A stretch of 64,000 nt of DNA from an uncultured Gemmatimonadaceae bacterium (GCA_963790305.1 CAWBOC010000001.1:96001-160000); one strand, 5' to 3'. Positions 1-64,000 are shown, counted from the stretch's first letter. Program-made: numbers and translations. Notes: a model not told the origin generated them from the sequence alone.

Positions 1-1568
1 CGATCGCTCGCGCGAACGACAAGAGCTGCCGCTCTCCAACACTGACCGAGGCCCCACGCTCTCCAAGCTCATGCGCGTATCCGTTCGGGAGGCGCCGAAT
101 GACTCGATCGGCTCCGACCTGCGTGGCGGCCGCGACGACCGCTTCATCGGTCAACGGCGCCGACAATCGGATGTTGCCGGCGATGTCGCCCGCGAAGAGG
201 AAGATGTCCTGCTGCACGTAGCCGATGAGCGATCGGAGGGTTTCGAGAGGCAGCTCTCGAATGTCGCGCGCCGGCCCGTCACCGATCGCGATCGTTATGC
301 GGCCACGCTGCGGATCGTAGAACCGGAGCAGAAGCGACACGATCGTCGTCTTGCCCGCGCCGGTGTGACCGACGAGCGCGACTGTCTCGCCCGGCCGCGC
401 GCGGAAGCTCACCCCCTTGAGCACCCACTCGGGCTCCGCATAGGCGAACCAGACGTTGTCGAATTCGATGGTCACTGCGAGGCGCTAGAGGCGCTAAGGG
501 CGCTGAACTGCTCATGGTCGTCTCAGCGCCTTCAGCGCCTCTAGCGCCTTCAGCGCCTCTGATCGTCGGTTCCGTGTCCAGCAACTGAAAAATTCTCTCG
601 GACGAGGCCATTGCTCCCTGCAGAATGTTGTACTTCTCGGAAAGGTCCTGCAGCGGCTGGAAGAATCGGCGCACGAACTGGAGGAAAGCCGCCACCGTTC
701 CGACGGTGAGCGTGTTCGCGGCAACGCGGTCGGCCCCGGCGACGATCAGACTTGCCAGCGCCACCGACGTCAGCACTTCGATCGCGGGAAAGTACAGGGC
801 GTAGATCCTGATCGAGCGCAGGTGCGCATCGAGGTGCGAGCGGTTCCATTCATCGAAGCGCCGGGCCTCGTCCTCTTCACGACCGAAGAGCTGCACGACG
901 CGCATGCCGGTGAGGCGCTCTTGCAGGAACGCGTTGATCCGCGCAAGTCGCGTGCGGATGTCGCGGTACACCTCGCGCACGTGCTTCCTGAAGATGTGCG
1001 ACGTCAGCAGCACGAATGGGATGACGGCGAACGCCGCGAGCGCCAGTCTCCAGTCCATGACCAGCATGACGACGCTGATCACGGCGAGCGTGAACAGGTC
1101 GCCGACACCGGCGACGACGCCGGCGGTGAAGAGCTCGTTCAGCGCCTCCACGTCCGATGTCACCCGCGTGATGAGCCTGCCGACGGGCGTCCGATCAAAG
1201 AACGGAATCGACAGACGCTGGAGATGCGTGAAGATCTGCATCCGCAGGTCTCGCATTACACGCTGGCCGAGCAGGCTGGTGAGGATCGTGCCCGCGTACT
1301 CGAGCGTGAACTGGATCACCAACGTCGCGGCCAGCAGCAATGCGAGCTGCATCACCAAACCGACGTTCCTCGCGGGGAGGGCGACGTCGATCACTTCTCG
1401 GGTGAAGAGCGGTCCGGCGAGCGCAAGCACCGCCTGCGCGAGAAGAATCGCGATCGCGCCGACGAGAAGCGCCTTGTACGGCGAGAGATAGACGAGAAGG
1501 CGCCTCATGAGGCGCCCGTCATACGCTTTGCCGAGGACGTCTTCTTCGTGGAATTCAGCGCCGGACAT
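1..1568 (-). CDS. ABC transporter permease/ATP-binding protein (MsbA/MdlB-like exporter); runs off the window edge; one frameshift near 475-487
   Basis: N-terminal TMD (FFDRTPVGRLITRVTSDV, FVRRFFQPL). After a frame change the NBD follows: IEFDNVWFAY, Walker A GHTGAGKT, Q-loop YVQQD, signature SVGERQLLSFARA. Confidence 0.9.
480..559. repeat. Palindromic element built of 9-nt tandem units (gaggcgcta/aaggcgctg) inside the ABC transporter linker
   Basis: ggcgctagaggcgctaagggcgctga ... tcagcgccttcagcgcctctagcgccttcagcgcctc; translates as RGAEGARGAEGAETTMSSSAPLAPLAP. Confidence 0.8.
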
Positions 1569-1726
1569 GCATCACGATCCTATCGACGCGCGGCGAGCAG
1601 GTCAACGCGAGAGCCGCGCATGGTACGCGGGTTGCGTACCCCCGGGGCAGGACGATGTACTCGCAGTTGCCTTTCACAGGCGTGGCCCGGGTCCTCGGGC
1701 CGGCACCTTCACCCTCGGAGGGAAGG

Positions 1727-1996
1727 ATGAGTATAGTCGCATGGATCGTGCTCGGTCTCATTGCGGGCGCGATCGCGAAAGCTCTCATGCCGGGTAACGA
1801 TCCCGGTGGCTTCATCGTGACGATCCTGATCGGTATCGTTGGCGCTTTCATCGGCGGATACGCCGGCAGCATGATCGCCGGGACCGGGCTTACCGGGTTC
1901 TCAGTGTGGAGCATCATTCTCGCGATCGTCGGCGCAATGCTTTTGCTGTTCATCTATCGCATGGTGACACGAGGACGCAGTACACCGCGTGTGTGA
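1727..1996 (+). CDS. GlsB/YeaQ/YmgE family (transglycosylase-associated) small membrane protein
   Basis: MSIVAWIVLGLIAGAIAKALMPG...TILIGIVGAFIGG...AIVGAMLLLFIYR; GGAGGG RBS upstream of ATG 1727. Confidence 0.9.
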   Translation: MSIVAWIVLGLIAGAIAKALMPGNDPGGFIVTILIGIVGAFIGGYAGSMIAGTGLTGFSVWSIILAIVGAMLLLFIYRMVTRGRSTPRV

Positions 1997-2001
1997 AGAA
2001 G

Positions 2002-2052
2002 CGGAATACGGAATGCGGGTGACCGGCATCGGTCCCCGCATTCCGTATTCCG
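2002..2052. repeat. Hairpin with 7-nt tandem-repeat arms (cggaata/cggaatg); possible terminator or REP-like element
   Basis: cggaatacggaatgcggg-t-gaccg-gcat-cggtc-cccgcattccgtattccg. Confidence 0.75.
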
Positions 2053-2088
2053 ACTCCAGGTAGTCCTGCTCCCACCCATCATTCCGCA

Positions 2089-2376
2089 GTGCCGCTCTGG
2101 CTCTACTGGATTCTCCTCGGTTTCCTCGCCGGGGGGCTCGCAAAGTTCCTCGTTCCGGGACGCGACCCCGCCGGTTGCCTCATCACGATCGCGCTCGGCA
2201 TCGCGGGCGCCTTCATCGGCGGATGGCTCGGCACCTTCTTCGGATGGGGCCGCATTACTCAGGGCACGCTGAATCTCCGGTCGGTGGGAATCGCGACCGT
2301 CGGGGCGGCGGTGCTGCTGGTTCTCGGCCGAGTGCTCCTGAAAAGGTCGTCGAGGTCGCCGAGGTCGTCGAGGTGA
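2089..2376 (+). CDS. Second GlsB/YeaQ/YmgE family membrane protein
   Basis: WILLGFLAGGLAKFLVPGRDPAGCLITIALGIAGAFIGG...ATVGAAVLLVLGR. Confidence 0.88.
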   Translation: MPLWLYWILLGFLAGGLAKFLVPGRDPAGCLITIALGIAGAFIGGWLGTFFGWGRITQGTLNLRSVGIATVGAAVLLVLGRVLLKRSSRSPRSSR

Positions 2377-2444
2377 CCGAGGTGAGGTAGTCGAGGTGCA
2401 GTCTCCTCGATCACCTCGACAACTTCGATTACCTCGATCACCTT
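2344..2444. repeat. Palindromic element of 9-nt units (gaggtcgtc / gatcacctc)
   Basis: About five gaggtNNNc units followed by about five inverted cctcgaNNa units between the GlsB gene end and the uvrA ATG. Confidence 0.75.
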
Positions 2445-2450
2445 TCTTAC

Positions 2451-5379
2451 ATGAAGTCCCACATCCGTATCCGAGGAGCACGACAGAACAATCTCAAGGG
2501 ATTCGACCTCGACATACCGCGGCGGACGTTCACGGTGGTCACCGGGCCATCCGGGTCCGGGAAGTCGTCGCTCGCGTTCGATACGATCTACGCCGAGGGG
2601 CAGCGCCGATATGTAGAATCGCTCTCCGCCTATGCGCGCCAGTTCCTCGAGCGCATGGAAAAGCCCGACGTCGATTTTATCGACGGCCTCTCTCCCGCCG
2701 TCGCCATCGAGCAGAAGAATCCGACGAAGACGTCGCGGTCTACCGTCGGCACCGCGACCGAGACGTACGACTACCTCAGGCTGCTGTGGGCACGCGTCGG
2801 ACACACCTTCTGCCCCGTGTGCGACCGGGAGATGAAGCCGGACACGGCGCAGTCGGCGGTCGAGGAGATCATGCGCCTGCCCGAGGGCACGCGCTTTTTT
2901 GTGGCCTTCCCGCTTCGCCTATCGAGTGAAGTCACGCACGGCCTCGTCGTCGAGAATTTGCGCGCGCAAGGCTTCCTGCGCGTGTCCGTCGACGGCGAGA
3001 TTCTGAACCTCGAGGACCTCGGCTCACGGCGCATCGACCTGACGAAGGCTCGCGAGCTGCTGGTGGTCGTGGACCGACTCACCGCAGCGCCGGATGCGCT
3101 GCGGCGCCTGTCCGATGCCGTCGACACCTGCTTTCGCGAAGGCGATGGCGAGTGCGTCGTGGTCCCGTCGTCTCCCGACATTCCCCGCAAGCGTTTTTCC
3201 GATCGCTTCGAGTGCGCCTACGACGGCACACGTGCGCCGACGCCGACGCCGCAGCTTTTTTCGTTCAACAGTCCGCGTGGCGCCTGTCCGACGTGCAACG
3301 GCTTCGGCGCGACGCTCGAGTATGACGAGGGATTGATCGTTCCGTACCCGGAGCGCTCGCTGCGCGAGGGCGCGATCCATCCGTGGACAATGCCACGCTA
3401 CGAGAACAAGCGTCGGGCACTGGCCGAGTTCGCGAAGCGGATGCGCATCCCGCTCGAGACGCCCTGGCGGGAGCTGAGAACGGACCAACGCGGGGAGCTC
3501 ATGCACGGGAAGTCGCGGGGATACAAGGGAATATTTCCATTCCTCCGCGATCTCGAGGAGAAGCGGTACAAGCAGTACATCCGCGTCTTTCTTCGCCAGT
3601 ATCAGTCTGCGCGCGAGTGCCCCGCCTGTCATGGTGCCAAGCTGCAGCCGGAGGCGCTGCGCGTGCGCATCGCCGGCCGGTCCATCGCCGAAGTGGCTGA
3701 GCTTTCGGTCGAGCGACTGCTGCCCTGGCTCGAGACGGTGGAGCTCACCCCCTTCGAGCGCGAGGTGGCCGAGAACGTCCTCAACGAAGCTCTCTGCCGC
3801 GTCCGCTTTCTGGACGAAGTCGGGCTCGGCTACCTGAGCCTTCACCGGGCGACGCGCACCCTCTCGGGCGGCGAGGCGCAGCGCATCGGCCTGGCGAACT
3901 CGTTAGGGTCGCATCTGGTGGACACGCTGTACGTCCTCGACGAGCCGTCGATCGGCCTCCACCCGCGGGATCTCGACCGCCTTCTGCGGCTGCTCGAGCG
4001 GCTGCGCGATGAGGGCAACACGGTGCTGGTGGTGGAGCATGATCTGGAGGCCATTCGTCGCGCGAACTGGATGGTGGAGCTCGGCCCCGGCAGCGGCGAG
4101 AACGGAGGGCAGATCGTCTTCGCCGGTCCAATGTCGAGGGCCCACGAGTCGCCGCTCACCGGCGCCTACCTGGCAGGGACGAAGACGATTCCGCTTCCCG
4201 AAGAGCGCCGCCGCGTCGGGTCCGCGATGGATCACCCTCACCGGCGCGCGCGAGCACAACCTCACCGGCGTCGACGTCCGCGTGCCGTTAGGCGCCATGA
4301 CGGTCGTGACCGGCGTGTCCGGCTCCGGCAAGAGCACGCTCGTGCACGACGTCCTGTATCGCGCGCTCGAGCAGCGGATTCACGGCGAGCACACCGCGAA
4401 ACAGCATCTCGGCGAGTCGGTCGGGGCGTTCGACGACATCACCGGATATGAATCGCTGGAGGACATCGTCCTCGTCGATCAGTCGCCGATCGGCCGCTCG
4501 CCGCGGTCGAATCCGGTCACGTACGTGAAGGCGTTCGACGAGATCCGCCGCATCTTCGCCGACGCACCGCTGGCGCGGCAGCGCAGCTACACCGCGGGGA
4601 CCTTCAGCTTCAACGTCGCCGGCGGCCGATGCGAGCGGTGCGAGGGCGCTGGTCATCTCGAGATCGAGATGGTCTTCATGGCCGACGTGTACGTGCCGTG
4701 CGATGAGTGCGGGGGCAAGCGCTTCAAGCCGGACGTCCTCGAGGTGCGCGTGAATGGTCGCAACATCCACGACGTCCTCGGCCTCACGATCGACCAGGCC
4801 ATCCGCGCGTTCCCGCGTGAGGAGAGGCTCGGACAGGCGCTCTGGCAGCTTCAGCAGGTCGGGCTCGGATATCTGCGGCTGGGCCAGCCCGCACCGACGC
4901 TCTCGGGTGGCGAGGCGCAGCGCATCAAGATCGCGCGCGAGCTGGCGCTGGCTGGGCGCGCGACCGGACGGAAGATGTACGTGATGGATGAGCCGACGAC
5001 GGGGCTGCATTTGGAGGATATTCGGCGGCTCGCCCGCGTGTTCGATCGCCTGCTCGACCACGGGCATACGCTCGTGATCATCGAGCACAACCTGGACGTC
5101 ATCAAGCTGGCGGACTGGATCATCGATCTCGGTCCCGATGGCGGCGATCGCGGCGGGCGCGTTGTCGCGATGGGACGCCCGGAGGAGATCATTCGCGTGC
5201 CGGAGTCACACACGGGGCGTTGGCTGGCGCCACTTCTCGGCTCGGCGACACGGGTGGGATCGCGCGCCGAACAGTACGTCGGGAGAGAGGAACGCGCGGC
5301 CGGCGTAAGGCATTCGTTTCGGTTGACTTGCCTCTCGGAGCGGCCTAATTTTCTTCATTCCCACTTCATTCCCGGGTAG
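2451..5379 (+). CDS. uvrA: Excinuclease ABC subunit A (frameshift near 4220; true 3' end probably about 5250-5310)
   Basis: [40 protein letters not shown], Zn-finger CxxC motifs, two LSGGEAQR signatures, second Walker [17 protein letters not shown]. Confidence 0.95.
5323..5351 (+). promoter_or_regulatory. Sigma70-type promoter for tRNA-Asn
   Basis: TTGACT-17 nt-TAATTT, ending 18 nt upstream of the tRNA 5' end. Confidence 0.6.
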
Positions 5380-5443
5380 CTCAGCCGGTCAGAGCATCTG
5401 ACTGTTAATCAGAGGGTCGTGGGTTCGAGTCCCACCCCGGGAG
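5370..5443 (+). tRNA. tRNA-Asn (GTT)
   Basis: Acceptor stem TCCCGGG/CCCGGGA, D-arm TAGCTCAG..AGAGC, anticodon arm TCTGA-CTGTTAA-TCAGA, T-loop GGTTCGAGTCC; CCA not encoded. Confidence 0.97.
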
Positions 5444-5479
5444 CTGTTGAAACACAAAGACTTATGGAAAGCGGCTGCC

Positions 5480-5531
5480 ACCGCGCAGGCGGTTGATGAC
5501 TCCTCCCTCGGGCTCACGCTCGGCGGGAGGA
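5480..5531 (+). promoter_or_regulatory. Probable remnant of a fluoride (crcB) riboswitch: 3' half plus expression-platform stem
   Basis: accgc-gcag-gcggt hairpin followed by TGATGACTCCT, as in the 3' part of the crcB motif, then a tcctccc...gggagga stem just upstream of crcB. The 5' GGCGATGGAGTTCGCC-like element is absent. Confidence 0.5.
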
Positions 5532-5551
5532 TTTTCACTTTCGGAGGTTGG

Positions 5552-5933
5552 ATGGTCGGACTTGCGATATTCCTCGGCTCGGGACTAGGCGGGCTCGCGC
5601 GTTATGCAACGGGGATTTGGGTCCAGGACATGACCTCCTCGGAATTCCCATGGGGAACGCTACTGGTCAACGTGAGCGGTTCCCTCCTGTTGGCATTCGT
5701 ATACGGAATACTCGACAGCACCTCGGCTGCGCCGGAATGGCGTGCTTTTCTCGGCATTGGCGTTCTGGGGGGGTATACGACGTTCTCTGCGTTCAGCTAC
5801 GAGGCCATGCGGCTCATGCAGGACGGAGAGTGGGGCCACGCGATTGGGTATGTTCTCGGTAGCGTCATCGTCAGCCTGGCAGCCGCCCTGCTTGGCATTC
5901 CGCCTGGCCTCGGATCTTCTTCGGTGGAGGTGA
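5552..5933 (+). CDS. crcB: Fluoride efflux channel CrcB/Fluc (frameshift near 5900)
   Basis: GSGLGGLARY, FPWGTLLVNVSGS, GVLGGYTTFSAFSYE; DUF190 gene directly downstream. Confidence 0.92.
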
Positions 5934-5936
5934 GCG

Positions 5937-6287
5937 ATGACCCAGGCTTTCACCGGGGAGCGGACGCTCATGCGCATCCATATTGGGGAGCGCGACAAGC
6001 ATGGGGGCAAACCATTGTACCGGGCGATTGTCGAGCTCTTGCGCGAGCGACACTACGCCGGCGCTACGGTGCTACGAGGGATAACTGGGTTCGGGGCGAC
6101 GGCACGTCTTCACACCAACCGCATCGAGGTGCTGTCGCTCGATTTGCCTATTGTCATTGAGTGTGTTGAAACCGAGGAGAAGATTCAGGCCATTCTGCCG
6201 GAGCTCGACACGATGATCGCGGGCGGGCTGATTACGCTCGAACGTGCCCGGGTAATCATGTACCGCCCGGCGAAATCGACTGGTTAG
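5937..6287 (+). CDS. DUF190 family (PII-like) protein
   Basis: LMRIHIGERDKHGGKPLY...AGATVLRGITGFG...LSLDLPIVIECVE; typical partner of crcB. Confidence 0.9.
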   Translation: MTQAFTGERTLMRIHIGERDKHGGKPLYRAIVELLRERHYAGATVLRGITGFGATARLHTNRIEVLSLDLPIVIECVETEEKIQAILPELDTMIAGGLITLERARVIMYRPAKSTG

Positions 6288-6637
6288 CGGTCTCGTCGAA
6301 GGCTGCTCTATCTCGAAAGCGAGCATGCGCACCTTCGAGAGTCTCCTTGGGCGCCGATCCGGCCTACGACTAGGTGCAGCAAGGCGGGTCCGGCATTGGG
6401 CGGTCATCCTGATCGCATTTGCGGCCGGTTGCTCCGCCTCCAATGAGCGATCCCGAGAAGCGCGTGCCACTGGGCCGCTCGGCGTCTAACGCCGCGAGTA
6501 TCGCCCAGCCGATACGCGCGGCACTCGAGAGCTTCGCGGCGCGTACCGGCGCAAGCCACAGACAGGAGAGCGCTGCAAGCCTCGAAGATAGCACCGAAGA
6601 TCAGTGATCTGGGAGGCCGACCGGACGTGGTCGCGGC

Positions 6638-6961
6638 CTAACGCGGCTTTCGGTTGACGCGATCGGCTTCCCGCGCCGCGCCATGGTCGCTTCTCCAAGA
6701 ACCCGACCCGATCCGGTCGACGGTACTGTCGTCGCTCGGCACGTCGGATTCAGACAACCGCTTCTGCGCAGCGCGACCGAGGGCGGCGCCCGCGGCGAGG
6801 AGGCCGCCCGCCGCGATGAAAGCGAGCTTGTACATCCCTACGGTGATCATCCACGGCGGCAGCTGGTCAACCCGAAACCCGAGCGCCAGGGCCACTCCGG
6901 CCGCGCCGCCAACGAGCACGCCGAGCATGACGAGACTTTTCGAAACCGTCGAGGAACGCAT
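6638..6961 (-). CDS. Hypothetical small membrane protein (2 TM)
   Basis: Two hydrophobic stretches; GGAGGG RBS before the ATG. Confidence 0.6.
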   Translation of the reverse strand: MRSSTVSKSLVMLGVLVGGAAGVALALGFRVDQLPPWMITVGMYKLAFIAAGGLLAAGAALGRAAQKRLSESDVPSDDSTVDRIGSGSWRSDHGAAREADRVNRKPR

Positions 6962-8936
6962 GCGAGACCCTCCGTCCGGGTGATCCGGGCAAATCGCCAG
7001 CCGCGCTCACGTCCTCGGAGCTCGTACCATTTGAAGCAGACGTAGCGCTGGGGCCACTAGAGAATTGGTTGGTTGCGAGATTGAGGGTCGGGCTGAGCAG
7101 CAGGATGGTCTGTGTCGAGAAGCGCGCGGGCCGCGTCTGCGAATGGCGACTCAGAAATACGATGTCGTCGCCCCGTTCCCAAGTCTGCTCGGGGTGCGAC
7201 ACATCGATACTTGAGGCGCGGAGGCGAGCAATGGGGACGAGGCCCTCGGGAAGTGTCATCTCTCGTAAGGGGTGGTTAGGCCAGCCGGTCCTGATGCTGT
7301 ACGTCATAAACCACGCTTCTCCGTGGTCGATCTCGTACTCCCACGCGCGCACATCAACCGGCTGGCCGAAGGCGAGATTGCCTCCGACCCGGTCGATGAG
7401 TCGAGTGCCCGCGCCGCGGCTCGGATGCCCGAGTGCCGGGTAGGCTCGCGCGATTCCGAAAGCATCGTGCGCCAGATGCGCAGCCAACGCGTTGACTTCC
7501 GAGTTCGTCGTCACCGCGACAAGCGTCTCCGCTTCCTCGGCGCCAACGGCTTCGAGAGTTGCTTCGTCGAGCGCGTTACCCTCGACCGCCTCAATACCGT
7601 TCGCAAGCGCATCGGCGATCAAACCGTGATTGCGATCGACGAGCACCACTGGCCGGCCGTGTTGCCGTAGTACCTCAGCGATGCCTCGGCCGAGAGGACC
7701 GGCGCCGACGATAATCGCTCGACTTCCTTCGAGGCTGTGAAGACGGAGAAGGCGAGCCAGAGGCGCGGCGGTCAACCCCTGGAGCGTGACAGTGAGCCCA
7801 ATGGTGAGAAAGGTGATCGCCAGGAGCCGGGACCCCTCGGAGAATCCCGCATCGGTAAGCGCGAGAGCGAACAGAGAAGCGACGGACGCGGCGACGATCC
7901 CTCGCGGTGCAATCCACGAAGCGAAGAGCTTTTCCCGCCAGGGCAGAGGCGATCGTCGAAGCGAGACGGCGACGTTGAGCGGACGCACGAGCAGCATCAG
8001 GGCGAAGACAGTTGCCACGCCACGCCAACCTTCCTCTCTCAAGACCTCGAGAGGGAGGTTCGCCGCGAGCAGGACGAAAATGAGACTGATGCCGAGGACG
8101 GTGAGCTGTTCCTTGAACAGGCGAAGTCGCCGCTCGTGAGGCACGGCGCCGCGTTGAAGGGCGAGTCCCATCGCCACCGCTGCGGTGATGCCGGATTCAC
8201 TCAAAGCCGCCTCGGCGATTCCGAAAACGACCCAGGCTCCTGCTAAGGCAACGAGATTCGCCAGCTCCGCGGGCACCAGGCGCGGCCGCTTGAGCAGCAA
8301 TGACAACACGAACCCCCCGACGGCGCCGACACCCAGACCGATTAGCAGCCGCCCAATGTATCCCCAAACTCCGCTGAACACGCCGATCGGATGAACACCC
8401 GCCATCCCGAGGACGACGTCGACGACCGCCACAGCGAGCACTGCGCCGATCGGATCGATCAGAATCGCCTCTCCCTCGAGAATCGTCCGAAGTCTCCGGG
8501 GCAGCGGCACGCGCTTCAGCAAGGGCTGCACGACGGTCGGGCCGGTGACGGTTACGAGGGCACCGAAGACGATGGCTACCGGCCAGCTGAGCTGCGCGAG
8601 GAATCGCGCGGCGAGGATGGCACCCGCCCATGTAACCACGACTCCCACCGTGACGAGACTACGAACCTCCGCGATGGCGCGTCGGAGATCGCCCAGACGG
8701 AGATTCAGAGCGCCATCGAAAAGGATGATGGCAACGGCCAGCTTTACAATGACTGGCAGCCCAGCCCCGAGCGCGTTAGGCTGGACGACATTGAACACCG
8801 ACGGGCCGAGCAGCACGCCGATCGCGAGCAGCGGCACGATGGCCGGGATCCGGAGCCGATGCGCAAGCAGCTGCGCCAGGAGTCCGGCACCGGTCGCCCA
8901 AACGATCGTCAGGAGGACGGCACCATCACCATGCAT
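6867..8936 (-). CDS. CPA1/NhaP-type cation:proton antiporter with C-terminal TrkA-N (RCK) domain; 3' end probably frameshifted near 7130
   Basis: IILFDGALNL, TGPTVVQPLL, LEGEAILIDPIG, WIAPRGIVAASVASLF; RCK motif IIVGAGPLG...LVAVTTNSEVN. Confidence 0.85.
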   Translation of the reverse strand: MHGDGAVLLTIVWATGAGLLAQLLAHRLRIPAIVPLLAIGVLLGPSVFNVVQPNALGAGLPVIVKLAVAIILFDGALNLRLGDLRRAIAEVRSLVTVGVVVTWAGAILAARFLAQLSWPVAIVFGALVTVTGPTVVQPLLKRVPLPRRLRTILEGEAILIDPIGAVLAVAVVDVVLGMAGVHPIGVFSGVWGYIGRLLIGLGVGAVGGFVLSLLLKRPRLVPAELANLVALAGAWVVFGIAEAALSESGITAAVAMGLALQRGAVPHERRLRLFKEQLTVLGISLIFVLLAANLPLEVLREEGWRGVATVFALMLLVRPLNVAVSLRRSPLPWREKLFASWIAPRGIVAASVASLFALALTDAGFSEGSRLLAITFLTIGLTVTLQGLTAAPLARLLRLHSLEGSRAIIVGAGPLGRGIAEVLRQHGRPVVLVDRNHGLIADALANGIEAVEGNALDEATLEAVGAEEAETLVAVTTNSEVNALAAHLAHDAFGIARAYPALGHPSRGAGTRLIDRVGGNLAFGQPVDVRAWEYEIDHGEAWFMTYSIRTGWPNHPLREMTLPEGLVPIARLRASSIDVSHPEQTWERGDDIVFLSRHSQTRPARFSTQTILLLSPTLNLATNQFSSGPSATSASNGTSSEDVSAAGDLPGSPGRRVSHAFLDGFEKSRHARRARWRRGRSGPGARVSG

Positions 8937-8956
8937 CTGGATCGACTCGAAGGTTG

Positions 8957-10384
8957 TTAGGGGAAATCGGATTGGGTCGAACCACCCATCACCACTGAGT
9001 CGACCGAGCTCTCGGCCGTGTCGGCCCGCGTTGAGAGTGGGCTCGTCCCTCCGCGAAGCACTGCCCAACCGACCAGCCCTGCGACGAGCGACGCGACAAG
9101 GATCCCGAGCTTTGCGGAATCAAGTAGCGGCGGTGCGGCCGGAAACGCGAGGCTCGCGATGAAGATCGACATCGTGAAACCGATCCCGCCGAGACAGCTC
9201 ACTCCGATCAACGCACGCCACGCCGTGCCGGACGGAAGCGCGGCGACACCGATCCGGGTCGCCAGCCAGGCGAACAGCGTAATTCCAATCGGCTTACCGG
9301 CGACGAGGCCGAGAATGGTGCCGGCCGTTATCGGCCACGCGAGTCCGGCGAATAGATCGCCGCCAAAATGCACCCCAGCGTTCGCGAGCGCAAAAAGCGG
9401 CATTATCCCGAAGGCCACGATGCCATGAAGCCCGTGCTCCAGACGCAATAGCGGAGACTGGGCCTGCTCGCACGCGACCTCGAGCTCGTGGATGGCGTGC
9501 TGTTGGTCGGCGTTGGTGAGCACCGTGCTCGCGGGGCTGCAGGAGCGCTCGAAGTCATCGAGAATGCTCCGACCGCGCGCGAGAAACTCGTCCTCGTTAA
9601 TGCGAGTGCGTGACGGAATCGTCATCGCGAGAACGACGCCGGCAATCGTCGCGTGAATGCCGGAGGCGAGAAATGAATGCCCACAACCCAACACCGAGGA
9701 GCGCATAAGCTGCGGGGCGTCGTACTCCGGCAATGTTGCAGAATGATCAGCGCCACGAGAAGCACCGCTCCAGCTGTGAGCGCGGACCACGAGAGAGCAG
9801 CAGTGTAGAAGAACGCTATCACCAGCACCGCGCCGATATCGTCGACGATGGCCAGGGCGGCGAGGAATACTTTGAGCCCGAGCGGCACTCGAGGCCCGAG
9901 CAGTGCGACCACACCGAGCGCGAATGCGATATCGGTCGCCATTGGTATTCCCCAGCCTGGTGCCCCGGGGCCGCCCACGTTCAGCGCTGCATAGATGCCA
10001 GCCGGCACGAGCATCCCACCAAGCGCACCGGCAATGGGAAGGGCGGCCTGCCGCGGAGACGCAAGCTCGCCGACCAACATCTCACGCTTGATCTCGAGCC
10101 CCACCAGAAAGAAGAAGACAGCCATTAAGCCGTCGTTGATCCAATGGTGCAGGCTGAGAGTGAGTCCGTACCCAGGGAATCCAATGGTTAGCGGCACCTC
10201 CCACAGAATGATGGTAGCTCTCCGCCCATGGCGAGTTCGCCCAGCCGAGCGCGAGAGCGGTACACGCCAACAGTACAATTCCACCCGAGGATTCCGTTCG
10301 GGCGAACCGCTGGAACGGATGGAGCACGCGATCAATGAGTCGCGTGGAAGCGCTAGGCGTTTCAGCGACCGGATTGCTGGTCAT
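8957..10384 (-). CDS. nhaA: Na+/H+ antiporter NhaA (2 frameshifts)
   Basis: [74 protein letters not shown], spread over three frames. Confidence 0.93.
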
Positions 10385-10773
10385 GAAATGAGGTGCCGGG
10401 AATGCCGAGTCTGGTCGGAAAGTAGGCTGGTACAATGATGAATGCTCACGCGAGGATTCGCTCAACGTAGCAAGCTGTGAGCGCGGCGAGGTGCCAGGCA
10501 GGGTCAAAGGGCTGCCGGATCCGGCAGCAGCGAGAGAAGCCGTGCCCCCATGCCGGCAGGACCCTTGTCTTCAACAGCCCTCTCAGTTGTTCCGCTGGGT
10601 ACGTAGCGATCACTCGTTATGCGGCAGATCGCTCGCCGGTGTGCCGCTAGTGTGCCAACCTATCCAGAACTCACGCAAACTGCATGAATCTCTGCGAAAC
10701 AAACCGCAAGGTAAGTCTCACCGAAGAGCGGACATAGGCGCACTCAACGCAACGCAGAAAAACAACTCGGGCA

Positions 10774-10831
10774 GACTGTTAATCAGAGGGTCGTGGGTTC
10801 GAGGCCCACCCCGGGAGTTGTTGAAACACAA
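10774..10831 (+). repeat. att-like duplicate of the tRNA-Asn 3' half
   Basis: gactgttaatcagagggtcgtgggttcgaggcccaccccgggagttgttgaaacacaa versus 5400-5457. Confidence 0.9.
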
Positions 10832-10841
10832 TGTTATGCGA

Positions 10842-10874
10842 AAGGGCCGCCCACTGAGGGCGGCCCTTCTTTTT
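10842..10874 (+). terminator. Rho-independent terminator after the tRNA fragment
   Basis: aagggccgccc-actga-gggcggccctt followed by a T-run. Confidence 0.8.
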
Positions 10875-10925
10875 GGGGCGATTGGTCTGCGGATAGCCTG
10901 CCACTCGGCGACCTTGAAGCCCGCA

Positions 10926-12264
10926 TCACCGCTCGACCGCGAAGTGCCCCATCATCCCCTGCTCGTGATGCTCGAGGATGTGGCAGTGGTACATCCACTC
11001 CCCGGGCCGGTCGTCCGCAACCCACGCGATCCGCACGCGACCTTTGGGCGGCACGTTGATCGTGTCCTCCCATGAGCGGAACGCCGGCGGCTCGCCGTTC
11101 ACCTCGAGCACCTGGAAAAAGAAGCCGTGCAGGTGAAATGGATGGTCCATCATCGTGTCGTTGATGACGTCCCACACCTGCAGCTCGCCGACCTTCACCG
11201 GCTTGTCGCGGTGGTGCGGCTCCTTGTTGACGACGAACGTTACGCCGTGCCGCAGACTGGGCTTGAATCCCAGGTGAACCTCGCGCGTGGGTGAAACCGG
11301 TCCCGACACCAGCGGCTCGATACGCCGAAGGGTCGACGGGATCACCGCCTGCGACGGCGCAGCCGGCCCCACGCGCACCGTCGCGAACAGCTCGTTCTTC
11401 GCGCGGGCAACCGTCATTCGGTTGTACTTCAGTGCCTCGACGCGCGATCGTCTCTCCCTCGGTGAACGGTCCCACCGCGATGTCCACGCGGTCGGCCGGC
11501 GTGAGAAGCACCTCGTTTACGGTCACCGGCGCTTCGATCAGTCCGCCGTCGGTGCCGAGGATCGTGAAGGGCCGCCCGCCGATCGAGAGGCGGACGTAGC
11601 GCGCGCTCGATGCGTTGACGATCCGCCAGCGCTCGATCTGGCCGGCTGCCATGGTGAGCTCCGGCTCGGCCTTGCCATTGACCAGCCGAGTGCCGCCCTG
11701 ACGACCATCGTGTCCCTCGATCAGGCCGCCGAGCTTCTTGATCTGTCCCTTGCGGTCGAGCTTCACGTCGTCGAATACCAGCACCCGCTCGGCATCCAGT
11801 GTCGGCTCGTTAGGTCCGCGCACGATGAGCGCCCCGTAGAGCCCACGCTCGAGCTGCACCGTCTCGTTCATGTGCGGGTGATACCAGAACGTGCCGGCGT
11901 CACGGAGCGTGAAGCGATACGTGAACGTGTCGCCAGGCTTGATTGGGCGCTGGACCATGTCGGTGCCGTCCATCGCGGCCGGCAGGCGGAGCCCATGCCA
12001 GTGGATGACGGTCGGCTCGGGAAGGTGGTTGGTGAGTCGCAGCTCCAGGACATCGCCGACACGCGCTTCGATGACCGGTCCCGGGATCTGACCGTTGAAG
12101 CCCCACGCCCTGGTCATAATGCCAGGGACGAACTCCCAGTCGGTCTCTCGAGCTTCAAGGTCCACCTCGACAACCGACCCATCGGCGTGTGGTACTGCGG
12201 CGTCGTACGCTTGCGTGTAGGCAGCAAGCGCGTCACCTGCTAGCTCCATGGACGGCAGGTCCAT
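10926..12264 (-). CDS. Multicopper oxidase, 3-domain (frameshift near 11440)
   Basis: Cu motifs HWHG, WYHPH, HPFHLHG, HCHILEHHEQGMM. Confidence 0.9.
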
Positions 12265-12477
12265 GCCCGTGTGTGTGCTCTCCCTTTCCGTGGTCGTGAT
12301 GATGTGATCCCGACATAGGAGTGTCCGCGCAAAGGTTGTGGATGGAAGCAGCGACGTCATCAAGCCGGGCCGGCGGGCGCGTACCAGTCGCGTGGGGCAT
12401 CGGCAGGACACGCGCAATATGTTGTTAGGTCGGCCATGGGTAAAGATCGGAGCGCGCTCAACGGACCGGCCCCTTCC

Positions 12478-13432
12478 TCACAGTTTCACCTGGACTCCCG
12501 AAATCAGCGACCGCAGCGCGCGTTTGACGGGAGGCGGCATGCTGCTGTCGTACTGCTCCCTGAACGCAATCGAGAGCCCGAAGTTCGTCGTCATCATTCC
12601 AACAAGCCGCGCGTTGAATTCCGCTTGCCGGTATGGTGTGGTGGCACGCAGGCTCCAGAAGTAATGCATGTCCTGTTGGAAGCTGATCATGGGCGTCAGT
12701 TGCAGGGATAGGACATTGTGCACACCGGTAATTGGTCCCTCGACACCGGCCGGGACGTTCGCCGCAAATGAGAGCACTCGCCCGTACTCGGTCTGTTCAT
12801 TCTTTCCGTACCCAAGCCCCGGCGCGAGCAGCAGCGACACTCGGGCTGACTTCACGACGAAGTACCCCAGGCCAGCGATCGTCGTAGAACGGTACTTCAA
12901 GTATTGCACATGGTTGACCTCGAACTGGCTTCGACCCATCAACACCACGCGCGGCGTGAGCATCCGGCGCCCACCAAGCGTCAGCCCCCACTGATCCACG
13001 TCGGCGGAGTCTGGTTCCCGGCGCCAGTAACTCAAATTCCCGTCGAGCGTGAGCGCACCTCGCGCACCGCTCCGCGCAACTCCGAGGGTCATCTGTGCGC
13101 CCAGCGTCGAGCCCGCGATGCCGGGCGCAATCGTCGATATGTGCGTCATGGAGGCGGTCAGCTGTACCGGACCACGGGGAGGGAGGAGGAGGCGGCGGCG
13201 GTACGGGCGACCGCGATGCGACGGCGGCCGAATCGATCACCACCTCGCCCAGTCCATCCACGGAGATGTGAATCTTGCCGTCTCCGGCCGCCGTCACGCG
13301 TCCCACCAGGCTACTGCCGCCGACCAGCTGGATGACCTCCAGCGATGCGGGCGTGGGTGTCTGAGCCGCCACACGGTGGGTGGGGGCGCACACCAGCAGA
13401 ATGAAAGCGGGAAGAAGGTGCGATGGCCGCAT
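12478..13432 (-). CDS. DUF481-like putative outer-membrane beta-barrel protein (frameshift near 13160)
   Basis: Signal peptide, small beta domain, Pro-rich linker ending in WSG, then amphipathic beta strands ending YDSSMPPPVKR...SGVQVKL. Confidence 0.6.
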
Positions 13433-13434
13433 GG

Positions 13435-14784
13435 TTAGTGTCTCGCCAGAGGTTTGGAGGTTCGGACGGCGACGACGACTTCACGAATCGCCTGGCTGGA
13501 GAATGCCGCTTCCGTCTTGTTGACAGTCAACGAGCCATGAGTGGCCGTTGGAAGCAACCAGTGACTGCTGTTGGTGGACAGTTTCGGAAGATCATCCTGC
13601 AGCGCCGCCCAGCCTTCCTGTGCGTCTGTCAACGCGGTAACGACCATCAGCGGGCGATCGCCTAACGTGACGAGAGCGCCCGCTTGCTCCATGGCTCGCG
13701 GTGCTGACGCCCATTCGTCACGTTGGCTGCGAGCCATGCGGGCCGTGGACCAGAACAAGTGCTCTTCGGCGGCCGATTCACTGGGCAAGCTGTCAAACGA
13801 GTGTCGGTACGCGACCCGCCCCACTCCGAATCGGGCGAGGGACGGAAACAGCGCCGAGATGCGACGAAATCCATCGTAGAATCGCGGATAGGCTGGCAGC
13901 GTGAATTGGCGTGGGTCTGTCGAGTCGAGCAGCACGATGCCGGCTGTCTGATTCGGGTACCGCGCCGCGAACGCGCGCACATAGAGGCCACCGAAAGAAT
14001 GACCTGCCAGCACATACGGGGGTGTCTCGCGCGCGCTCGTCAGCAACGCATTGAGGTCGGTGGCGACGGCGATGCCGTCCTGCTGGCCTGGAGCAGGGTC
14101 ACTCCACCCGCGTCCCGCGCGATCGTACACACACACTCTGGTGTCGCGCGCAACGTCGGGAGCAATCCATCCCCATACCGCCGAGGTAGAACCATACCCT
14201 GGCACCAGCACGACCGTCGGCCTACCTGACCCCGCGCAGTGCAGATACATGCGACGCCCGTCACCCACATCGACGAGCTGACCGCGCATGCGGTGCGCGC
14301 GGAGATCGAGGGACTCCCGCACCGTCTCATAACCTCCGGCTATGGCCGCAAACGCCATGACCGCGAACAATGGATAGATCAGCCAGGAGCGAATGCGACT
14401 GTGGAGCTCACGACGCACGCGCAGCGTCATCCAAACGACCAACGCGAGCAGCAGGACCGGTGCTACCCACGCGATCGCGGCAGTCGACACGACGCCCGGC
14501 CAGAGGAGGAGAACGGTGCCTGCCAGCGCAAGCCACCCGGCCGCTATCATCGCCCATCGCTGCGGTTGATCACTCCGTCGAGCCGACAGCGCGGCGAGCA
14601 GCACAGCCCCGGCAGCGAACGCAAAAAGGACCGCCGCACTGATCACGTTCTCACGAGCGCCGGCGACGACAACGATGACCAGGACGATGGAAAGAAGGAC
14701 CGCGGCCAATAAGGACACGATCACGATCCAGGCGATATTGCGCGTCGAGGGAAGCGGAGGCGATGGGTCAGGAATCGGCATCAC
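13435..14784 (-). CDS. Membrane-anchored alpha/beta hydrolase
   Basis: About 5 N-terminal TM helices; VCVYDRAGRGWS, nucleophile GHSFGG, LLDST, C-terminal His (ATHGS). Confidence 0.85.
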   Translation of the reverse strand: MMPIPDPSPPLPSTRNIAWIVIVSLLAAVLLSIVLVIVVVAGARENVISAAVLFAFAAGAVLLAALSARRSDQPQRWAMIAAGWLALAGTVLLLWPGVVSTAAIAWVAPVLLLALVVWMTLRVRRELHSRIRSWLIYPLFAVMAFAAIAGGYETVRESLDLRAHRMRGQLVDVGDGRRMYLHCAGSGRPTVVLVPGYGSTSAVWGWIAPDVARDTRVCVYDRAGRGWSDPAPGQQDGIAVATDLNALLTSARETPPYVLAGHSFGGLYVRAFAARYPNQTAGIVLLDSTDPRQFTLPAYPRFYDGFRRISALFPSLARFGVGRVAYRHSFDSLPSESAAEEHLFWSTARMARSQRDEWASAPRAMEQAGALVTLGDRPLMVVTALTDAQEGWAALQDDLPKLSTNSSHWLLPTATHGSLTVNKTEAAFSSQAIREVVVAVRTSKPLARH

Positions 14785-14980
14785 CGGACCTCTCTTGGAA
14801 GGGGACGCCGCGAGAACGTGCGACGCCGGTCTGCATACCTGGTAGAATTCCCCAAATGTGGCGCGGTATCAGCCAAGCCGGAACGATGCGCAAAGGGTAA
14901 AGACGGCCGCGTGCCAATACGGGTCCGGGAATGGATGCTTCTCAGGCGCAACGTCGGCGAAATCACTTGAGGAGGTACGC

Positions 14981-15394
14981 ATGGAATACGCGATCGGAAC
15001 CGTTGTCGCTCTGCTCACTGCCCTCTTCGCGAGACTGACGCGGTTCGACCAGGATCGTGCATTCTATCCGACGGTGCTCGTCGTGATCGCCTTGTATTAC
15101 ATCTTGTTCGCGGCCATGGGAGGATCGGCTCACGCGCTCCGACTGGAATCCATTCAACTCGCCATTTTCGCGGGTATCGCAGTCGTCGGATTCAGGTCGA
15201 GCCTGTGGTGGGTCGTTGCAGGTTTGGCCGGTCACGGAGTATTCGATCTCGCTCACGGGCATCTAGTACAGAATCCGGGTGTGCCCGCTTGGTGGCCAGG
15301 CTTCTGTTCGGCCGCCGATGTGTTCCTTGCAGCGAGCCTGGGGTGGCTTCTGTATCGCGGAGTCGTACTCGCACGAGCTGTTCGCCTCTCGTAG
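14981..15394 (+). CDS. Hypothetical membrane protein
   Basis: GAGGAGG RBS; hydrophobic; conserved-looking HGVFDLAH...VPAWWPGFC motif. Confidence 0.75.
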   Translation: MEYAIGTVVALLTALFARLTRFDQDRAFYPTVLVVIALYYILFAAMGGSAHALRLESIQLAIFAGIAVVGFRSSLWWVVAGLAGHGVFDLAHGHLVQNPGVPAWWPGFCSAADVFLAASLGWLLYRGVVLARAVRLS

Positions 15395-15541
15395 CTCGTT
15401 TCTCGCCGCGCCGAGGTCCGACGCTCGTGGATTTTGTTGTGGTCGACCGCTGTCGCGGCGCTGATTATGCGAAACGGGGATGACCATGGTTCACCAGCCC
15501 CTTCCTCGCCCTTTCATCCCCGCCGGGGATCCAGCAACGCT

Positions 15542-15880
15542 GTGAAGGGGGACGCGCGGGACGAAGCGATTCTGGAAACGCTCACCGGCCTGTACAACAC
15601 CGGTGAGCTGCAATGCGCCGAAGGGCGACTGCGCATCTCGCCGCTTTTCGATACCGACGAAATACGTCTCCGGGGGCCGAGCGCCTGGGACTACAGTGTC
15701 CGCTTCGGCGAGGACCGCTTGAGGGACCTCATCAACGAAAGCCGAGTCCCTGTGTCCGAAGAGCTCGTGAGGATGTTGCTCTGCCTCATCTATCATCACC
15801 CAGACCGACACGCGTGGGTGACCAAGGAGCGCGCCGAGCGCTACCGCGCGGACGCGAGCGAGCGGACCCGGCCGGGGTGA
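15542..15880 (+). CDS. Hypothetical protein
   Basis: Globular-looking ORF (EAILETLTGLY...RMLLCLIYHHPDRHAWV); start uncertain. Confidence 0.5.
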   Translation: MKGDARDEAILETLTGLYNTGELQCAEGRLRISPLFDTDEIRLRGPSAWDYSVRFGEDRLRDLINESRVPVSEELVRMLLCLIYHHPDRHAWVTKERAERYRADASERTRPG

Positions 15881-15907
15881 TGGCCTAACCGCCAGGAACC
15901 CCTGTCG

Positions 15908-16297
15908 TCATTGGATCGGCTGGATGCAGGACGCGACCATCTCATCGACAGTCCCGTCGACCAGCACGCCCGCCGTCGCCATGTCCCCGGAGGATCGAAG
16001 ATCGCCGACTCGCTGCCGAATCGCGTTCGCGATTTCGAAGTCAGCAACGCCTCGATCGCGAAGATCCTCGACGTACTCGCAGATCGCGTCGCGCAGGACT
16101 TCGAGCGAAGCGCGATGTTGAGCGTCGGCCGACAGGAGAGCCTGACGCAATGCGGGCGAGAAGGGATGCTCCTTCCCATTTCTACTGGATGCAGGTGACA
16201 CGGGACGCCTCCAAATGAGGCGTCGCCAGAAGCGCCTGTAGATTGTGCGACGTGCCACTCGGGAGCGTAGCGGGCTGGTGAGCGAACCGCGAATCAA
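15908..16297 (-). CDS. Hypothetical small helical protein; start uncertain
   Basis: LRDAICEYVEDLRDRGV...VDEMVASCI; resembles the adjacent ORF. Confidence 0.5.
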   Translation of the reverse strand: MIRGSLTSPLRSRVARRTIYRRFWRRLIWRRPVSPASSRNGKEHPFSPALRQALLSADAQHRASLEVLRDAICEYVEDLRDRGVADFEIANAIRQRVGDLRSSGDMATAGVLVDGTVDEMVASCIQPIQ

Positions 16298-16324
16298 CCG
16301 CTCCCGATGCGAGGTCGATCGGCG

Positions 16325-16861
16325 CTAGGTGCCGTCCCCCGGCCGGCCGCGTCGTGCTGAAGCGGGCAGTATGGTCGCGGGGTAGTATGCCAGGATGGAC
16401 CAGCGAATGATCTCGTCCATGAAAAGGTCCGCCGCGCGCGCGGCCACCGGATGCTCGAGGGACGGGTGCGACACCGTATGCTGCATGAAGGCACGCATGG
16501 TGACGACCATCGCCTCGGGCAGCATTCCCTGCTGCTGAAGCTCCTCGACGCAGGCCCCAATGGCCGCGCGAAGCTCTGTTACCGCGGCGGCGTGCCTGCG
16601 AAAGGCGCTCTCGAGCGCGAGCTCGACGCGGGCGGAAACACGAGGCGTGAGCGCGAAAGGCGGTTCGCGAACGGCGATGGTGTTGGGCAACGGTCGGCTC
16701 CCGCCTTCGGAGGCGCCGCCAGAAGCGCCGTAATCATGCTCACGAGCGGGACGCGCGGAGCTGGTGACGACCCCCGCACCTATGGACCATAACGTCGGCG
16801 ACTGAGCGGTACAAGAGCCGCGGCCGATGAGCTGCACTTCGCCGCACCTTCCTTGACGCAT
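16325..16861 (-). CDS. Hypothetical small helical protein; true start probably later
   Basis: LRAAIGACVEELQQQGMLPEAMVVTMR...DEIIRWSILAYY. Confidence 0.55.
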   Translation of the reverse strand: MRQGRCGEVQLIGRGSCTAQSPTLWSIGAGVVTSSARPAREHDYGASGGASEGGSRPLPNTIAVREPPFALTPRVSARVELALESAFRRHAAAVTELRAAIGACVEELQQQGMLPEAMVVTMRAFMQHTVSHPSLEHPVAARAADLFMDEIIRWSILAYYPATILPASARRGRPGDGT

Positions 16862-16964
16862 GTATCCGCCTGTCTATGTTGGACAGGTAGCCGGCCAAAG
16901 CCCGCCGCGTGCGTGCGACGTCCGTCGCATAAGCGCTTCGCGGTGAGCGAGATGGAGGTGGAGG

Positions 16965-17915
16965 ATGGAGAGACCGCGCGCATCCATCGCGATCGCCGCG
17001 ACGATCCTCAGTGTCCTGCTCGCGGGGGTGTTCCTCGCCGCCGGCGTTCCCAAGCTCATCGGCGCCGAGCCGCTGATTCTCCAGGCCGCCGCGATGCGCG
17101 GATTCCCCGAGTGGATCCGCATCGTCGTCGCGATCGTCGAGGTCATCGGGGCAATCGGGCTTCTCATTCCGGCGACGTCCGCCGTTTCCGCAACGCTGCT
17201 CGCCTTGCTGATGGTTCCGGCGGCGATCACGCAGCGGGTCAGCGGAGAGCCAGGCATTCTCGTCCCGGCTGCGCTCTTCATCCTGCTCCTCATCCTCGCG
17301 GCGCTTCGCCAACCCGATGCCTTGCGCAGGATCTGGCGCGAAGCGCGCCACGCACCACACCCGGTATTTCGCGAAGGTGTGATCGCGGGTGTCCTCGGTG
17401 CCACCGCGATCGCCGTGTGGTTCTTCATCGTCGATCTGGTCGCCGGCCAGACGCTGTTCACACCGACGACGCTTGGACGAGCGGTGTTCAGCGTGCTCGG
17501 GGCAGTGCCCGACAGCGAGAGCCCGATCATCCACGTGCTCGCGTACACCCTCTTTCACTACGCCGCGTTCATCACGCTCGGAATCGTCGCGGCGGCGATG
17601 GTGCGTCTCGCCGGTGACGAGCCGTCGGTGCTGCTCGGGTTCGTGATCCTGTTCGTCGCGTTCGAGGTGGGGTTCTACGCCTTCGTCGCGGTGCTGTCAC
17701 AGGTGAGCCCGCTCGGCGAGCTGGCCTGGTGGCAGGTGATGGTTGGGAACCTGATCGCGGCCGCGGCAATGGGGATCTATCTTGCTGCGGAAACACCCCG
17801 TGCTGCGAGAGCAGTTCAGGCACTCGATGGACGCGCAGCCGTGGAGGACGACGAGGCTGAGGTGATCGAGGTGCGTCGAGGGGTCGAGGTGATCAAGGTC
17901 AGACAGCAGCCTTGA
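16965..17915 (+). CDS. DoxX family membrane protein fused to a second multi-TM domain; 3' end probably frameshifted (stop near 17865)
   Basis: DoxX-like N-terminus (VFLAAGVPKL...GFPEWIRIVVAIVEVIGAIGLLIP) followed by 4 further TM helices. Confidence 0.75.
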   Translation: MERPRASIAIAATILSVLLAGVFLAAGVPKLIGAEPLILQAAAMRGFPEWIRIVVAIVEVIGAIGLLIPATSAVSATLLALLMVPAAITQRVSGEPGILVPAALFILLLILAALRQPDALRRIWREARHAPHPVFREGVIAGVLGATAIAVWFFIVDLVAGQTLFTPTTLGRAVFSVLGAVPDSESPIIHVLAYTLFHYAAFITLGIVAAAMVRLAGDEPSVLLGFVILFVAFEVGFYAFVAVLSQVSPLGELAWWQVMVGNLIAAAAMGIYLAAETPRAARAVQALDGRAAVEDDEAEVIEVRRGVEVIKVRQQP

Positions 17916-17949
17916 CTCCTCGATCATCCTCGACGCACCTCGACAACCT
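17859..17949. repeat. Palindromic element of 9-nt units (gaggtgatc / gatcatcctc) between convergent genes
   Basis: gaggtgatcgaggtgcgtcgaggggtcgaggtgatcaagg ... ccttgactcctcgatcatcctcgacgcacctcgacaacct. Confidence 0.75.
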
Positions 17950-18522
17950 GCTTCTCTCCAGCCTTTCCCGTACCACCGGCCACTCGCGATCCAGAATGCT
18001 GTACATGGCGGAGTCGCGAATTCGTCCCGACGCCGTGATCAGGTGTGCGCGCAGGATTCCCTCCTCCACCGCCCCGATCCTGAGAATCGCCGCGCGCGAC
18101 TGCTGATTGAGTGCATCCGTCTTGAGCTCGACGCGGATGCAGCCGAGCACGTCGAACGCGTGGCGGAGCATCAGATACTTCGCCTCGGTGTTGCACGCCG
18201 TGCGCTGACGGTCGCGGCGTAGCCAGGTCCACCCGATTTCCACACGGCGGTTCGACATATCGATGTTGCCGAACCGCGTGCTGCCAATGATCTCTCCGGT
18301 CGAGGCATCCAGCGTCGCGAACGGCAGCGCGGTGCCGGCGCGCTGCGCCTCGAGCGCCGCGTCGACGTAGACTCGCATGTCCTCCAACGACGCGATCTGC
18401 GTCAGCGTCCACCGCCACAGCTCCTGATCGGCGGCTGCCGCGAACATCGCCTCCGTGTGCGCGAGCGTGAGCGGCTCGAGCCGAACATGACGGCCCGACA
18501 GCGTGACGGGACTGACCTTCAC
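17899..18522 (-). CDS. GNAT N-acetyltransferase, RimJ/RimL-like
   Basis: VRLEPL, IIGSTRF, VEIGWTWL, NTEAKYLMLRHAF, RVELKTDALNQQSRAAILRIGA.EG.LR. Confidence 0.92.
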   Translation of the reverse strand: MKVSPVTLSGRHVRLEPLTLAHTEAMFAAAADQELWRWTLTQIASLEDMRVYVDAALEAQRAGTALPFATLDASTGEIIGSTRFGNIDMSNRRVEIGWTWLRRDRQRTACNTEAKYLMLRHAFDVLGCIRVELKTDALNQQSRAAILRIGAVEEGILRAHLITASGRIRDSAMYSILDREWPVVRERLERSRLSRCVEDDRGVKAAV

Positions 18523-18550
18523 GGAATGTTCGGGTGGGGGTGGGCAAGGA

Positions 18551-18643
18551 AGGTAGACCAGGGTGCCGACGCGCGATCGACACCCCTGGTCTACCTCTTG
18601 GTTCCTACGTCATCCCCGAAGCCCGACTACGTAGGTCGGCGGA
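18551..18643. promoter_or_regulatory. Inverted repeat and CTACGT motifs in the divergent region upstream of the biosynthetic operon
   Basis: aggtagaccagggtg...cacccctggtctacct (18551-18596); cctacgtc and near-palindrome ccgactacgtaggtcgg (about 18604-18639). Confidence 0.4.
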
Positions 18644-18700
18644 TGGGTGCGCCGGATTGACCAGGTCGCACATTGCTCCCATGCGGACCTGGAGTGGGCC

Positions 18701-19668
18701 ATGACGTCGATCGGTGCGATCCGGTACGAGTTCCCCGCTGGAACGCGGTCTGTCCGCGAGCTGGCGGCGGCCGGTCTGCTCGAGTCGACCGCGGATACGC
18801 TCGAGTCGCTCGGCTTCGAGCAGGTGCGCGTTGCATGCGAGGAGTCGTCGTACTCCCTCGCCCTGCGCCGCGAGCAGCCGTCTCATCGAAGAATACGGCA
18901 TCGACCGCGACAGCATCGGGCTGCTGGTGTACGGCGGCGCGCCCGGGCGGGCTCGCGTTCTCCGCCGGCACGAACACTCGCCGGCGCGGCCGGCGACGTC
19001 GTCTCCGACCGCACGCTTCCGCTATCCCTCCACGCGACTTCAGTACGACCTCGGTCTCGAGCGCGCGGCGGTGCTCGCGGTCGACCAGCTCGCGTGCACC
19101 ACGCTCTTCGGCGCCGTGCGCGTCGCTCGCGCCCTTTGCATCGCCGAAGGAATCGAGCGCGCGCTCTGCGTCTCCGCCGACATGTACCCGCCACTCGCCG
19201 GTCGTGAGGCGCTCTTCAACTGCACCGCCGACGCCGGCTGCGCGGTGCTCGTCGAGCGCGAAAGTCGCCACGCAACCGCATCGTCGCCGCGCGCACCGTC
19301 ACCAAGGGCTACTACTGGGATGCCGACGCCATGCGCGACGAGATCGTCGCGTCGTACTTCCCGACCGCACGCCACGTCATCGCCGAAACGGTGCGCGATG
19401 CGGGATGGACGCTTGCCGACGTCGACTGGGTAATTCCGCATAACGTCAGCCGGCGCAGTTGGGAGATCCTGATGGGACTCGTCGGCGCTTCCCTCGCGCG
19501 CGCCTGTGGGCAGACAACATCGCGCGCGACGGACACACGCTCGCCGGCGACAACTTCATCAATCTGCACGATGCGCTGGCCTGCGGCGCGATCACCCCCG
19601 GCGACCGGTTGCTGCTCTTCTCGTACGGCTACGGCGCGCACTGGACCGCTCTCGCGGTGGAGGCCTGA
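18701..19668 (+). CDS. 3-oxoacyl-ACP synthase III (KAS III/FabH-fold) family protein (several frameshifts)
   Basis: Catalytic Cys in DQLACTT; DAGCAVLV; DVDWVIPHNVS; DGHTLAGDNFINL; PGDRLLLFSYGYGAHW. Confidence 0.85.
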
Positions 19669-19669
19669 C

Positions 19670-20772
19670 GTGAGCATCCCTCGCTCGATTCTGGTTACGG
19701 GCGCCACCGGGCCTCATCGGCCGCCGCGTGGTCGCCTCGCTTCTGCGCCGCACCAATGCGCCCAATCGTCGTTCTGGTCCGCGATCCGGCACGGTGGCAG
19801 GCGACGGCGACGCACCTCGGCGCAGGCGCCGCTCGAGTGACGGCCGTGCGCGCCGACATCACGCTTCCCGCCCTCGGGCTGGACCTGCGGACAATGACGC
19901 GCTGTCTCGGCGCGCCATTCCTGCTCGTCCACAGTGCCGGTGACATCGTCTTCTCGCGATCGCTGGCTGACTCGCGCCGCGTGAACGTCGAAGGCACCCG
20001 CAACGTCATCGAGCTCGCCTATTCATTCTCCGATGCACGGCTCGTTCACGTGAGTACGGCGTTCGCCGTTGGGCCGGCGCACCGGGTTCATCCCGCGAAG
20101 GCGCGGACGCTGCCGGTGAAGGCTGGGTGAACGCGTACGAGCAGTCGAAGCACGAGGCGGAGCGTGATCGTGCGCGAAAGCGGCCTCGAGTACGCGATCG
20201 CGCGGCCGAGCACGGTCGTCTGCGACGATGTCGCGCGGCGCGGTGACGCAGGTGAATGCCGTGCACCGCGCGCTGCGTCTCTATCACGCCGGGCTGGCGT
20301 CGATGATGCCGGGTTCGGAGGACACGCCGGTCGACGTCATCCCCGCCGACTGGGTGGCGGATGCCATCGCGCGTCTGTCGCTCGCCGCGACTGCGTCGGG
20401 CCGCACGGTACATCTCTGTGCCGGCGACGGCGCGCTTCCCCTCGGCGCGCTGCTCGATCGCACGTACGCGGTCTGGTCGCGGCGATACGAGCTGGCGGCG
20501 CCGAGCGTGGCCCGCCCGCCCTGTCCGAATCTTGGCACATACCAGCTGTTCGAGCGGTCCGTGGACCTCGTGGGTGACGCGCGGCTCAAGCGCATCACGC
20601 GGTCGCTGTCGCACTTCGTGCCGCAGCTCGCGCTCGCCGAAGCGGTTCGACACGTCGCTCTCGCGCGAGCTGCTCGGCGAGACTGCGCCGCCGGTGAGCG
20701 CGTATTGGGAGCGCATGCTCGAATGGCTTCTCGCTCTCGAACTGGAGCGCCGCGCTCCCGGAGGCTGCGTGA
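19670..20772 (+). CDS. Extended SDR of the thioester/fatty-acyl reductase (NAD_binding_4) type (frameshifted)
   Basis: ILVTGATG, VHSAGDIVF, VNVEGTRNV, VHVSTAF, NAYEQSKHEAE (YxxxK), IARPSTVV, VDVIPADWVA. Confidence 0.85.
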
Positions 20773-21034
20773 GCGCGCGGAGCTCGGTTCGCAGGGTGCC
20801 ATGGTCGCGTGGCTGAACACTCGGTTCGCGTCCAAGGGCTTCGTCATCACTGCCGACACGCCACTCTTCGCGCGCGGGGTGATCGACTCGCTCGGCATTC
20901 TCGAGCTCATCGCCTGGACGGAAGTGAACACCGGGCGGATCGTGCCCGACGAGAGCATTCGCATGGACAACTTCGGCACCGTCGCGCGCATCGCGCAGAC
21001 GTTCGTCGGGGAGGAAGCGCATGCGAACGGCTGA
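20769..21034 (+). CDS. Acyl/aminoacyl carrier protein
   Basis: ITADTPLFARGVIDSLGILELIAW...DNFGTVARIAQ, with phosphopantetheine Ser in DSL; GTGA overlap with the SDR. Confidence 0.9.
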
Positions 21035-21941
21035 AGGCGTCGTGTCCGCGCTCCGGGCTCGCGGCGAGCTCTGGGATGTCGCCCCCGGGGATCGTCGGCC
21101 TGCGAGGGCGACGCGCTGGCGTTGCTGCGCTCGCTCGAGCACGAAATCATGCCTCGCTCGCGCAACGGGAGACGTCCGAAGACTGGGCGGCGCCGCCGGC
21201 GCTCGCGATGCGCACGCTGGAGCACGCCGAGTATTTCGCGTCGTTCCCGTTCTGGCTCACCGCGGCGTCGCATCTGCCTGACGACGAGTCGCGCGCTGGA
21301 GCGTATTGCGACCGACGATCGAGCCGATGCTCGGCGGCGCGGAGCGCGGCGCGCTGCACCGACGTGGCCCTGCCCCCGGCGCTCTGCTATCACGTCTTCG
21401 AGCGGCTCGCCGGGCGGCGCCTGACGACGACGGAGCTCGTGACACTCGCCGGCACCTGCTGGCGTCATGAGGGGTCGAGACTGGCTGCACTCGAGCGCCA
21501 ATGGGCGTTCACAATGCGCGAGATCGTGTGCGTGGGAGTCTCGTCCGAAGAGTGGAGGACGTTTCGGCAGCGTGCGATGCGTCGCGCCGGCGCGCTGGCG
21601 TCGCGCCTCGATCTCGACGCCGGATTTCTCGTCGCAACCGATCCGTTCTTCGCGCCCACCGCGCGTGGGAAGGCAATCGTCCAGCGCGTGAAGGCGCTGA
21701 AGCATGAGCTCGCGCTTCCCATTGGCGATGAGCGAAGCACCGCGGCCGCGTCGTTCAACAATCACGAGCAGTTCTTTGGCGAGGCCTTCGGCATCACGCT
21801 CGTCGACGGGTGAGGCGGCCTCGAGCGGGTGTGTCGCGTTCGGACTGGAGCGGTGGCTCCTCGCGTTTCTCGTTGCCCACGGCGTGGATCGCGCTGCCTG
21901 GCCGGTACGTCGATGCGACGTACGCGGAGGCCGAATCATGA
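21021..21941 (+). CDS. Amino acid:[carrier protein] ligase, class II seryl-tRNA-synthetase paralogue (frameshifted)
   Basis: YFASFP, PALCYHVF, motif 2 CWRHEG...RQWAFTMREIVCVG, ATDPFF, KHEL, SFNNHEQFFG, motif 3 SGCVAFGLERW; no tRNA-binding arm. Confidence 0.85.
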
Positions 21942-22686
21942 GCACGTCCGCGCTCATTCGCCCGCACCTCTACGCGCGCTTCGCGTCCGCCGCCGAGCGC
22001 GGCGCGTGGTCCATCGACCGGGACATCGCCTGGCATGCCGTCGATCGCGACCGCGCGCTCGCTCAACCCGACATTCTGGTTGCGCTGCGCGACGCGGCCC
22101 TCATCGAGTCGTTCCACCCGGTCAATCTCGCGCGATTTCTCCGCGTGCTGTGGGACGACGTCGACGGGTGCGCCGCGGTTGGGACTCGAAATGTACGAGG
22201 GGTTCAAGCACTTCCATGCCCTTCGGATGTACCTCGACATCGTCCGGTTCGAGCCCGCGATCACCGACGAGGAGCTGGTCGATCTGCGCCGCGCTGCGTT
22301 GATCGTGATTTCGCACCGAGCGAGGTCATCGAGCACCTCGTCGAGTTCATGCTCAGCGAGCATCTCGCCGCGTACTTCTTTCGCCGGCTGAGCCGAGCGC
22401 GCGGAGGAGCCGGTGCTCGCCGATTTGCTGCGCTTCATCGCCGCCGACGAAGTGCGACACGCACAGAGCGCCTCCGACCTGATCGCAAAGCGAATCGCAC
22501 GGGAACCGGCGCTCACGGATCGCGTCCTCGACCGCGGCGGTCTGCTTCCATCACTACGGCGAGGAGGCGGTGGGCGAGGTCCCCGTCGCCATGCCCGGCG
22601 ATCCCATCGCCATCCGCACGTTCGCCGAGCGCATCGAGCGTCTCTGCGGGCGTCGTCTCGTCGATCATCTCAAGACCACGTTGTAA
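21938..22686 (+). CDS. Ferritin-like diiron protein, acyl-ACP desaturase/AurF-like (frameshifted)
   Basis: WSIDRDIAW, ALIES, EMYEGFKHFHAL, MLSEHLAAYFF, IAADEVRHA. Confidence 0.75.
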
Positions 22687-22700
22687 CCGGGAGCCGACAC

Positions 22701-23246
22701 ATGCTCGACACCACCCGCGAGCTGGACCTCCTCAACTTCTATCGCGCCTCGGAGCTGCACGGGGGCCTCATCCTCGGCCAGATCGCGCGGCGCGTGCGCG
22801 ACCCGCAACTCGTGCTCGCCCTTACCCGTCACGCGGCGGAGGAGGTCGTGCATGCGCAATGCTGGACGGAGACGATGATCGCGCTGGGCGGCGAATCCGC
22901 GCCCGGTGCGCGACACCTATCAAGCTCGGTACGCGCGCGCGCTTCGCGCCCCTGTATCGCTCTTTCACGTGCTGGCCCTCACCCAGGTCTTCGAGCGGCG
23001 CGTCTTCCGGCACTTCACGCTGCACTTCAGGCGTCCGGGGACGCATCCCGGCGATTTGCGCGACGCCTCAGACGCCTGCTCGATGAGGAGCGCGAGCACC
23101 TCTCCTGGGTGAAGACCTGGCTCGAGGAGCAGGAGAAGGTTCGTGGGCGCGAGCTCGTCGTGCGCACCATGCGGGAGTTCGCCGAAGCAGACGAGACCAT
23201 CTACGCGGAGCTGTGCGACGAGTACGGCTTCGCACGCGCGGCATGA
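22701..23246 (+). CDS. Second, small ferritin-like diiron protein (frameshifted)
   Basis: YRASELHG...HAAEEVVHAQCW...TQVFERRV...LLDEEREHLSWV; two ExxH motifs. Confidence 0.75.
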   Translation: MLDTTRELDLLNFYRASELHGGLILGQIARRVRDPQLVLALTRHAAEEVVHAQCWTETMIALGGESAPGARHLSSSVRARASRPCIALSRAGPHPGLRAARLPALHAALQASGDASRRFARRLRRLLDEEREHLSWVKTWLEEQEKVRGRELVVRTMREFAEADETIYAELCDEYGFARAA

Positions 23247-24433
23247 CCACCGCGACCATGGCAGTCGCCGTCTCGCGCGCGGAGCCCGACGTCGCGCGCC
23301 CGCTCGAGCGAGTACGCTCGCGGATGCGAGCGATGGCCCTCTCATGTTCGCCCAGGTCCGCGAGGATCCCTGCATCGAGATGCAGGCGCTCGCGCCCGCT
23401 TTGGGCGGTACGATCGTGGTCGTGAGCTCCGCCGGGTGTACCGCGCTGTCGTTGCTCGCCGCTGGTGCCCGTCACGTCGTCGGCGTGGACCTGTCACGCG
23501 CCCAAAACCATCTCGTCGAGCTCAAATGCGCGGCCATCCGTGCGCTCGCACGCCTGGACGCGATCGCATTCCTCGGCGGCTCAGCCCATGGCCGGCCTGT
23601 GCGCCGGCGTCGATTGTACGGCGTCCTCTCCCCCCTGCTCACCAACCACGCCCGCGCGTACTGGGACGCCAACCGCGATGCGATCGAGCGTGGCGCCTTG
23701 CGAGCGGGCAAAAGCGAACGGTTCATCTCGCTCGTTGCATCCGTCGTGGCACGGGCCGTCGTTCGCTCCGATGGCGTGGCGGCGTTGCTCAACGCTGACA
23801 GCGTTGAGGCACAACGGGACATCTTCGCGCACTCATGGGCTGGATGGCGGTGGCGCGCACTGTTCGCGGTGCTCCTCAATCGCTGGACGTTCTCGCGCGC
23901 CTATCACCCTTCGTTCTTCGATCACGTCGAGAACCCGAGCTTTGCGCGACACTTTCGGCGCCTCGCCGAGCGAACGCTCACTGAGATTCCCGCACGCGAC
24001 AACTACTTTCTCCACGAGATGCTCACGGGCCGGTACCCCATGCACGAGCCCTTGGGTGTGCCACCCTATCTCACAGCCGCGAGGTGTGGCGCGGGGCGCC
24101 GACGGCGCACGGACGCTGTCGCCTCGTCGACGGATCGCATGACCGAGTACCTCCGCTCCTGCCCGCCGCGGTCGATCAATGGTTTCGCCCTCTCCAACAT
24201 TGGCGAGTGGCTCGATCGAAAGCGGACTCGACGCGCTCTTCAGCGAAGTGGCTCGCACCGCCCGCCCCGGAGCGCGCGTCGTCTTCAGGAATTTCGTTGG
24301 GTGGACCGAGGTTCCAGAGCGGTGGCGCAAGGTCATCGTCGAGCGGCCAGGCTATGGCGAGCGCTTGATACGCCGGGACCGTAGCCTGGTGCAGCATCGC
24401 GCCGTCGTGTGCAATGTGTGGAGCGCGGCGTGA
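23243..24433 (+). CDS. BtaA/DUF3419 family SAM-dependent 3-amino-3-carboxypropyl transferase-like protein (frameshifted)
   Basis: MFAQVREDP.IEMQAL, VVSSAGCTALSLL, VDLSRAQNHLVELK.AAI, NYFL, PPYL, FALSNIGEWL, ARPGARVVFRNF. Confidence 0.8.
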
Positions 24434-25563
24434 GCGCGACCGCCGTCGTGCCCGCGACACGGCTCGTGAGGCTCGCGACCGAGAGCGACAACGCGGCGCT
24501 CATCGAGCTCGCGGCGTCGTGCCCCATGGAGGGCGACCTGTCGCTCCGCATCGATCGTGCGCCCGACTTCTTCGCGCTGAATCGTCTCGAGGGCGATCGG
24601 TGGAAGGTCGCGGTCGTCGACGGTCCACTCGGAGATCCCGTGGCGTGCGTCGCAACCGCCGAACGGCGCGTGTGGGTACACGGTCGCGCCAGAAACAATG
24701 GTCTACGCCGGCGACCTCAAGGTACACCCTGACTTTCGCGACACGCGCACCGCGGACGCGCTCGAGCGATTCGTCGCCGAGACGGCGCGCGAAGCGGGTG
24801 GAGATCTCACGCCCGTTGTCTTGACCGTCCTCGCCGGAAACGCGGCAATGGAGCGGCGCGCCGCTGGCCCTCGCGGACTTCCGCGACTTCATCGCTTTGC
24901 CACGCTGCACTCGTTTGCGATTCCGCTGCTGTGGCGGCGGGTTGTCGATGGCGCTCCCGATCTCCGAGTGCAGCGCGCGACGACGCGCGATCTGGAGGAA
25001 ATGGCGGATCTATGGGCGGCGATCGCCCCGACGCGTCAGTTCTCGCATGTTCTGGACGCCGACGCGCTCGCCCGTTGGATTGCCGCCGCGCCCGGGCTCG
25101 AGATCGACGACTACCTTCTCGCGCGCGACCTGCGCGGAAAGCTGCTGGGCTTCGTCGGCTATGGGATCAGCGCGCGCTCAAGACCCTTCGCGTGCTGCGC
25201 TACTCGCCCGACGCTGTCGATTCTTCGCGGTCTCGTGACGTCGTAGCGCCCCTCGTCGGCGCAGCCGCCCCGCCGGAGATCGGCGCGCCGCTCCACTACG
25301 CCAACGCCGTTCACCTCTGTGTTCCGGTGGACCGCGCGGACGTGCTGCGCACCCTCGTCCTCGGTGCCTACGACCGTCTGCGCGGCTCTGATCGCGTCTT
25401 CATGAACGTCGCCCTCGATGCGCGCGAGCCGATCGTCGCTGCCCTTCGCGGATTGCTCGCCACGCCGACCGCCATTCACGCGTACGCCACCATGCCGCGC
25501 GGTGCGTGGGAGGGTCCGGCGCTCGATGACCGCCCACTGCATTTCGAAACCGCACTCGTCTGA
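24430..25563 (+). CDS. Tandem-GNAT-fold acyltransferase (frameshifted)
   Basis: RLATESDNAAL..L...PMEGDLSLRIDRAPDFFA, YAGDLKVHPDFR, TVLAGNAAM; second GNAT-like repeat RATTRDLEEMADL. Confidence 0.75.
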
Positions 25564-25570
25564 GGCGCAC

Positions 25571-26574
25571 ATGACCGCGAAGATGACCAGACTGGGCTAT
25601 CAGAATGCGCTTCTATCGAGCGTTGCGTGCGGCGAACCGCCGCTACTCGCCAAAGCACGACATGGCGGCGCAGCCGTTTCCCGCCCTGATCCAGCTCCAG
25701 ACGATCAACGCCTGCAACGCGTCGTGCATCATGTGTCCCTATCCGCTGTACAAGAAGGAGTTCCCGCGCGGGACGGATGGAGGACGCGCTCTTCGAGAAG
25801 ATCATCGCCGAGATCGCGGAGCGGCCGGAGGTGCACACGTTCGTGCCAATGCTCCAGAACGAGCCCTTCCTCGACAGAAAGCTCTTCGACCGCATTGCGC
25901 GCTTCAAGCAGATCACGCACGGCCGCGTGGAGGTGGAGCTCGTCACGAACGGCGCGTTTCTTACCGCCGAAGCGATCGAACGCATTCGCGACGTCGAGCT
26001 CGACGTCCTCGACATCAGTCTGGACGCCGTCAGCAGGCAGACATATGAGCGCATCCGCATCGGGCTCGACTTCGACGAGGTCATCGCCGGCGTCGAGCGT
26101 GTGATCGATGCGCAGCTTCCGCATACCAGCGTGTTCGTGCGCCTGGTGAAGCTCCGCGACAACGCGCACGAGGTCCGCATGTTCGCGGCGCGGTGGCGGG
26201 CACGAGGGATTCCCGTCTTCGTGTACACCGCGAACAATCGCGTCGGCGCACTTCCCGAGTTCGACGACAAGCTCCGGCTCACGCGCGAGCAGGTACCGCC
26301 GCTCCACCGCATCGGACGCCGGGCGGCGCGCGCCTGGCTCGGCCACTGCCCCGCCCCATTCGCGACGACGGACATCCTTCACGACGGCAGCGTGCTCCTC
26401 TGCACGCACGATTGGGCGAGAAAGGAGATACTCGGCAACGTCCGCGACCAGACGATCGCCGAGATCTGGAATGGGGAGCGAATGCGCGAGATTCGTGCTG
26501 CCGTATATCGCCGCGAATACGACACCCTACCGGCCTGCCGCGGCTGTTCACTGTGGAAAGATGGCTGGGTTTGA
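25571..26574 (+). CDS. Radical SAM enzyme with SPASM/twitch domain (frameshifted near the N-terminus)
   Basis: CNASCIMC (CxxxCxxC), NEPFLD, LVTNGAFL, ISLDA; C-terminal CPAPF...DGSVLLC..D...LGNV...IWNG...CRGC. Confidence 0.9.
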
Positions 26575-28884
26575 GCGTCTCGCGGCCGGGGTCGTGCACC
26601 GGCGTTGGCTCGTGGTGGCCGCCTGGTTGCTCGCCGTCGGAGCGCTCCTTCCTTTCGCCCGGACGATCGAAGACCGCCTAACCGTTGCTGCGCGGGTAGC
26701 GGGAAGTGAGTCTGCGGCGGTCGAGGAGGCTCTCGCCTCGCGATTCGGGTCGCCTTTCGCGCGCTGGGTCGTGCTCGTGGTTGCCGGCGTTCCGGGGCCC
26801 GACACGCCCGACGGTCGCGTTCTGTTGGAAAGCGCTGTGCGCACGCTCAACGATCATCCGCACGTGACACGTACCTTTTCGTATCTCGATGACGCCGATT
26901 CGTTGTTCGTCGGCGCGGCGGGAAGCGGGACGTTTCTCGTCGTCGGATTGGACCGGGGGAACGCGCGCGCCGAGCGAATGCTGCCGGGGCTGCGCACGGC
27001 GTCCAACCAGCTGGAGCGCGAGATCCGACGCTCACATCCCGAGGCGACCGTCCGATGGACCGGGGAAATCGCCCTCAACGCCGACCTGCGCGCCGCGAGT
27101 GCCGCAGCGGCAGAAGGCGCTGAGCGGCGTGCCCTTCCGCTGACGCTGGCGGTGCTGCTCCTTGCCTTTGGTGCGCTGGCGGCGGCAATGGTGCCCCTGT
27201 TCGCGGCAGCGGTCGCGGTGGGAGTCACGTTAGGCCTCGCTGCGGTCGCGTCGGCATGGTGGCCGCTGTCGATCGTACTCCAGAACGTGGTGTCGATGCT
27301 TGGCATCGGGCTCGGCATCGACTACGCCCTGCTCATGGTCAGCCGCTTTCGTGCGGCGCGGGCCGGTGGTTCCTCCGTTCATCATGCGGCCGTGGTCTGT
27401 GGCACACGGGCCGGGCCCACGGTGGTGCTGTCGGCAGGAACGGTCGCGATCGGTTTTGCCGCGTTGCTTCTGGTCCCCCTGGATGAGATTCGCGCGATCG
27501 CCGTCGGCGGCGCTGCTCGTCACATCGATATCGGCGCTGGTCGCCGTAACGCTCGTTCCGGCCGCCCTCGCGATCTGGGGATCGCGGCTGGAGCTCGGGC
27601 GGGTGACGCGAGTCCGCGCGTCACGCGGCGAGGCGCGATGGGCGGGTTGGGCGCGCTTCGCGGTCACACGGCCGCGTGCCGTTCTCGCTGCCGGCGCACT
27701 TCCCATCTGCGCGCTGGCATGGCAGGCGACGCGACTCGACACGCATCTACCTCGCGGGGACTGGCTCCCGCGCGATATGGAGTCCGCTCGCGCCGTTCGC
27801 GATCTCCAGGCGATGGAGCGTGGCAACGTGGTGCAGAGCATTCGCATCGTGCTCGAGCTGCCAACAGGCGTGACGGTGCTCGACCACGCCGGCTGGCGAG
27901 CGATGTCGCGAATGACGGCGGCCCTTCTGCGCGAGCCGGAGGTTGCGCGCGTGCGCGCGCTTCCCATCATCGCGCCCGGCGCGCTTCCGGGGTCCATGCT
28001 GGAGTCGCTGCTGCCCACGGAGGTGAAAGCCACCTTCGTCTCGCGCGACGGCAGCTCGACGGTCCTCGAGGTCGTCCCCGCGAACGCCGCGTCGCCTAAC
28101 GCACTCGTCGACCTCGTCCTGCGGCTGCGCGAGTCGGGCGCGGCCGAGCTCAGCGGAGTGAAGGGTGCCCGAATGCTCGTGGGAGGCATTCCCGCCTTCA
28201 ACGCCGATTATCGTGCCGCGCTCACGGGCCGCTTCTCCATGCTGGCGGCGGTCGTGATCGTCGCGACCCTGATCGTGCTCGAGCGTCGCCCTGCGCTCGA
28301 TTCTGATCCCGCTCAAGGCCGTGCTGCTCAATCTCCTGTCGGTAGGCGCGGCATTCGGCGCAATGGTGCTGGTGTTCGGCGATGGCGTGGGCATTCAGCT
28401 CCTCGGCCATGATTCTCCGCCGGGCGGTACGTTCCCGATGATCCCGGTGCTCGTCTTCTGCATCGTCTTCGGTCTCAGCATGGACTACGAGCTCTTTCTC
28501 GTCTCGCGCATCATGGAGGCCCGACGCTCCGGCGCGAGCGATACCGACGCCATCGTCGAAGGCGTGTCGCGCACCGGTGGCGTCATCACCAGCGCGGCCG
28601 CCATCATGATCGTCGTGTTTGGCGCCTTCACGCTCGGCGACGTGCTGCTCATACAAATGCTCGGCTTTGCGCTCGCCGTCGCGGTGCTCATCGATGCGAC
28701 CGTCGTTCGCATGGCGATTGGACCGGCGCTCTTGCAGCTCGCCGGACGATGGAACTGGTGGCCAGGCTGTGACAGGCCCTTGGGGCCCAAACGGCTAGCT
28801 CGCCCGCCGCGCCTCGCGGTCGTTCATACGCGCTTCTTCCCGTGGGTGGCGAGCGCTCTCGGTCACCGGCGCCCGGAGCGGTAA
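26561..28884 (+). CDS. MMPL/RND family transporter (2 or more frameshifts)
   Basis: [59 protein letters not shown]. Confidence 0.9.
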
Positions 28885-31800
28885 CGTCACCGTGAACCGG
28901 GTGCCTTCGCCGGGCGTACTCTCCAGAGCGAGGTCGCCCCCGAGTAACCGCGCGAGCCGGCGAGCGACGCTGAGTCCGAGGCCGGTACCCCCAACCTGAC
29001 GAGTCGCCGACTGCTGCACTTGCCAGAATGCCTCGAACACCTTGTCGGCGTTCTCCTTCGAGATGCCGATGCCGGTGTCCTCGACGACCACGACAATGCC
29101 GCCGTCGCGCTCCGCGAGCGTCAGCGTCGACGTGTCCGCGCTCGGTGAACTTCACCGCGTTCGAGAGCAAATTGAGGAGAATCTGGCGCACTTTGCCGGC
29201 GTCGGTTTCCATCGCAATCGCATGGTTCGGCACGCGCGTGACGAAGTCGAGCCCCTTCTCCCGCGCCATGGGCTCGATGAGCACGATGGTATCGCGGACG
29301 AGCGCGACCGCATCCGCCGGAGCCCGGACGACCGCCTCGCGACCCGCTTCCATTCGGGAGAAGGTGAGAATCTCCTCGACGATCTCGAGCAAGTGGCGAG
29401 ACGCGGTCCGGATCCGCTGCACGTGACCATTCGTCTGCGACGGAATGGCCGTCGGCACGCCCATGAGCAGCAGCTCGGCGTATCCGATGATCGCGTTCAA
29501 CGGCGTGCGCAGCTCGTGCGACATGACGGCGAGGAAGTCGCTCTTGGCACGGCTGGCAATGAGCGCCGTCTCGTACAGACGGGCGTTGTCCACCGCCATC
29601 GCCGCGCGCCGCGCAATCTCCTGAGCGAGCGCGAGCTCCTCATCGCCGTACCGCCGTCTCGACTCGGCGCTGACGAGAGTGAGGACGCCGAGCATGCGAT
29701 CGCGTCCTTCGATGGGAACGGAGACGTACGAAACCGGTGTGATTCCCTCCATGGTGCTCGCGCGGTGATCATCGGGCGCTTCGAGATCGTGCCTCTGCGG
29801 TGATACGACCGGGACGAGCTCCGCGTCCCCGGTGCGTGCCACGTGTCCAGGCCCCGACGGCGCGTCGAGCGATATCGGATTGCGAGTGCTGAGCTGCCTG
29901 ACGCGCTCCGCCTTGGCGCGGTCGGCGTGCGCCACCGCCACGCGGTGCAATGTGTCCGGATTGGATTCGTCGATGACGTCGACGACACACCAGTCGGCCA
30001 GCGTCGGTACCACCAGCCGCGTAAGCTCCGTGAGCGCCTGGTCGCCATCGAGCGTCGAGGCCAGCACGCGGCTCGCCTCCATGAGAAACCGCTGCATCTC
30101 CTCGGCGCGCTTGCGGTCGGAGATGTCGCGCCAGTATCCGGTGAAGCAGGGCGCTCCCGCGGCGGGCACGCGCGTAATCGTCAGCTCGACGGGAAACTCG
30201 GTTCCGTCCGATCGGAGGCCACGAAGCTCGATGCGTCGGCCAAGGAATCGGGTTTCGCCGGTCTCGAGGTGCGCGTGCAGCGCCGCGCGGAAGACCTCCC
30301 GAGGCGACGGCGGAAGGATCAGCTCCCCCATTTCCCTTCCCACGGCCTGCGACGGCGGCCACCCAAAGGTTCGCTCGGCGGCCGGGTTCCAGTCGGTAAT
30401 GCGTCCCGACGCGTCGAAAGAGATGACGCAGTCGATCGCACTGTCAATGACGGCGCGCGTGCGCGCCTCGCTCTCGCGCACCGCGAGCTCCGCCCGGCGG
30501 CGCTCGAGGAACTGACCGGCCTGACTGCCGATGCTCTGCGCCATTTGCAGCAGCTCGTCGTCCGGGTACCGGATCTCGGTACTGAAGAATTCCATCACGC
30601 CCACGACGCGTCCGGCATCGATGAGCGGGAACGACAGCGCGGCATGCAGGTCACGGTCCGCGAATAGCGCGGCGCGGGTGAATCCCGTCTCGCGCGCGAT
30701 GTCGGGAATCCAGAGCGGCGCGGCCGCGGCCCAGGTTTGCCCGGGAATGCCGACCCCGCACTCGAACGCGATGGCGCGATTCGCCTCCGCGAACGCTTCG
30801 TCGTGCTCGTGGTCGAAATGAATGTCCGCGCACCGCAGGACCTGTCGCTGCGCATCGAGCGCCCAGTGGAGCCCCACGTCCCAGCCAAGACTATCGCAGA
30901 TGCCGCGCAATATGCGCGGCGCCGCTTCGGACATGCCGCTCGATTCGGCGAGCGTCTGCGTGACGACGAACTGGGCCGCGAGCCGGCGTTCCGCTCGCTT
31001 GCGCATCCCAATGTCGATGAGCACTCCCCGCAGCTGACACGGATGACCGTGTTCGTCGCGCGCTCCATAGACCATCTCGCGCATCCACGTCACGCGACCA
31101 TCCGCGCTCAGCAGGCGATACTCGCTCTCACTGTGATCGCACGATTCGGCGACGTCGGCGAGGTGCTCGCGCACGTGCTCCCGATCGTCGGGGTGCACGA
31201 TCCGCTCGACGTACGCCCCGGGCTCGAGCCAGACGTCGGCGGGCCATCCCAGCATCGATTCGGCTCGGCGATTCACGAACGTGAAATCCTGGGTGCGTGC
31301 GTCGGCTTCCCAGACGATGGCATCAATGCCTTCGACCAGATCGCGATAGCGGTGCTGCGCATCGACCGCGGCCGTCCGCGCGCCGCGCTCGGCATCCAGC
31401 AGCCGGGCCTGGGCGATCGCCGTCGCCACACGGTCGGCGACGAGCTGTAGGAGACGAATGTCATCCTCGGTGAAGTGCCGAGACGCGTCCGTGCCGATCT
31501 CGAGAACGCCTAACACACGCCCTTCGACGAGCAAGGGTGCCGCCGCCAACGAGCTGAACCGTCGGAGTGCTTGACGCACGCCAGGCATCGCCGCGACATC
31601 ATCGACCGCGGCGGCCTCGCGGCTGAGCGCAACCTGGCCCGAGAGTCCCTCGCCCACCGACATCCGCACGTGCTTCGTTACCTCCTCCTCGAGGCCATTG
31701 GAGGCACATGCCACGAGCGTCTTGCCCGTCCTCCGCAATTTCGAGCACCGTCGCGTAGTCCGCTGCCAGGTGCTTGCGAATGCGCGAGAGGAGCTCGCGC

Positions 31801-32228
31801 AGCAGTGCGTCGAAGGAGAGCGTCGCGAGCGCCGGATCGGTGACGGCTCGGAGGGCGCGGATGCGCGCAGTCGCCGCGTCGGCACGATCGCTGGCGTCCC
31901 ACCACTCGCGGCGCAGCCACGCGGCTCGACGATGCGTCACGGCCCCCGCCATCATCGCCACCAGCAATGCCCCGAGCTCAGCGACGACCGTTAGGCGATC
32001 GTTGGCGGCATACTGAAGCACCGAGCCGGGAACGCTGCGCGCGAGCACGACCCACGCGCCCACCACCAGCCCGCCAAGCAACCCCACGCGGAGGCCACCG
32101 AGCGCGGACGCGAGCGCGAGAATCGCGATGAGCCCCGCCGAGGTCGCGGGGAGCTCCATGCCGCGCATGCGCAACCAGGCGGCGAGTGTGACCGCCGTCA
32201 CCACGAGCCCGAGAGCCGCCGCACGCAC
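28795..32228 (-). CDS. Membrane-bound multi-sensor histidine kinase, TM-GAF-PAS-GAF-PAS-GAF-HisKA-HATPase (frameshifted)
   Basis: H-box [19 protein letters not shown]-box [15 protein letters not shown] boxes DTGIGI and [11 protein letters not shown] motifs IVHPDDRE and [10 protein letters not shown]. Confidence 0.9.
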
Positions 32229-32331
32229 ACTCAGCCGCGTTGCCGGCGTTGCGATGACGGGAGCGTCGGAGAAAGAGTCCTGCGTACGCTCCTCCTGGAG
32301 AGAGGTCCGGTTTTGGCCGCGCTAGGCGCGC

Positions 32332-35300
32332 TCAACCAGTAAACAGCTCTCTCTCTCGCACAAAATCTGCCAACTCACCGCGGGAACCCACGCCAAGCTT
32401 CGTAAACACGTTGGTCAAATGCGTGCTCACCGTGCGCGGTGAGATGTTGAGCGCTCGTCCGATCTCCTTGTTCGACTTGCGAGCGGTGACCAGGCGCACG
32501 ATTTCGAGCTCGCGCGCGGTGAGTCCCTCGGTCCCGGCCAGCGCCGCGCGTGCCGGAGGCCGCGCACCGAGATCGCGGAGCTGCTGGCGCGCCAGCGCGA
32601 GCTCGCGGTCGGCGCCAAGCCTAACGAACACATCGTGCACGCGTCGGAGCTCGCGCGTGGCCCCCTCGCGATCGCCCGACTCGGCCAGCACGCGCGCCAG
32701 CTGCCGTCGCACCCGCGCGGCATCGGCGACCACCGGCACCGCCTCGAGCGCGGCCGCCGCGTTCCCGAGAAGCACGATGGCGCGATCCGTTTCGCCGCGC
32801 AGCATTGCGACCAGTGCCTCGCACGCGTCGGCCCACGCCAGACCCGCGCGTTGACCGAGTCGTTCAGAATCACGCCGCAGCCGCTGACCGATCTTCTCCG
32901 CGCGCCGCAGATCACGCGCCTCGAGGGCGGACTCGGCGAGAATGGGCAACAGTCGATGCACCGCCCACACCACCGCGCCCGCCTTATCGGCGACGGCGAG
33001 CCCTGCCTCGCCAACGCGGATCGCCTCGCCGAAATTGCCGGTGAAGAGATGGTACGCCGCGAGGCCGATGTGGGCCGGCACGACCGAGTGGACGTCGCTC
33101 GGACGCTCCGCGCCGCGTGATGCGCCCGACAGCTCCCATGCCTCGTCGATATATGCCTTCGCCCGCTCCATCTCGCCGCGACCGAGGTGCATGATCGCGC
33201 TCCACACCAGGAGGCGCGGGAAGGGCGCACGAAGGCCGACACTACGTCCAAGGGCGATGGTGCGCTCCGCGAGCGCGAGGCCCGTCTCCCATTCCCCCGT
33301 CGCCGACGCGAGCTCGATGGCGATCTCCGCCGTCCACGCGCGGAACACTGGGGAGTCGAGCTCCTCGGCAAGCCGTTCCGCTTCCGCGAGATGGCGCGCG
33401 CACGCCTCCGACGCTCCGGTGAGGCCTTCGAGAGTCGCCAGCGCCCACTGCGCGAGCCATTCCAGGACGCGTTGTCCCGACGCGGCAGCCAGCTCACGCG
33501 CGCTCTCGGCATGCTTGTACGCGAGCTCGGTACGACCCGTCCAGAGATAAAAGAGGAGCTGCGTGCGATGCGCGCGCGCGAGCAGCGACGCGTCGCCTAA
33601 CCGCTCGGCGATTGCAATCGCTTCCGCCATCTCGCGCTCGGCATCCGCGGCGCGCCCCAGCTCCTGGAGGCACATTCCCTTGGCGAGACGTACCCGCGCC
33701 GTCACACTCTCGGCTCCCGCCGACGTCGCGGCGTTCAGCGCGGCGTCATAGCGCTCGAGCGCCTCGTCGTGGCGTCCGCGCCAGAAGGAGGCGAGCCCGA
33801 GGCGGCGCTCGATGTCCGCCAGGCGCGCGAGGTCGTTCGAGCGTTGCGCGTGATCACGCGCCCGCTCCCAAAGCGCCACCGCCGCGTCGTACTCTCCGAG
33901 ACGCTGTCGCGCGCGCGCGAGACCCTCGATAATCGCCATCTCCGCCGCGCCGTCGACAGCGCCATTTCGCGTGAGCTCGAGCGCAGCGGTGAGGTAGCTG
34001 GCCGCCTCACGATTGGCGTGCTTCGCCAGCGCCTTGCGACCGGCAAGAGAGAGATAGCGCGTCGCCTTGGGCGCGACGTCGCGCGCATCGGCGCGGGCGA
34101 AATGGTAGGCGAGCTCATCGGCGTGCTCGTCGCCGGCGCTGCCGTAATGACGCTCGAGCGCGTCGGCGACGGTCGCGTGCAGCAGGCGCGCGCGGGCGAG
34201 CCCCATCTCCTGGTAGATCACGTCGCGGAGAATGGGGTGGGAGAAGTCGTAGACGATCTGATCGTTCTCCCGCCGCTCATCGAGGATGTGCTGCGCACGA
34301 AGCTCATCGATTGCCTCGACGAGGCCCGCGCGTGGCATTCCGACCACCGCGTCGAGCGCGTCGTAGGGGGCGCGCGTCCCGATCACCGCCGCCATCGCGG
34401 CGACGCGTTGTGCGTTCGCGGAGAGCCGCTCGAGCCGCGTCACGACCGCTTCGCGTATCGTTCGTGGGAGATCGAGGTCGGCGATTTCCCATCCATGCCA
34501 GCTTCCATCGCGCTCGTAGAGACGGCCGGATCCTACGAGCGCCTTGAGCGTCTCTTCGACGAAGAAGGGGTTGCCGCGCGTCCACCCGTAGAGCAACGCG
34601 GCGAATTCGCGTGCGACTGCATCCGCCACGCCGAAGACCGCGTGCACGAGCTCGTCGGTGGCCGCGCGCGAGAGCGGGCCGAGGTGATGCTCGCGGGCGG
34701 CTCCAAGACCTACCAGCGACTGCCGAAGCGAGATGAGCGACGCTGATCGCTCCGGGGCTGACAAGTTGTACGTTCCGACGACCAGCACGCGCGACGTGCC
34801 GAGCTGGCGAGCGGTGAAGTGCAGCATCTCGAGCGAGGACTCATCCGCCCAGTGCAGATTCTCGAGGATGAGCAACAGCGGACGCTTCTGCGCGAGCCGC
34901 GACAGGAGCTGGGCGAAGTTCCAGAGCAGACGTGTCTTGACCTCGCTCCCCTGATCGCTCGCACCTCGAATCGGCGCCTCGCCGGTGGCGAGCAACGGAA
35001 AGAGATGTGAGAGCTCCGAAACGGCGCCTCGCGTCAACACCGAGAGGGCTGCGGGGTCGAGCGTGCGTAGCAGAGGAAGCAGCGCGTCTGTAAAGAGGGC
35101 ATAGGGAACGCCGACCTCCACGGGATAGGCGCGACCGATCGCGACGAGCCAGCCCCGCTTGGTGGCACGCTCGGCGGTCGCGAGGGCGAGTCGCGTCTTG
35201 CCCTGCCCGCCGTCTCCCTCGAGGAGCAGCGTCGTCCCCCGCCCCTTCTCGGCCGCGTCGAGGAGGCTGGCGAGCATGGACAGCTCGGTCGAGCGCCCGA

Positions 35301-35382
35301 CGAGGGGGAGCGAAGGGAGTGCGCTCCCCGCTCCAGTTGGGGGTCTCAAGTGCGAATGGGGCGAGCCGGTGGTCGGGTCCAT
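32332..35382 (-). CDS. LAL-type transcriptional regulator (AAA ATPase + TPR + LuxR HTH)
   Basis: LVGRSTEL, Walker A GDGGQGKT, LENLHWADESS, TRGNPFF; C-terminal LTARELEIVRLV...NKEIGRALNISPRTVSTHL. Confidence 0.92.
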   Translation of the reverse strand: MDPTTGSPHSHLRPPTGAGSALPSLPLVGRSTELSMLASLLDAAEKGRGTTLLLEGDGGQGKTRLALATAERATKRGWLVAIGRAYPVEVGVPYALFTDALLPLLRTLDPAALSVLTRGAVSELSHLFPLLATGEAPIRGASDQGSEVKTRLLWNFAQLLSRLAQKRPLLLILENLHWADESSLEMLHFTARQLGTSRVLVVGTYNLSAPERSASLISLRQSLVGLGAAREHHLGPLSRAATDELVHAVFGVADAVAREFAALLYGWTRGNPFFVEETLKALVGSGRLYERDGSWHGWEIADLDLPRTIREAVVTRLERLSANAQRVAAMAAVIGTRAPYDALDAVVGMPRAGLVEAIDELRAQHILDERRENDQIVYDFSHPILRDVIYQEMGLARARLLHATVADALERHYGSAGDEHADELAYHFARADARDVAPKATRYLSLAGRKALAKHANREAASYLTAALELTRNGAVDGAAEMAIIEGLARARQRLGEYDAAVALWERARDHAQRSNDLARLADIERRLGLASFWRGRHDEALERYDAALNAATSAGAESVTARVRLAKGMCLQELGRAADAEREMAEAIAIAERLGDASLLARAHRTQLLFYLWTGRTELAYKHAESARELAAASGQRVLEWLAQWALATLEGLTGASEACARHLAEAERLAEELDSPVFRAWTAEIAIELASATGEWETGLALAERTIALGRSVGLRAPFPRLLVWSAIMHLGRGEMERAKAYIDEAWELSGASRGAERPSDVHSVVPAHIGLAAYHLFTGNFGEAIRVGEAGLAVADKAGAVVWAVHRLLPILAESALEARDLRRAEKIGQRLRRDSERLGQRAGLAWADACEALVAMLRGETDRAIVLLGNAAAALEAVPVVADAARVRRQLARVLAESGDREGATRELRRVHDVFVRLGADRELALARQQLRDLGARPPARAALAGTEGLTARELEIVRLVTARKSNKEIGRALNISPRTVSTHLTNVFTKLGVGSRGELADFVRERELFTG

Positions 35383-35513
35383 CGTCGGATTCCCGAGAGG
35401 TGGGCGTGACGATCATAGCCGGCCCACGCCCTAGCCGCCAGACGTTTCGAGGAAGCGCTGCGCCGGGAGTGCCATCGCGGCGATGTACTCCCGGCACCAC
35501 GTGTCCCCGCTGC

Positions 35514-36171
35514 CTAACGCGCCTCCGGCGCCGTGCGCACGCTGACCGTGGGTGACGTCGACGGCGGGTCGCTGGCCGGGAACGACGCCTCGCCCATCTC
35601 GTCCAGCGTCGCCTGCTGAAGGGCGCGGCCGAAGACCTGAAGCGATTTCTCGCTGAAGGCCGGAAGGTCGGGCACGTTCCGGCTCGTCACGAGCTGCTGA
35701 TCGACCTGCACCATCTGATCGACCCAGGTGCCGCCGGCATTCTTGATGTCCGTGCGCAAGCTGGGGTACGAGGTGACCGTCCGTCCGCGGAGCACGTCCG
35801 CCTCGACGAGGAGCCACAGCGCGTGACAGATGGCTGCCACTGGCTTGTCGGCGAAGAAGAAGTCCCGAACGAAGCGCACGGCGCCCTCGTTCATCCGGAG
35901 CTTGTCGGGGTTGGCGACTCCGCCCGGGAGAACCAGACCGACGTAGTCACTCGACGACGCATTCTCGACAAGCCGGTCGACGCGGAAGGTCTTCCCCTTG
36001 TCCATGCCGTTCATCGATTGAATTTCCCCTTCCTTGATGGAGAGGAGATGCACCTCGGCCCCCGCACGCTCGAACGCCTCGCGCGGTTGCGGTCAGCTCC
36101 GCTTCGTTGACGCCGTCGGTGGCGAGGAAGGCAACTTTTTTTCCCTGGAGAGATCCCTGCATGGCGTCCAT
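35514..36171 (-). CDS. PfpI/DJ-1 family (type 1 glutamine amidotransferase-like) protein (frameshift near 36090)
   Basis: KKVAFLATDGVNEAEL, LVLPGGVANPDKLR, KPVAAICHA, LVTSR. Confidence 0.9.
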
Positions 36172-36268
36172 CCTGTCGGCTTGGAGAGGCAGCCTATTGG
36201 TTCACGTTTTGGGCCAGTGGCGACGGCAGCATCACTACTAGCACTCCAGGTTCACCCACAGCGAACCG

Positions 36269-37421
36269 TCACTCCCGGGGAGGCGAAATCCCATACTTCG
36301 CGAGCACTCGCCTCACCTCGTCCAGCGAAATTGCCTCGACCTTCGCCCCATTCCCTTCAACCGTCGTCGCCGTAAAGAGCGAGTTGTAGATGGCTTCCTC
36401 GGTCGCCTCGATCACCGCCTGAAAGAGCGCCGACGCCTGTTCATTCGCGAGCTCGGTCGTCGCGAGACGCTCGGCGTCCCACGCCCGGCGGACGGCGCGC
36501 GACGTAGAAAATGCGATTGCGTAGTCGCCGGATCCGCTCGAGGCCGAGCGCGCCCGTGCGACCGAGCCCCATCATCGTCCGGGCGGCGAGACGCCGAAGG
36601 TTCCTATCCGAGAGCGGCGCGTCAGTGGCAACCACGATCATGATCGAGCCATCGCCGCGCTCCACGGCGTCCTTGAACGCATACCGCCCCAACTCTCGGC
36701 CCACCGGAGCGCCCAGCACCTGAAGAACGCCGCCGAAGTTCGATTGTACCAGCACACCCACCGTCCAGCCACCCAGCGATGTCGGGAGCACACGGGACGA
36801 CGTCCCGACGCCGCCTTTCCATCCAAAGGCGATGGTTCCGGTTCCCGCGCCGACGCTGCCCTCCGCCACCGGCCCGGTTCGCGCGCTCTCGAGGGCGCGA
36901 CGAACCGCCGCGACGTCGACGGGCCGCGCTCGGATCGCATTCAGCCGCCCATCGTTCGTTTCGCCGACGACCGGGTTGATCGATCGCACGCGCTCCATAC
37001 CCGGGCGCGCCAGCATCCACTCGACGAGGCCGTCAGCGGCGCGCCATACGCATAACGTGCAGGTCAACAGAATTGGAGTCTCGAGCTCTCCGAGCTCCTC
37101 GACTTGCGTCACGCCGAGCAGCTTGCCGAATCCGTTGCCGACGTAGATCGCGGCGGGTACGCGCTCGAGAAACGCGTTGCCCTCGTGCGGGAGAATCGCG
37201 GTGACGCCGGTTCGCACCGAATCGCCGACGATCAGAGTTGCATGGCCGACGCGAACTCCCGCAACGTCGGTAATGGCGTTCGCGGGACCGGCAGGAAAGA
37301 TGCCGGGCGCGATGCCCAACGCTCTCGCGCGTGCGCGTCCCTGAGCTACCGTCGCTTCCTGCGCGGCCAAGGTGTTAACCGCCAGCAATACCGCGAGAAT
37401 GCCTGTCGTGAAAGCGCGCAT
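36269..37421 (-). CDS. DmpA/P1 (S58) family aminopeptidase (frameshifts near the 3' end)
   Basis: NAITDVAGVRVGH, PVVGETND, GSVGAGTG, KGGVGTSSR, VQSNFG, GSIMIVVATDAPL, EATEEAIYNSL. Confidence 0.9.
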
Positions 37422-37653
37422 ACACCGTCCCATTGCATAGGAACATGAAGCATTTCAACTCCGAGTACAGAAGCGCAGCGCCGCCGTCTTGTCACTTTCC
37501 CTACATCCGCGAAACGCTTACCCTAACCACGACTCGACCGTACTTCTGTTGACAAGTTGTTCCCCCCCGTCGCATATAAGCCACACTATCACCCGCATCT
37601 ATCCCCGCGTCGCCCTAGTCGTCGCGGGCCCCCACCCTTTCGCGGGAGGTCCT

Positions 37654-40587
37654 GTGCGAAAACCTGCTTTGTGGGCCGTTGCGACAGCGCTCTTCATCCT
37701 GCTTCCATCTGTAGCTGACGCGCAACGCCGGATTACCGGCCGCGTGACGGCCGAAGGCGGTGAGCCATTGCTGGGCGCCAGCGTGCAAGTGGTGGGGACA
37801 CCACTCGGTGCGCATACGAACGAGCGCGGCGAGTTCGCGCTCAATGCGCCCGCGGGCGCGCTCTCACTACGATTCCGGCGGCTCGGCTACAAGGGCAACG
37901 TCGTCCCGGTGGCGCCCGACCGCAACGAGGTGAACGTCACACTCGAGCGTGACGTGCTTCAGCTCGAGGAGCAAGTGATCACCGGTGAAGCCACCTCGGT
38001 GGCACGCCAGAATCTGGCCAACGATGTGGCCACCGTCAGCGTGGAGGACCTGACTCGCGCGCCGGCCCCAACGATCGACAATGCGCTACAGGGGAAGATC
38101 GCCGGCGCAACGATCTCCTCGAACTCCGGCGCGCCCGGCGGCGGAATCCAGGTGCAGCTGCGCGGCGTCACGACGATCAAGGCGTCGATCGACCCGCTGT
38201 ATGTCATCGACGGCGTCGTTATCTCGAACGATGCGATCCCCTCGGGCGCCAACGCCATCACCGCGGCGGCCGCGGGGGGCAACGCATCGCCTCAGGACAA
38301 CGCGGTCAACCGCGTCGCCGACATCAATCCGAACGACATCGAGCGCATCGAGGTGCTGAAGGGCGCCTCCGCCTCAGCCCTCTACGGAGCGAAAGCGGCG
38401 AATGGCGTCATCATCCTCACGACCAAGCGGGGCTCGAGCGGTCGCACACAGTTCAGCGTCCTCCAGCGCGTCGGCGTGTTCGACCTGTCGAACAAGCTCG
38501 GTTCGCGCGACTGGACCCTCTCGGACGCCCTCGACGCATTCGGTGGAACTCCGTCGCGCGACGCGGAGATCACGCGGCAGTTCAACAATGGCAAGATGGA
38601 CATCGAGGAGGAGCTCTACGGAGCGAACGATCTCTCGCACGAGACCATCGTCAGCGCGCGCGGCGGTTCCGGGCAGACGAGCTTCTTCGTCTCCGGTCTG
38701 CTGAAGCGGGACGCCGGCATCCTGAACGGAACCGGGTATACCAAGCGTTCGATGCGCGCGAATCTGACCCAGGGCATTGGGAACCGCATCACCCTCGATG
38801 TCACGACCAACATCATGGGGGCGCTCACACAACGTGCGCTGAGCAACAATGACAACAGCGGCACGAGCTTCTACATGGTGCTGCCGTTCACGCCAAGCTT
38901 CGCCGACCTCAAGCCCGAGAACGGCATCTATCCGGACAACCAGTTCGAGCGCAGCAATCCATTCGAGACGCGCGACAAGCTCACCAACGAGGAGAACGTC
39001 TACCGCTTCATCGGCTCGGCGAACATGCGCTGGTCCGTTCTCGCGAACGAGCGGCAGAGTCTGACCATCAGCGGGATCGGCGGGGCCGATCAGTTCAGTC
39101 AGAAGAACGACATCGTATCGCCGCGCGAGCTTCAGTTCGAGCCGCAAGACGGATTGCCGGGAACGACCGTGCGCGGCAACGCGACGAACGTCAACTCGAA
39201 CTTCGCGCTGACGGCCGTGCACCAGTTCTTCCCGTCGTCGCGCGCCTTTTCGACCACGACGTCGGCCGGCGTGCAGCAGAGCCGGGCGTATCAATCGATC
39301 GGCGTAGTCACCGTGCGCGATGTCCTGTCGGGCCAGGGCAACATCGACCGTGGCTCCAGCGCCGACGTCTTCGAGGACCAGAAGCTCACGAAGGACTTTG
39401 CGGTTTTCGGCCAGGAAGAGGTCCTCGCGCTCGACGAGAGACTCCTCCTCACGGTCGGTGGCCGGGCCGAGCGGAACAGCAACAACGGGGATGACGAAAA
39501 GTTCTTCTTTTTCCCGAAGGCGTCCGCGTCGTTCCGTCTCCTCGAGCTCGGCAACCTGCTGAACGAAGTCAAGCTGCGCGCGGCGTGGGGCCAGTCGGGG
39601 AATCAGCCCGTGTACGGCATGAAGTTCACGAGCTACCTGTCCGGCGCGTACGATGCGCGAAATGCGCTGCAAACGAATCTTGTCGCCGGCGACCCGGACA
39701 TTCAGCCGGAGCGCCAGACGGAGCTCGAAGGTGGGTTTGATGCGACACTGTGGGGTGGCCGTTCCTCGCTGACCCTCACGGTATATCAGAAGACCATCGA
39801 CGACCTGATTCTCGAGCGCACGGCGGCGCCGTCGAGCGGATTTCAGACACAGCTCTTCAACGGCGGGCAGCTGCGAAACCGCGGACTCGAGGCGGAGCTG
39901 GCCGTGACGCCGCTCCAACGCGGTAACCTCACGTGGATCTCGCGCGCCATCTTCTCGCGCAATCGCAGCGAGATCACCGAACTGCCCGTGCCCACGTTCC
40001 AGACGGGCGGGTTCGGCACCTCGCTCGGCGCCATGCAAATCGAACAGGGCAAGTCGGCGACGCAGATCGTCGGTAACGACACGGTCGGCGGCGCGCTGGT
40101 CACCGTACAGTTAGGCGATGTCATGCCGGACTTCCAGATGGGCTTCTCGAACGAGCTCACGGTGGGCCCGTTCCGCGCTTTCGGTCTCCTCGATTGGAAA
40201 AAGGGCGGTGACATCATCAACCTCACCGAGCTCCTGTACGACGCGGGCAGCAACAGTGAGGACTATGAGGAGGGCGCCCGTCGCATCACCGACTGGGCCG
40301 TGCGCGGATTGACGCGACCGTTCATTCAGGACGGCTCGTACGTGAAGCTGCGCGAGGTGACGCTGAGCTACACGCTCTCGGAAAACCTCGTGGGCACGCT
40401 GTTCCGAGGGCAGGCACGTGGCGCGAGGATCGAGCTGAGCGGCCGCAACCTGTACACCTGGACTGACTACCGCGGCCTCGATCCCGAAGTCTCGAACTTC
40501 GGCAACCAGGCAATCGCGCGAAACATCGACGTCGCTCCGTATCCGCCGAGTCGCAGCTTCTTCTTCAGCCTCGGCGTGGACTTCTGA
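37654..40587 (+). CDS. SusC/RagA family TonB-dependent outer-membrane transporter
   Basis: Signal peptide, carboxypeptidase-regulatory-like domain, plug PLYVIDGV...DINPNDIERIEVLKGASASALYG..AANGVI.ITTK, C-terminal Phe. Confidence 0.95.
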   Translation: MRKPALWAVATALFILLPSVADAQRRITGRVTAEGGEPLLGASVQVVGTPLGAHTNERGEFALNAPAGALSLRFRRLGYKGNVVPVAPDRNEVNVTLERDVLQLEEQVITGEATSVARQNLANDVATVSVEDLTRAPAPTIDNALQGKIAGATISSNSGAPGGGIQVQLRGVTTIKASIDPLYVIDGVVISNDAIPSGANAITAAAAGGNASPQDNAVNRVADINPNDIERIEVLKGASASALYGAKAANGVIILTTKRGSSGRTQFSVLQRVGVFDLSNKLGSRDWTLSDALDAFGGTPSRDAEITRQFNNGKMDIEEELYGANDLSHETIVSARGGSGQTSFFVSGLLKRDAGILNGTGYTKRSMRANLTQGIGNRITLDVTTNIMGALTQRALSNNDNSGTSFYMVLPFTPSFADLKPENGIYPDNQFERSNPFETRDKLTNEENVYRFIGSANMRWSVLANERQSLTISGIGGADQFSQKNDIVSPRELQFEPQDGLPGTTVRGNATNVNSNFALTAVHQFFPSSRAFSTTTSAGVQQSRAYQSIGVVTVRDVLSGQGNIDRGSSADVFEDQKLTKDFAVFGQEEVLALDERLLLTVGGRAERNSNNGDDEKFFFFPKASASFRLLELGNLLNEVKLRAAWGQSGNQPVYGMKFTSYLSGAYDARNALQTNLVAGDPDIQPERQTELEGGFDATLWGGRSSLTLTVYQKTIDDLILERTAAPSSGFQTQLFNGGQLRNRGLEAELAVTPLQRGNLTWISRAIFSRNRSEITELPVPTFQTGGFGTSLGAMQIEQGKSATQIVGNDTVGGALVTVQLGDVMPDFQMGFSNELTVGPFRAFGLLDWKKGGDIINLTELLYDAGSNSEDYEEGARRITDWAVRGLTRPFIQDGSYVKLREVTLSYTLSENLVGTLFRGQARGARIELSGRNLYTWTDYRGLDPEVSNFGNQAIARNIDVAPYPPSRSFFFSLGVDF

Positions 40588-40589
40588 CC

Positions 40590-41984
40590 ATGAAAATACA
40601 CATTGACCACGCGAACCTCGCGACAGGAGCAAGACGCGTTATGCGCCGTTCCCTGCTCGTGCTGATCGTGGGTGTCTCGGTGACGACCGCGTGTCAGGAC
40701 ACGACCGTCCCGAACCTCAACGATCCTATCATCGACGACTTCATCTCCAACCCGACGCCGGCGCAGGTGCAGGCAATGGCGTACGGACTCCTGTTTGGCT
40801 CGCGCGCCGATATCGGACCGGTCATCCGGGACTCGGAAATCATCGGCCGCGATGCCTACAACCTCGACCCTGCCGACCCACGCTGGGTCGATCAGCTCCT
40901 CGGCCCGAATCTCGACGACGCCGACTTTGGTGCGAACCATTGGCTATTGAGATATCGCAACATCAAGGCGGCGAACATCCTCCTCGAATCCGTCGAGACG
41001 TCGGCCGAATTCAGTGCGCAGGAGAAGGCCGCAACGCGAGGATTCGCGAGAACCATCAAGGGGCTCGACCTGCTCTATCTGGCGGAGACGCGCGGCGCAC
41101 TCGGCATCGCGTCCGATGCCGGCCGTACAGTGGATGACCTCGCGCCCATCATTTGCGCCCCCGCGGCACTGACCCGGATCGCAGCCGTGCTCGACAGCGC
41201 ATATGCCGATCTGCTGGCGGGCGGTTCTGCGTTCCCGTTCGTTGACACGCCGATCGAAGGGCTCGAGTCGTTCAGCACGCCCGCGACCTTCGCGCGCGTC
41301 AATCGTGCCCTGAAGGCGAAGGTGGAGAACTATCGCGGACAGTATGCGTCTGCGCTGACCGCCCTGGGACAGTCGTTCGTCTCGACGACCGAGTCGCTCG
41401 ATCTGGGCGCGTACTTCGCCTTCAGCCTCGGCGCGGGCGACATTCAGAATCCGCTCTATCAGGACACCGCATCGACGAACTTTCGCGTGCACCGCTCGGT
41501 CGTCACGCAGGCCGAGGCAGGCGATCGGCGCCGCGCGGAGAAGGTCGCGACGAGCGAGCTGCGAACCTGGCCCAGCGAGCCAAACGTGGTGTCGGAATAC
41601 GTCTTTACCGTGTACGATGGCCCGACGGCGCCAGTTCCGATCATCCAGAACGAGGAGCTGATCCTGCTGCGCGCGGAGGCACGATGGTTTGGCGGCGACA
41701 AGCTGGGAGCCGTCGGTGACATCAACTTCATCCGCCAGACCGCCGGCGGGCTCGGACCAAGCACGGTAACGATCGCGAGCACCAATGCGCAATTCGTGGA
41801 CGAGCTGCTGCGACAAAAGCGCTACTCGCTGCTGTGGGAGAGCACCTCGCACTGGGTCGATGCACGGCGCTTCAGCCGGTTGGGGACCCTTCCGCGTGAT
41901 GGTGCCGCGCACGTCGTGCATGCAGCCTTCCCGATTCCAGAGGACGAGGCACTGGCGCGTGGCGGGACCGCGACCTGTCAATAG
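40590..41984 (+). CDS. SusD/RagB family outer-membrane lipoprotein
   Basis: Lipobox TTAC; EELILLRAEA, ELLRQKRYSLLWE..HWVDARR; directly after the SusC-like gene. Confidence 0.92.
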   Translation: MKIHIDHANLATGARRVMRRSLLVLIVGVSVTTACQDTTVPNLNDPIIDDFISNPTPAQVQAMAYGLLFGSRADIGPVIRDSEIIGRDAYNLDPADPRWVDQLLGPNLDDADFGANHWLLRYRNIKAANILLESVETSAEFSAQEKAATRGFARTIKGLDLLYLAETRGALGIASDAGRTVDDLAPIICAPAALTRIAAVLDSAYADLLAGGSAFPFVDTPIEGLESFSTPATFARVNRALKAKVENYRGQYASALTALGQSFVSTTESLDLGAYFAFSLGAGDIQNPLYQDTASTNFRVHRSVVTQAEAGDRRRAEKVATSELRTWPSEPNVVSEYVFTVYDGPTAPVPIIQNEELILLRAEARWFGGDKLGAVGDINFIRQTAGGLGPSTVTIASTNAQFVDELLRQKRYSLLWESTSHWVDARRFSRLGTLPRDGAAHVVHAAFPIPEDEALARGGTATCQ

Positions 41985-42011
41985 CGCAGGCGACCGCCGT
42001 TAGGCTGGCAG

Positions 42012-42047
42012 AAGCCTCCGGGATTCAGTAAATCCCGGGGGCTTTTT
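42012..42047 (+). terminator. Rho-independent terminator after the susCD-like pair
   Basis: aagcctccggga-loop-tcccgggggc followed by ttttt. Confidence 0.75.
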
Positions 42048-42069
42048 CCGGCCCCTCACTCGTGCACCG

Positions 42070-44064
42070 TTGCCCCAGGCCCATTTCCTTCAGGACCTCC
42101 TTCTCATCTTCGGCCTCGGCGTCTTCGTCGTGGTCGCGTTTCACCGTGCCCGGCTTCCGCCCATTGTCGGCTTTCTCGTCACCGGGCTGGTATGCGGGCC
42201 GTTCGGCTTCGGCCTCGTCGACGGCGTCGAGCACGTCGAAGCAATGGCAGAGATCGGCGTCATCCTGCTCCTGTTCACCGTCGGCATCGAGTTCTCCGTC
42301 GAGGAGCTTTCCCGCGTCCGCACCTTCCTCCTCACCGGTGGAGCGCTCCAGGTCTCACTGACCCTCGGCGCAACCACCGCGGCCGGCATGGCGTTCGGGC
42401 TCCGACTGCCGGTCGCGATCTTTCTCGGAATGCTCGTCGCGCTCAGCAGCACCGCGATCGTCATTCGGATGCTGGCCGACCATAACGAGCTCGACGCTCC
42501 ACACGGCCGAGCGGCGATCGGGATCCTCATTTTCCAGGATCTGGTCGTCGTTCCCATGGTGCTGGTGACGCCCTTCCTCGGCGGCGCGGGGGGCGACATG
42601 TCCGACCTCCTCCTCGTGATCGGCAAGGCGGCGGTGTTCATCGGACTCGCGGTCGTCGCCGCGCGCTGGGTGGTCCCATGGCTGCTCCAGATTGTCGTCA
42701 ATACCCGAAAGCGGGAGGTGTTTCTTCTCACCATCGTGCTCCTCTGCATCGGGATGGCGGTCGCCTCCGCGCAGGCCGGTCTGTCAATGGCGCTCGGCGC
42801 GTTCATCGCCGGACTCATCCTGTCGGAGTCGGAGTACGCCCATCAGGCGCTCGGTGAAGTGCTCCCGCTGCGCGAGGTGTTCAACTCACTGTTCTTCGTG
42901 TCGATCGGGATGCTGTTCAACATCCGCATCGTGCTCGAGCATCCCGCGCTCATCATCGGTGCGCTGCTGGCCGTCGTCGCGGCGAAGACCCTGATTACGT
43001 CGGGGCTCGTGATGGCGCTCGGCCATCCGCTGCGCATCGCGCTGATGACCGGCGTTCTCACGTCGCAGATCGGGGAGTTCTCGTTCGTGCTCTCGAAGGT
43101 GGGCTCGCAGGCCGGGCTGCTCGGCGGCGAGCTCACTCAGGGGTTCATTGCCGTGGCTGTCGGGTCAATGATGCTCACGCCGCTTCTGGCACGGCTCGCC
43201 CCGCGCGCCTCGGCTCGAATCGAGCGCTGGGTGCCCGGGACGTACGTGCGAGGACGAGCGGTGACCGTGACCGTCCGCGGCGAGCTTCCGCCGCTGGATG
43301 ACCATGTGATCATCGTCGGGTATGGCGTGAACGGAAGGAATCTCGCGCGGATGCTGGGACGTGTCGGCATTCCCTTCATCGTGCTCGAGATGAATCCGGA
43401 TGCCGTGCGCGCCGAGCGGAAGCGGGGCAGGCCCATCATGTACGGGGATGCCACGCGGCCCGAGATTCTGAAGCTGGCAAGGATCGAACGTGCCCGTGTG
43501 CTGGTGCTCGCCATTTCGGATGCTGGCGCAACCCGAAGCGCCGTCGATGTCGCTCGACGGCTCAATCGCGAGCTGCATATCGTGGTGCGCAGTCGGTACG
43601 TGCAGGAGATGGCGGCGCTCCTCGCCGTCGGGACCGATGAAGTGGTGCCGGAGGAGTTCGAGACCTCGATCGAGATCTCATCGCGCGTGCTGCGGCGCTA
43701 CCTCGTACCGCGGGACGTCATTGAGCGGCTCATTCGGGAGGTGCGCAGCGACTCGTACGAAATGCTCCGTACGATGTCCGACACCCATTCACCGGCCGCG
43801 GGGTTCGACCGCTTTCTGGCCGACCTCTCGCTCGAGGTGTATCGTGTGGAGCGCAACTGCGCGATCGCGGGGATGACGCTCGCCACCTGCGGACTGCGGG
43901 AACGGAGTGTCTCCGTCGTTGCGATTCAGCGACACGACGCGACAATGCGCTCGACGCCAACCGGCGACGACAAGCTGGAGGAGGGCGACGCCGTCCTGCT
44001 CCTTGGCCCGCCGGAGCGACTGACTGAGGTCGCTGGACTCTTTCGCGCGGGCGACGCGACGTGA
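42070..44064 (+). CDS. CPA2/Kef-type cation:proton antiporter with TrkA-N and TrkA-C domains
   Basis: AEIGVILLLFTVGIE, LSSTAIV, ILIFQDL, SQIGEFSFVL; HVIIVGYGVNG, YGDATRPEIL. Confidence 0.93.
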   Translation: MPQAHFLQDLLLIFGLGVFVVVAFHRARLPPIVGFLVTGLVCGPFGFGLVDGVEHVEAMAEIGVILLLFTVGIEFSVEELSRVRTFLLTGGALQVSLTLGATTAAGMAFGLRLPVAIFLGMLVALSSTAIVIRMLADHNELDAPHGRAAIGILIFQDLVVVPMVLVTPFLGGAGGDMSDLLLVIGKAAVFIGLAVVAARWVVPWLLQIVVNTRKREVFLLTIVLLCIGMAVASAQAGLSMALGAFIAGLILSESEYAHQALGEVLPLREVFNSLFFVSIGMLFNIRIVLEHPALIIGALLAVVAAKTLITSGLVMALGHPLRIALMTGVLTSQIGEFSFVLSKVGSQAGLLGGELTQGFIAVAVGSMMLTPLLARLAPRASARIERWVPGTYVRGRAVTVTVRGELPPLDDHVIIVGYGVNGRNLARMLGRVGIPFIVLEMNPDAVRAERKRGRPIMYGDATRPEILKLARIERARVLVLAISDAGATRSAVDVARRLNRELHIVVRSRYVQEMAALLAVGTDEVVPEEFETSIEISSRVLRRYLVPRDVIERLIREVRSDSYEMLRTMSDTHSPAAGFDRFLADLSLEVYRVERNCAIAGMTLATCGLRERSVSVVAIQRHDATMRSTPTGDDKLEEGDAVLLLGPPERLTEVAGLFRAGDAT

Positions 44065-44082
44065 CCCCTCGCCTGCCACTTC

Positions 44083-45705
44083 ATGCCTCGACTCGCGCTG
44101 ATTCTCTCCGGCGCCGCCTCGCTCGGATCGTTCGAGGCGGGCGTCCTCACTGAGCTGCTCTGGACTCTCGAGCACGAGTCGCGACACGCTGACCCGGCGC
44201 GACGGTGGACGCTCGACATCATTACCGGCGCGTCCGCCGGCGCGATGACGGCGGCGCTCGTCGCGCGCGCGGTCATGGCCGACCATCGCAGCGCGCGCGC
44301 CCTGCACTCCGCGTGGGTGGAGGAGATCGACATTCGCGAGCTGCTGCGCGAGCCACCTGCCACGGCGCTTCTCTCCAAGGAGCCGATTCGAGCGATCGCT
44401 GGGCGACATCTCTCCCCACCCGCGGTGGATGCGAGACCAGCAGGGCATGCGCCCGAACGTCTCCGACTGCGGTTCACGCTGGCGAACATGAATGGCGTCG
44501 ACTGGCGATACCCGCTGGCGCGGCCCGGCGATCAAGCATTCGTCGCCACGTTCTTCGCCAATGGTGTCCGCTTCAATGTGGATCTGGCCAACGTGCGCGA
44601 TCCGGCGTTGTGGGAGCGCATTCGTACCGCGGCCATCGCGTCCGGGAATTTCCCGCTCGCCTTCGTTCCGGAGATGCTCGCGCGCGACGAGCGCGACTTT
44701 CGCGATCACGCGCTCGCGTCGTTTCCCGGCACGTTCACGTACTGCGATGGCGGCCTGTTCGACAACGAGCCGGTGGGTGATGCCATCGATCTCGCCCTCG
44801 AGCAGGATGGCGGTACGATCGCGCCCGACCGTGCGTTCGTGCTCGTGGACGCCAACCTCAACCGCTCCCGCCACGCAGCCACCTTCACCGAGCAGGAGCC
44901 GCTGCTCGCCAACGCGACACGCCTGAGCGCCATGGTTCGCGGCGAGGCGACGGTGCGCGACTGGCTCAAATCGCAGCGCGTCAACAACGAGGTCGCGTGG
45001 CGCGATCGCGTGCTCACCGACCTCGTCGCCATGGTGCGCGATAATCGCCTCGACGACGCAGCGGCCTTCTCGGCGAGCCTGCATCGCACCGCGTCCGACA
45101 TCGTCGGCACCAAGCGCGCGATCTTCCCGGACAGATACCCGGAGAACTATCTGGACCGGGCGCTCGAGCGCACCCGTCGCTCGCACGCCGAGCGGCTGGT
45201 CGGCCTCACATCTTTGCAGCAGGAGATCCTCGTGCGCGTCATCTTCCTGCTCAACAGCGTGGCGGGACTCGACAAGAAGCAGCAGCTGAAGATCGGAATC
45301 ATCTACACCGAGCCGCGGCTCACCGCTGGCGACACGTTAGGCGCGTTCGGAGGGTTCTTTCACCGCGACTGGCGCGAACACGATTATCGGCTGGGCCGGC
45401 GCGCCGCGCGCGAACGCCTCGCTGCGCTACTCTCCCTCGACGGCCCTCCTCCCCTCGAGCCGGGCTTCGAGCGCGAATACGAGATCCCGAAGGAATGGGA
45501 GGGCTTCAAGGACGCCACGCTGCGCGATGCGGACATGGCACCGCGACTCGCGTTGCGAGACATGCTCGTCGCACGCGCGCGTGGGCTTGTCGAGGAGCAA
45601 GCCATTGGCCCGCGCTGGCTGCGCTGGCTCACTCGCCCCGCCGCGAAGGCGGCCGTGGCCGGGGCGGTGAAGGCGAAGCTGGACAGGATTCTGGGGCTGG
45701 ACTAG
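44083..45705 (+). CDS. Patatin-like phospholipase
   Basis: LSGAASLGSFEAG, nucleophile GASAG, DGGLFDNEP. Confidence 0.88.
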   Translation: MPRLALILSGAASLGSFEAGVLTELLWTLEHESRHADPARRWTLDIITGASAGAMTAALVARAVMADHRSARALHSAWVEEIDIRELLREPPATALLSKEPIRAIAGRHLSPPAVDARPAGHAPERLRLRFTLANMNGVDWRYPLARPGDQAFVATFFANGVRFNVDLANVRDPALWERIRTAAIASGNFPLAFVPEMLARDERDFRDHALASFPGTFTYCDGGLFDNEPVGDAIDLALEQDGGTIAPDRAFVLVDANLNRSRHAATFTEQEPLLANATRLSAMVRGEATVRDWLKSQRVNNEVAWRDRVLTDLVAMVRDNRLDDAAAFSASLHRTASDIVGTKRAIFPDRYPENYLDRALERTRRSHAERLVGLTSLQQEILVRVIFLLNSVAGLDKKQQLKIGIIYTEPRLTAGDTLGAFGGFFHRDWREHDYRLGRRAARERLAALLSLDGPPPLEPGFEREYEIPKEWEGFKDATLRDADMAPRLALRDMLVARARGLVEEQAIGPRWLRWLTRPAAKAAVAGAVKAKLDRILGLD

Positions 45706-45794
45706 AGGTGAGGGAGGTGGTCCAGGACGTCGAGGCGGTCGAGGCACCTGCCGCCCCTCGACGACCTCGACAACCTCGATCACCTTGACGACCT
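45705..45794. repeat. Palindromic element of 9-nt units filling the patatin-macrodomain intergenic gap
   Basis: gaggtggtccaggacgtcgaggcggtcgagg ... cctcgacgacctcgacaacctcgatcaccttgacgacct. Confidence 0.7.
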
Positions 45795-46301
45795 ATGATC
45801 CAAATCCTCCACGCCGACATCACCACGCTTCCGGTCGACGCCATCGTCAACGCGGCGAACAGCTCGCTCGCCGGCGGCGGTGGCGTCGATGGCGCCATTC
45901 ATGCCGCCGCGGGGCCGGAGATGGCTATCGAGCTCCGCCGTTACACCGGATGTCCAACGGGCAGCGCCGTCATCACGCGGGGATACCGCTTGCGCGCGCG
46001 GTTCGTGATCCACGCTGTCGGACCGATCTGGCGCAACGGCGATCATGGCGAAGCCAGGCTGCTCGCCAGCGCGTACGAAAGCTCCTTCAGGGTCGCGCGA
46101 GAGGAAGGGTCCATTCGCACGATAGCGTTCCCCGCGATCTCTACCGGCATTTATGGGTTTCCCAAAGGGCCTGCCGCCGAGATCGCTCTGGGTGTGATGC
46201 GGGTGCACGACAAAGAGTTCGAGCGCATCACCGCCTGCCTGTTCGACGAGAAGAGTGCCGAGCTGTACCGTGAGACGCTTCGCCGTCTCGGCGAGTCCTG
46301 A
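45795..46301 (+). CDS. Macrodomain O-acetyl-ADP-ribose deacetylase (YmdB-like)
   Basis: DITTL.VDAIVNAANSSLAGGGGVDGAIH, VIHAVGP, IAFPAISTGIYGFP. Confidence 0.93.
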   Translation: MIQILHADITTLPVDAIVNAANSSLAGGGGVDGAIHAAAGPEMAIELRRYTGCPTGSAVITRGYRLRARFVIHAVGPIWRNGDHGEARLLASAYESSFRVAREEGSIRTIAFPAISTGIYGFPKGPAAEIALGVMRVHDKEFERITACLFDEKSAELYRETLRRLGES

Positions 46302-47654
46302 GTGCGCAATTTCGACCGCTGGCTGATCGTAGGCGCCGGCCCGTCCGGCCTGGCCGCCGCGCGCGCGCTCGCCGCGGCGCAGCTGCCGTTCGACGTCCTC
46401 GAGCGCCACCGCAATGTCGGTGGAATTTGGGATCTCGAGAACGCGGGCACACCGATGTACGAGAGTGCGCATTTCATCTCGTCGAAGACGCTCTCTGGGT
46501 TTGACGGCTTTCCCATGCCGGAGAACTATCCAGACTATCCCACGCGTGCGCTGGTTCTGGACTACATCCGCGCGTTCGCGAGCGAGCACGATCTCCGGCG
46601 GCACGTGGAGTTCGGCGTCGACGTGCGGCGAGCGGCGCCGGACAATGATGCGACGTGGCATGTCGAGCTCGGCAGCGGCGATCGCCGGCGCTACCGCGGC
46701 GTGATCGCAGCCGTCGGGCACAATTGGGATCCGGTTGTCCCCGAGTATCCGGGTCATTTTTCGGGGGAAGCGTACCACTCTGTGCGCTATCGCTTCCCCA
46801 CCGAGTTCGACGGCAAGCGTGTCCTCATCGTCGGCGGCGGAAACTCGGCGTGCGACATCGCGTGCGATGCCGCCACGCGGGCGACGCGAACCGCAATCTC
46901 CATGCGGCGTGGGTATCACTTCCTGCCGAAGCATGTCTTCGGAAAGCCAACCGACGCGTTCTTTCGGAGCGGGCCACACCTGTCGCCGAGGATCGCGCAG
47001 CCGCTGTTGACGGGGCTGTTGAAGCTTCTGGTCGGCGATCTGCGCCGGTTCGGGCTCCCGGCGCCGGATCATCGGGTGCTCGAGTCGCACCCGATCATGA
47101 ATACGCAGATCTTGCACTTTCTGGCGCACGGCGACGCCGCTGCGAAGCCGGACATCGTTAGGCTCGACGGGCGGCGCGTGCATTTTCGCGATGGCACCAG
47201 CGAGGAGTTCGACCTGATCGTCTGGGCGACTGGGTATCGGCCGACGATCCCGTTCCTCGAGGCTGCCCTTCCGTCGCGGGATGGCAGTGGCCCGCCGCTG
47301 TTCGGCGCGCTCCTTCCGGGTGTGGCCAACCTGTACGTGCTCGGCCACTTCGAATCCGACGGCGGCGCCTACCCACTCGTCTGTAAACAGGCCGAGCTCG
47401 CTGCGCTCCTGGCCGAAGCCAATGCGATCGCGCCCGACGCCACGCGGCAATGGGTCGCCCGGCTCACCTCCGGCCGTCGTCCCGATCTCAGTGGGGGCGT
47501 GCGCTACGTCAAGTCGATCAGACACGCCAACTATGCGCAGTTCGAGACGTACGAGGCGTTTCTCTCTCGTCTCATCCGGCGTGTCGAGCGTGAGTTGTTG
47601 AAGGGGCAACGCCTGCGCACTCTCCCGCCCCCAGGGGCGACCCGCCATCATTGA
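46302..47654 (+). CDS. Flavin-containing monooxygenase
   Basis: GAGPSG, VGGIW, FSGEAYHSVRY, GGGNSACD, WATGY. Confidence 0.9.
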   Translation: MRNFDRWLIVGAGPSGLAAARALAAAQLPFDVLERHRNVGGIWDLENAGTPMYESAHFISSKTLSGFDGFPMPENYPDYPTRALVLDYIRAFASEHDLRRHVEFGVDVRRAAPDNDATWHVELGSGDRRRYRGVIAAVGHNWDPVVPEYPGHFSGEAYHSVRYRFPTEFDGKRVLIVGGGNSACDIACDAATRATRTAISMRRGYHFLPKHVFGKPTDAFFRSGPHLSPRIAQPLLTGLLKLLVGDLRRFGLPAPDHRVLESHPIMNTQILHFLAHGDAAAKPDIVRLDGRRVHFRDGTSEEFDLIVWATGYRPTIPFLEAALPSRDGSGPPLFGALLPGVANLYVLGHFESDGGAYPLVCKQAELAALLAEANAIAPDATRQWVARLTSGRRPDLSGGVRYVKSIRHANYAQFETYEAFLSRLIRRVERELLKGQRLRTLPPPGATRHH

Positions 47655-47656
47655 GC

Positions 47657-48734
47657 ATGCCCATCGTCGATCTCTACGGTCACGATTCCCTGCGCGCGCG
47701 GCTCCGTGCCTCGTTCAGTCGAGGCACGCTCCCGACGAGCCTTTTGATCCACGGCCCCCGCGGTGTCGGGAAACAGCGGCTCGCGCTCTGGCTCGGCCAG
47801 CTGCTGCTGTGCGAGTCGCCTGCCGCCAACGGCCCCTGCGGCTCGTGTCGCTCCTGTCGCTATTCAAGGGAGCTCGGCCATCCCGACCTGCATTGGTATT
47901 TTCCGCGCCCTCGCCCGAAAGACACCGATCCGTCACTGGACGAGGTGAAGGACGACTTCATCGACGCGATCCGGGAACGTCTCGATGACAAGGGTATCTA
48001 TCCGCCGCCCTCGGGACTGGAAGGCATCTTCATCCGCACCGTCCATCTCGATCGTGCAGCAAGCCGGGATGACGCCGACGCTCGGCAGCCGTAAGGTCTT
48101 CATCGTTGGCGATGCCGACCGAATGGTCGCCCAGGAGGGGTCGGACCAGGCGGCCAACGCGTTCCTCAAGCTGCTCGAGGAGCCGCTCCCCGACACGACC
48201 GTCGTGCTGACCACGAGCGAGCCAGCCTCGCTACTTCCAACCATCCGCTCGCGCGTCATTGGGCTGAGAGCGAGCCCGCTCGGGGACTCCGACGTCCGCG
48301 AATTCCTCAAGGACCCCGTGGTGACCGCCGCGTTGCAGTCCTACCGCCTCCCGAAAAACGTCGAGGAGCGCGTGCGTCTCGCGAACGGTGCGCCGGGCGC
48401 CCTTCTCGACTCCGCTTCCGCCGCCGACGCGCACGCCTTCGCGAACCAAATGCTGAGCGCAGTAGAGGCCGGCGACGCCGAGCGATTCCAGTTGGGGTTG
48501 GCGTTCGGAAGCTCGAAGGCTCGCGGGTTTTTCAGCGACGTGCTCGATGCCCTGACCGCTGCCCTCCATGACCGGGCGCGCGAGCGCGCCACACGCGGCG
48601 ACGACGAGGGTGCCCGACGGGCGGCGATGGCGGTCCATGTCGTCGAGGAGGCCAAGTTTCGTGCGAGCGGCAACGTGAATCCTCAGCTCATTGGGTCGGC
48701 GATCCTCCGGGAATTCGCGGAGCTGCGCCCATGA
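47657..48734 (+). CDS. holB: DNA polymerase III subunit delta' (frameshift near 48045)
   Basis: LLIHGPRGVGK, LLC...CGSCRSC, HPDLH, AANAFLKLLEEP, LLPTIRSR. Confidence 0.88.
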
Positions 48735-49207
48735 GCGACCTCAGTCACGTCGACCGATCCGGACAGGCCCGAATGGTCGACGTGTCCGCGAAGGAGAGCA
48801 CTGAGCGGTTCGCTCGGGCGACAGGGGTTATTTCGATGTCGTCAGAAGCGCTCGAGGCGGTGCGAAAAAATGGTGTCGAAAAGGGCGATGTTTTGGCCGT
48901 TGCGCGGATTGCTGGCGTGATGGCGGCGAAGCGCACAGCCGAGCTCATTCCCCTGTGCCACCCGCTGATGCTGACAGACGTCCAAGTCGTTGCAGAGGTT
49001 GATGATACAGTCCCGGGAATTCGAGTCGAATCGACGGTCCGTACAGCCGGAAAGACAGGAGTGGAAATGGAGGCAATCGTTGCGGTGGCTGTGACGCTCG
49101 TCACCGTCTACGACATGTGCAAATCACTAGATAAGAGCATGGTCATTTCCCGCATCTGTTTGGCGGAAAAGACCGGTGGACGATCAGGAACGTGGAAACG
49201 GCCGTAG
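48731..49207 (+). CDS. moaC: Cyclic pyranopterin monophosphate synthase
   Basis: MVDVSAK, KGDVLAVARIAG..AAKRT..LIPLCHP, TGVEMEA, YDMCK, EKTGGRSG. Confidence 0.97.
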   Translation: MSDLSHVDRSGQARMVDVSAKESTERFARATGVISMSSEALEAVRKNGVEKGDVLAVARIAGVMAAKRTAELIPLCHPLMLTDVQVVAEVDDTVPGIRVESTVRTAGKTGVEMEAIVAVAVTLVTVYDMCKSLDKSMVISRICLAEKTGGRSGTWKRP

Positions 49208-49297
49208 GCGACGGGAGGCACAACCGTTGCCCTTGTTAGCGGCTGCGGGTGGGGTCTTCCTGGATCCTCTCCGTCCAACCCTTGTGAAAGGGGCTCT

Positions 49298-49993
49298 ATG
49301 CGAAAGGAAACTCGCTACGTACACCGAGGCGATCTCGAGCGCCGCCAGGCGAAGGTTCGCCGTTGGCGGGTCTTGTTGATCTCGGGCGCCGTCGGCGCGG
49401 TAGTGCTGCTGCTGGGCGCACAGATCATTCAGGAACGCTCTGCCACAGCCAGCACGTATTCGTTCGGCCTTCCTGGCGAGTCCCGCCGGCTCCGCGAGGA
49501 GCTGGACGCCGCCCGGGGCGAGCTGCAGCTCGCGCAGGCCCAGCTCGACCGCGCCAACCAAATCCTCTCCTATTCGTCGCGCTATCGCATTTCGGCGGAC
49601 ATTGCCGCGTCGATCTACGACATCGCCCTTGCCGAGGGGTTGGAGCCGGATCTGGCCTTCCGGCTGGTGCGCGTGGAGAGCCAGTTCAATGAAAAGGCGA
49701 CGAGCCCCGTGGGCGCCATTGGCCTCACGCAGCTCATGCCCGCGACCGCCAGCTTCTTCCAGAAGGGAATCACGAAGAAGCAGCTGTTCGATCGCGAGAC
49801 CAACCTTCGCATAGGGTTCCGCTATCTTCGCACGCTGATCAACGAGCACGACGGCAACCTCAAGCTCGCCCTGCTGGTCTACAATCGCGGCCCCGCGGCA
49901 GTGAACCGCGCCCGGGCCGCCGGTCTGGATCCCGCCAACGGGTACGACCGAATGGTGGCTGGAGGGTATAGAGGGAGTGGAGTGGTAGACTGA
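49298..49993 (+). CDS. Lytic transglycosylase (SLT domain) with N-terminal TM and coiled coil
   Basis: VRVESQF, GAIGLTQLMPATA, NLRIGFRYL, LALLVYNRGP. Confidence 0.9.
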   Translation: MRKETRYVHRGDLERRQAKVRRWRVLLISGAVGAVVLLLGAQIIQERSATASTYSFGLPGESRRLREELDAARGELQLAQAQLDRANQILSYSSRYRISADIAASIYDIALAEGLEPDLAFRLVRVESQFNEKATSPVGAIGLTQLMPATASFFQKGITKKQLFDRETNLRIGFRYLRTLINEHDGNLKLALLVYNRGPAAVNRARAAGLDPANGYDRMVAGGYRGSGVVD

Positions 49994-50108
49994 GTGGGGA
50001 GTGGTGGAGTGCGGGGAGTGGAACGGCCCCGAGGTGAGATCTCACCTCGGGGCCGTTCCACTCCCCACTCCCCACTCCTCCACTCCCCACTCTCCACTTT
50101 CCACTCCT
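49994..50108. repeat. Palindromic element with ggggagt 7-nt arms and a 54-bp perfect palindrome core (50013-50066)
   Basis: ggggagtggaacggccccgaggtgaga|tctcacctcggggccgttccactcccc; flanks carry further ggagt/actcc units. Confidence 0.9.
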
Positions 50109-50118
50109 CACTAAGCAA

Positions 50119-51588
50119 CTATCGCCGCCCTCTCACGACGATCACCTGCCCCGGATAAATCACGCTCTTCCTCAGCCCATTGAGCCGCATGAGCGTGTTC
50201 ACCGACGTCTTGTAGCGCTTGGCGATCAGGCCCAGCGATTCGCCCTTCCGTACAATGTGCGTGCGGCCCCGGCTGGAGCCGTAGCGCTCGATCGCGGGAT
50301 CCGGGATATCGTAGGCCGCCGCGACGACGGCCGGTGACGGGAGCAGGACAACCCGTCCAACGGGCAGCACCCCACTCTTCGTCGCCTTGAGCTTTGGATT
50401 GTACCACTTGAGCTGCTTGCTCGTGATGCCGCCGCGCCGCGCGGTCGACACCATGGTGGCCCCCTTCTTCGTCGTCACTCGCGTGAACGCCTTACGATCT
50501 TCTTCGGGGAGCGCGGCGTACGCCGAGTCGAAGCCCGCTGACTTCCCCGCCGGCAAACGAAGGGTGAGCGATCCCGTGGGCGGAGTCACGCCGCGCAGCA
50601 CCTGCGGATTCAGCTCGCGAACCTGCTCCAGGCTGACCCCAGCCGCGCTCGCGATCGCCGCCAGTGGAGTCTCCGGCCCAACGCGGACCGTGTCGTACTC
50701 CAGCAACGGCCGCGACTCGACCGGAATGCCGTATCGCTGCGGATCCTTCGCCACCAGCGCCGCCGCGATCATCTTCGGCACATAGTCCTTCGTCTCCGCA
50801 CGCAGGTAGTTCTGCTCGGCCAACGCGAAGAAGACGTCCTCGCCGCTCGATCCCTCGAGCTGATCAGCGTAACGCGACAAGCCACGCGCGATGCGGCCGG
50901 GACCACCGTTGTATGCGGCAGCAGCCAGATAGAGCGATCCGAACTGCTCGTGCAGATAGTTGAGGAAACGAATCGCGGCGTCAGTCGACCGAACGGGGTC
51001 GCGACGCTCGTCGACCCACCAGTCCACGCGGAGACCCACGCCTTTTGCGGTGGCCGTCATCATCTGCCACATGCCGACGGCGGCGGCCCGTGAGTACGCG
51101 TGCGGATTGTAGCCGCTCTCGATCAGCGCGAGATACGTGAGATCGCCCGGCAGCCCCGCCGCCTGAAGCTTGGCGCGGATCATCGGCTCATAGCGCGTTC
51201 CACGGCTCAGCCACTCGGAGAAGGTCACCCGTACGGGACCCTGGAACCGCTGCAAGTAGTACTCGACGCGCTTGTGCGTTTCGTACGAGCGGACGTCAAT
51301 GTCCCAGGTGGGCTCGGGCGAGATATCCCCGCCCCCCTCAGGCTCGCCGACGTCGGCCGTAGAGTCGCCGAAGATCCGTACCGCTTCGGCAGCCACGTCA
51401 GTGGGAGATACGGCCGCGTTCTCGTCAGGCGAGGCCGCGACGTTTCCGCGCCCGCCGTCGCGTGCATCGGCTGTTGAGCTGGCTTCGGTGGTTGGAGACG
51501 GAGCGGTGCGTGCGGGAGTGGATCGGTGACAGGCGGCAAGCGCCACGAGCGCGACGGCGAGGACACGTCGCGTGGGGCGAGCCGTCAC
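50119..51588 (-). CDS. MltD-like membrane-bound lytic murein transglycosylase lipoprotein with LysM domains
   Basis: Lipobox LAAC; LALIESGY, AVGMWQ, VDERRDP, AAYNGG, ETKDYVPK; LysM HIVRKGESL..IAKRY. Confidence 0.92.
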   Translation of the reverse strand: MTARPTRRVLAVALVALAACHRSTPARTAPSPTTEASSTADARDGGRGNVAASPDENAAVSPTDVAAEAVRIFGDSTADVGEPEGGGDISPEPTWDIDVRSYETHKRVEYYLQRFQGPVRVTFSEWLSRGTRYEPMIRAKLQAAGLPGDLTYLALIESGYNPHAYSRAAAVGMWQMMTATAKGVGLRVDWWVDERRDPVRSTDAAIRFLNYLHEQFGSLYLAAAAYNGGPGRIARGLSRYADQLEGSSGEDVFFALAEQNYLRAETKDYVPKMIAAALVAKDPQRYGIPVESRPLLEYDTVRVGPETPLAAIASAAGVSLEQVRELNPQVLRGVTPPTGSLTLRLPAGKSAGFDSAYAALPEEDRKAFTRVTTKKGATMVSTARRGGITSKQLKWYNPKLKATKSGVLPVGRVVLLPSPAVVAAAYDIPDPAIERYGSSRGRTHIVRKGESLGLIAKRYKTSVNTLMRLNGLRKSVIYPGQVIVVRGRR

Positions 51589-51661
51589 GCGTGCGCTCCG
51601 GGAGCCCGGCGGAGAATCGACAGCATTGCGTTCACTCTGGTAATGCCAGGCACCGCGGTGC

Positions 51662-52126
51662 TTAGCGAGTTGCGATGAAGTTCCCGAGCACTCGGTTCGT
51701 GGCGTTCAAGACGGCCACGGCGGCGCCGCGAACGGGGTCATCTTCGGCGAGGCAGGCACCCAGCAGCTTGCGAGGCCCGTCGCCCTTGCGAACGTTGACG
51801 GACACGATGACGACGGTGGCGTCGAATGCCCGCACGGATTTGACACCGACGAGCTCGAACTCGAGCGAGTTGTCGGAGAAGGTCTCGATCGCGCGGAGGG
51901 CGGCATCGGCGGCGACGCGGAGGTCAACGGTCGCGCTCGACTGGCCTGCGGAGGTCCCACGCACGCGGATCCCATCGATCCACTCCAGCTCGACCTCGGC
52001 GCTGCACTTTCCGCCTGGTGTGCGGCGAAACTTGAAGTCGGTGAACTTCAGCCGTTCGCGCTTGAGATCGCCGGGAGTGATGATGCGCGGGTCGGGAGTC
52101 GCGCCCGGCTGCGACGAGGAATACAT
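51662..52126 (-). CDS. Hypothetical protein
   Basis: Globular alpha/beta-looking ORF ending GAAVAVLNATNRVLGN. Confidence 0.7.
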   Translation of the reverse strand: MYSSSQPGATPDPRIITPGDLKRERLKFTDFKFRRTPGGKCSAEVELEWIDGIRVRGTSAGQSSATVDLRVAADAALRAIETFSDNSLEFELVGVKSVRAFDATVVIVSVNVRKGDGPRKLLGACLAEDDPVRGAAVAVLNATNRVLGNFIATR

Positions 52127-52460
52127 AGGCGGTGGCCCGCTCCGAATAGGTGTTCCCGTGGAGGACTATCCTTCAGAGACACGATCGAACGAAGTGAAGG
52201 CAACGCCGGGTGTTAAGGGCATCCCAATCTTCCCAATGGTGCCTCCGCGCGTCGCAGAGTGCAAGCATTTTTCGGTGAGCCGAGCCACCGCGAAGTGCGC
52301 TTGTCGCATCGGCGTGTTTCGAGGGTCTCCAGCGAGGAATGGGCCGTAAGGAAAGTGTAAACCACTCGCCTTTCACGAATCTGGCAAACTCTTTTCAGTG
52401 TCGCTGCATCCAACGGGATGTCCTGTCGTCCCGTCATCTCCTGCTGACCGGCCTCCTTTC

Positions 52461-55165
52461 ATGTCGCCATTTTCTCGAGTGCGCATCTTCTCGCTGCACG
52501 CGGGCGCGCTGTGCTGCGCGCTCCCTGCCCTCCTCGCTGGCGCAGAACTGCCGACACCGCCCACATCACGCGTCCGCGAATGGTCGCGGCCGAGCGGTCG
52601 AGTCAGATCACGCTCGACGGCCGTCTCGACGAGCCGGCGTGGGCGGCCTCCACCCCCGCCACGGGCTTTCGGCAGTCGGAGCCTAACGAAGGCCAACCGG
52701 CGACGCAGCCGACTGAGATGCGGATCCTGTACGACGACGTCGCACTCTACATCGGTGCACGGATGTTCGATTCCCTCGGCGCGCGGGGCGTGCGCGCCTA
52801 CCTCACGAGGCGGGACCAGCAGAACGACGGAGACTATCTCGAGATCATCTTCGACACGTTCCACGACCACACCGGGCGGACCATCTTCCAGATCAACCCG
52901 GCGGGCGTCAAGACCGACGCCGGGCAAGCCGCCTCCAACGCGGATCCCTCGTGGGACCCGATCTGGGAGGCCGCGGCGGCGATCGACTCGCTCGGATGGA
53001 CCGCCGAACTCCGGATTCCCTTCGCGCAGCTTCGCTTCTCGCGCGACACCGCGCAGACGTGGGGATTGCAGGTGTGGCGCTACGTCGATCGCCTCAACGA
53101 GACATCAATGTGGTCGTTCTGGGGGAGAAACGCATCCGGTGGCCCACCGCACTTCGGGCACATCGAGGGTCTTCGCGTTCGCGAGCGGCCGCGCGGCCTC
53201 GAGATCCTCCCCTACGTCGTGTCGCGCGCCTCCTACATTCCCATCCGCGAAGGCGATGAGGGGGATCCATTCCGCGACGCGAGCGAGTACACCACGCGCG
53301 TCGGCGGCGATTTGAAGGCATTACTGACGTCGAACCTCACGCTCGACCTCACCGTGAACCCCGACTTCGGCCAGGTCGAGGTCGATCCCGCGGTCGTGAA
53401 CCTCAGCGCATTCGAGACGTCGTTTCAGGAAAAGCGGCCGTTCTTCGTCGAGGGAAGCGGACTGTTCGGGTATGGGGGGCTGAGCTGCTTTTTCTGCAGC
53501 AATGTCTCGAGCCTGTCGCTCTATTACTCGCGGCGGATCGGCCGACAACCGCGTGGCTCGCCGCCCGACGGATACGCGTACCTCGATCGGCCGGAGAACG
53601 CGACGATTCTCGGCGCCGCGAAAATCACCGGTCGCACTCGCGGCGGCTACCAGGTGGGATTTCTCAATGCGGTGACCAAGGCGGAGCAGGCAGACATTGC
53701 GTTCGATGACGGCCGGCCCAGCATCGAGCGCGAGGTCGAGCCGCTCAGCAACTACTTCGTCGGCCGCGTGCGGCGCAACTACACGGGGGGCCGCGGTTAC
53801 CTCGGCGCGATCGCGACGTCGGTCATTCGTCGCTTCGGCTACGACTCCCTGAGACTCGCCATGCCCGAACATGCCGAGGCAATTGGCGTGGACGGGGAGC
53901 GCTGGTGGAGGAATCGCACGTACCGGATCGCGACCAACTTCGCCGTCTCCAGTGTCACGGGTGATCCCAATGTGATTCTCGACTTGCAGGAGTCATCGGC
54001 GCGCTACTTCAATCGCCCGGACCGCGAGCACGGATCGAACGGCACATTCTCGGATCGGTACGATCCGTCGCTGACGGCACTGCGCGGGTTCGCCGGGTAT
54101 GTGCGCGGCTCCAAGGAGTCGGGCGACTGGCTGTTCGAGACGGCGCTCAACGTGCGCAGCCCTGGCTTCGAGGTGAACGACATCGCATTCCTCACGCGGG
54201 CGGACTACGCGTGGATGAACGCCAACGCCTTCCGGCAATGGACCAAGCCGACGAAGCGGTTTCGGCAGGCGTATTGGATTTTCGGCGGACAGCAGCAGTA
54301 CAACTTCGACGGCGATCGGACGGACCTCCAGTTCCAGAACTTTTTCGAGGTGCAGCTGCCGAACTATTGGTGGCTGAACGCGTGGGTGATGCGCCGACCC
54401 GAGGTGTTCGAGGATCGGTTGACGCGAGGCGGGCCGGTGGTGAAGCGATCGGCGGCATGGTATGCGTCGTTCAACGTCAACACCGACAGCCGCAAGCGGG
54501 TCAGCTTCTCAGTGAATCCCGAGGTCGGACGTATCGACAATGGCGGGCGGAGTATCGGTATCTTCACCAGCATCCGCGCCAAGCCGGCGTCGAACGTCGT
54601 GATCTCAATGGAACCCTATTACAGCTACAGCAAGGGGAAATCCCAGTACGTGGACTCGTTCAGCGATACCACCGCCAATCATTTCTACGATCGCCGCGTG
54701 GTCTTCTCCGATCTCGTACAGCACTCGCTGGAGCTCGGCACCAGGCTGAATCTGACCTTTACGCCGACGCTGACGCTGGAGTTGTTCGCGCAGCCGCTCA
54801 TCGCCAGCGGCGACTACGAGAACTTCAAGGAGTTCGTGGCGCCGCGCACGGTCGAGAAGCGCTCATTCGACGCGACGCAGCTGACGTTTCAGGGCGACGA
54901 GTATGTCCTCGACCCCGACCGCAACCCGCTGACGGCGTCGTTCACCTTCTCGAATCCCGACTTCAACTTCCGCTCGCTGCGCGGGAACGCGGTGCTGCGG
55001 TGGGAATATCGCCCCGGATCGACGGTGTTCCTGGTCTGGACGCAGAGCCGTGAGTCGCAGGATCCGGTTGGCGATTTCCAGCTCCGGCGCGACCGGTCAG
55101 CGCTGTTTGACGCACGCCCGGACAATGTGTTCCTCGTGAAGGTCAACTATTGGATTGGGCTGTGA
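52461..55165 (+). CDS. DUF5916 / CBM9-like domain outer-membrane protein (frameshift just after the signal peptide)
   Basis: ITLDGRLDEPAW, WDPIW, WTAELRIPF..LRF, TVNPDFGQVEVDP..NLS.FE, EKRPFF.EG, LRWEYRPGS. Confidence 0.85.
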
Positions 55166-55171
55166 GCTAAC

Positions 55172-55260
55172 GGTGCTCAAGGTGGTCACTGTGCTCGAGG
55201 TGCTCGAGGGGAACCGCGTCTCCTTGAGCACCTCGAGCACAGTGAGCACCTCGAGCACCT
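55172..55260. repeat. Palindromic element of 9-nt units (aggtgctcg / cgagcacct) between the DUF5916 gene and tRNA-Lys
   Basis: ggtgctcaaggtggtcactgtgctcgaggtgctcgagg ... ccttgagcacctcgagcacagtgagcacctcgagcacc. Confidence 0.85.
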
Positions 55261-55268
55261 TGGGACAA

Positions 55269-55341
<73 letters not shown>

Positions 55342-55487
55342 TCGATTTCCGTAATGACTGGAAAATAAATCCGCGACCGAGCCACAGAAAGCAGCATCGG
55401 CACGGTATTGCTCGAATCCACCCGGCCTCGAACTCGCTGACAGGTCGCGCATGAATGCGCGCACTTTCCCGCTATCCGCGCACGCCC

Positions 55488-55733
55488 TCAGCGGGGATGT
55501 ACACGCTTGATTTTCAAAGCCAGATCGACGATCTCGTACTCGTTCTCGCCGACCACGTTGACGCGCATTCCGTCGTGCGTGGTGAGCTCATGCAGCCCCT
55601 CCACGTCGCGCGCGTTCGGAGTGGTCCTCGTCCGAACGTCCTGCATGTGCGCATACTCGATAATGCGGTACACAGTTCCGTCCTCGGCACGCGCCGAGAA
55701 GCGGCCTACCTCACGTACTCGTCTGACTGCCAT
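55488..55733 (-). CDS. Hypothetical small protein
   Basis: MAVRRVREVGRFSARAEDGTVYRIIEY...; GAGGGG RBS before the ATG. Confidence 0.6.
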   Translation of the reverse strand: MAVRRVREVGRFSARAEDGTVYRIIEYAHMQDVRTRTTPNARDVEGLHELTTHDGMRVNVVGENEYEIVDLALKIKRVHPR

Positions 55734-55861
55734 CGTTCCCCCTCGCTGCACGCTCAGGACGCACGAACACTCCGCCTCTTCCCCTACTAAGCGTACCGTA
55801 TTGGGGGGCGCAAAGCCAGCGTTTCAATGCCCACGGACTCTCCTCTGGAGCACAACACACC

Positions 55862-56326
55862 ATGATCGATACGCCCCGCATCACTCGCACCGAGCCGGAG
55901 TCCACCGCCGTTATTCACCTAACGATCCCACGGTCGGAGATCCGCACGGCAATGGGGCCGGGTATCAAGGAGCTCATGGCCACGGTCTCCGCGCAGGGCA
56001 TCACGCCCGCCGGTCCGTGGTTCACGCACCACCTTCGGATGGATCCCGCGACCTTCGATGTGGAGATCGGCGTGCCGGTGAGCTCTCCCGTCGCGCATTC
56101 GGGACGTGTGAGCCCCGGACAATTGCCCGCAGCCACTGTCGCCAGGACCGTATTCCACGGCGGCTACGAGGGACTGTCCGCCGCCTGGCGTGAATTCGAT
56201 GCGTGGATCACGGCCCAGGGCCGAACACCCGTGGGTGATCTCGTTGAGCGCTACCTCGTCGGCCCCGAGTCGGGGCCCGACCCATCGTCGTGGCGCACCG
56301 AGCTCACCAGACCGTTGGCCGACTGA
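55862..56326 (+). CDS. GyrI-like small-molecule-binding domain protein
   Basis: AGPWF, DVEIGVPV, ARTVFHGGYEGL..AW, ERYLVGP...WRTEL. Confidence 0.88.
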   Translation: MIDTPRITRTEPESTAVIHLTIPRSEIRTAMGPGIKELMATVSAQGITPAGPWFTHHLRMDPATFDVEIGVPVSSPVAHSGRVSPGQLPAATVARTVFHGGYEGLSAAWREFDAWITAQGRTPVGDLVERYLVGPESGPDPSSWRTELTRPLAD

Positions 56327-56332
56327 CGCGGC

Positions 56333-56758
56333 CTATTCGGAGAGTCCCCACAACGTCGGCGAGGCGATCTCGACGCTGTTCCCGGCGGGATCGCGCACGT
56401 AGAGTGATCGGCCCCCTCGCGGCCACGTGACCTCGCTCTCGATGGCAATGCCCTTTGTCTCGAGGTAGGTTCGCCAGTCGGGAAGATTGGCGTCGGCGAC
56501 GGCGAACGCAATGTGCCCCGGCCCGCGGGCGCCGTGCAGCGGAACCGACGCTCCGTTCACGGTCGTTGGCTGATTCGCCGTGTTGCGCGGATCGAAGATG
56601 AGGAGGACGCCCGCACCGCATCGAAAGAAGGCGTGGCGTCCCTCGACGAAGGCGATCCGCTCGAGCCCGAGGATGGCTCCGTAGAATTCCTCCGCGGACC
56701 GGAGATCCTCCGCGTACAGCGAAGTCTCCAGCACCCGTGCGATCGTCGTGGGCGGCAT
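56333..56758 (-). CDS. VOC/glyoxalase family protein
   Basis: LETSLYAEDL..AEEFY..ILGL, HIAF, SLYVRDPAGNSVEIA. Confidence 0.9.
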   Translation of the reverse strand: MPPTTIARVLETSLYAEDLRSAEEFYGAILGLERIAFVEGRHAFFRCGAGVLLIFDPRNTANQPTTVNGASVPLHGARGPGHIAFAVADANLPDWRTYLETKGIAIESEVTWPRGGRSLYVRDPAGNSVEIASPTLWGLSE

Positions 56759-56820
56759 GACGTCGAGTCTAGCGCGCCCGTGCGGCGTGCGCGACCTTCG
56801 CGACACTCCTACTCTCGCCT

Positions 56821-58368
56821 ATGACTCGACTCAGCCGGCTGCTCCTGCTGCTCGTCCTTGGATCCTCGCCATTGCCGGCGCAGGCACCGCAACACGTCGA
56901 GAGAGTTCGCAGCGCCGTACGCGAATGGCGGACACGGAACGAGCCGGCGGTACTTCGGGAGCTGTCGATGCTGCTCGCCGTCCCGAATCTCGCCAGCGAC
57001 AGCGTGTCCATTCGCCGGAACGCCGACACACTCGTGGCGATGCTGACGCGACGCGGTATCAGTGCCCGCAGGCTGGAGACACCTGGATCGCCACCGGCGG
57101 TGTACGGCGAGCTGCGGACGGCGGGAGCCACACGCACGATCGTCATGTACGCGCATTACGACGGCCAGCCGGTCGATCCCGCCCGCTGGGCAACGCCTCC
57201 ATGGACACCGACACTCCGCGATGCTCCGCTCGATCGGAACGGGCGAATCATTCCGCTCCCCGACCGCGGCGGCCTCATCGATGACGATGCACGCCTCTAC
57301 GCCCGCTCATCGAGCGACGACAAAGCGCCGATCATCGCCATGCTTGCCGCGATCAATGCGCTGCGCGCCGCCCGAATTCCGCTCTCGGTGAACCTCAAGT
57401 TCTTCCTCGAGGGCGAGGAGGAGGCGGGGTCGGATCATCTGGAGGCAATGCTCCGGCGACACGCCTCGCTCCTCGCGTCCGATGGCTGGATCTTCGGCGA
57501 CGGGCCCGTTCATCAGTCGCGGCGCCCGCAGGTCGTCTTCGGCGTCCGGGGCGTCATGGGCGCCGACCTCACGGTGTACGGACCCGCCCGGCCGCTCCAC
57601 AGCGGGCATTATGGCAATTGGGCTCCCAACCCCTCGGGGCTCCTCGCCCACCTTCTTGCGTCAATGCGCGATACGGAAGGCCGAATCACCATCGCTGGCT
57701 TCCTCGACGACGTGCGCCCTCCAGGCAGGCTCGAGCAGGCGGCGATCCGCCTCGCCCCCGCGGTCGACACGCTCCTTCGGCGAGAGCTGGCGTTAGGCGA
57801 TACCGAGGGGGACGGCGTTCCGCTCCTCGAGCGCATCATGCTGCCGGCGGTGAACGTGCGGGGACTGGACGGAGGCCCGGTCGGCGAGCGAGCGGCCAAC
57901 GTCATCCCGACCCAGGCGACGGCGTCGCTCGACTTTCGATTGGTGCCCGACCAGACACCCGCGCGCGTTCGGGAGCTCGTCGAGGCACACGTGCGCAGCC
58001 AGGGCTATCACGTCGTCCACGACGAGCCGACGCTCGAAGCGCGAGCGAAGCATGCGCGAGTCGCGCGCATCCAGTGGGAGCAGGGCTACCCTGGAATACG
58101 GACCGACATGGACGCGCCGCTGTCCGTCGCGGTGATGCGCGTTCTAGGCACGGCCACCGGAGGCCGCGTCGTCGCAATCCCGATGCTCGGCGGGAGCCTC
58201 CCGATGTACCTCTTCGCCGAGATCCTGAACGCTCCACTCGTGATCGTGCCGATCGTCAATCACGACAACAACCAGCATGCGGCAAACGAGAATCTGCGGA
58301 TCGGGAATCTCCGAGAAGGGATCGAGCTGTACGCGCAGCTGTTCGCGCGGCTCGGGTCGGACTGGTAG
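56821..58368 (+). CDS. M20/M25/M40 family metallo-hydrolase with signal peptide
   Basis: YAHYDGQP, ARSSSDDKAP, EGEEEAGS, HSGHYGN, NNQHAANEN. Confidence 0.92.
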   Translation: MTRLSRLLLLLVLGSSPLPAQAPQHVERVRSAVREWRTRNEPAVLRELSMLLAVPNLASDSVSIRRNADTLVAMLTRRGISARRLETPGSPPAVYGELRTAGATRTIVMYAHYDGQPVDPARWATPPWTPTLRDAPLDRNGRIIPLPDRGGLIDDDARLYARSSSDDKAPIIAMLAAINALRAARIPLSVNLKFFLEGEEEAGSDHLEAMLRRHASLLASDGWIFGDGPVHQSRRPQVVFGVRGVMGADLTVYGPARPLHSGHYGNWAPNPSGLLAHLLASMRDTEGRITIAGFLDDVRPPGRLEQAAIRLAPAVDTLLRRELALGDTEGDGVPLLERIMLPAVNVRGLDGGPVGERAANVIPTQATASLDFRLVPDQTPARVRELVEAHVRSQGYHVVHDEPTLEARAKHARVARIQWEQGYPGIRTDMDAPLSVAVMRVLGTATGGRVVAIPMLGGSLPMYLFAEILNAPLVIVPIVNHDNNQHAANENLRIGNLREGIELYAQLFARLGSDW

Positions 58369-58514
58369 GGGTCAGGAGTCAGGGGTCGGAGTCAGGGGTC
58401 AGGGGTGGAAAGGCGCGGCAGCGAAGCTGCCGCGCTCATCTGATGAGGGCCGCCCGCGCGAAGCGCGGCGGCCCCTTTCCACCCCTGACCCCTGACTCCT
58501 GACCCCTGACCCCC
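58368..58514. repeat. Branched palindromic element with ggggtca 7-nt arms and inner GCGAAGC hairpins
   Basis: Outer stem ggggtcaggggtggaaagg/cctttccacccctgacccc encloses gcgcggcagc-gaa-gctgccgcgc, tcatc-t-gatga and gggccgcccgcgc-gaa-gcgcggcggccc. Confidence 0.85.
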
Positions 58515-58547
58515 AAAAAAAACGGGGAGCCCTGAGGGCCCCCCGTC
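58515..58547 (-). terminator. Rho-independent terminator of the OmpA-family gene
   Basis: On the minus strand acggggggccc-tca-gggctccccgt followed by a T8 run. Confidence 0.7.
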
Positions 58548-58570
58548 GCGATGATCCCACTACCGGATGC

Positions 58571-59212
58571 TTATTGAAGCGTATTCGCCTCGGCCATCGT
58601 CGGCTCGCCGCGGCTCTCGACCACGAACACGACACGACGATTCTTCTCGGCGCCGGGATCATCACGCTCGGCACCAACTACGACCTGACGCGTCTCGCCG
58701 TAACCGATCGCGTCGATGAGCTCGGGGCTCAGGCCGGCCGTCGTCAGGTGCGCGCGAACTGCTTCAGCGCGACGCATCGACAGCGAGCGGTTGTACGTCG
58801 TGGTGCCCGCGGGATCCGCGAAACCCTCGACGGTGATCTTCGAGCCCTGGTAATAGTTCTGCACGACCTTGGCGAAGCGATCGAGCGCCGGAACGTCCTC
58901 GGGACGAACGGTCGCGTCGTCAAACGCGAAGTTCACCGGGAACGCGAACTTCAGGCCCTCTTCCATGGCCGTGATCTTCGCGCCGAACTCGGTACGGAGG
59001 TTCTGCAGCTCGGTGCGGAGGTTCTGAACGTCGGTGCGAAGCGTCTGCACGTCGGCCTGAATGGCTTCGTCAGCGCTCATGCGGGCCGTTCTCTCGGTCT
59101 CATTGGCGGTGTTCTGCTCCGCAATGGCCCGATTGAACTTTCCATTCGAAACGCAGGCGGCAAACAGCGGAACCGTCAGCGCCAGGACCGCGAAATTTCT
59201 CAGGTTCTTCAT
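58571..59212 (-). CDS. OmpA/Pal family lipoprotein with coiled coil
   Basis: Lipobox FAAC; VNFAFD, ITVEGFADPAG...YNRSLSMRRAEAV, GYGE, KNRRV. Confidence 0.92.
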   Translation of the reverse strand: MKNLRNFAVLALTVPLFAACVSNGKFNRAIAEQNTANETERTARMSADEAIQADVQTLRTDVQNLRTELQNLRTEFGAKITAMEEGLKFAFPVNFAFDDATVRPEDVPALDRFAKVVQNYYQGSKITVEGFADPAGTTTYNRSLSMRRAEAVRAHLTTAGLSPELIDAIGYGETRQVVVGAERDDPGAEKNRRVVFVVESRGEPTMAEANTLQ

Positions 59213-59311
59213 ATTCGTACTCTCCGGGGTGGGGGATCTCGCCAGTCTGACAACGCTCAAATTAAAGAGCGAGAAGTGTGCCCGCAAGTCGCGTAAGTTG
59301 TTGTAAATCAA

Positions 59312-59327
59312 TGTGATGTGAATCACA
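59312..59327. promoter_or_regulatory. CRP/FNR-family-like binding site upstream of the OmpA-family gene
   Basis: TGTGA-tgtgaa-TCACA in an AT-rich patch 100 nt upstream of the ATG. Confidence 0.55.
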
Positions 59328-59529
59328 ATAGCGCATGCTCGCGGCGCACTTCGCTAAGCATTCGGTCTTCGCCAAGACACAATAATAACAGTCAGAATCG
59401 CGCCAGAACGGTGCCTACGCGCCAGTTATTTGGGGGGCCCCAGCGTCCGTTGCGCTGCAGTCCACGGCCGCTACAGACACGTGCGTGGGGGCAAATGTGG
59501 ATTCTGTCGCGACGCCCGGGACAATGATC

Positions 59530-60198
59530 TCACCCGCATCCTCGAACAATGCTCCCGCGCGAAGGCGCGCCTCGCACCGCGGCGACGAACAGTCGACAAT
59601 GGTGAACCGTCGGGCCACGACGCGTCAGTCCACGTACGTGGTCAGCGGTCCCATAGCCACAGTTCGACGCCCAGGCAAAGTCGGGATAACGCACCGCCAG
59701 TCGCGCCATGAGGCGATCGCGCGTGACCTTCGCGACGATCGATGCGCACGCGATGTTGAAGCACTTCGCATCACCATCGATCACGCCCGTATGATCGAAG
59801 CCGAGCGAGCGGAGCCGCCGACCGTCCACGAGCACATGATCGGGGTGGATGCCGAGCCGCGCGAGAGCGCGACGCATCGCGAGCACGCTGGCGTTGAAGA
59901 TGTTGATGGTGTCGATCTCTCGCACGGACGCCGCTCCGACTGCGAACGCGAGCGCACGCTCTCGTATGCGGACGCAGAGCTTCTCGCGCTCCTTGCGGCT
60001 GAGGCGCTTCGAGTCGTCCACGCCGCGAATCGCCGGGACGCCCGGGGGCATGACGACGGCAGATGCGACGACGGGGCCCGCGAGGGGGCCCCGTCCGACC
60101 TCATCGACACCGGCGATCAGCAGTACGCCAGACCGGCGCAGCTCGCGTTCGATTCCGCTCCAGCGAGCGTACCGAGGCTCGCGGCGACCGCCCTTCAC
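59530..60198 (-). CDS. rnhB: Ribonuclease HII
   Basis: IAGVDEVGRGPLAGPVVASAV, DSKRLS, VLVDG, GDAK...IACASIVAKVTRD, GYGT. Confidence 0.95.
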   Translation of the reverse strand: MKGGRREPRYARWSGIERELRRSGVLLIAGVDEVGRGPLAGPVVASAVVMPPGVPAIRGVDDSKRLSRKEREKLCVRIRERALAFAVGAASVREIDTINIFNASVLAMRRALARLGIHPDHVLVDGRRLRSLGFDHTGVIDGDAKCFNIACASIVAKVTRDRLMARLAVRYPDFAWASNCGYGTADHVRGLTRRGPTVHHCRLFVAAVRGAPSRGSIVRGCG

Positions 60199-60201
60199 GC
60201 G

Positions 60202-60570
60202 TTACTCCTCGGTGGTGTCCTGCGTGCGGGACTTCTTGGCGCGAATACGGGTCGCCTTGCCGCTCAGCTCGCGCAGGTAGTACAGCTTCGCGCGCCGCAC
60301 CTGGCCTCGCCGGACCACGGCAATGTCGCCGATCATGGGGCTGTGCACGGGGAAGATGCGCTCGACGCCGACGCCGTTCGACACTTTGCGGACCGTGAAC
60401 GTCTCGCTCACGCCGCTCCCACGACGTGCAATGCACACGCCCTCGAACGCCTGGAGGCGTTCCTTCTCACCTTCCTTGACGCGCACGTTCACTCGGAGCG
60501 TGTCGCCAGGGCGAAAGGGGGGAATGTCGGCGCGAATGAACTCTTTTTGGGTTTCGATGAAGGGGTGCAT
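60202..60570 (-). CDS. rplS: 50S ribosomal protein L19
   Basis: [53 protein letters not shown]. Confidence 0.98.
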
Positions 60571-60701
60571 AAGGCGCTCTCAGGGCTGAAGGGGGCCGCC
60601 CAAGATTGGAAAATTGTCAGATGGAGACAGGCAAGCTACACCCGGCGAAGCGTTTATGCCAGCCGTGCGATACCCGGGCGCGCGCCGGTCGTCCTTGGCT
60701 C

Positions 60702-61370
60702 GTGAAGGCCCTCATTGCCGACGATGACACCCTGATGCGCACGTTGACCACGCACGCGGTACGCGAGCGCGGTCACGAAGTGCTGGAAGCGAATGACGGC
60801 GAGCAGGCGCTGCACATCTTCGAGGCCGACCATCCGCAGCTCGTCATCATCGACTGGAATATGCCGAGCCTCACCGGAGTGGACGTCACTCGTCGCATTC
60901 GTGAGTCGGAGTGGTCGCGCGAGACCTTCGTCGTGATGCTGACGGCGCGCGACGCCGGCGAGGACCTCCTGGCCGCGCTCGATGCCGGCGTCGACGACTA
61001 CGTGACGAAGCCCGTGATGCTCAGTCACCTTCGCGCGCGTATCGCGATTGCCGAGCGGCGCGTGGAGCAGAACGCCGCGCGCTGGCGAGTCGAGGCTGAG
61101 CTGGCGCAGAGCCGATGGCTGGCGGGGGTTGGTGAGTTGGCGATCGCCCTCCAGCACGAGATCAACAACCCTCTCGCCTCTCTCATCTCGCACGCGTCGC
61201 TCCTCTCAGCGTCCGAGACGCTGGCGCCGGATGACGCCAGCACGGTACAGATTCTCCTGACCGAGGCGCGCCGCATTGCCAGTGTCGTGAAGCGGCTGAC
61301 GAGCATCCAGGAGCCCCGGTCGGTGGAGTATGCCGGGAGCATGCGGATGGTGGATCTGAACGAGGAGTAG
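60702..61370 (+). CDS. Response regulator receiver fused to a HisKA/DHp domain (no ATPase domain)
   Basis: LIADDD, IIDWNMP, MLTA, DYVTKP; H-box ALQHEINNPL; ORF ends about 60 aa later. Confidence 0.85.
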   Translation: MKALIADDDTLMRTLTTHAVRERGHEVLEANDGEQALHIFEADHPQLVIIDWNMPSLTGVDVTRRIRESEWSRETFVVMLTARDAGEDLLAALDAGVDDYVTKPVMLSHLRARIAIAERRVEQNAARWRVEAELAQSRWLAGVGELAIALQHEINNPLASLISHASLLSASETLAPDDASTVQILLTEARRIASVVKRLTSIQEPRSVEYAGSMRMVDLNEE

Positions 61371-61412
61371 GTGCTCGAGCACCCTGTATTCTGACCGCCG
61401 TTCTCTTCGTCA

Positions 61413-62801
61413 CTATTCCGTGTGCGGCGTGCTCCGCTCGCCCACGCGAACCGTCTTCACGTTGACGAACGCGCGAATGCCCTCTTCGCCAAGCTCACGC
61501 CCGTAGCCTGAGCGCTTGATCCCGCCAAAGGGTAGTCGCGCATCGCTGGCGACCATCCCGTTGATCGCGATCGTTCCCGCTTCGAGCTCGCTGCCGAAGC
61601 GCTGCTGCTCCTGCTTGTCGGCCGTCCAGGCAGCGGCGCCGAGTCCGAAGGTGGTGGAGTTCGCGAGGCGGATGGCGTCGGCGAGGTCGCGGGCGCGGAA
61701 GACGGGCGCGACCGGTCCAAAGAGCTCTTCGCGCGCGGCGGGTGAGTCTTCCGACACGTCGACCAGAACGGTGGGCTCGTAGAAATTCCCCGCGCGGTCA
61801 AGTCGTCGTCCGCCGGTGAGGACTCGCGCTCCGTTCGCGACGCTTCGCTGCACCTGGTCCTCGAGATCGGCAAGAATCTGAGGCGTGGCGAGCGGCCCGA
61901 TCTCCGTCTTCTCATCGAGGGGGTCGCCCACCCGCAGCGATCTCATTCGCTCCACAAATCGCGCGGTGAACCGGTCGAAGATCTCGTCGTGCACGATGAA
62001 TCGCTTGGCGGCGATACACGACTGACCGTTGTTGACGGTCCGTGCGCGCACCGCCGTCTCCACGGCGTCGTCCAGGGACGCCGTGGGCATGACGATGAAC
62101 GGATCACTCCCGCCGAGCTCGAGGACGCTTGGCTTGATCTCACGACCGGCCCGCGCACCGACGTCCCGCCCGGCAGCTTCGCTGCCGGTGAGCGTCACTG
62201 CCGCGATGCGCGCATCGGCGATCAGTGGGCCCACCGCCTCGGAACCGATCAGCAACGTCTGAAAGACGCCCTCGGGAAGACCCGCACGACGGAGTACGTC
62301 CTCGATAGCGAGCGCGCACTGCGGCACGTTCGAGGCGTGCTTGAGCAAGGCGACGTTCCCCGCCATGATCGCGGGCGCCGCGAATCGGAAGACCTGCCAG
62401 AAGGGGAAGTTCCATGGCATGACCGCAAGCACGACGCCGAGTGGCTGAAAGAGCACGAAGCTCTCTCCACTCTCGGTGTGAACATCACGTCGCGAGAGAT
62501 GCCGCTCGGCGTTCTCGGCGTAATAACGACACCCCGTCGCGCACTTCGCGGCCTCTTCCATGGCGGCGCGAATGGGTTTCCCCATCTCTCGCGTCATCAG
62601 GCGCCCGAGCTCGGCTCGCTCGCGTTCCAGAAGCTCCGCCGCCCTCATCATGATCCGGGCACGCGAGGCGAACGTGGTGCCGCGCCATTCGCGCCAGGCG
62701 TCCTGCGCCTTCGTCGCCCGGGCATCGACCTGCGTGGCGGAGTGAGGCTCGAAGGTCGCCAGCACGTCACCGCTCGCGGGGTCGATCGACTTCAGGCTCA
62801 C
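61413..62801 (-). CDS. NAD(P)-dependent succinate-semialdehyde dehydrogenase (Sad/GabD1-like)
   Basis: [63 protein letters not shown]. Confidence 0.92.
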
Positions 62802-63460
62802 AGATCACTCCGGCGCTGGTCAGTGAGACGCGCCGCCTCCGCCCGCCTCCACGCCGCAATTCGGGCGTGATCACCCGACAGAAGAACATCGGGCACGGCC
62901 AAGCCGCGGAATACCGGAGGGCGCGTATAGCTGGGCGCGCTGAGCCCGTCCTCCCAATGCGAGTCGGTATACGCGCTCTCGTGGTCGGACATCGCACCCG
63001 CGAGCAGTCGAACGGTGGCGTCGACGATGGCGAGGGCGGCAGGCTCGCCGCCGCTGAGGACGAACGGGCCTAACGACACCTCTTCGGTCGCCAGATGGTC
63101 CGCAACCCGCTGGTCCACATCCTTGTAATGCCCACACAGGATGGTCAGCTCCGAACCCTCGGCGTACCGGCGGGCATCGGCCTGCGTGAACGGCGCCCCG
63201 CGCGCGGAGACGAGAACGATCGGCGTGGTGGCGCCGAGCGACTCCACCGCCTCGAAGAAGGGCTCGGGCTTCATGACCATGCCTGGTCCGCCGCCGTACG
63301 GATAGTCATCGACGGTGCGGTGGCGGTCATGCGTGAACTCGCGGAGGTCGACGACGCGATATTCCACCGAGCCGGCCTGCGCCGCCCGCGCCGGGATGCT
63401 CAACGAGAGCGGCGCCTGGAAGAACTCCGGAAAGATCGTGACGATCGTGACGCGCAGCAT
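62798..63460 (-). CDS. trmD: tRNA (guanine-N1)-methyltransferase
   Basis: TIFPEFF, VDDYPYGGGPGMVMKPEP, LCGHYKDVDQRV, VLSGGE, YTRP, LLSGDH. Confidence 0.97.
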   Translation of the reverse strand: MLRVTIVTIFPEFFQAPLSLSIPARAAQAGSVEYRVVDLREFTHDRHRTVDDYPYGGGPGMVMKPEPFFEAVESLGATTPIVLVSARGAPFTQADARRYAEGSELTILCGHYKDVDQRVADHLATEEVSLGPFVLSGGEPAALAIVDATVRLLAGAMSDHESAYTDSHWEDGLSAPSYTRPPVFRGLAVPDVLLSGDHARIAAWRRAEAARLTDQRRSDL

Positions 63461-63993
63461 TACTCGAGCAGCCCCGCCGGTGGATCAATCCGCACCACTC
63501 GGCGCTGGCGGTCGACACCGACGATGATGTCTCCGGAGAAGGGGACGAGAACCGTCCCACGCTCGCGCACCACGTCGAGCAGCAGCCCCTGTGGAACCTC
63601 GAAGACGTCGGTGACGGTTCCCACGACCTCGCCTGACGAGAGCTCGACGGTCATCCCCTTGAGCTCGTGCTGGTAGACCTCCCCTTCCCCGAGTGGAGTC
63701 AGCTCCTCCTCGGGCACGAGGAGAAGGCGGCCGTTCCACAGCTCGGCCGCCGTTCGATCGCCGATCTCCTCAAAGCGGATCAGGAGCCCGTCCTTGAAGG
63801 GGCGTGTCTCGATGACGGTGAGCGTCGGCGCCTCGTCGTCCGTGGGTCCGTCGACCGTACCCCCGAAAACGCGACGGCCGGATGCGTAGACCGCATCCGG
63901 CTCGTCCGTCAACGGCTCGATCAGCACCTCACCGCGCACACCGTGCGGCCGACGAATACGGCCGACGATGACCAGATCTTCGCGCGTGGCCAC
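63460..63993 (-). CDS. rimM: 16S rRNA processing protein
   Basis: VGRIRRPHGVRGEV, EVYQHELKGMTV, LVPF, IDPPAGLLE; directly upstream of trmD. Confidence 0.95.
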   Translation of the reverse strand: MATREDLVIVGRIRRPHGVRGEVLIEPLTDEPDAVYASGRRVFGGTVDGPTDDEAPTLTVIETRPFKDGLLIRFEEIGDRTAAELWNGRLLLVPEEELTPLGEGEVYQHELKGMTVELSSGEVVGTVTDVFEVPQGLLLDVVRERGTVLVPFSGDIIVGVDRQRRVVRIDPPAGLLE

Positions 63994-64000
63994 GCCGCGG

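Follow-up and report, generated by a model that had tools for sequence, protein, structure and literature searches.

A conserved ten-gene operon in Gemmatimonadaceae, probably for making and exporting an amino-acid-derived lipid

Gene content and layout of the operon

The window (the whole stretch of 64,000 nucleotides that was analysed) belongs to a MAG of a soil-dwelling, diderm member of the Gemmatimonadaceae and not to an actinobacterium. Its + strand carries, at 18701-28884, ten same-strand open reading frames (A, B, CP, C, D, D2, E, F, G, and H), which almost certainly make up a real, conserved operon. All of the junctions listed in a preliminary description of this DNA are present in the sequence. 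Four are 4-nt start/stop overlaps: GTGA at 20769 (B/CP), ATGA at 21938 (C/D) and at 23243 (D2/E), and GTGA at 24430 (E/F). CP/C and G/H overlap by 14 nt, the latter through the ATG of H at 26561 and the stop of G at 26572-26574, and the other junctions are short gaps, including that between the TGA of A, which ends at 19668, and the GTG of B at 19670. Family assignments were checked on intact orthologues (e.g., L003), and the earlier calls of an aminoacyl-carrier pair, a KAS III homologue, an NAD_binding_4 reductase, two diiron proteins, and BtaA-like, GNAT, radical SAM, and MMPL proteins all hold. As had also been stated, there is no megasynthase, neither NRPS nor PKS, within the operon; likewise, profile searches of the orthologue proteins found no malonyl transferase, ketoreductase, or dehydratase within it, and BtaB is missing from it as well.

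Gene A (18701-19668, starting with ATG at 18701) encodes a KAS III-like thiolase-fold enzyme and is frameshifted in the window copy, which requires three frame switches. Its orthologue (L003:1419-2552) scores 61.8 bits against Pfam ACP_syn_III_C (cut-off 26.6) and has FabH as its best PDB match (2ebd, E 1.1e-11), while its scores on FabH models fall under the curated cut-offs. Cys143 and His288 are invariant across the nine orthologues aligned; His257 is replaced by Gln in the Acidimicrobiia copy, the other eight being from Gemmatimonadota. The position at which FabH has Asn is, by our reading, His in A, and this substitution, together with Gln257 in the Acidimicrobiia copy, makes the assignment of any one reaction type to A tentative. 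Gene B (19670-20772), a stand-alone thioester reductase of the NAD_binding_4 SDR type (139.1 bits), resembles the thioester-reductase domain model TIGR01746 (118.4 bits, under the cut-off of 213; E 4e-34) and the R region of MxcG (E 3.5e-22). Its orthologue starts directly after the stop of A and carries the Rossmann motif TGATGLIG; the window copy requires five to six frame switches.

CP (20769-21034) is a stand-alone carrier protein of 87 aa that has a DSL phosphopantetheine site; its gene lies in seemingly "intergenic" DNA and was recognised through the conservation of that DNA across 11 sequences. A PF00550 profile scan of the genome gave no match on the contig carrying the operon. The translation contains GVIDSLGILELIAW, and PP-binding scores are 21.0 bits in L003 and 32.4 bits in L024 (cut-off 20.8), with the window copy under the cut-off at 19.4; in the PDB, type II PCPs come closest, with 2my5 (E 1e-4) ahead of PltL, PigG, and DltC. 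Gene C (21021-21941) encodes a SerRS-like amino acid:[carrier protein] ligase, which scores 186.6 bits against NF005479 (under the equivalog cut-off of 357) and matches the Bll0957 aa:CP ligase in the PDB (3mey, E 4.3e-40); C121, C145-W-R-H-E149, C268, and R275 are invariant in all eight orthologues.

The diiron proteins follow. D (21938-22686) is ferritin-like and acyl-ACP-desaturase-like, with M. tuberculosis DesA2 as its best PDB match (1za0, E 1.6e-8) and weak Pfam matches to FA_desaturase_2, MiaE_2, and Rubrerythrin, each under the cut-off. D2 (22701-23246) is a small ferritin-like protein of 180 aa that has no sequence match in Pfam, NCBIfam, or the PDB; its translation contains two E...ExxH-type motifs, its dN/dS is 0.02, and its Atlas neighbours are ferritin/rubrerythrin/AurF-like clusters. 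In one cluster of 297-aa Gemmatimonadota proteins (TM 0.93), the D2 fold is fused to PP-binding. This fusion and the likeness of D to acyl-ACP desaturase suggest carrier-based chemistry, and a PPTase gene directly upstream of A in the related genome G020 was counted as support for the same chemistry.

Gene E (23243-24433) encodes a DUF3419/BtaA-like SAM-dependent transferase (PF11899, cut-off 28.2: 199.7 bits for the L003 protein, 178.7 for the window ORF). Its 1032 homologues are named in the sources as BtaA family, DUF3419, or SAM-diacylglycerol 3-amino-3-carboxypropyl transferase, and a PDB sequence search found no relative with a solved structure. F (24430-25563) is a tandem (double) GNAT N-acyltransferase, and Acetyltransf_1/_9 are present in its relatives. 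A PDB sequence search gave no match to it, and its identity to structural neighbours is 9-16%; its AF2 model (pLDDT 91.7) is nearest in predicted fold to N-myristoyltransferase (NMT) and tandem GNATs. The top 50 Foldseek matches are all N-myristoyltransferases (best E ~1e-13, TM 0.60-0.63), and VIA-align Z scores are 24.1 for the tandem GNAT MAB_4324, 23.1 for NMT, ~19 for Eis, 18 for MshD, and 14 for FemX. G (25571-26574) is a radical SAM/SPASM enzyme (Radical_SAM 66.2 bits, SPASM 56.8 bits) whose orthologue carries CNASCIMC. The last gene, H (26561-28884, ending in TAA at 28882-28884), encodes an MMPL/RND-type transporter (PF03176, 236.4 bits in L003, with matches in three frames in the window copy) that resembles MmpL3 (244 bits) and HpnN (54.6 bits) in NCBIfam, both below threshold. 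Upstream of the cluster in G020 there is also a phosphoesterase-family gene (PF04185).

Frame breaks in the window copy

The reading frames of the window copy are broken, as the preliminary description implied: tblastn with the proteins of the relative G004 requires ~20 frame switches over the ten genes. These are very probably insertion-type assembly errors. The alternative, a decaying pseudogene cluster with real frameshifts, in which the pathway would be dead in this strain and alive in relatives, is improbable, although this many switches in 10 kb is far denser than in the flanks (one to two per flanking gene). The projected 3,402 codons contain no in-frame stop, and dN/dS does not set the window copy (0.022-0.213) apart from the intact G005 (0.024-0.191); with values of 0.02-0.21 among intact orthologues, the operon is under purifying selection. 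Against G004, the window shows 55 insertion and 12 deletion events (11 and 15 for G005), an excess opposite to the deletion bias seen in bacterial gene decay. The inserted bases behave as random single bases: 18 of the 52 extra bases are the same as their neighbour (background 0.35), with no link to homopolymers, and 47 are concentrated in a 6-kb patch (18.9-24.7 kb). Conserved neighbours, a histidine kinase among them, are frameshifted too.

Sequencing reads bear on both sides of this question. Among the 12 read-level indels listed, 11 fall within 2 nt of indels found in the window only, and short-read contigs lack one window base at 10 of these 12 sites; these contigs are 90-99% alike to the window and may come from other strains. 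In favour of decay, the extra base of the window is kept by some contigs at 24122 (sequencing runs X1 and X3) and 24137 (run X3), and the best sequencing run holds only 0.12 of words, which means that the strain itself was not resequenced. Apart from these two positions, read support for the frameshifts, which had been named as a sign of decay, was not borne out.

Conservation, distribution, and modularity

Synteny in other genomes, proposed earlier as a test of the locus, was found: the same gene order occurs at 78-83% nucleotide identity in five of eight same-genus genomes, with partial matches at ~65-76% in two other genera. All 11 Gemmatimonadota loci whose contig spans A to F are colinear over that range; they come from MAGs of the Gemmatimonadaceae, Gemmatimonadales, and Longimicrobiales, with protein identities of 46-68%. 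The arrangement is thus not due to chance, and its order is kept in relatives. The earlier notion of a single ten-gene unit stands as far as this colinearity goes and fails in two respects, as four of the 13 Gemmatimonadota loci (L021, L023, L026, and L028) have no G between F and H, which makes this gene optional, and modules of the operon also occur apart.

The operon is a mosaic of such modules and not one indivisible unit. A-B-CP-C-D-D2 is present without E, F, and H in G069, and in G083, G302, and further genomes F and H have a GH3 adenylating enzyme as a neighbour, together with a Rieske oxygenase. A smaller cassette of GNAT, diiron protein, reductase, and DUF3419 occurs in Acidobacteriota and Bacteroidota (L029, L030; Acidobacteriaceae and Chitinophagaceae), where an AAR-like and an ADO-like gene lie between those for F and E. 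In this sister cassette, the reductase is acyl-ACP-reductase-like (TIGR04058, E 7e-60 and 1.6e-42) and the diiron protein is aldehyde-deformylating-oxygenase-like (TIGR04059, E 1.7e-13), all under the equivalog cut-offs; its gene content indicates that this type of GNAT and DUF3419 recur in company with a diiron enzyme and a reductase for fatty thioesters.

Because modules are also found apart, the enzymes of the operon need not act on one molecule. E could be an ordinary BtaA that makes diacylglyceryl-homoserine from diacylglycerol under phosphate limitation, with the front end belonging to a separate pathway. The separate front end in G069, the phosphoesterase-family gene upstream of the G020 cluster, and the annotation of E as BtaA in the sources would fit such a split, which we nonetheless regard as very improbable: E shares 4-nt start/stop overlaps with D2 and F, the A-to-F order is unbroken in 11 of 11 loci across family- and order-level divergence, BtaB was not found nearby, and E has F and a diiron protein as partners even at loci that lack any other lipid gene.

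A predicted pathway and its relation to known systems

An exported lipid derived from an amino acid is the probable product of the pathway, each of whose steps is assigned from family membership. C would load a small amino acid onto the dedicated CP, with Gly or Ala likeliest, a preference that we assume from the precedent of Bll0957 and Atu2573. D and D2 may oxidise or desaturate the carrier-tethered intermediate, and A, via its conserved Cys, may attach a fatty acyl chain to the amino acid on the carrier, by N-acyl transfer or, alternatively, by a Claisen-type extension. B would then release the product as an aldehyde or alcohol, such that C, CP, and B may act like a split NRPS A-T-R module. 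E is predicted to take the 3-amino-3-carboxypropyl group from SAM and place it on the newly formed hydroxyl or amine, and the N-myristoyltransferase-like F to add a second acyl chain, probably a long one, to a free amine; G, where present, may tailor the product, and the H pump would expel it from the inner membrane. The amino lipid expected from these steps would lack phosphorus and have two tails and an amino-alcohol or homoserine-ether head. This exact order of steps is doubtful, while an exported amino lipid as product class is slightly favoured, a reading that the fold of F, the MmpL3/HpnN likeness of H, and the sister cassette with its acyl-ACP-reductase-like protein suggest.

The role of A could differ from that given above. 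If A were a priming ketosynthase, it would use malonyl-ACP to extend the aminoacyl-carrier thioester by condensation, FAS would lengthen the result to a long omega-amino or amino-hydroxy acyl chain, B would reduce this chain, and E and F would decorate it. The outcome, a lipid of sphingoid-like or bola type that needs no serine palmitoyltransferase, corresponds to the model of the preliminary description; none of the findings points to a ceramide-like product in particular. Such a role would suit the retained nucleophilic Cys and the Cys-His-His-like set found in eight Gemmatimonadota among the nine aligned orthologues (which presumably corresponds to the KAS I/II residue roles), the sister-cassette reductase, of a type acting on FAS products, and the desaturase-like D. 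We consider it unlikely, as Gln at position 257 of the Acidimicrobiia orthologue is unexpected for a decarboxylating condensing enzyme, the B and CP genes overlap, C-CP-B reads as a split A-T-R module on the CP thioester, and the operon is without malonyl transferase, ketoreductase, and dehydratase.

The class of product is also subject to a competing view. Scoring of four candidates per genome, which may miss some copies, found gene F in 12 of the 401 Gemmatimonadota genomes sampled and in 9 of 147 genera, and an operon as rare and patchy as this is easier to reconcile with a specialised metabolite than with a lipid of the core membrane. A small secreted compound might be an antibiotic derived from an amino-aldehyde or amino-alcohol, a signal, or an opine-like metallophore with an aminocarboxypropyl group; the MMPL protein would then be an exporter of general use, and F would transfer acetyl-type groups or serve in self-resistance. 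The modular make-up, with alternative front ends such as GH3 and Rieske, agrees with this, as do the closest tandem GNATs, which include the acetyltransferases Eis and MshD and the clavulanate tandem GNAT (Z 18-20). Such a product is possible but less probable than a lipid, given the uniform N-myristoyltransferase matches of F, the desaturase likeness of D, and a sister-cassette reductase of a kind typical of fatty chains. To our knowledge, the MMPL proteins characterised so far are lipid carriers. Taken together, an operon intact in relatives, artefactual breaks in this copy, and an exported amino lipid form the best explanation overall, to which we give a probability of roughly 0.55.

The pathway is so far undescribed: a full-text literature search found no description of the ten-gene combination, in keeping with the earlier claim that no known cluster has it. 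Individual parts do have counterparts. BtaA and BtaB form the pathway to the betaine lipid DGTS in Rhodobacter and rhizobia, with BTA1 in algae, and BtaA is, as far as we know, the only characterised member of the DUF3419 family. E is a full-length DUF3419 protein like BtaA, but it is encoded without the BtaB methyltransferase, overlaps diiron-protein and tandem-GNAT genes by shared codons, and may act on an acceptor other than diacylglycerol. The cyanobacterial AAR/ADO pair is paralleled, through the AAR-like and ADO-like genes of the sister cassette, by B and D/D2, with D/D2 resembling the ADO-like protein at the level of metal motifs only; an alkane product makes no sense beside a SAM transferase and a GNAT. 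F consists of two GNAT halves over its whole length, as do N-myristoyltransferase and the tandem GNATs MAB_4324, Eis, and MshD, which it resembles in fold at the low identity given above.

C-CP-B has the same predicted logic as the A-T-R release modules of NRPS (the mycobacterial isonitrile lipopeptide NRPS and the R domain of myxochelin MxcG), namely amino acid activation, a carrier thioester, and NAD(P)H-dependent release. Unlike in NRPS, activation would be by a class II aaRS homologue instead of an adenylation domain, each of the three functions has a protein of its own, and where NRPS have a condensation domain there is a KAS III-like enzyme. The closest counterparts of C and CP are the aa:CP ligase/carrier protein pairs of Bradyrhizobium and Agrobacterium (Bll0957; 3mey, 4h2s-4h2y), reportedly described by Mocibob and colleagues in 2010; we know of no established physiological role for these proteobacterial pairs. 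Like these ligases, C is without the tRNA-binding part (~304 aa, compared with 520-aa SerRS chains), and like Bll0957 it retains the aligned Cys/Glu/Cys and arginine positions and has a small DSL carrier protein as its neighbour, here in an overlapping gene. In contrast to the proteobacterial pairs, C and CP share an operon with KAS III-like and thioester reductase genes, with the genes for both diiron proteins, and with those for a BtaA-like transferase, a GNAT, and an MMPL transporter.

Operon organization, host and conservation

The operon comprises ten plus-strand genes at 18,701-28,884, in a window of ~65% G+C, and its junctions match exactly those listed in the preliminary description. 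On this strand, the TGA that ends the KAS III-like gene A (19666-19668) is followed by the GTG of the thioester reductase gene B at 19670; GTGA junctions occur at 20769 and 24430, ATGA junctions at 21938 and 23243, an ATG at 26561 overlaps the TGA at 26572-26574, and a TAA at 28882-28884 ends the operon. The remaining genes encode a carrier protein (CP), a SerRS-like aminoacyl:carrier-protein (aa:CP) ligase (C), two diiron proteins (D and D2), a DUF3419/BtaA-like protein (E), a tandem GNAT (F), an optional radical SAM/SPASM protein (G) and an MMPL transporter (H). A minus-strand GNAT gene (Acetyltransf_3, 17902-18609) and a DoxX gene upstream, and histidine kinase and LuxR genes downstream, were left out of the operon because they are conserved within the genus only. 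Rfam recovered no RNA family, at E values up to 0.1, in the 59,558 bases of four orthologous loci.

An actinobacterial host, suggested by the MMPL protein and the high GC content, was ruled out by the presence of Gemmatimonadaceae, Gemmatimonadales and Longimicrobiales MAGs among the related records. These lineages, along with the Omp85 and type VI secretion genes found in the flanks of one relative, identify the host as a diderm member of the Gemmatimonadota. In that relative, a member of the Gemmatimonadales (L011, G020:C10, 4931-8356; also L012), a 4'-phosphopantetheinyl transferase (PPTase) gene lies directly upstream of A, with an Omp85-family gene and a gene for a PF04185 phosphoesterase (phospholipase C/acid phosphatase family) before it, and the type VI secretion genes occur ~10 kb downstream.

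When 40 related genomes were searched at the DNA level, five of eight same-genus genomes (G002, G004, G005, G007, and G008) matched over the entire 10 kb at 78-83% identity, and G017 and G020, from two other genera, matched over parts of it at ~65-76%; the remaining matches were short and fell mostly at the MMPL end. Every operon gene is a single open frame in the relatives carrying the stretch. When the proteins of an intact orthologous locus (L003) were compared by tblastn with 16 loci holding a relative of F, the order A-B-(CP)-C-D-D2-E-F was present in all 11 Gemmatimonadota loci with a sufficiently long contig, so the synteny whose absence elsewhere would have counted against the preliminary description is conserved; in two further Gemmatimonadota loci the contig starts only within the operon. 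H comes next in all 11 loci that extend to it, and G is present in nine and missing in four. Phylum-wide profile searches found F in 12 of 401 sampled Gemmatimonadota genomes (9 of 147 genera) and the C family in 27 of 401, counts in which negatives are soft, as four to six first-look candidates were scored per genome. Co-occurrence of F and C was dropped as a statistic, both for this reason and because the C matches include paralogs of 31-36% identity located elsewhere.

Separately from the operon, ~10 kb of the window (5480-15450), starting right after a tRNA-Asn gene (5370-5444), is replaced by ~4.3 kb of unrelated sequence in the congener G004. The ORFs of this region mostly lack a Pfam family (only DUF190 and DUF481 were matched), AT skew rises to 0.25 at 8-10 kb, and the region is probably a strain-specific island.

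Broken reading frames in the window copy

In the window copy, Pfam matches to KAS III, NAD_binding_4, ferritin-like, DUF3419, and radical SAM plus SPASM domains occur only as fragments in changing frames, and MMPL is matched in three frames. Across the operon, the frame indicated by GC3 changes at intervals of a few hundred bases, and ~20 frame switches are apparent against protein queries from G004. In a six-way DNA alignment, 52 bases are unique to the window, and few deletions are. Projection of the window copy on the codons of G004 gave 55 insertions and 12 deletions, compared with 11 and 15 in the intact G005, and none of the 3,402 projected codons is an in-frame stop. Per-gene dN/dS ranges from 0.022 to 0.213 in the window copy and from 0.024 to 0.191 in G005, with similar values in G007 and G008. 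The lack of stops and the ortholog-like dN/dS indicate that selection has acted on the correct frame of the sequence between breaks; a decayed locus, which the preliminary description had weighed against its own proposal, is thus not borne out.

The extra bases are single, of ordinary composition, and show no tie to homopolymers (18 of 52 equal a neighbor, against a background of 0.35); 47 of the 52 are located at 18.9-24.7 kb. We also compared this stretch with short-read soil contigs from three studies; the best run contains 0.12 of the words, so that this check informs on the covered parts. Among the 12 read-level indels listed (with 34 further), 11 lie no more than 2 nt from an indel unique to the window, and 10 consist of one base left out. 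The contigs retain the window's extra base at 24122 (runs X1 and X3) and 24137 (X3), and, being 90-99% alike, may derive from other strains; for these reasons and the low word content of the runs, their support for an artifactual origin of the breaks is weak. Considering the alignment, codon and read comparisons together, the breaks are very probably assembly errors of the insertion type, in a patch of poor polishing, and a few clustered insertion triplets may be real in-frame differences. Since the broken frames are read as an assembly artifact, the intact loci L015 and L016 are the proper template for experiments.

Frame switches (one to two each against G004) also occur in conserved genes outside the operon, including those for DoxX and a GAF/PAS histidine kinase (16947-17850, 28798-32312, 35517-36186, 36275-37421, and 47654-48731), which suggests indel errors throughout this assembly at lower density. 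In the genome as a whole, 19 of 855 5-kb bins have less than 0.35 coverage by long high-GC3 ORFs; such patches, at C5:375-400 kb, C9:695-720 kb, C6:135 kb, and C13:230 kb, may be badly polished regions, rRNA or foreign DNA.

Predicted functions of the operon proteins

Gene identities were determined on the intact orthologous loci L003/L015, and the family assignments of the preliminary description stand after profile, PDB and fold comparisons. Protein A matches the C-terminal KAS III domain (ACP_syn_III_C, 61.8 bits against a cut-off of 26.6), with the N-terminal domain at 22.0 bits, under its cut-off of 24, and has 29 FabH-type matches in the PDB (FabH match E 1.1e-11). Compared with the positions we take to be the FabH catalytic triad (Cys-His-Asn), Cys143 is invariant, His257 occurs in eight of nine orthologs (Gln in L020, a locus from an Acidimicrobiia MAG), and an invariant His288 (in a GHT motif) occupies the Asn position. 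Because of this His and the non-universal His257, A is classed as KAS III-like rather than as FabH. B, which begins immediately after the stop of A, is a stand-alone thioester reductase with an NAD_binding_4 match of 139.1 bits (profile positions 1-258) and the Rossmann motif TGATGLIG; TIGR01746 scores 118.4 bits, under its cut-off of 213.

CP, an 87-aa ORF with a DSL motif, overlaps both neighboring genes and occupies the B-C spacer, the DNA of which is conserved in 11 sequences. A genome scan with PF00550 gave five matches, none of them on this contig. Of four relatives scanned, three reach the PP-binding cut-off of 20.8 (21.0, 21.1, and 32.4 bits), and CP of L022 (17.7 bits) and of the window copy (19.4 bits) score under it; in the PDB, the closest chains belong to type II peptidyl, prolyl and D-alanyl carrier proteins. 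C (21021-21941, plus strand, ~306 codons) matches the aa:CP ligase Bll0957 (3mey) at E 4.3e-40, versus 2.4e-12 and 1.3e-09 for type-2 SerRS, and its best NCBIfam model, NF005479, scores 186.6 bits, under a cut-off of 357. It consists of the catalytic core only, lacking a tRNA-binding domain, and aligns to residues 314-504 of a 527-aa SerRS chain. Residues C121, E149, and C268, invariant in eight of eight orthologs, align with the Cys, Glu, and Cys that are presumably zinc ligands in Bll0957 and methanogen SerRS. These features identify C as a putative aa:CP ligase with an adjacent, dedicated carrier protein, for which ATP-dependent aminoacylation is predicted.

Of the two diiron proteins, D matches the acyl-ACP-desaturase homolog DesA2 (E 1.6e-8), and D2 is a 180-aa ferritin-like protein for which the family searches returned no match. 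The Atlas structural neighbors of D2 include a cluster in which its fold is fused to a PP-binding domain, a lead for D2 acting on carrier-bound substrates. E is a full-length DUF3419 protein, with a PF11899 match of 199.7 bits (cut-off 28.2) that spans profile positions 10-345 of 385; it has 1032 homologs automatically named BtaA-type and no significant match in the PDB (best E 0.23). Profile searches of the ten operon genes and their flanks found no BtaB-type N-methyltransferase. As a BtaA-family protein, E is a predicted 3-amino-3-carboxypropyl transferase, with an acceptor that we do not assign to diacylglycerol.

The AF2 model of F (pLDDT 91.7) contains two GNAT halves in one chain. Its best 50 Foldseek matches are all N-myristoyltransferases (NMT), and VIA-align Z scores were 24.1 for the tandem GNAT MAB_4324 and 23.1 for NMT, over ~300 aligned residues, ~19 for Eis, and 14 for FemX. 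F of L003 has no Pfam match, and Acetyltransf_1 is above cut-off in the relatives of F from L029 and L030, sister cassettes in Acidobacteriaceae and Chitinophagaceae. The G ortholog carries the cluster motif CNASCIMC (CxxxCxxC type), with Radical_SAM (66.2 bits) and SPASM (56.8 bits) both above cut-off. H is a protein of ~770 aa with two MMPL domains (PF03176, 236.4 bits over two stretches), and the MmpL3- and HpnN-specific models score far under their cut-offs.

Modularity and a proposed lipid pathway

Twelve places from the phylum-wide searches were fetched for neighborhood comparison. In the G069 genome (L033, G069:C3, 7627-12826), the front end A-B-CP-C-D-D2 is followed by a gene for an ICMT-like membrane methyltransferase, and E, F, and H are absent within 20 kb of it. 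In G083, G254, G302, and G212, F adjoins H and none of A to E is present; among the three genomes in which the neighbors of F were scanned, a GH3-type adenylating enzyme occurs in all (G083, G302, and G301), a Rieske oxygenase in G083 only, and a radical SAM protein in G302 and G301. In the Acidimicrobiia locus (L020, 2155-11092), which belongs to another phylum, the gene set is rearranged over two strands: E and F share one strand, and the other encodes an acyl-AMP/CoA ligase, A, an AurF-like diiron protein, C, B, and D2. Sister cassettes in Acidobacteriaceae and Chitinophagaceae have the order F, an aldehyde-deformylating-oxygenase (ADO)-like diiron protein, an acyl-ACP-reductase-like protein, and E. 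Because these modules occur apart in other loci, the operon is a mosaic that combines a carrier-based front end with the pair E and F and an exporter, G being optional.

Several further arrangements were observed. The AurF-like diiron protein of L020 stands in the place of D, and the C gene of this locus was matched in two pieces; orthology of D or D2 to this protein, or to the ADO-like protein of the sister cassettes, was not supported, as pairwise BLAST gave motif-level matches only. A second cluster type (L034, 5903-12621; L036, 4504-12642; L038, 8897-13657) combines the F-type tandem GNAT (42-47% identity) with an MMPL protein, without A to E; the genes found alongside encode a GH3-family adenylating enzyme, an unknown ~300-aa protein, a Rieske oxygenase, and a radical SAM/SPASM protein. 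Paralogous SerRS-like aa:CP ligases (31-36% identity) occur in different surroundings within Gemmatimonadota, at L041 (8605-10406), L042 (8437-10588), L043, and L044; one lies behind an ORF with hexapeptide-transferase repeats and a PP-binding domain, and another behind an acyl-CoA dehydrogenase gene.

The chemistry proposed in the preliminary description is a reasonable model, resting on inference from the gene families. In the likeliest scheme, C, CP, and B would form a split A-T-R unit for the activation of an amino acid, its tethering as a thioester and its reductive release; such a carrier-based route fits with the PPTase gene that immediately precedes A in G020. A could use its conserved Cys to link the tethered amino acid to a fatty acyl group, with N-acyl transfer the preferred role and Claisen priming of fatty acid synthesis the alternative. 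D and D2 may oxidize or desaturate carrier-bound intermediates, E may transfer the aminocarboxypropyl group from SAM to the hydroxyl or amine so freed, F may add an acyl chain to an amine, and H would export the product. The combination of a thioester reductase, a diiron enzyme, a DUF3419 protein, and an F-type GNAT recurs in two unrelated architectures, and this recurrence is the best support for the four acting on one fatty substrate.

The product could be a new class of phosphorus-free envelope lipid, in which a CP-bound amino acid is acylated, released as an amino alcohol, joined to homoserine through an ether bond by E, N-acylated by F, and delivered to the outer membrane by the MMPL protein; we hold this reading tentatively, at roughly one chance in four. 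If true, it would be the first physiological role for SerRS-like aa:CP ligases, and the first role other than DGTS synthesis for the DUF3419 family.

To our knowledge, little or no physiology has been described for SerRS-like aa:CP ligases, for DUF3419 proteins other than BtaA, or for the F-type tandem-GNAT family, and the lipids and natural products of Gemmatimonadota are almost unexplored. The operon joins these three families of unknown function, tightly coupled and conserved, with a reductase and an exporter, which turns three separate problems of function into one testable pathway. It suggests a possible route in Gemmatimonadota to amino-alcohol-type lipids or metabolites that would need neither an NRPS nor a PLP-dependent condensation. 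The preliminary description knew of no characterized cluster with this combination, and in keeping with this, no description of the A-to-H combination was found in the accessible portions of the full-text literature, including PMC7923214, PMC11253843, and PMC12930378. Known systems each resemble the operon only in part: Bll0957-type aa:CP ligase pairs, BtaA/BtaB, the reductive-release modules of NRPS, the AAR/ADO system, and NMT-type tandem GNATs.
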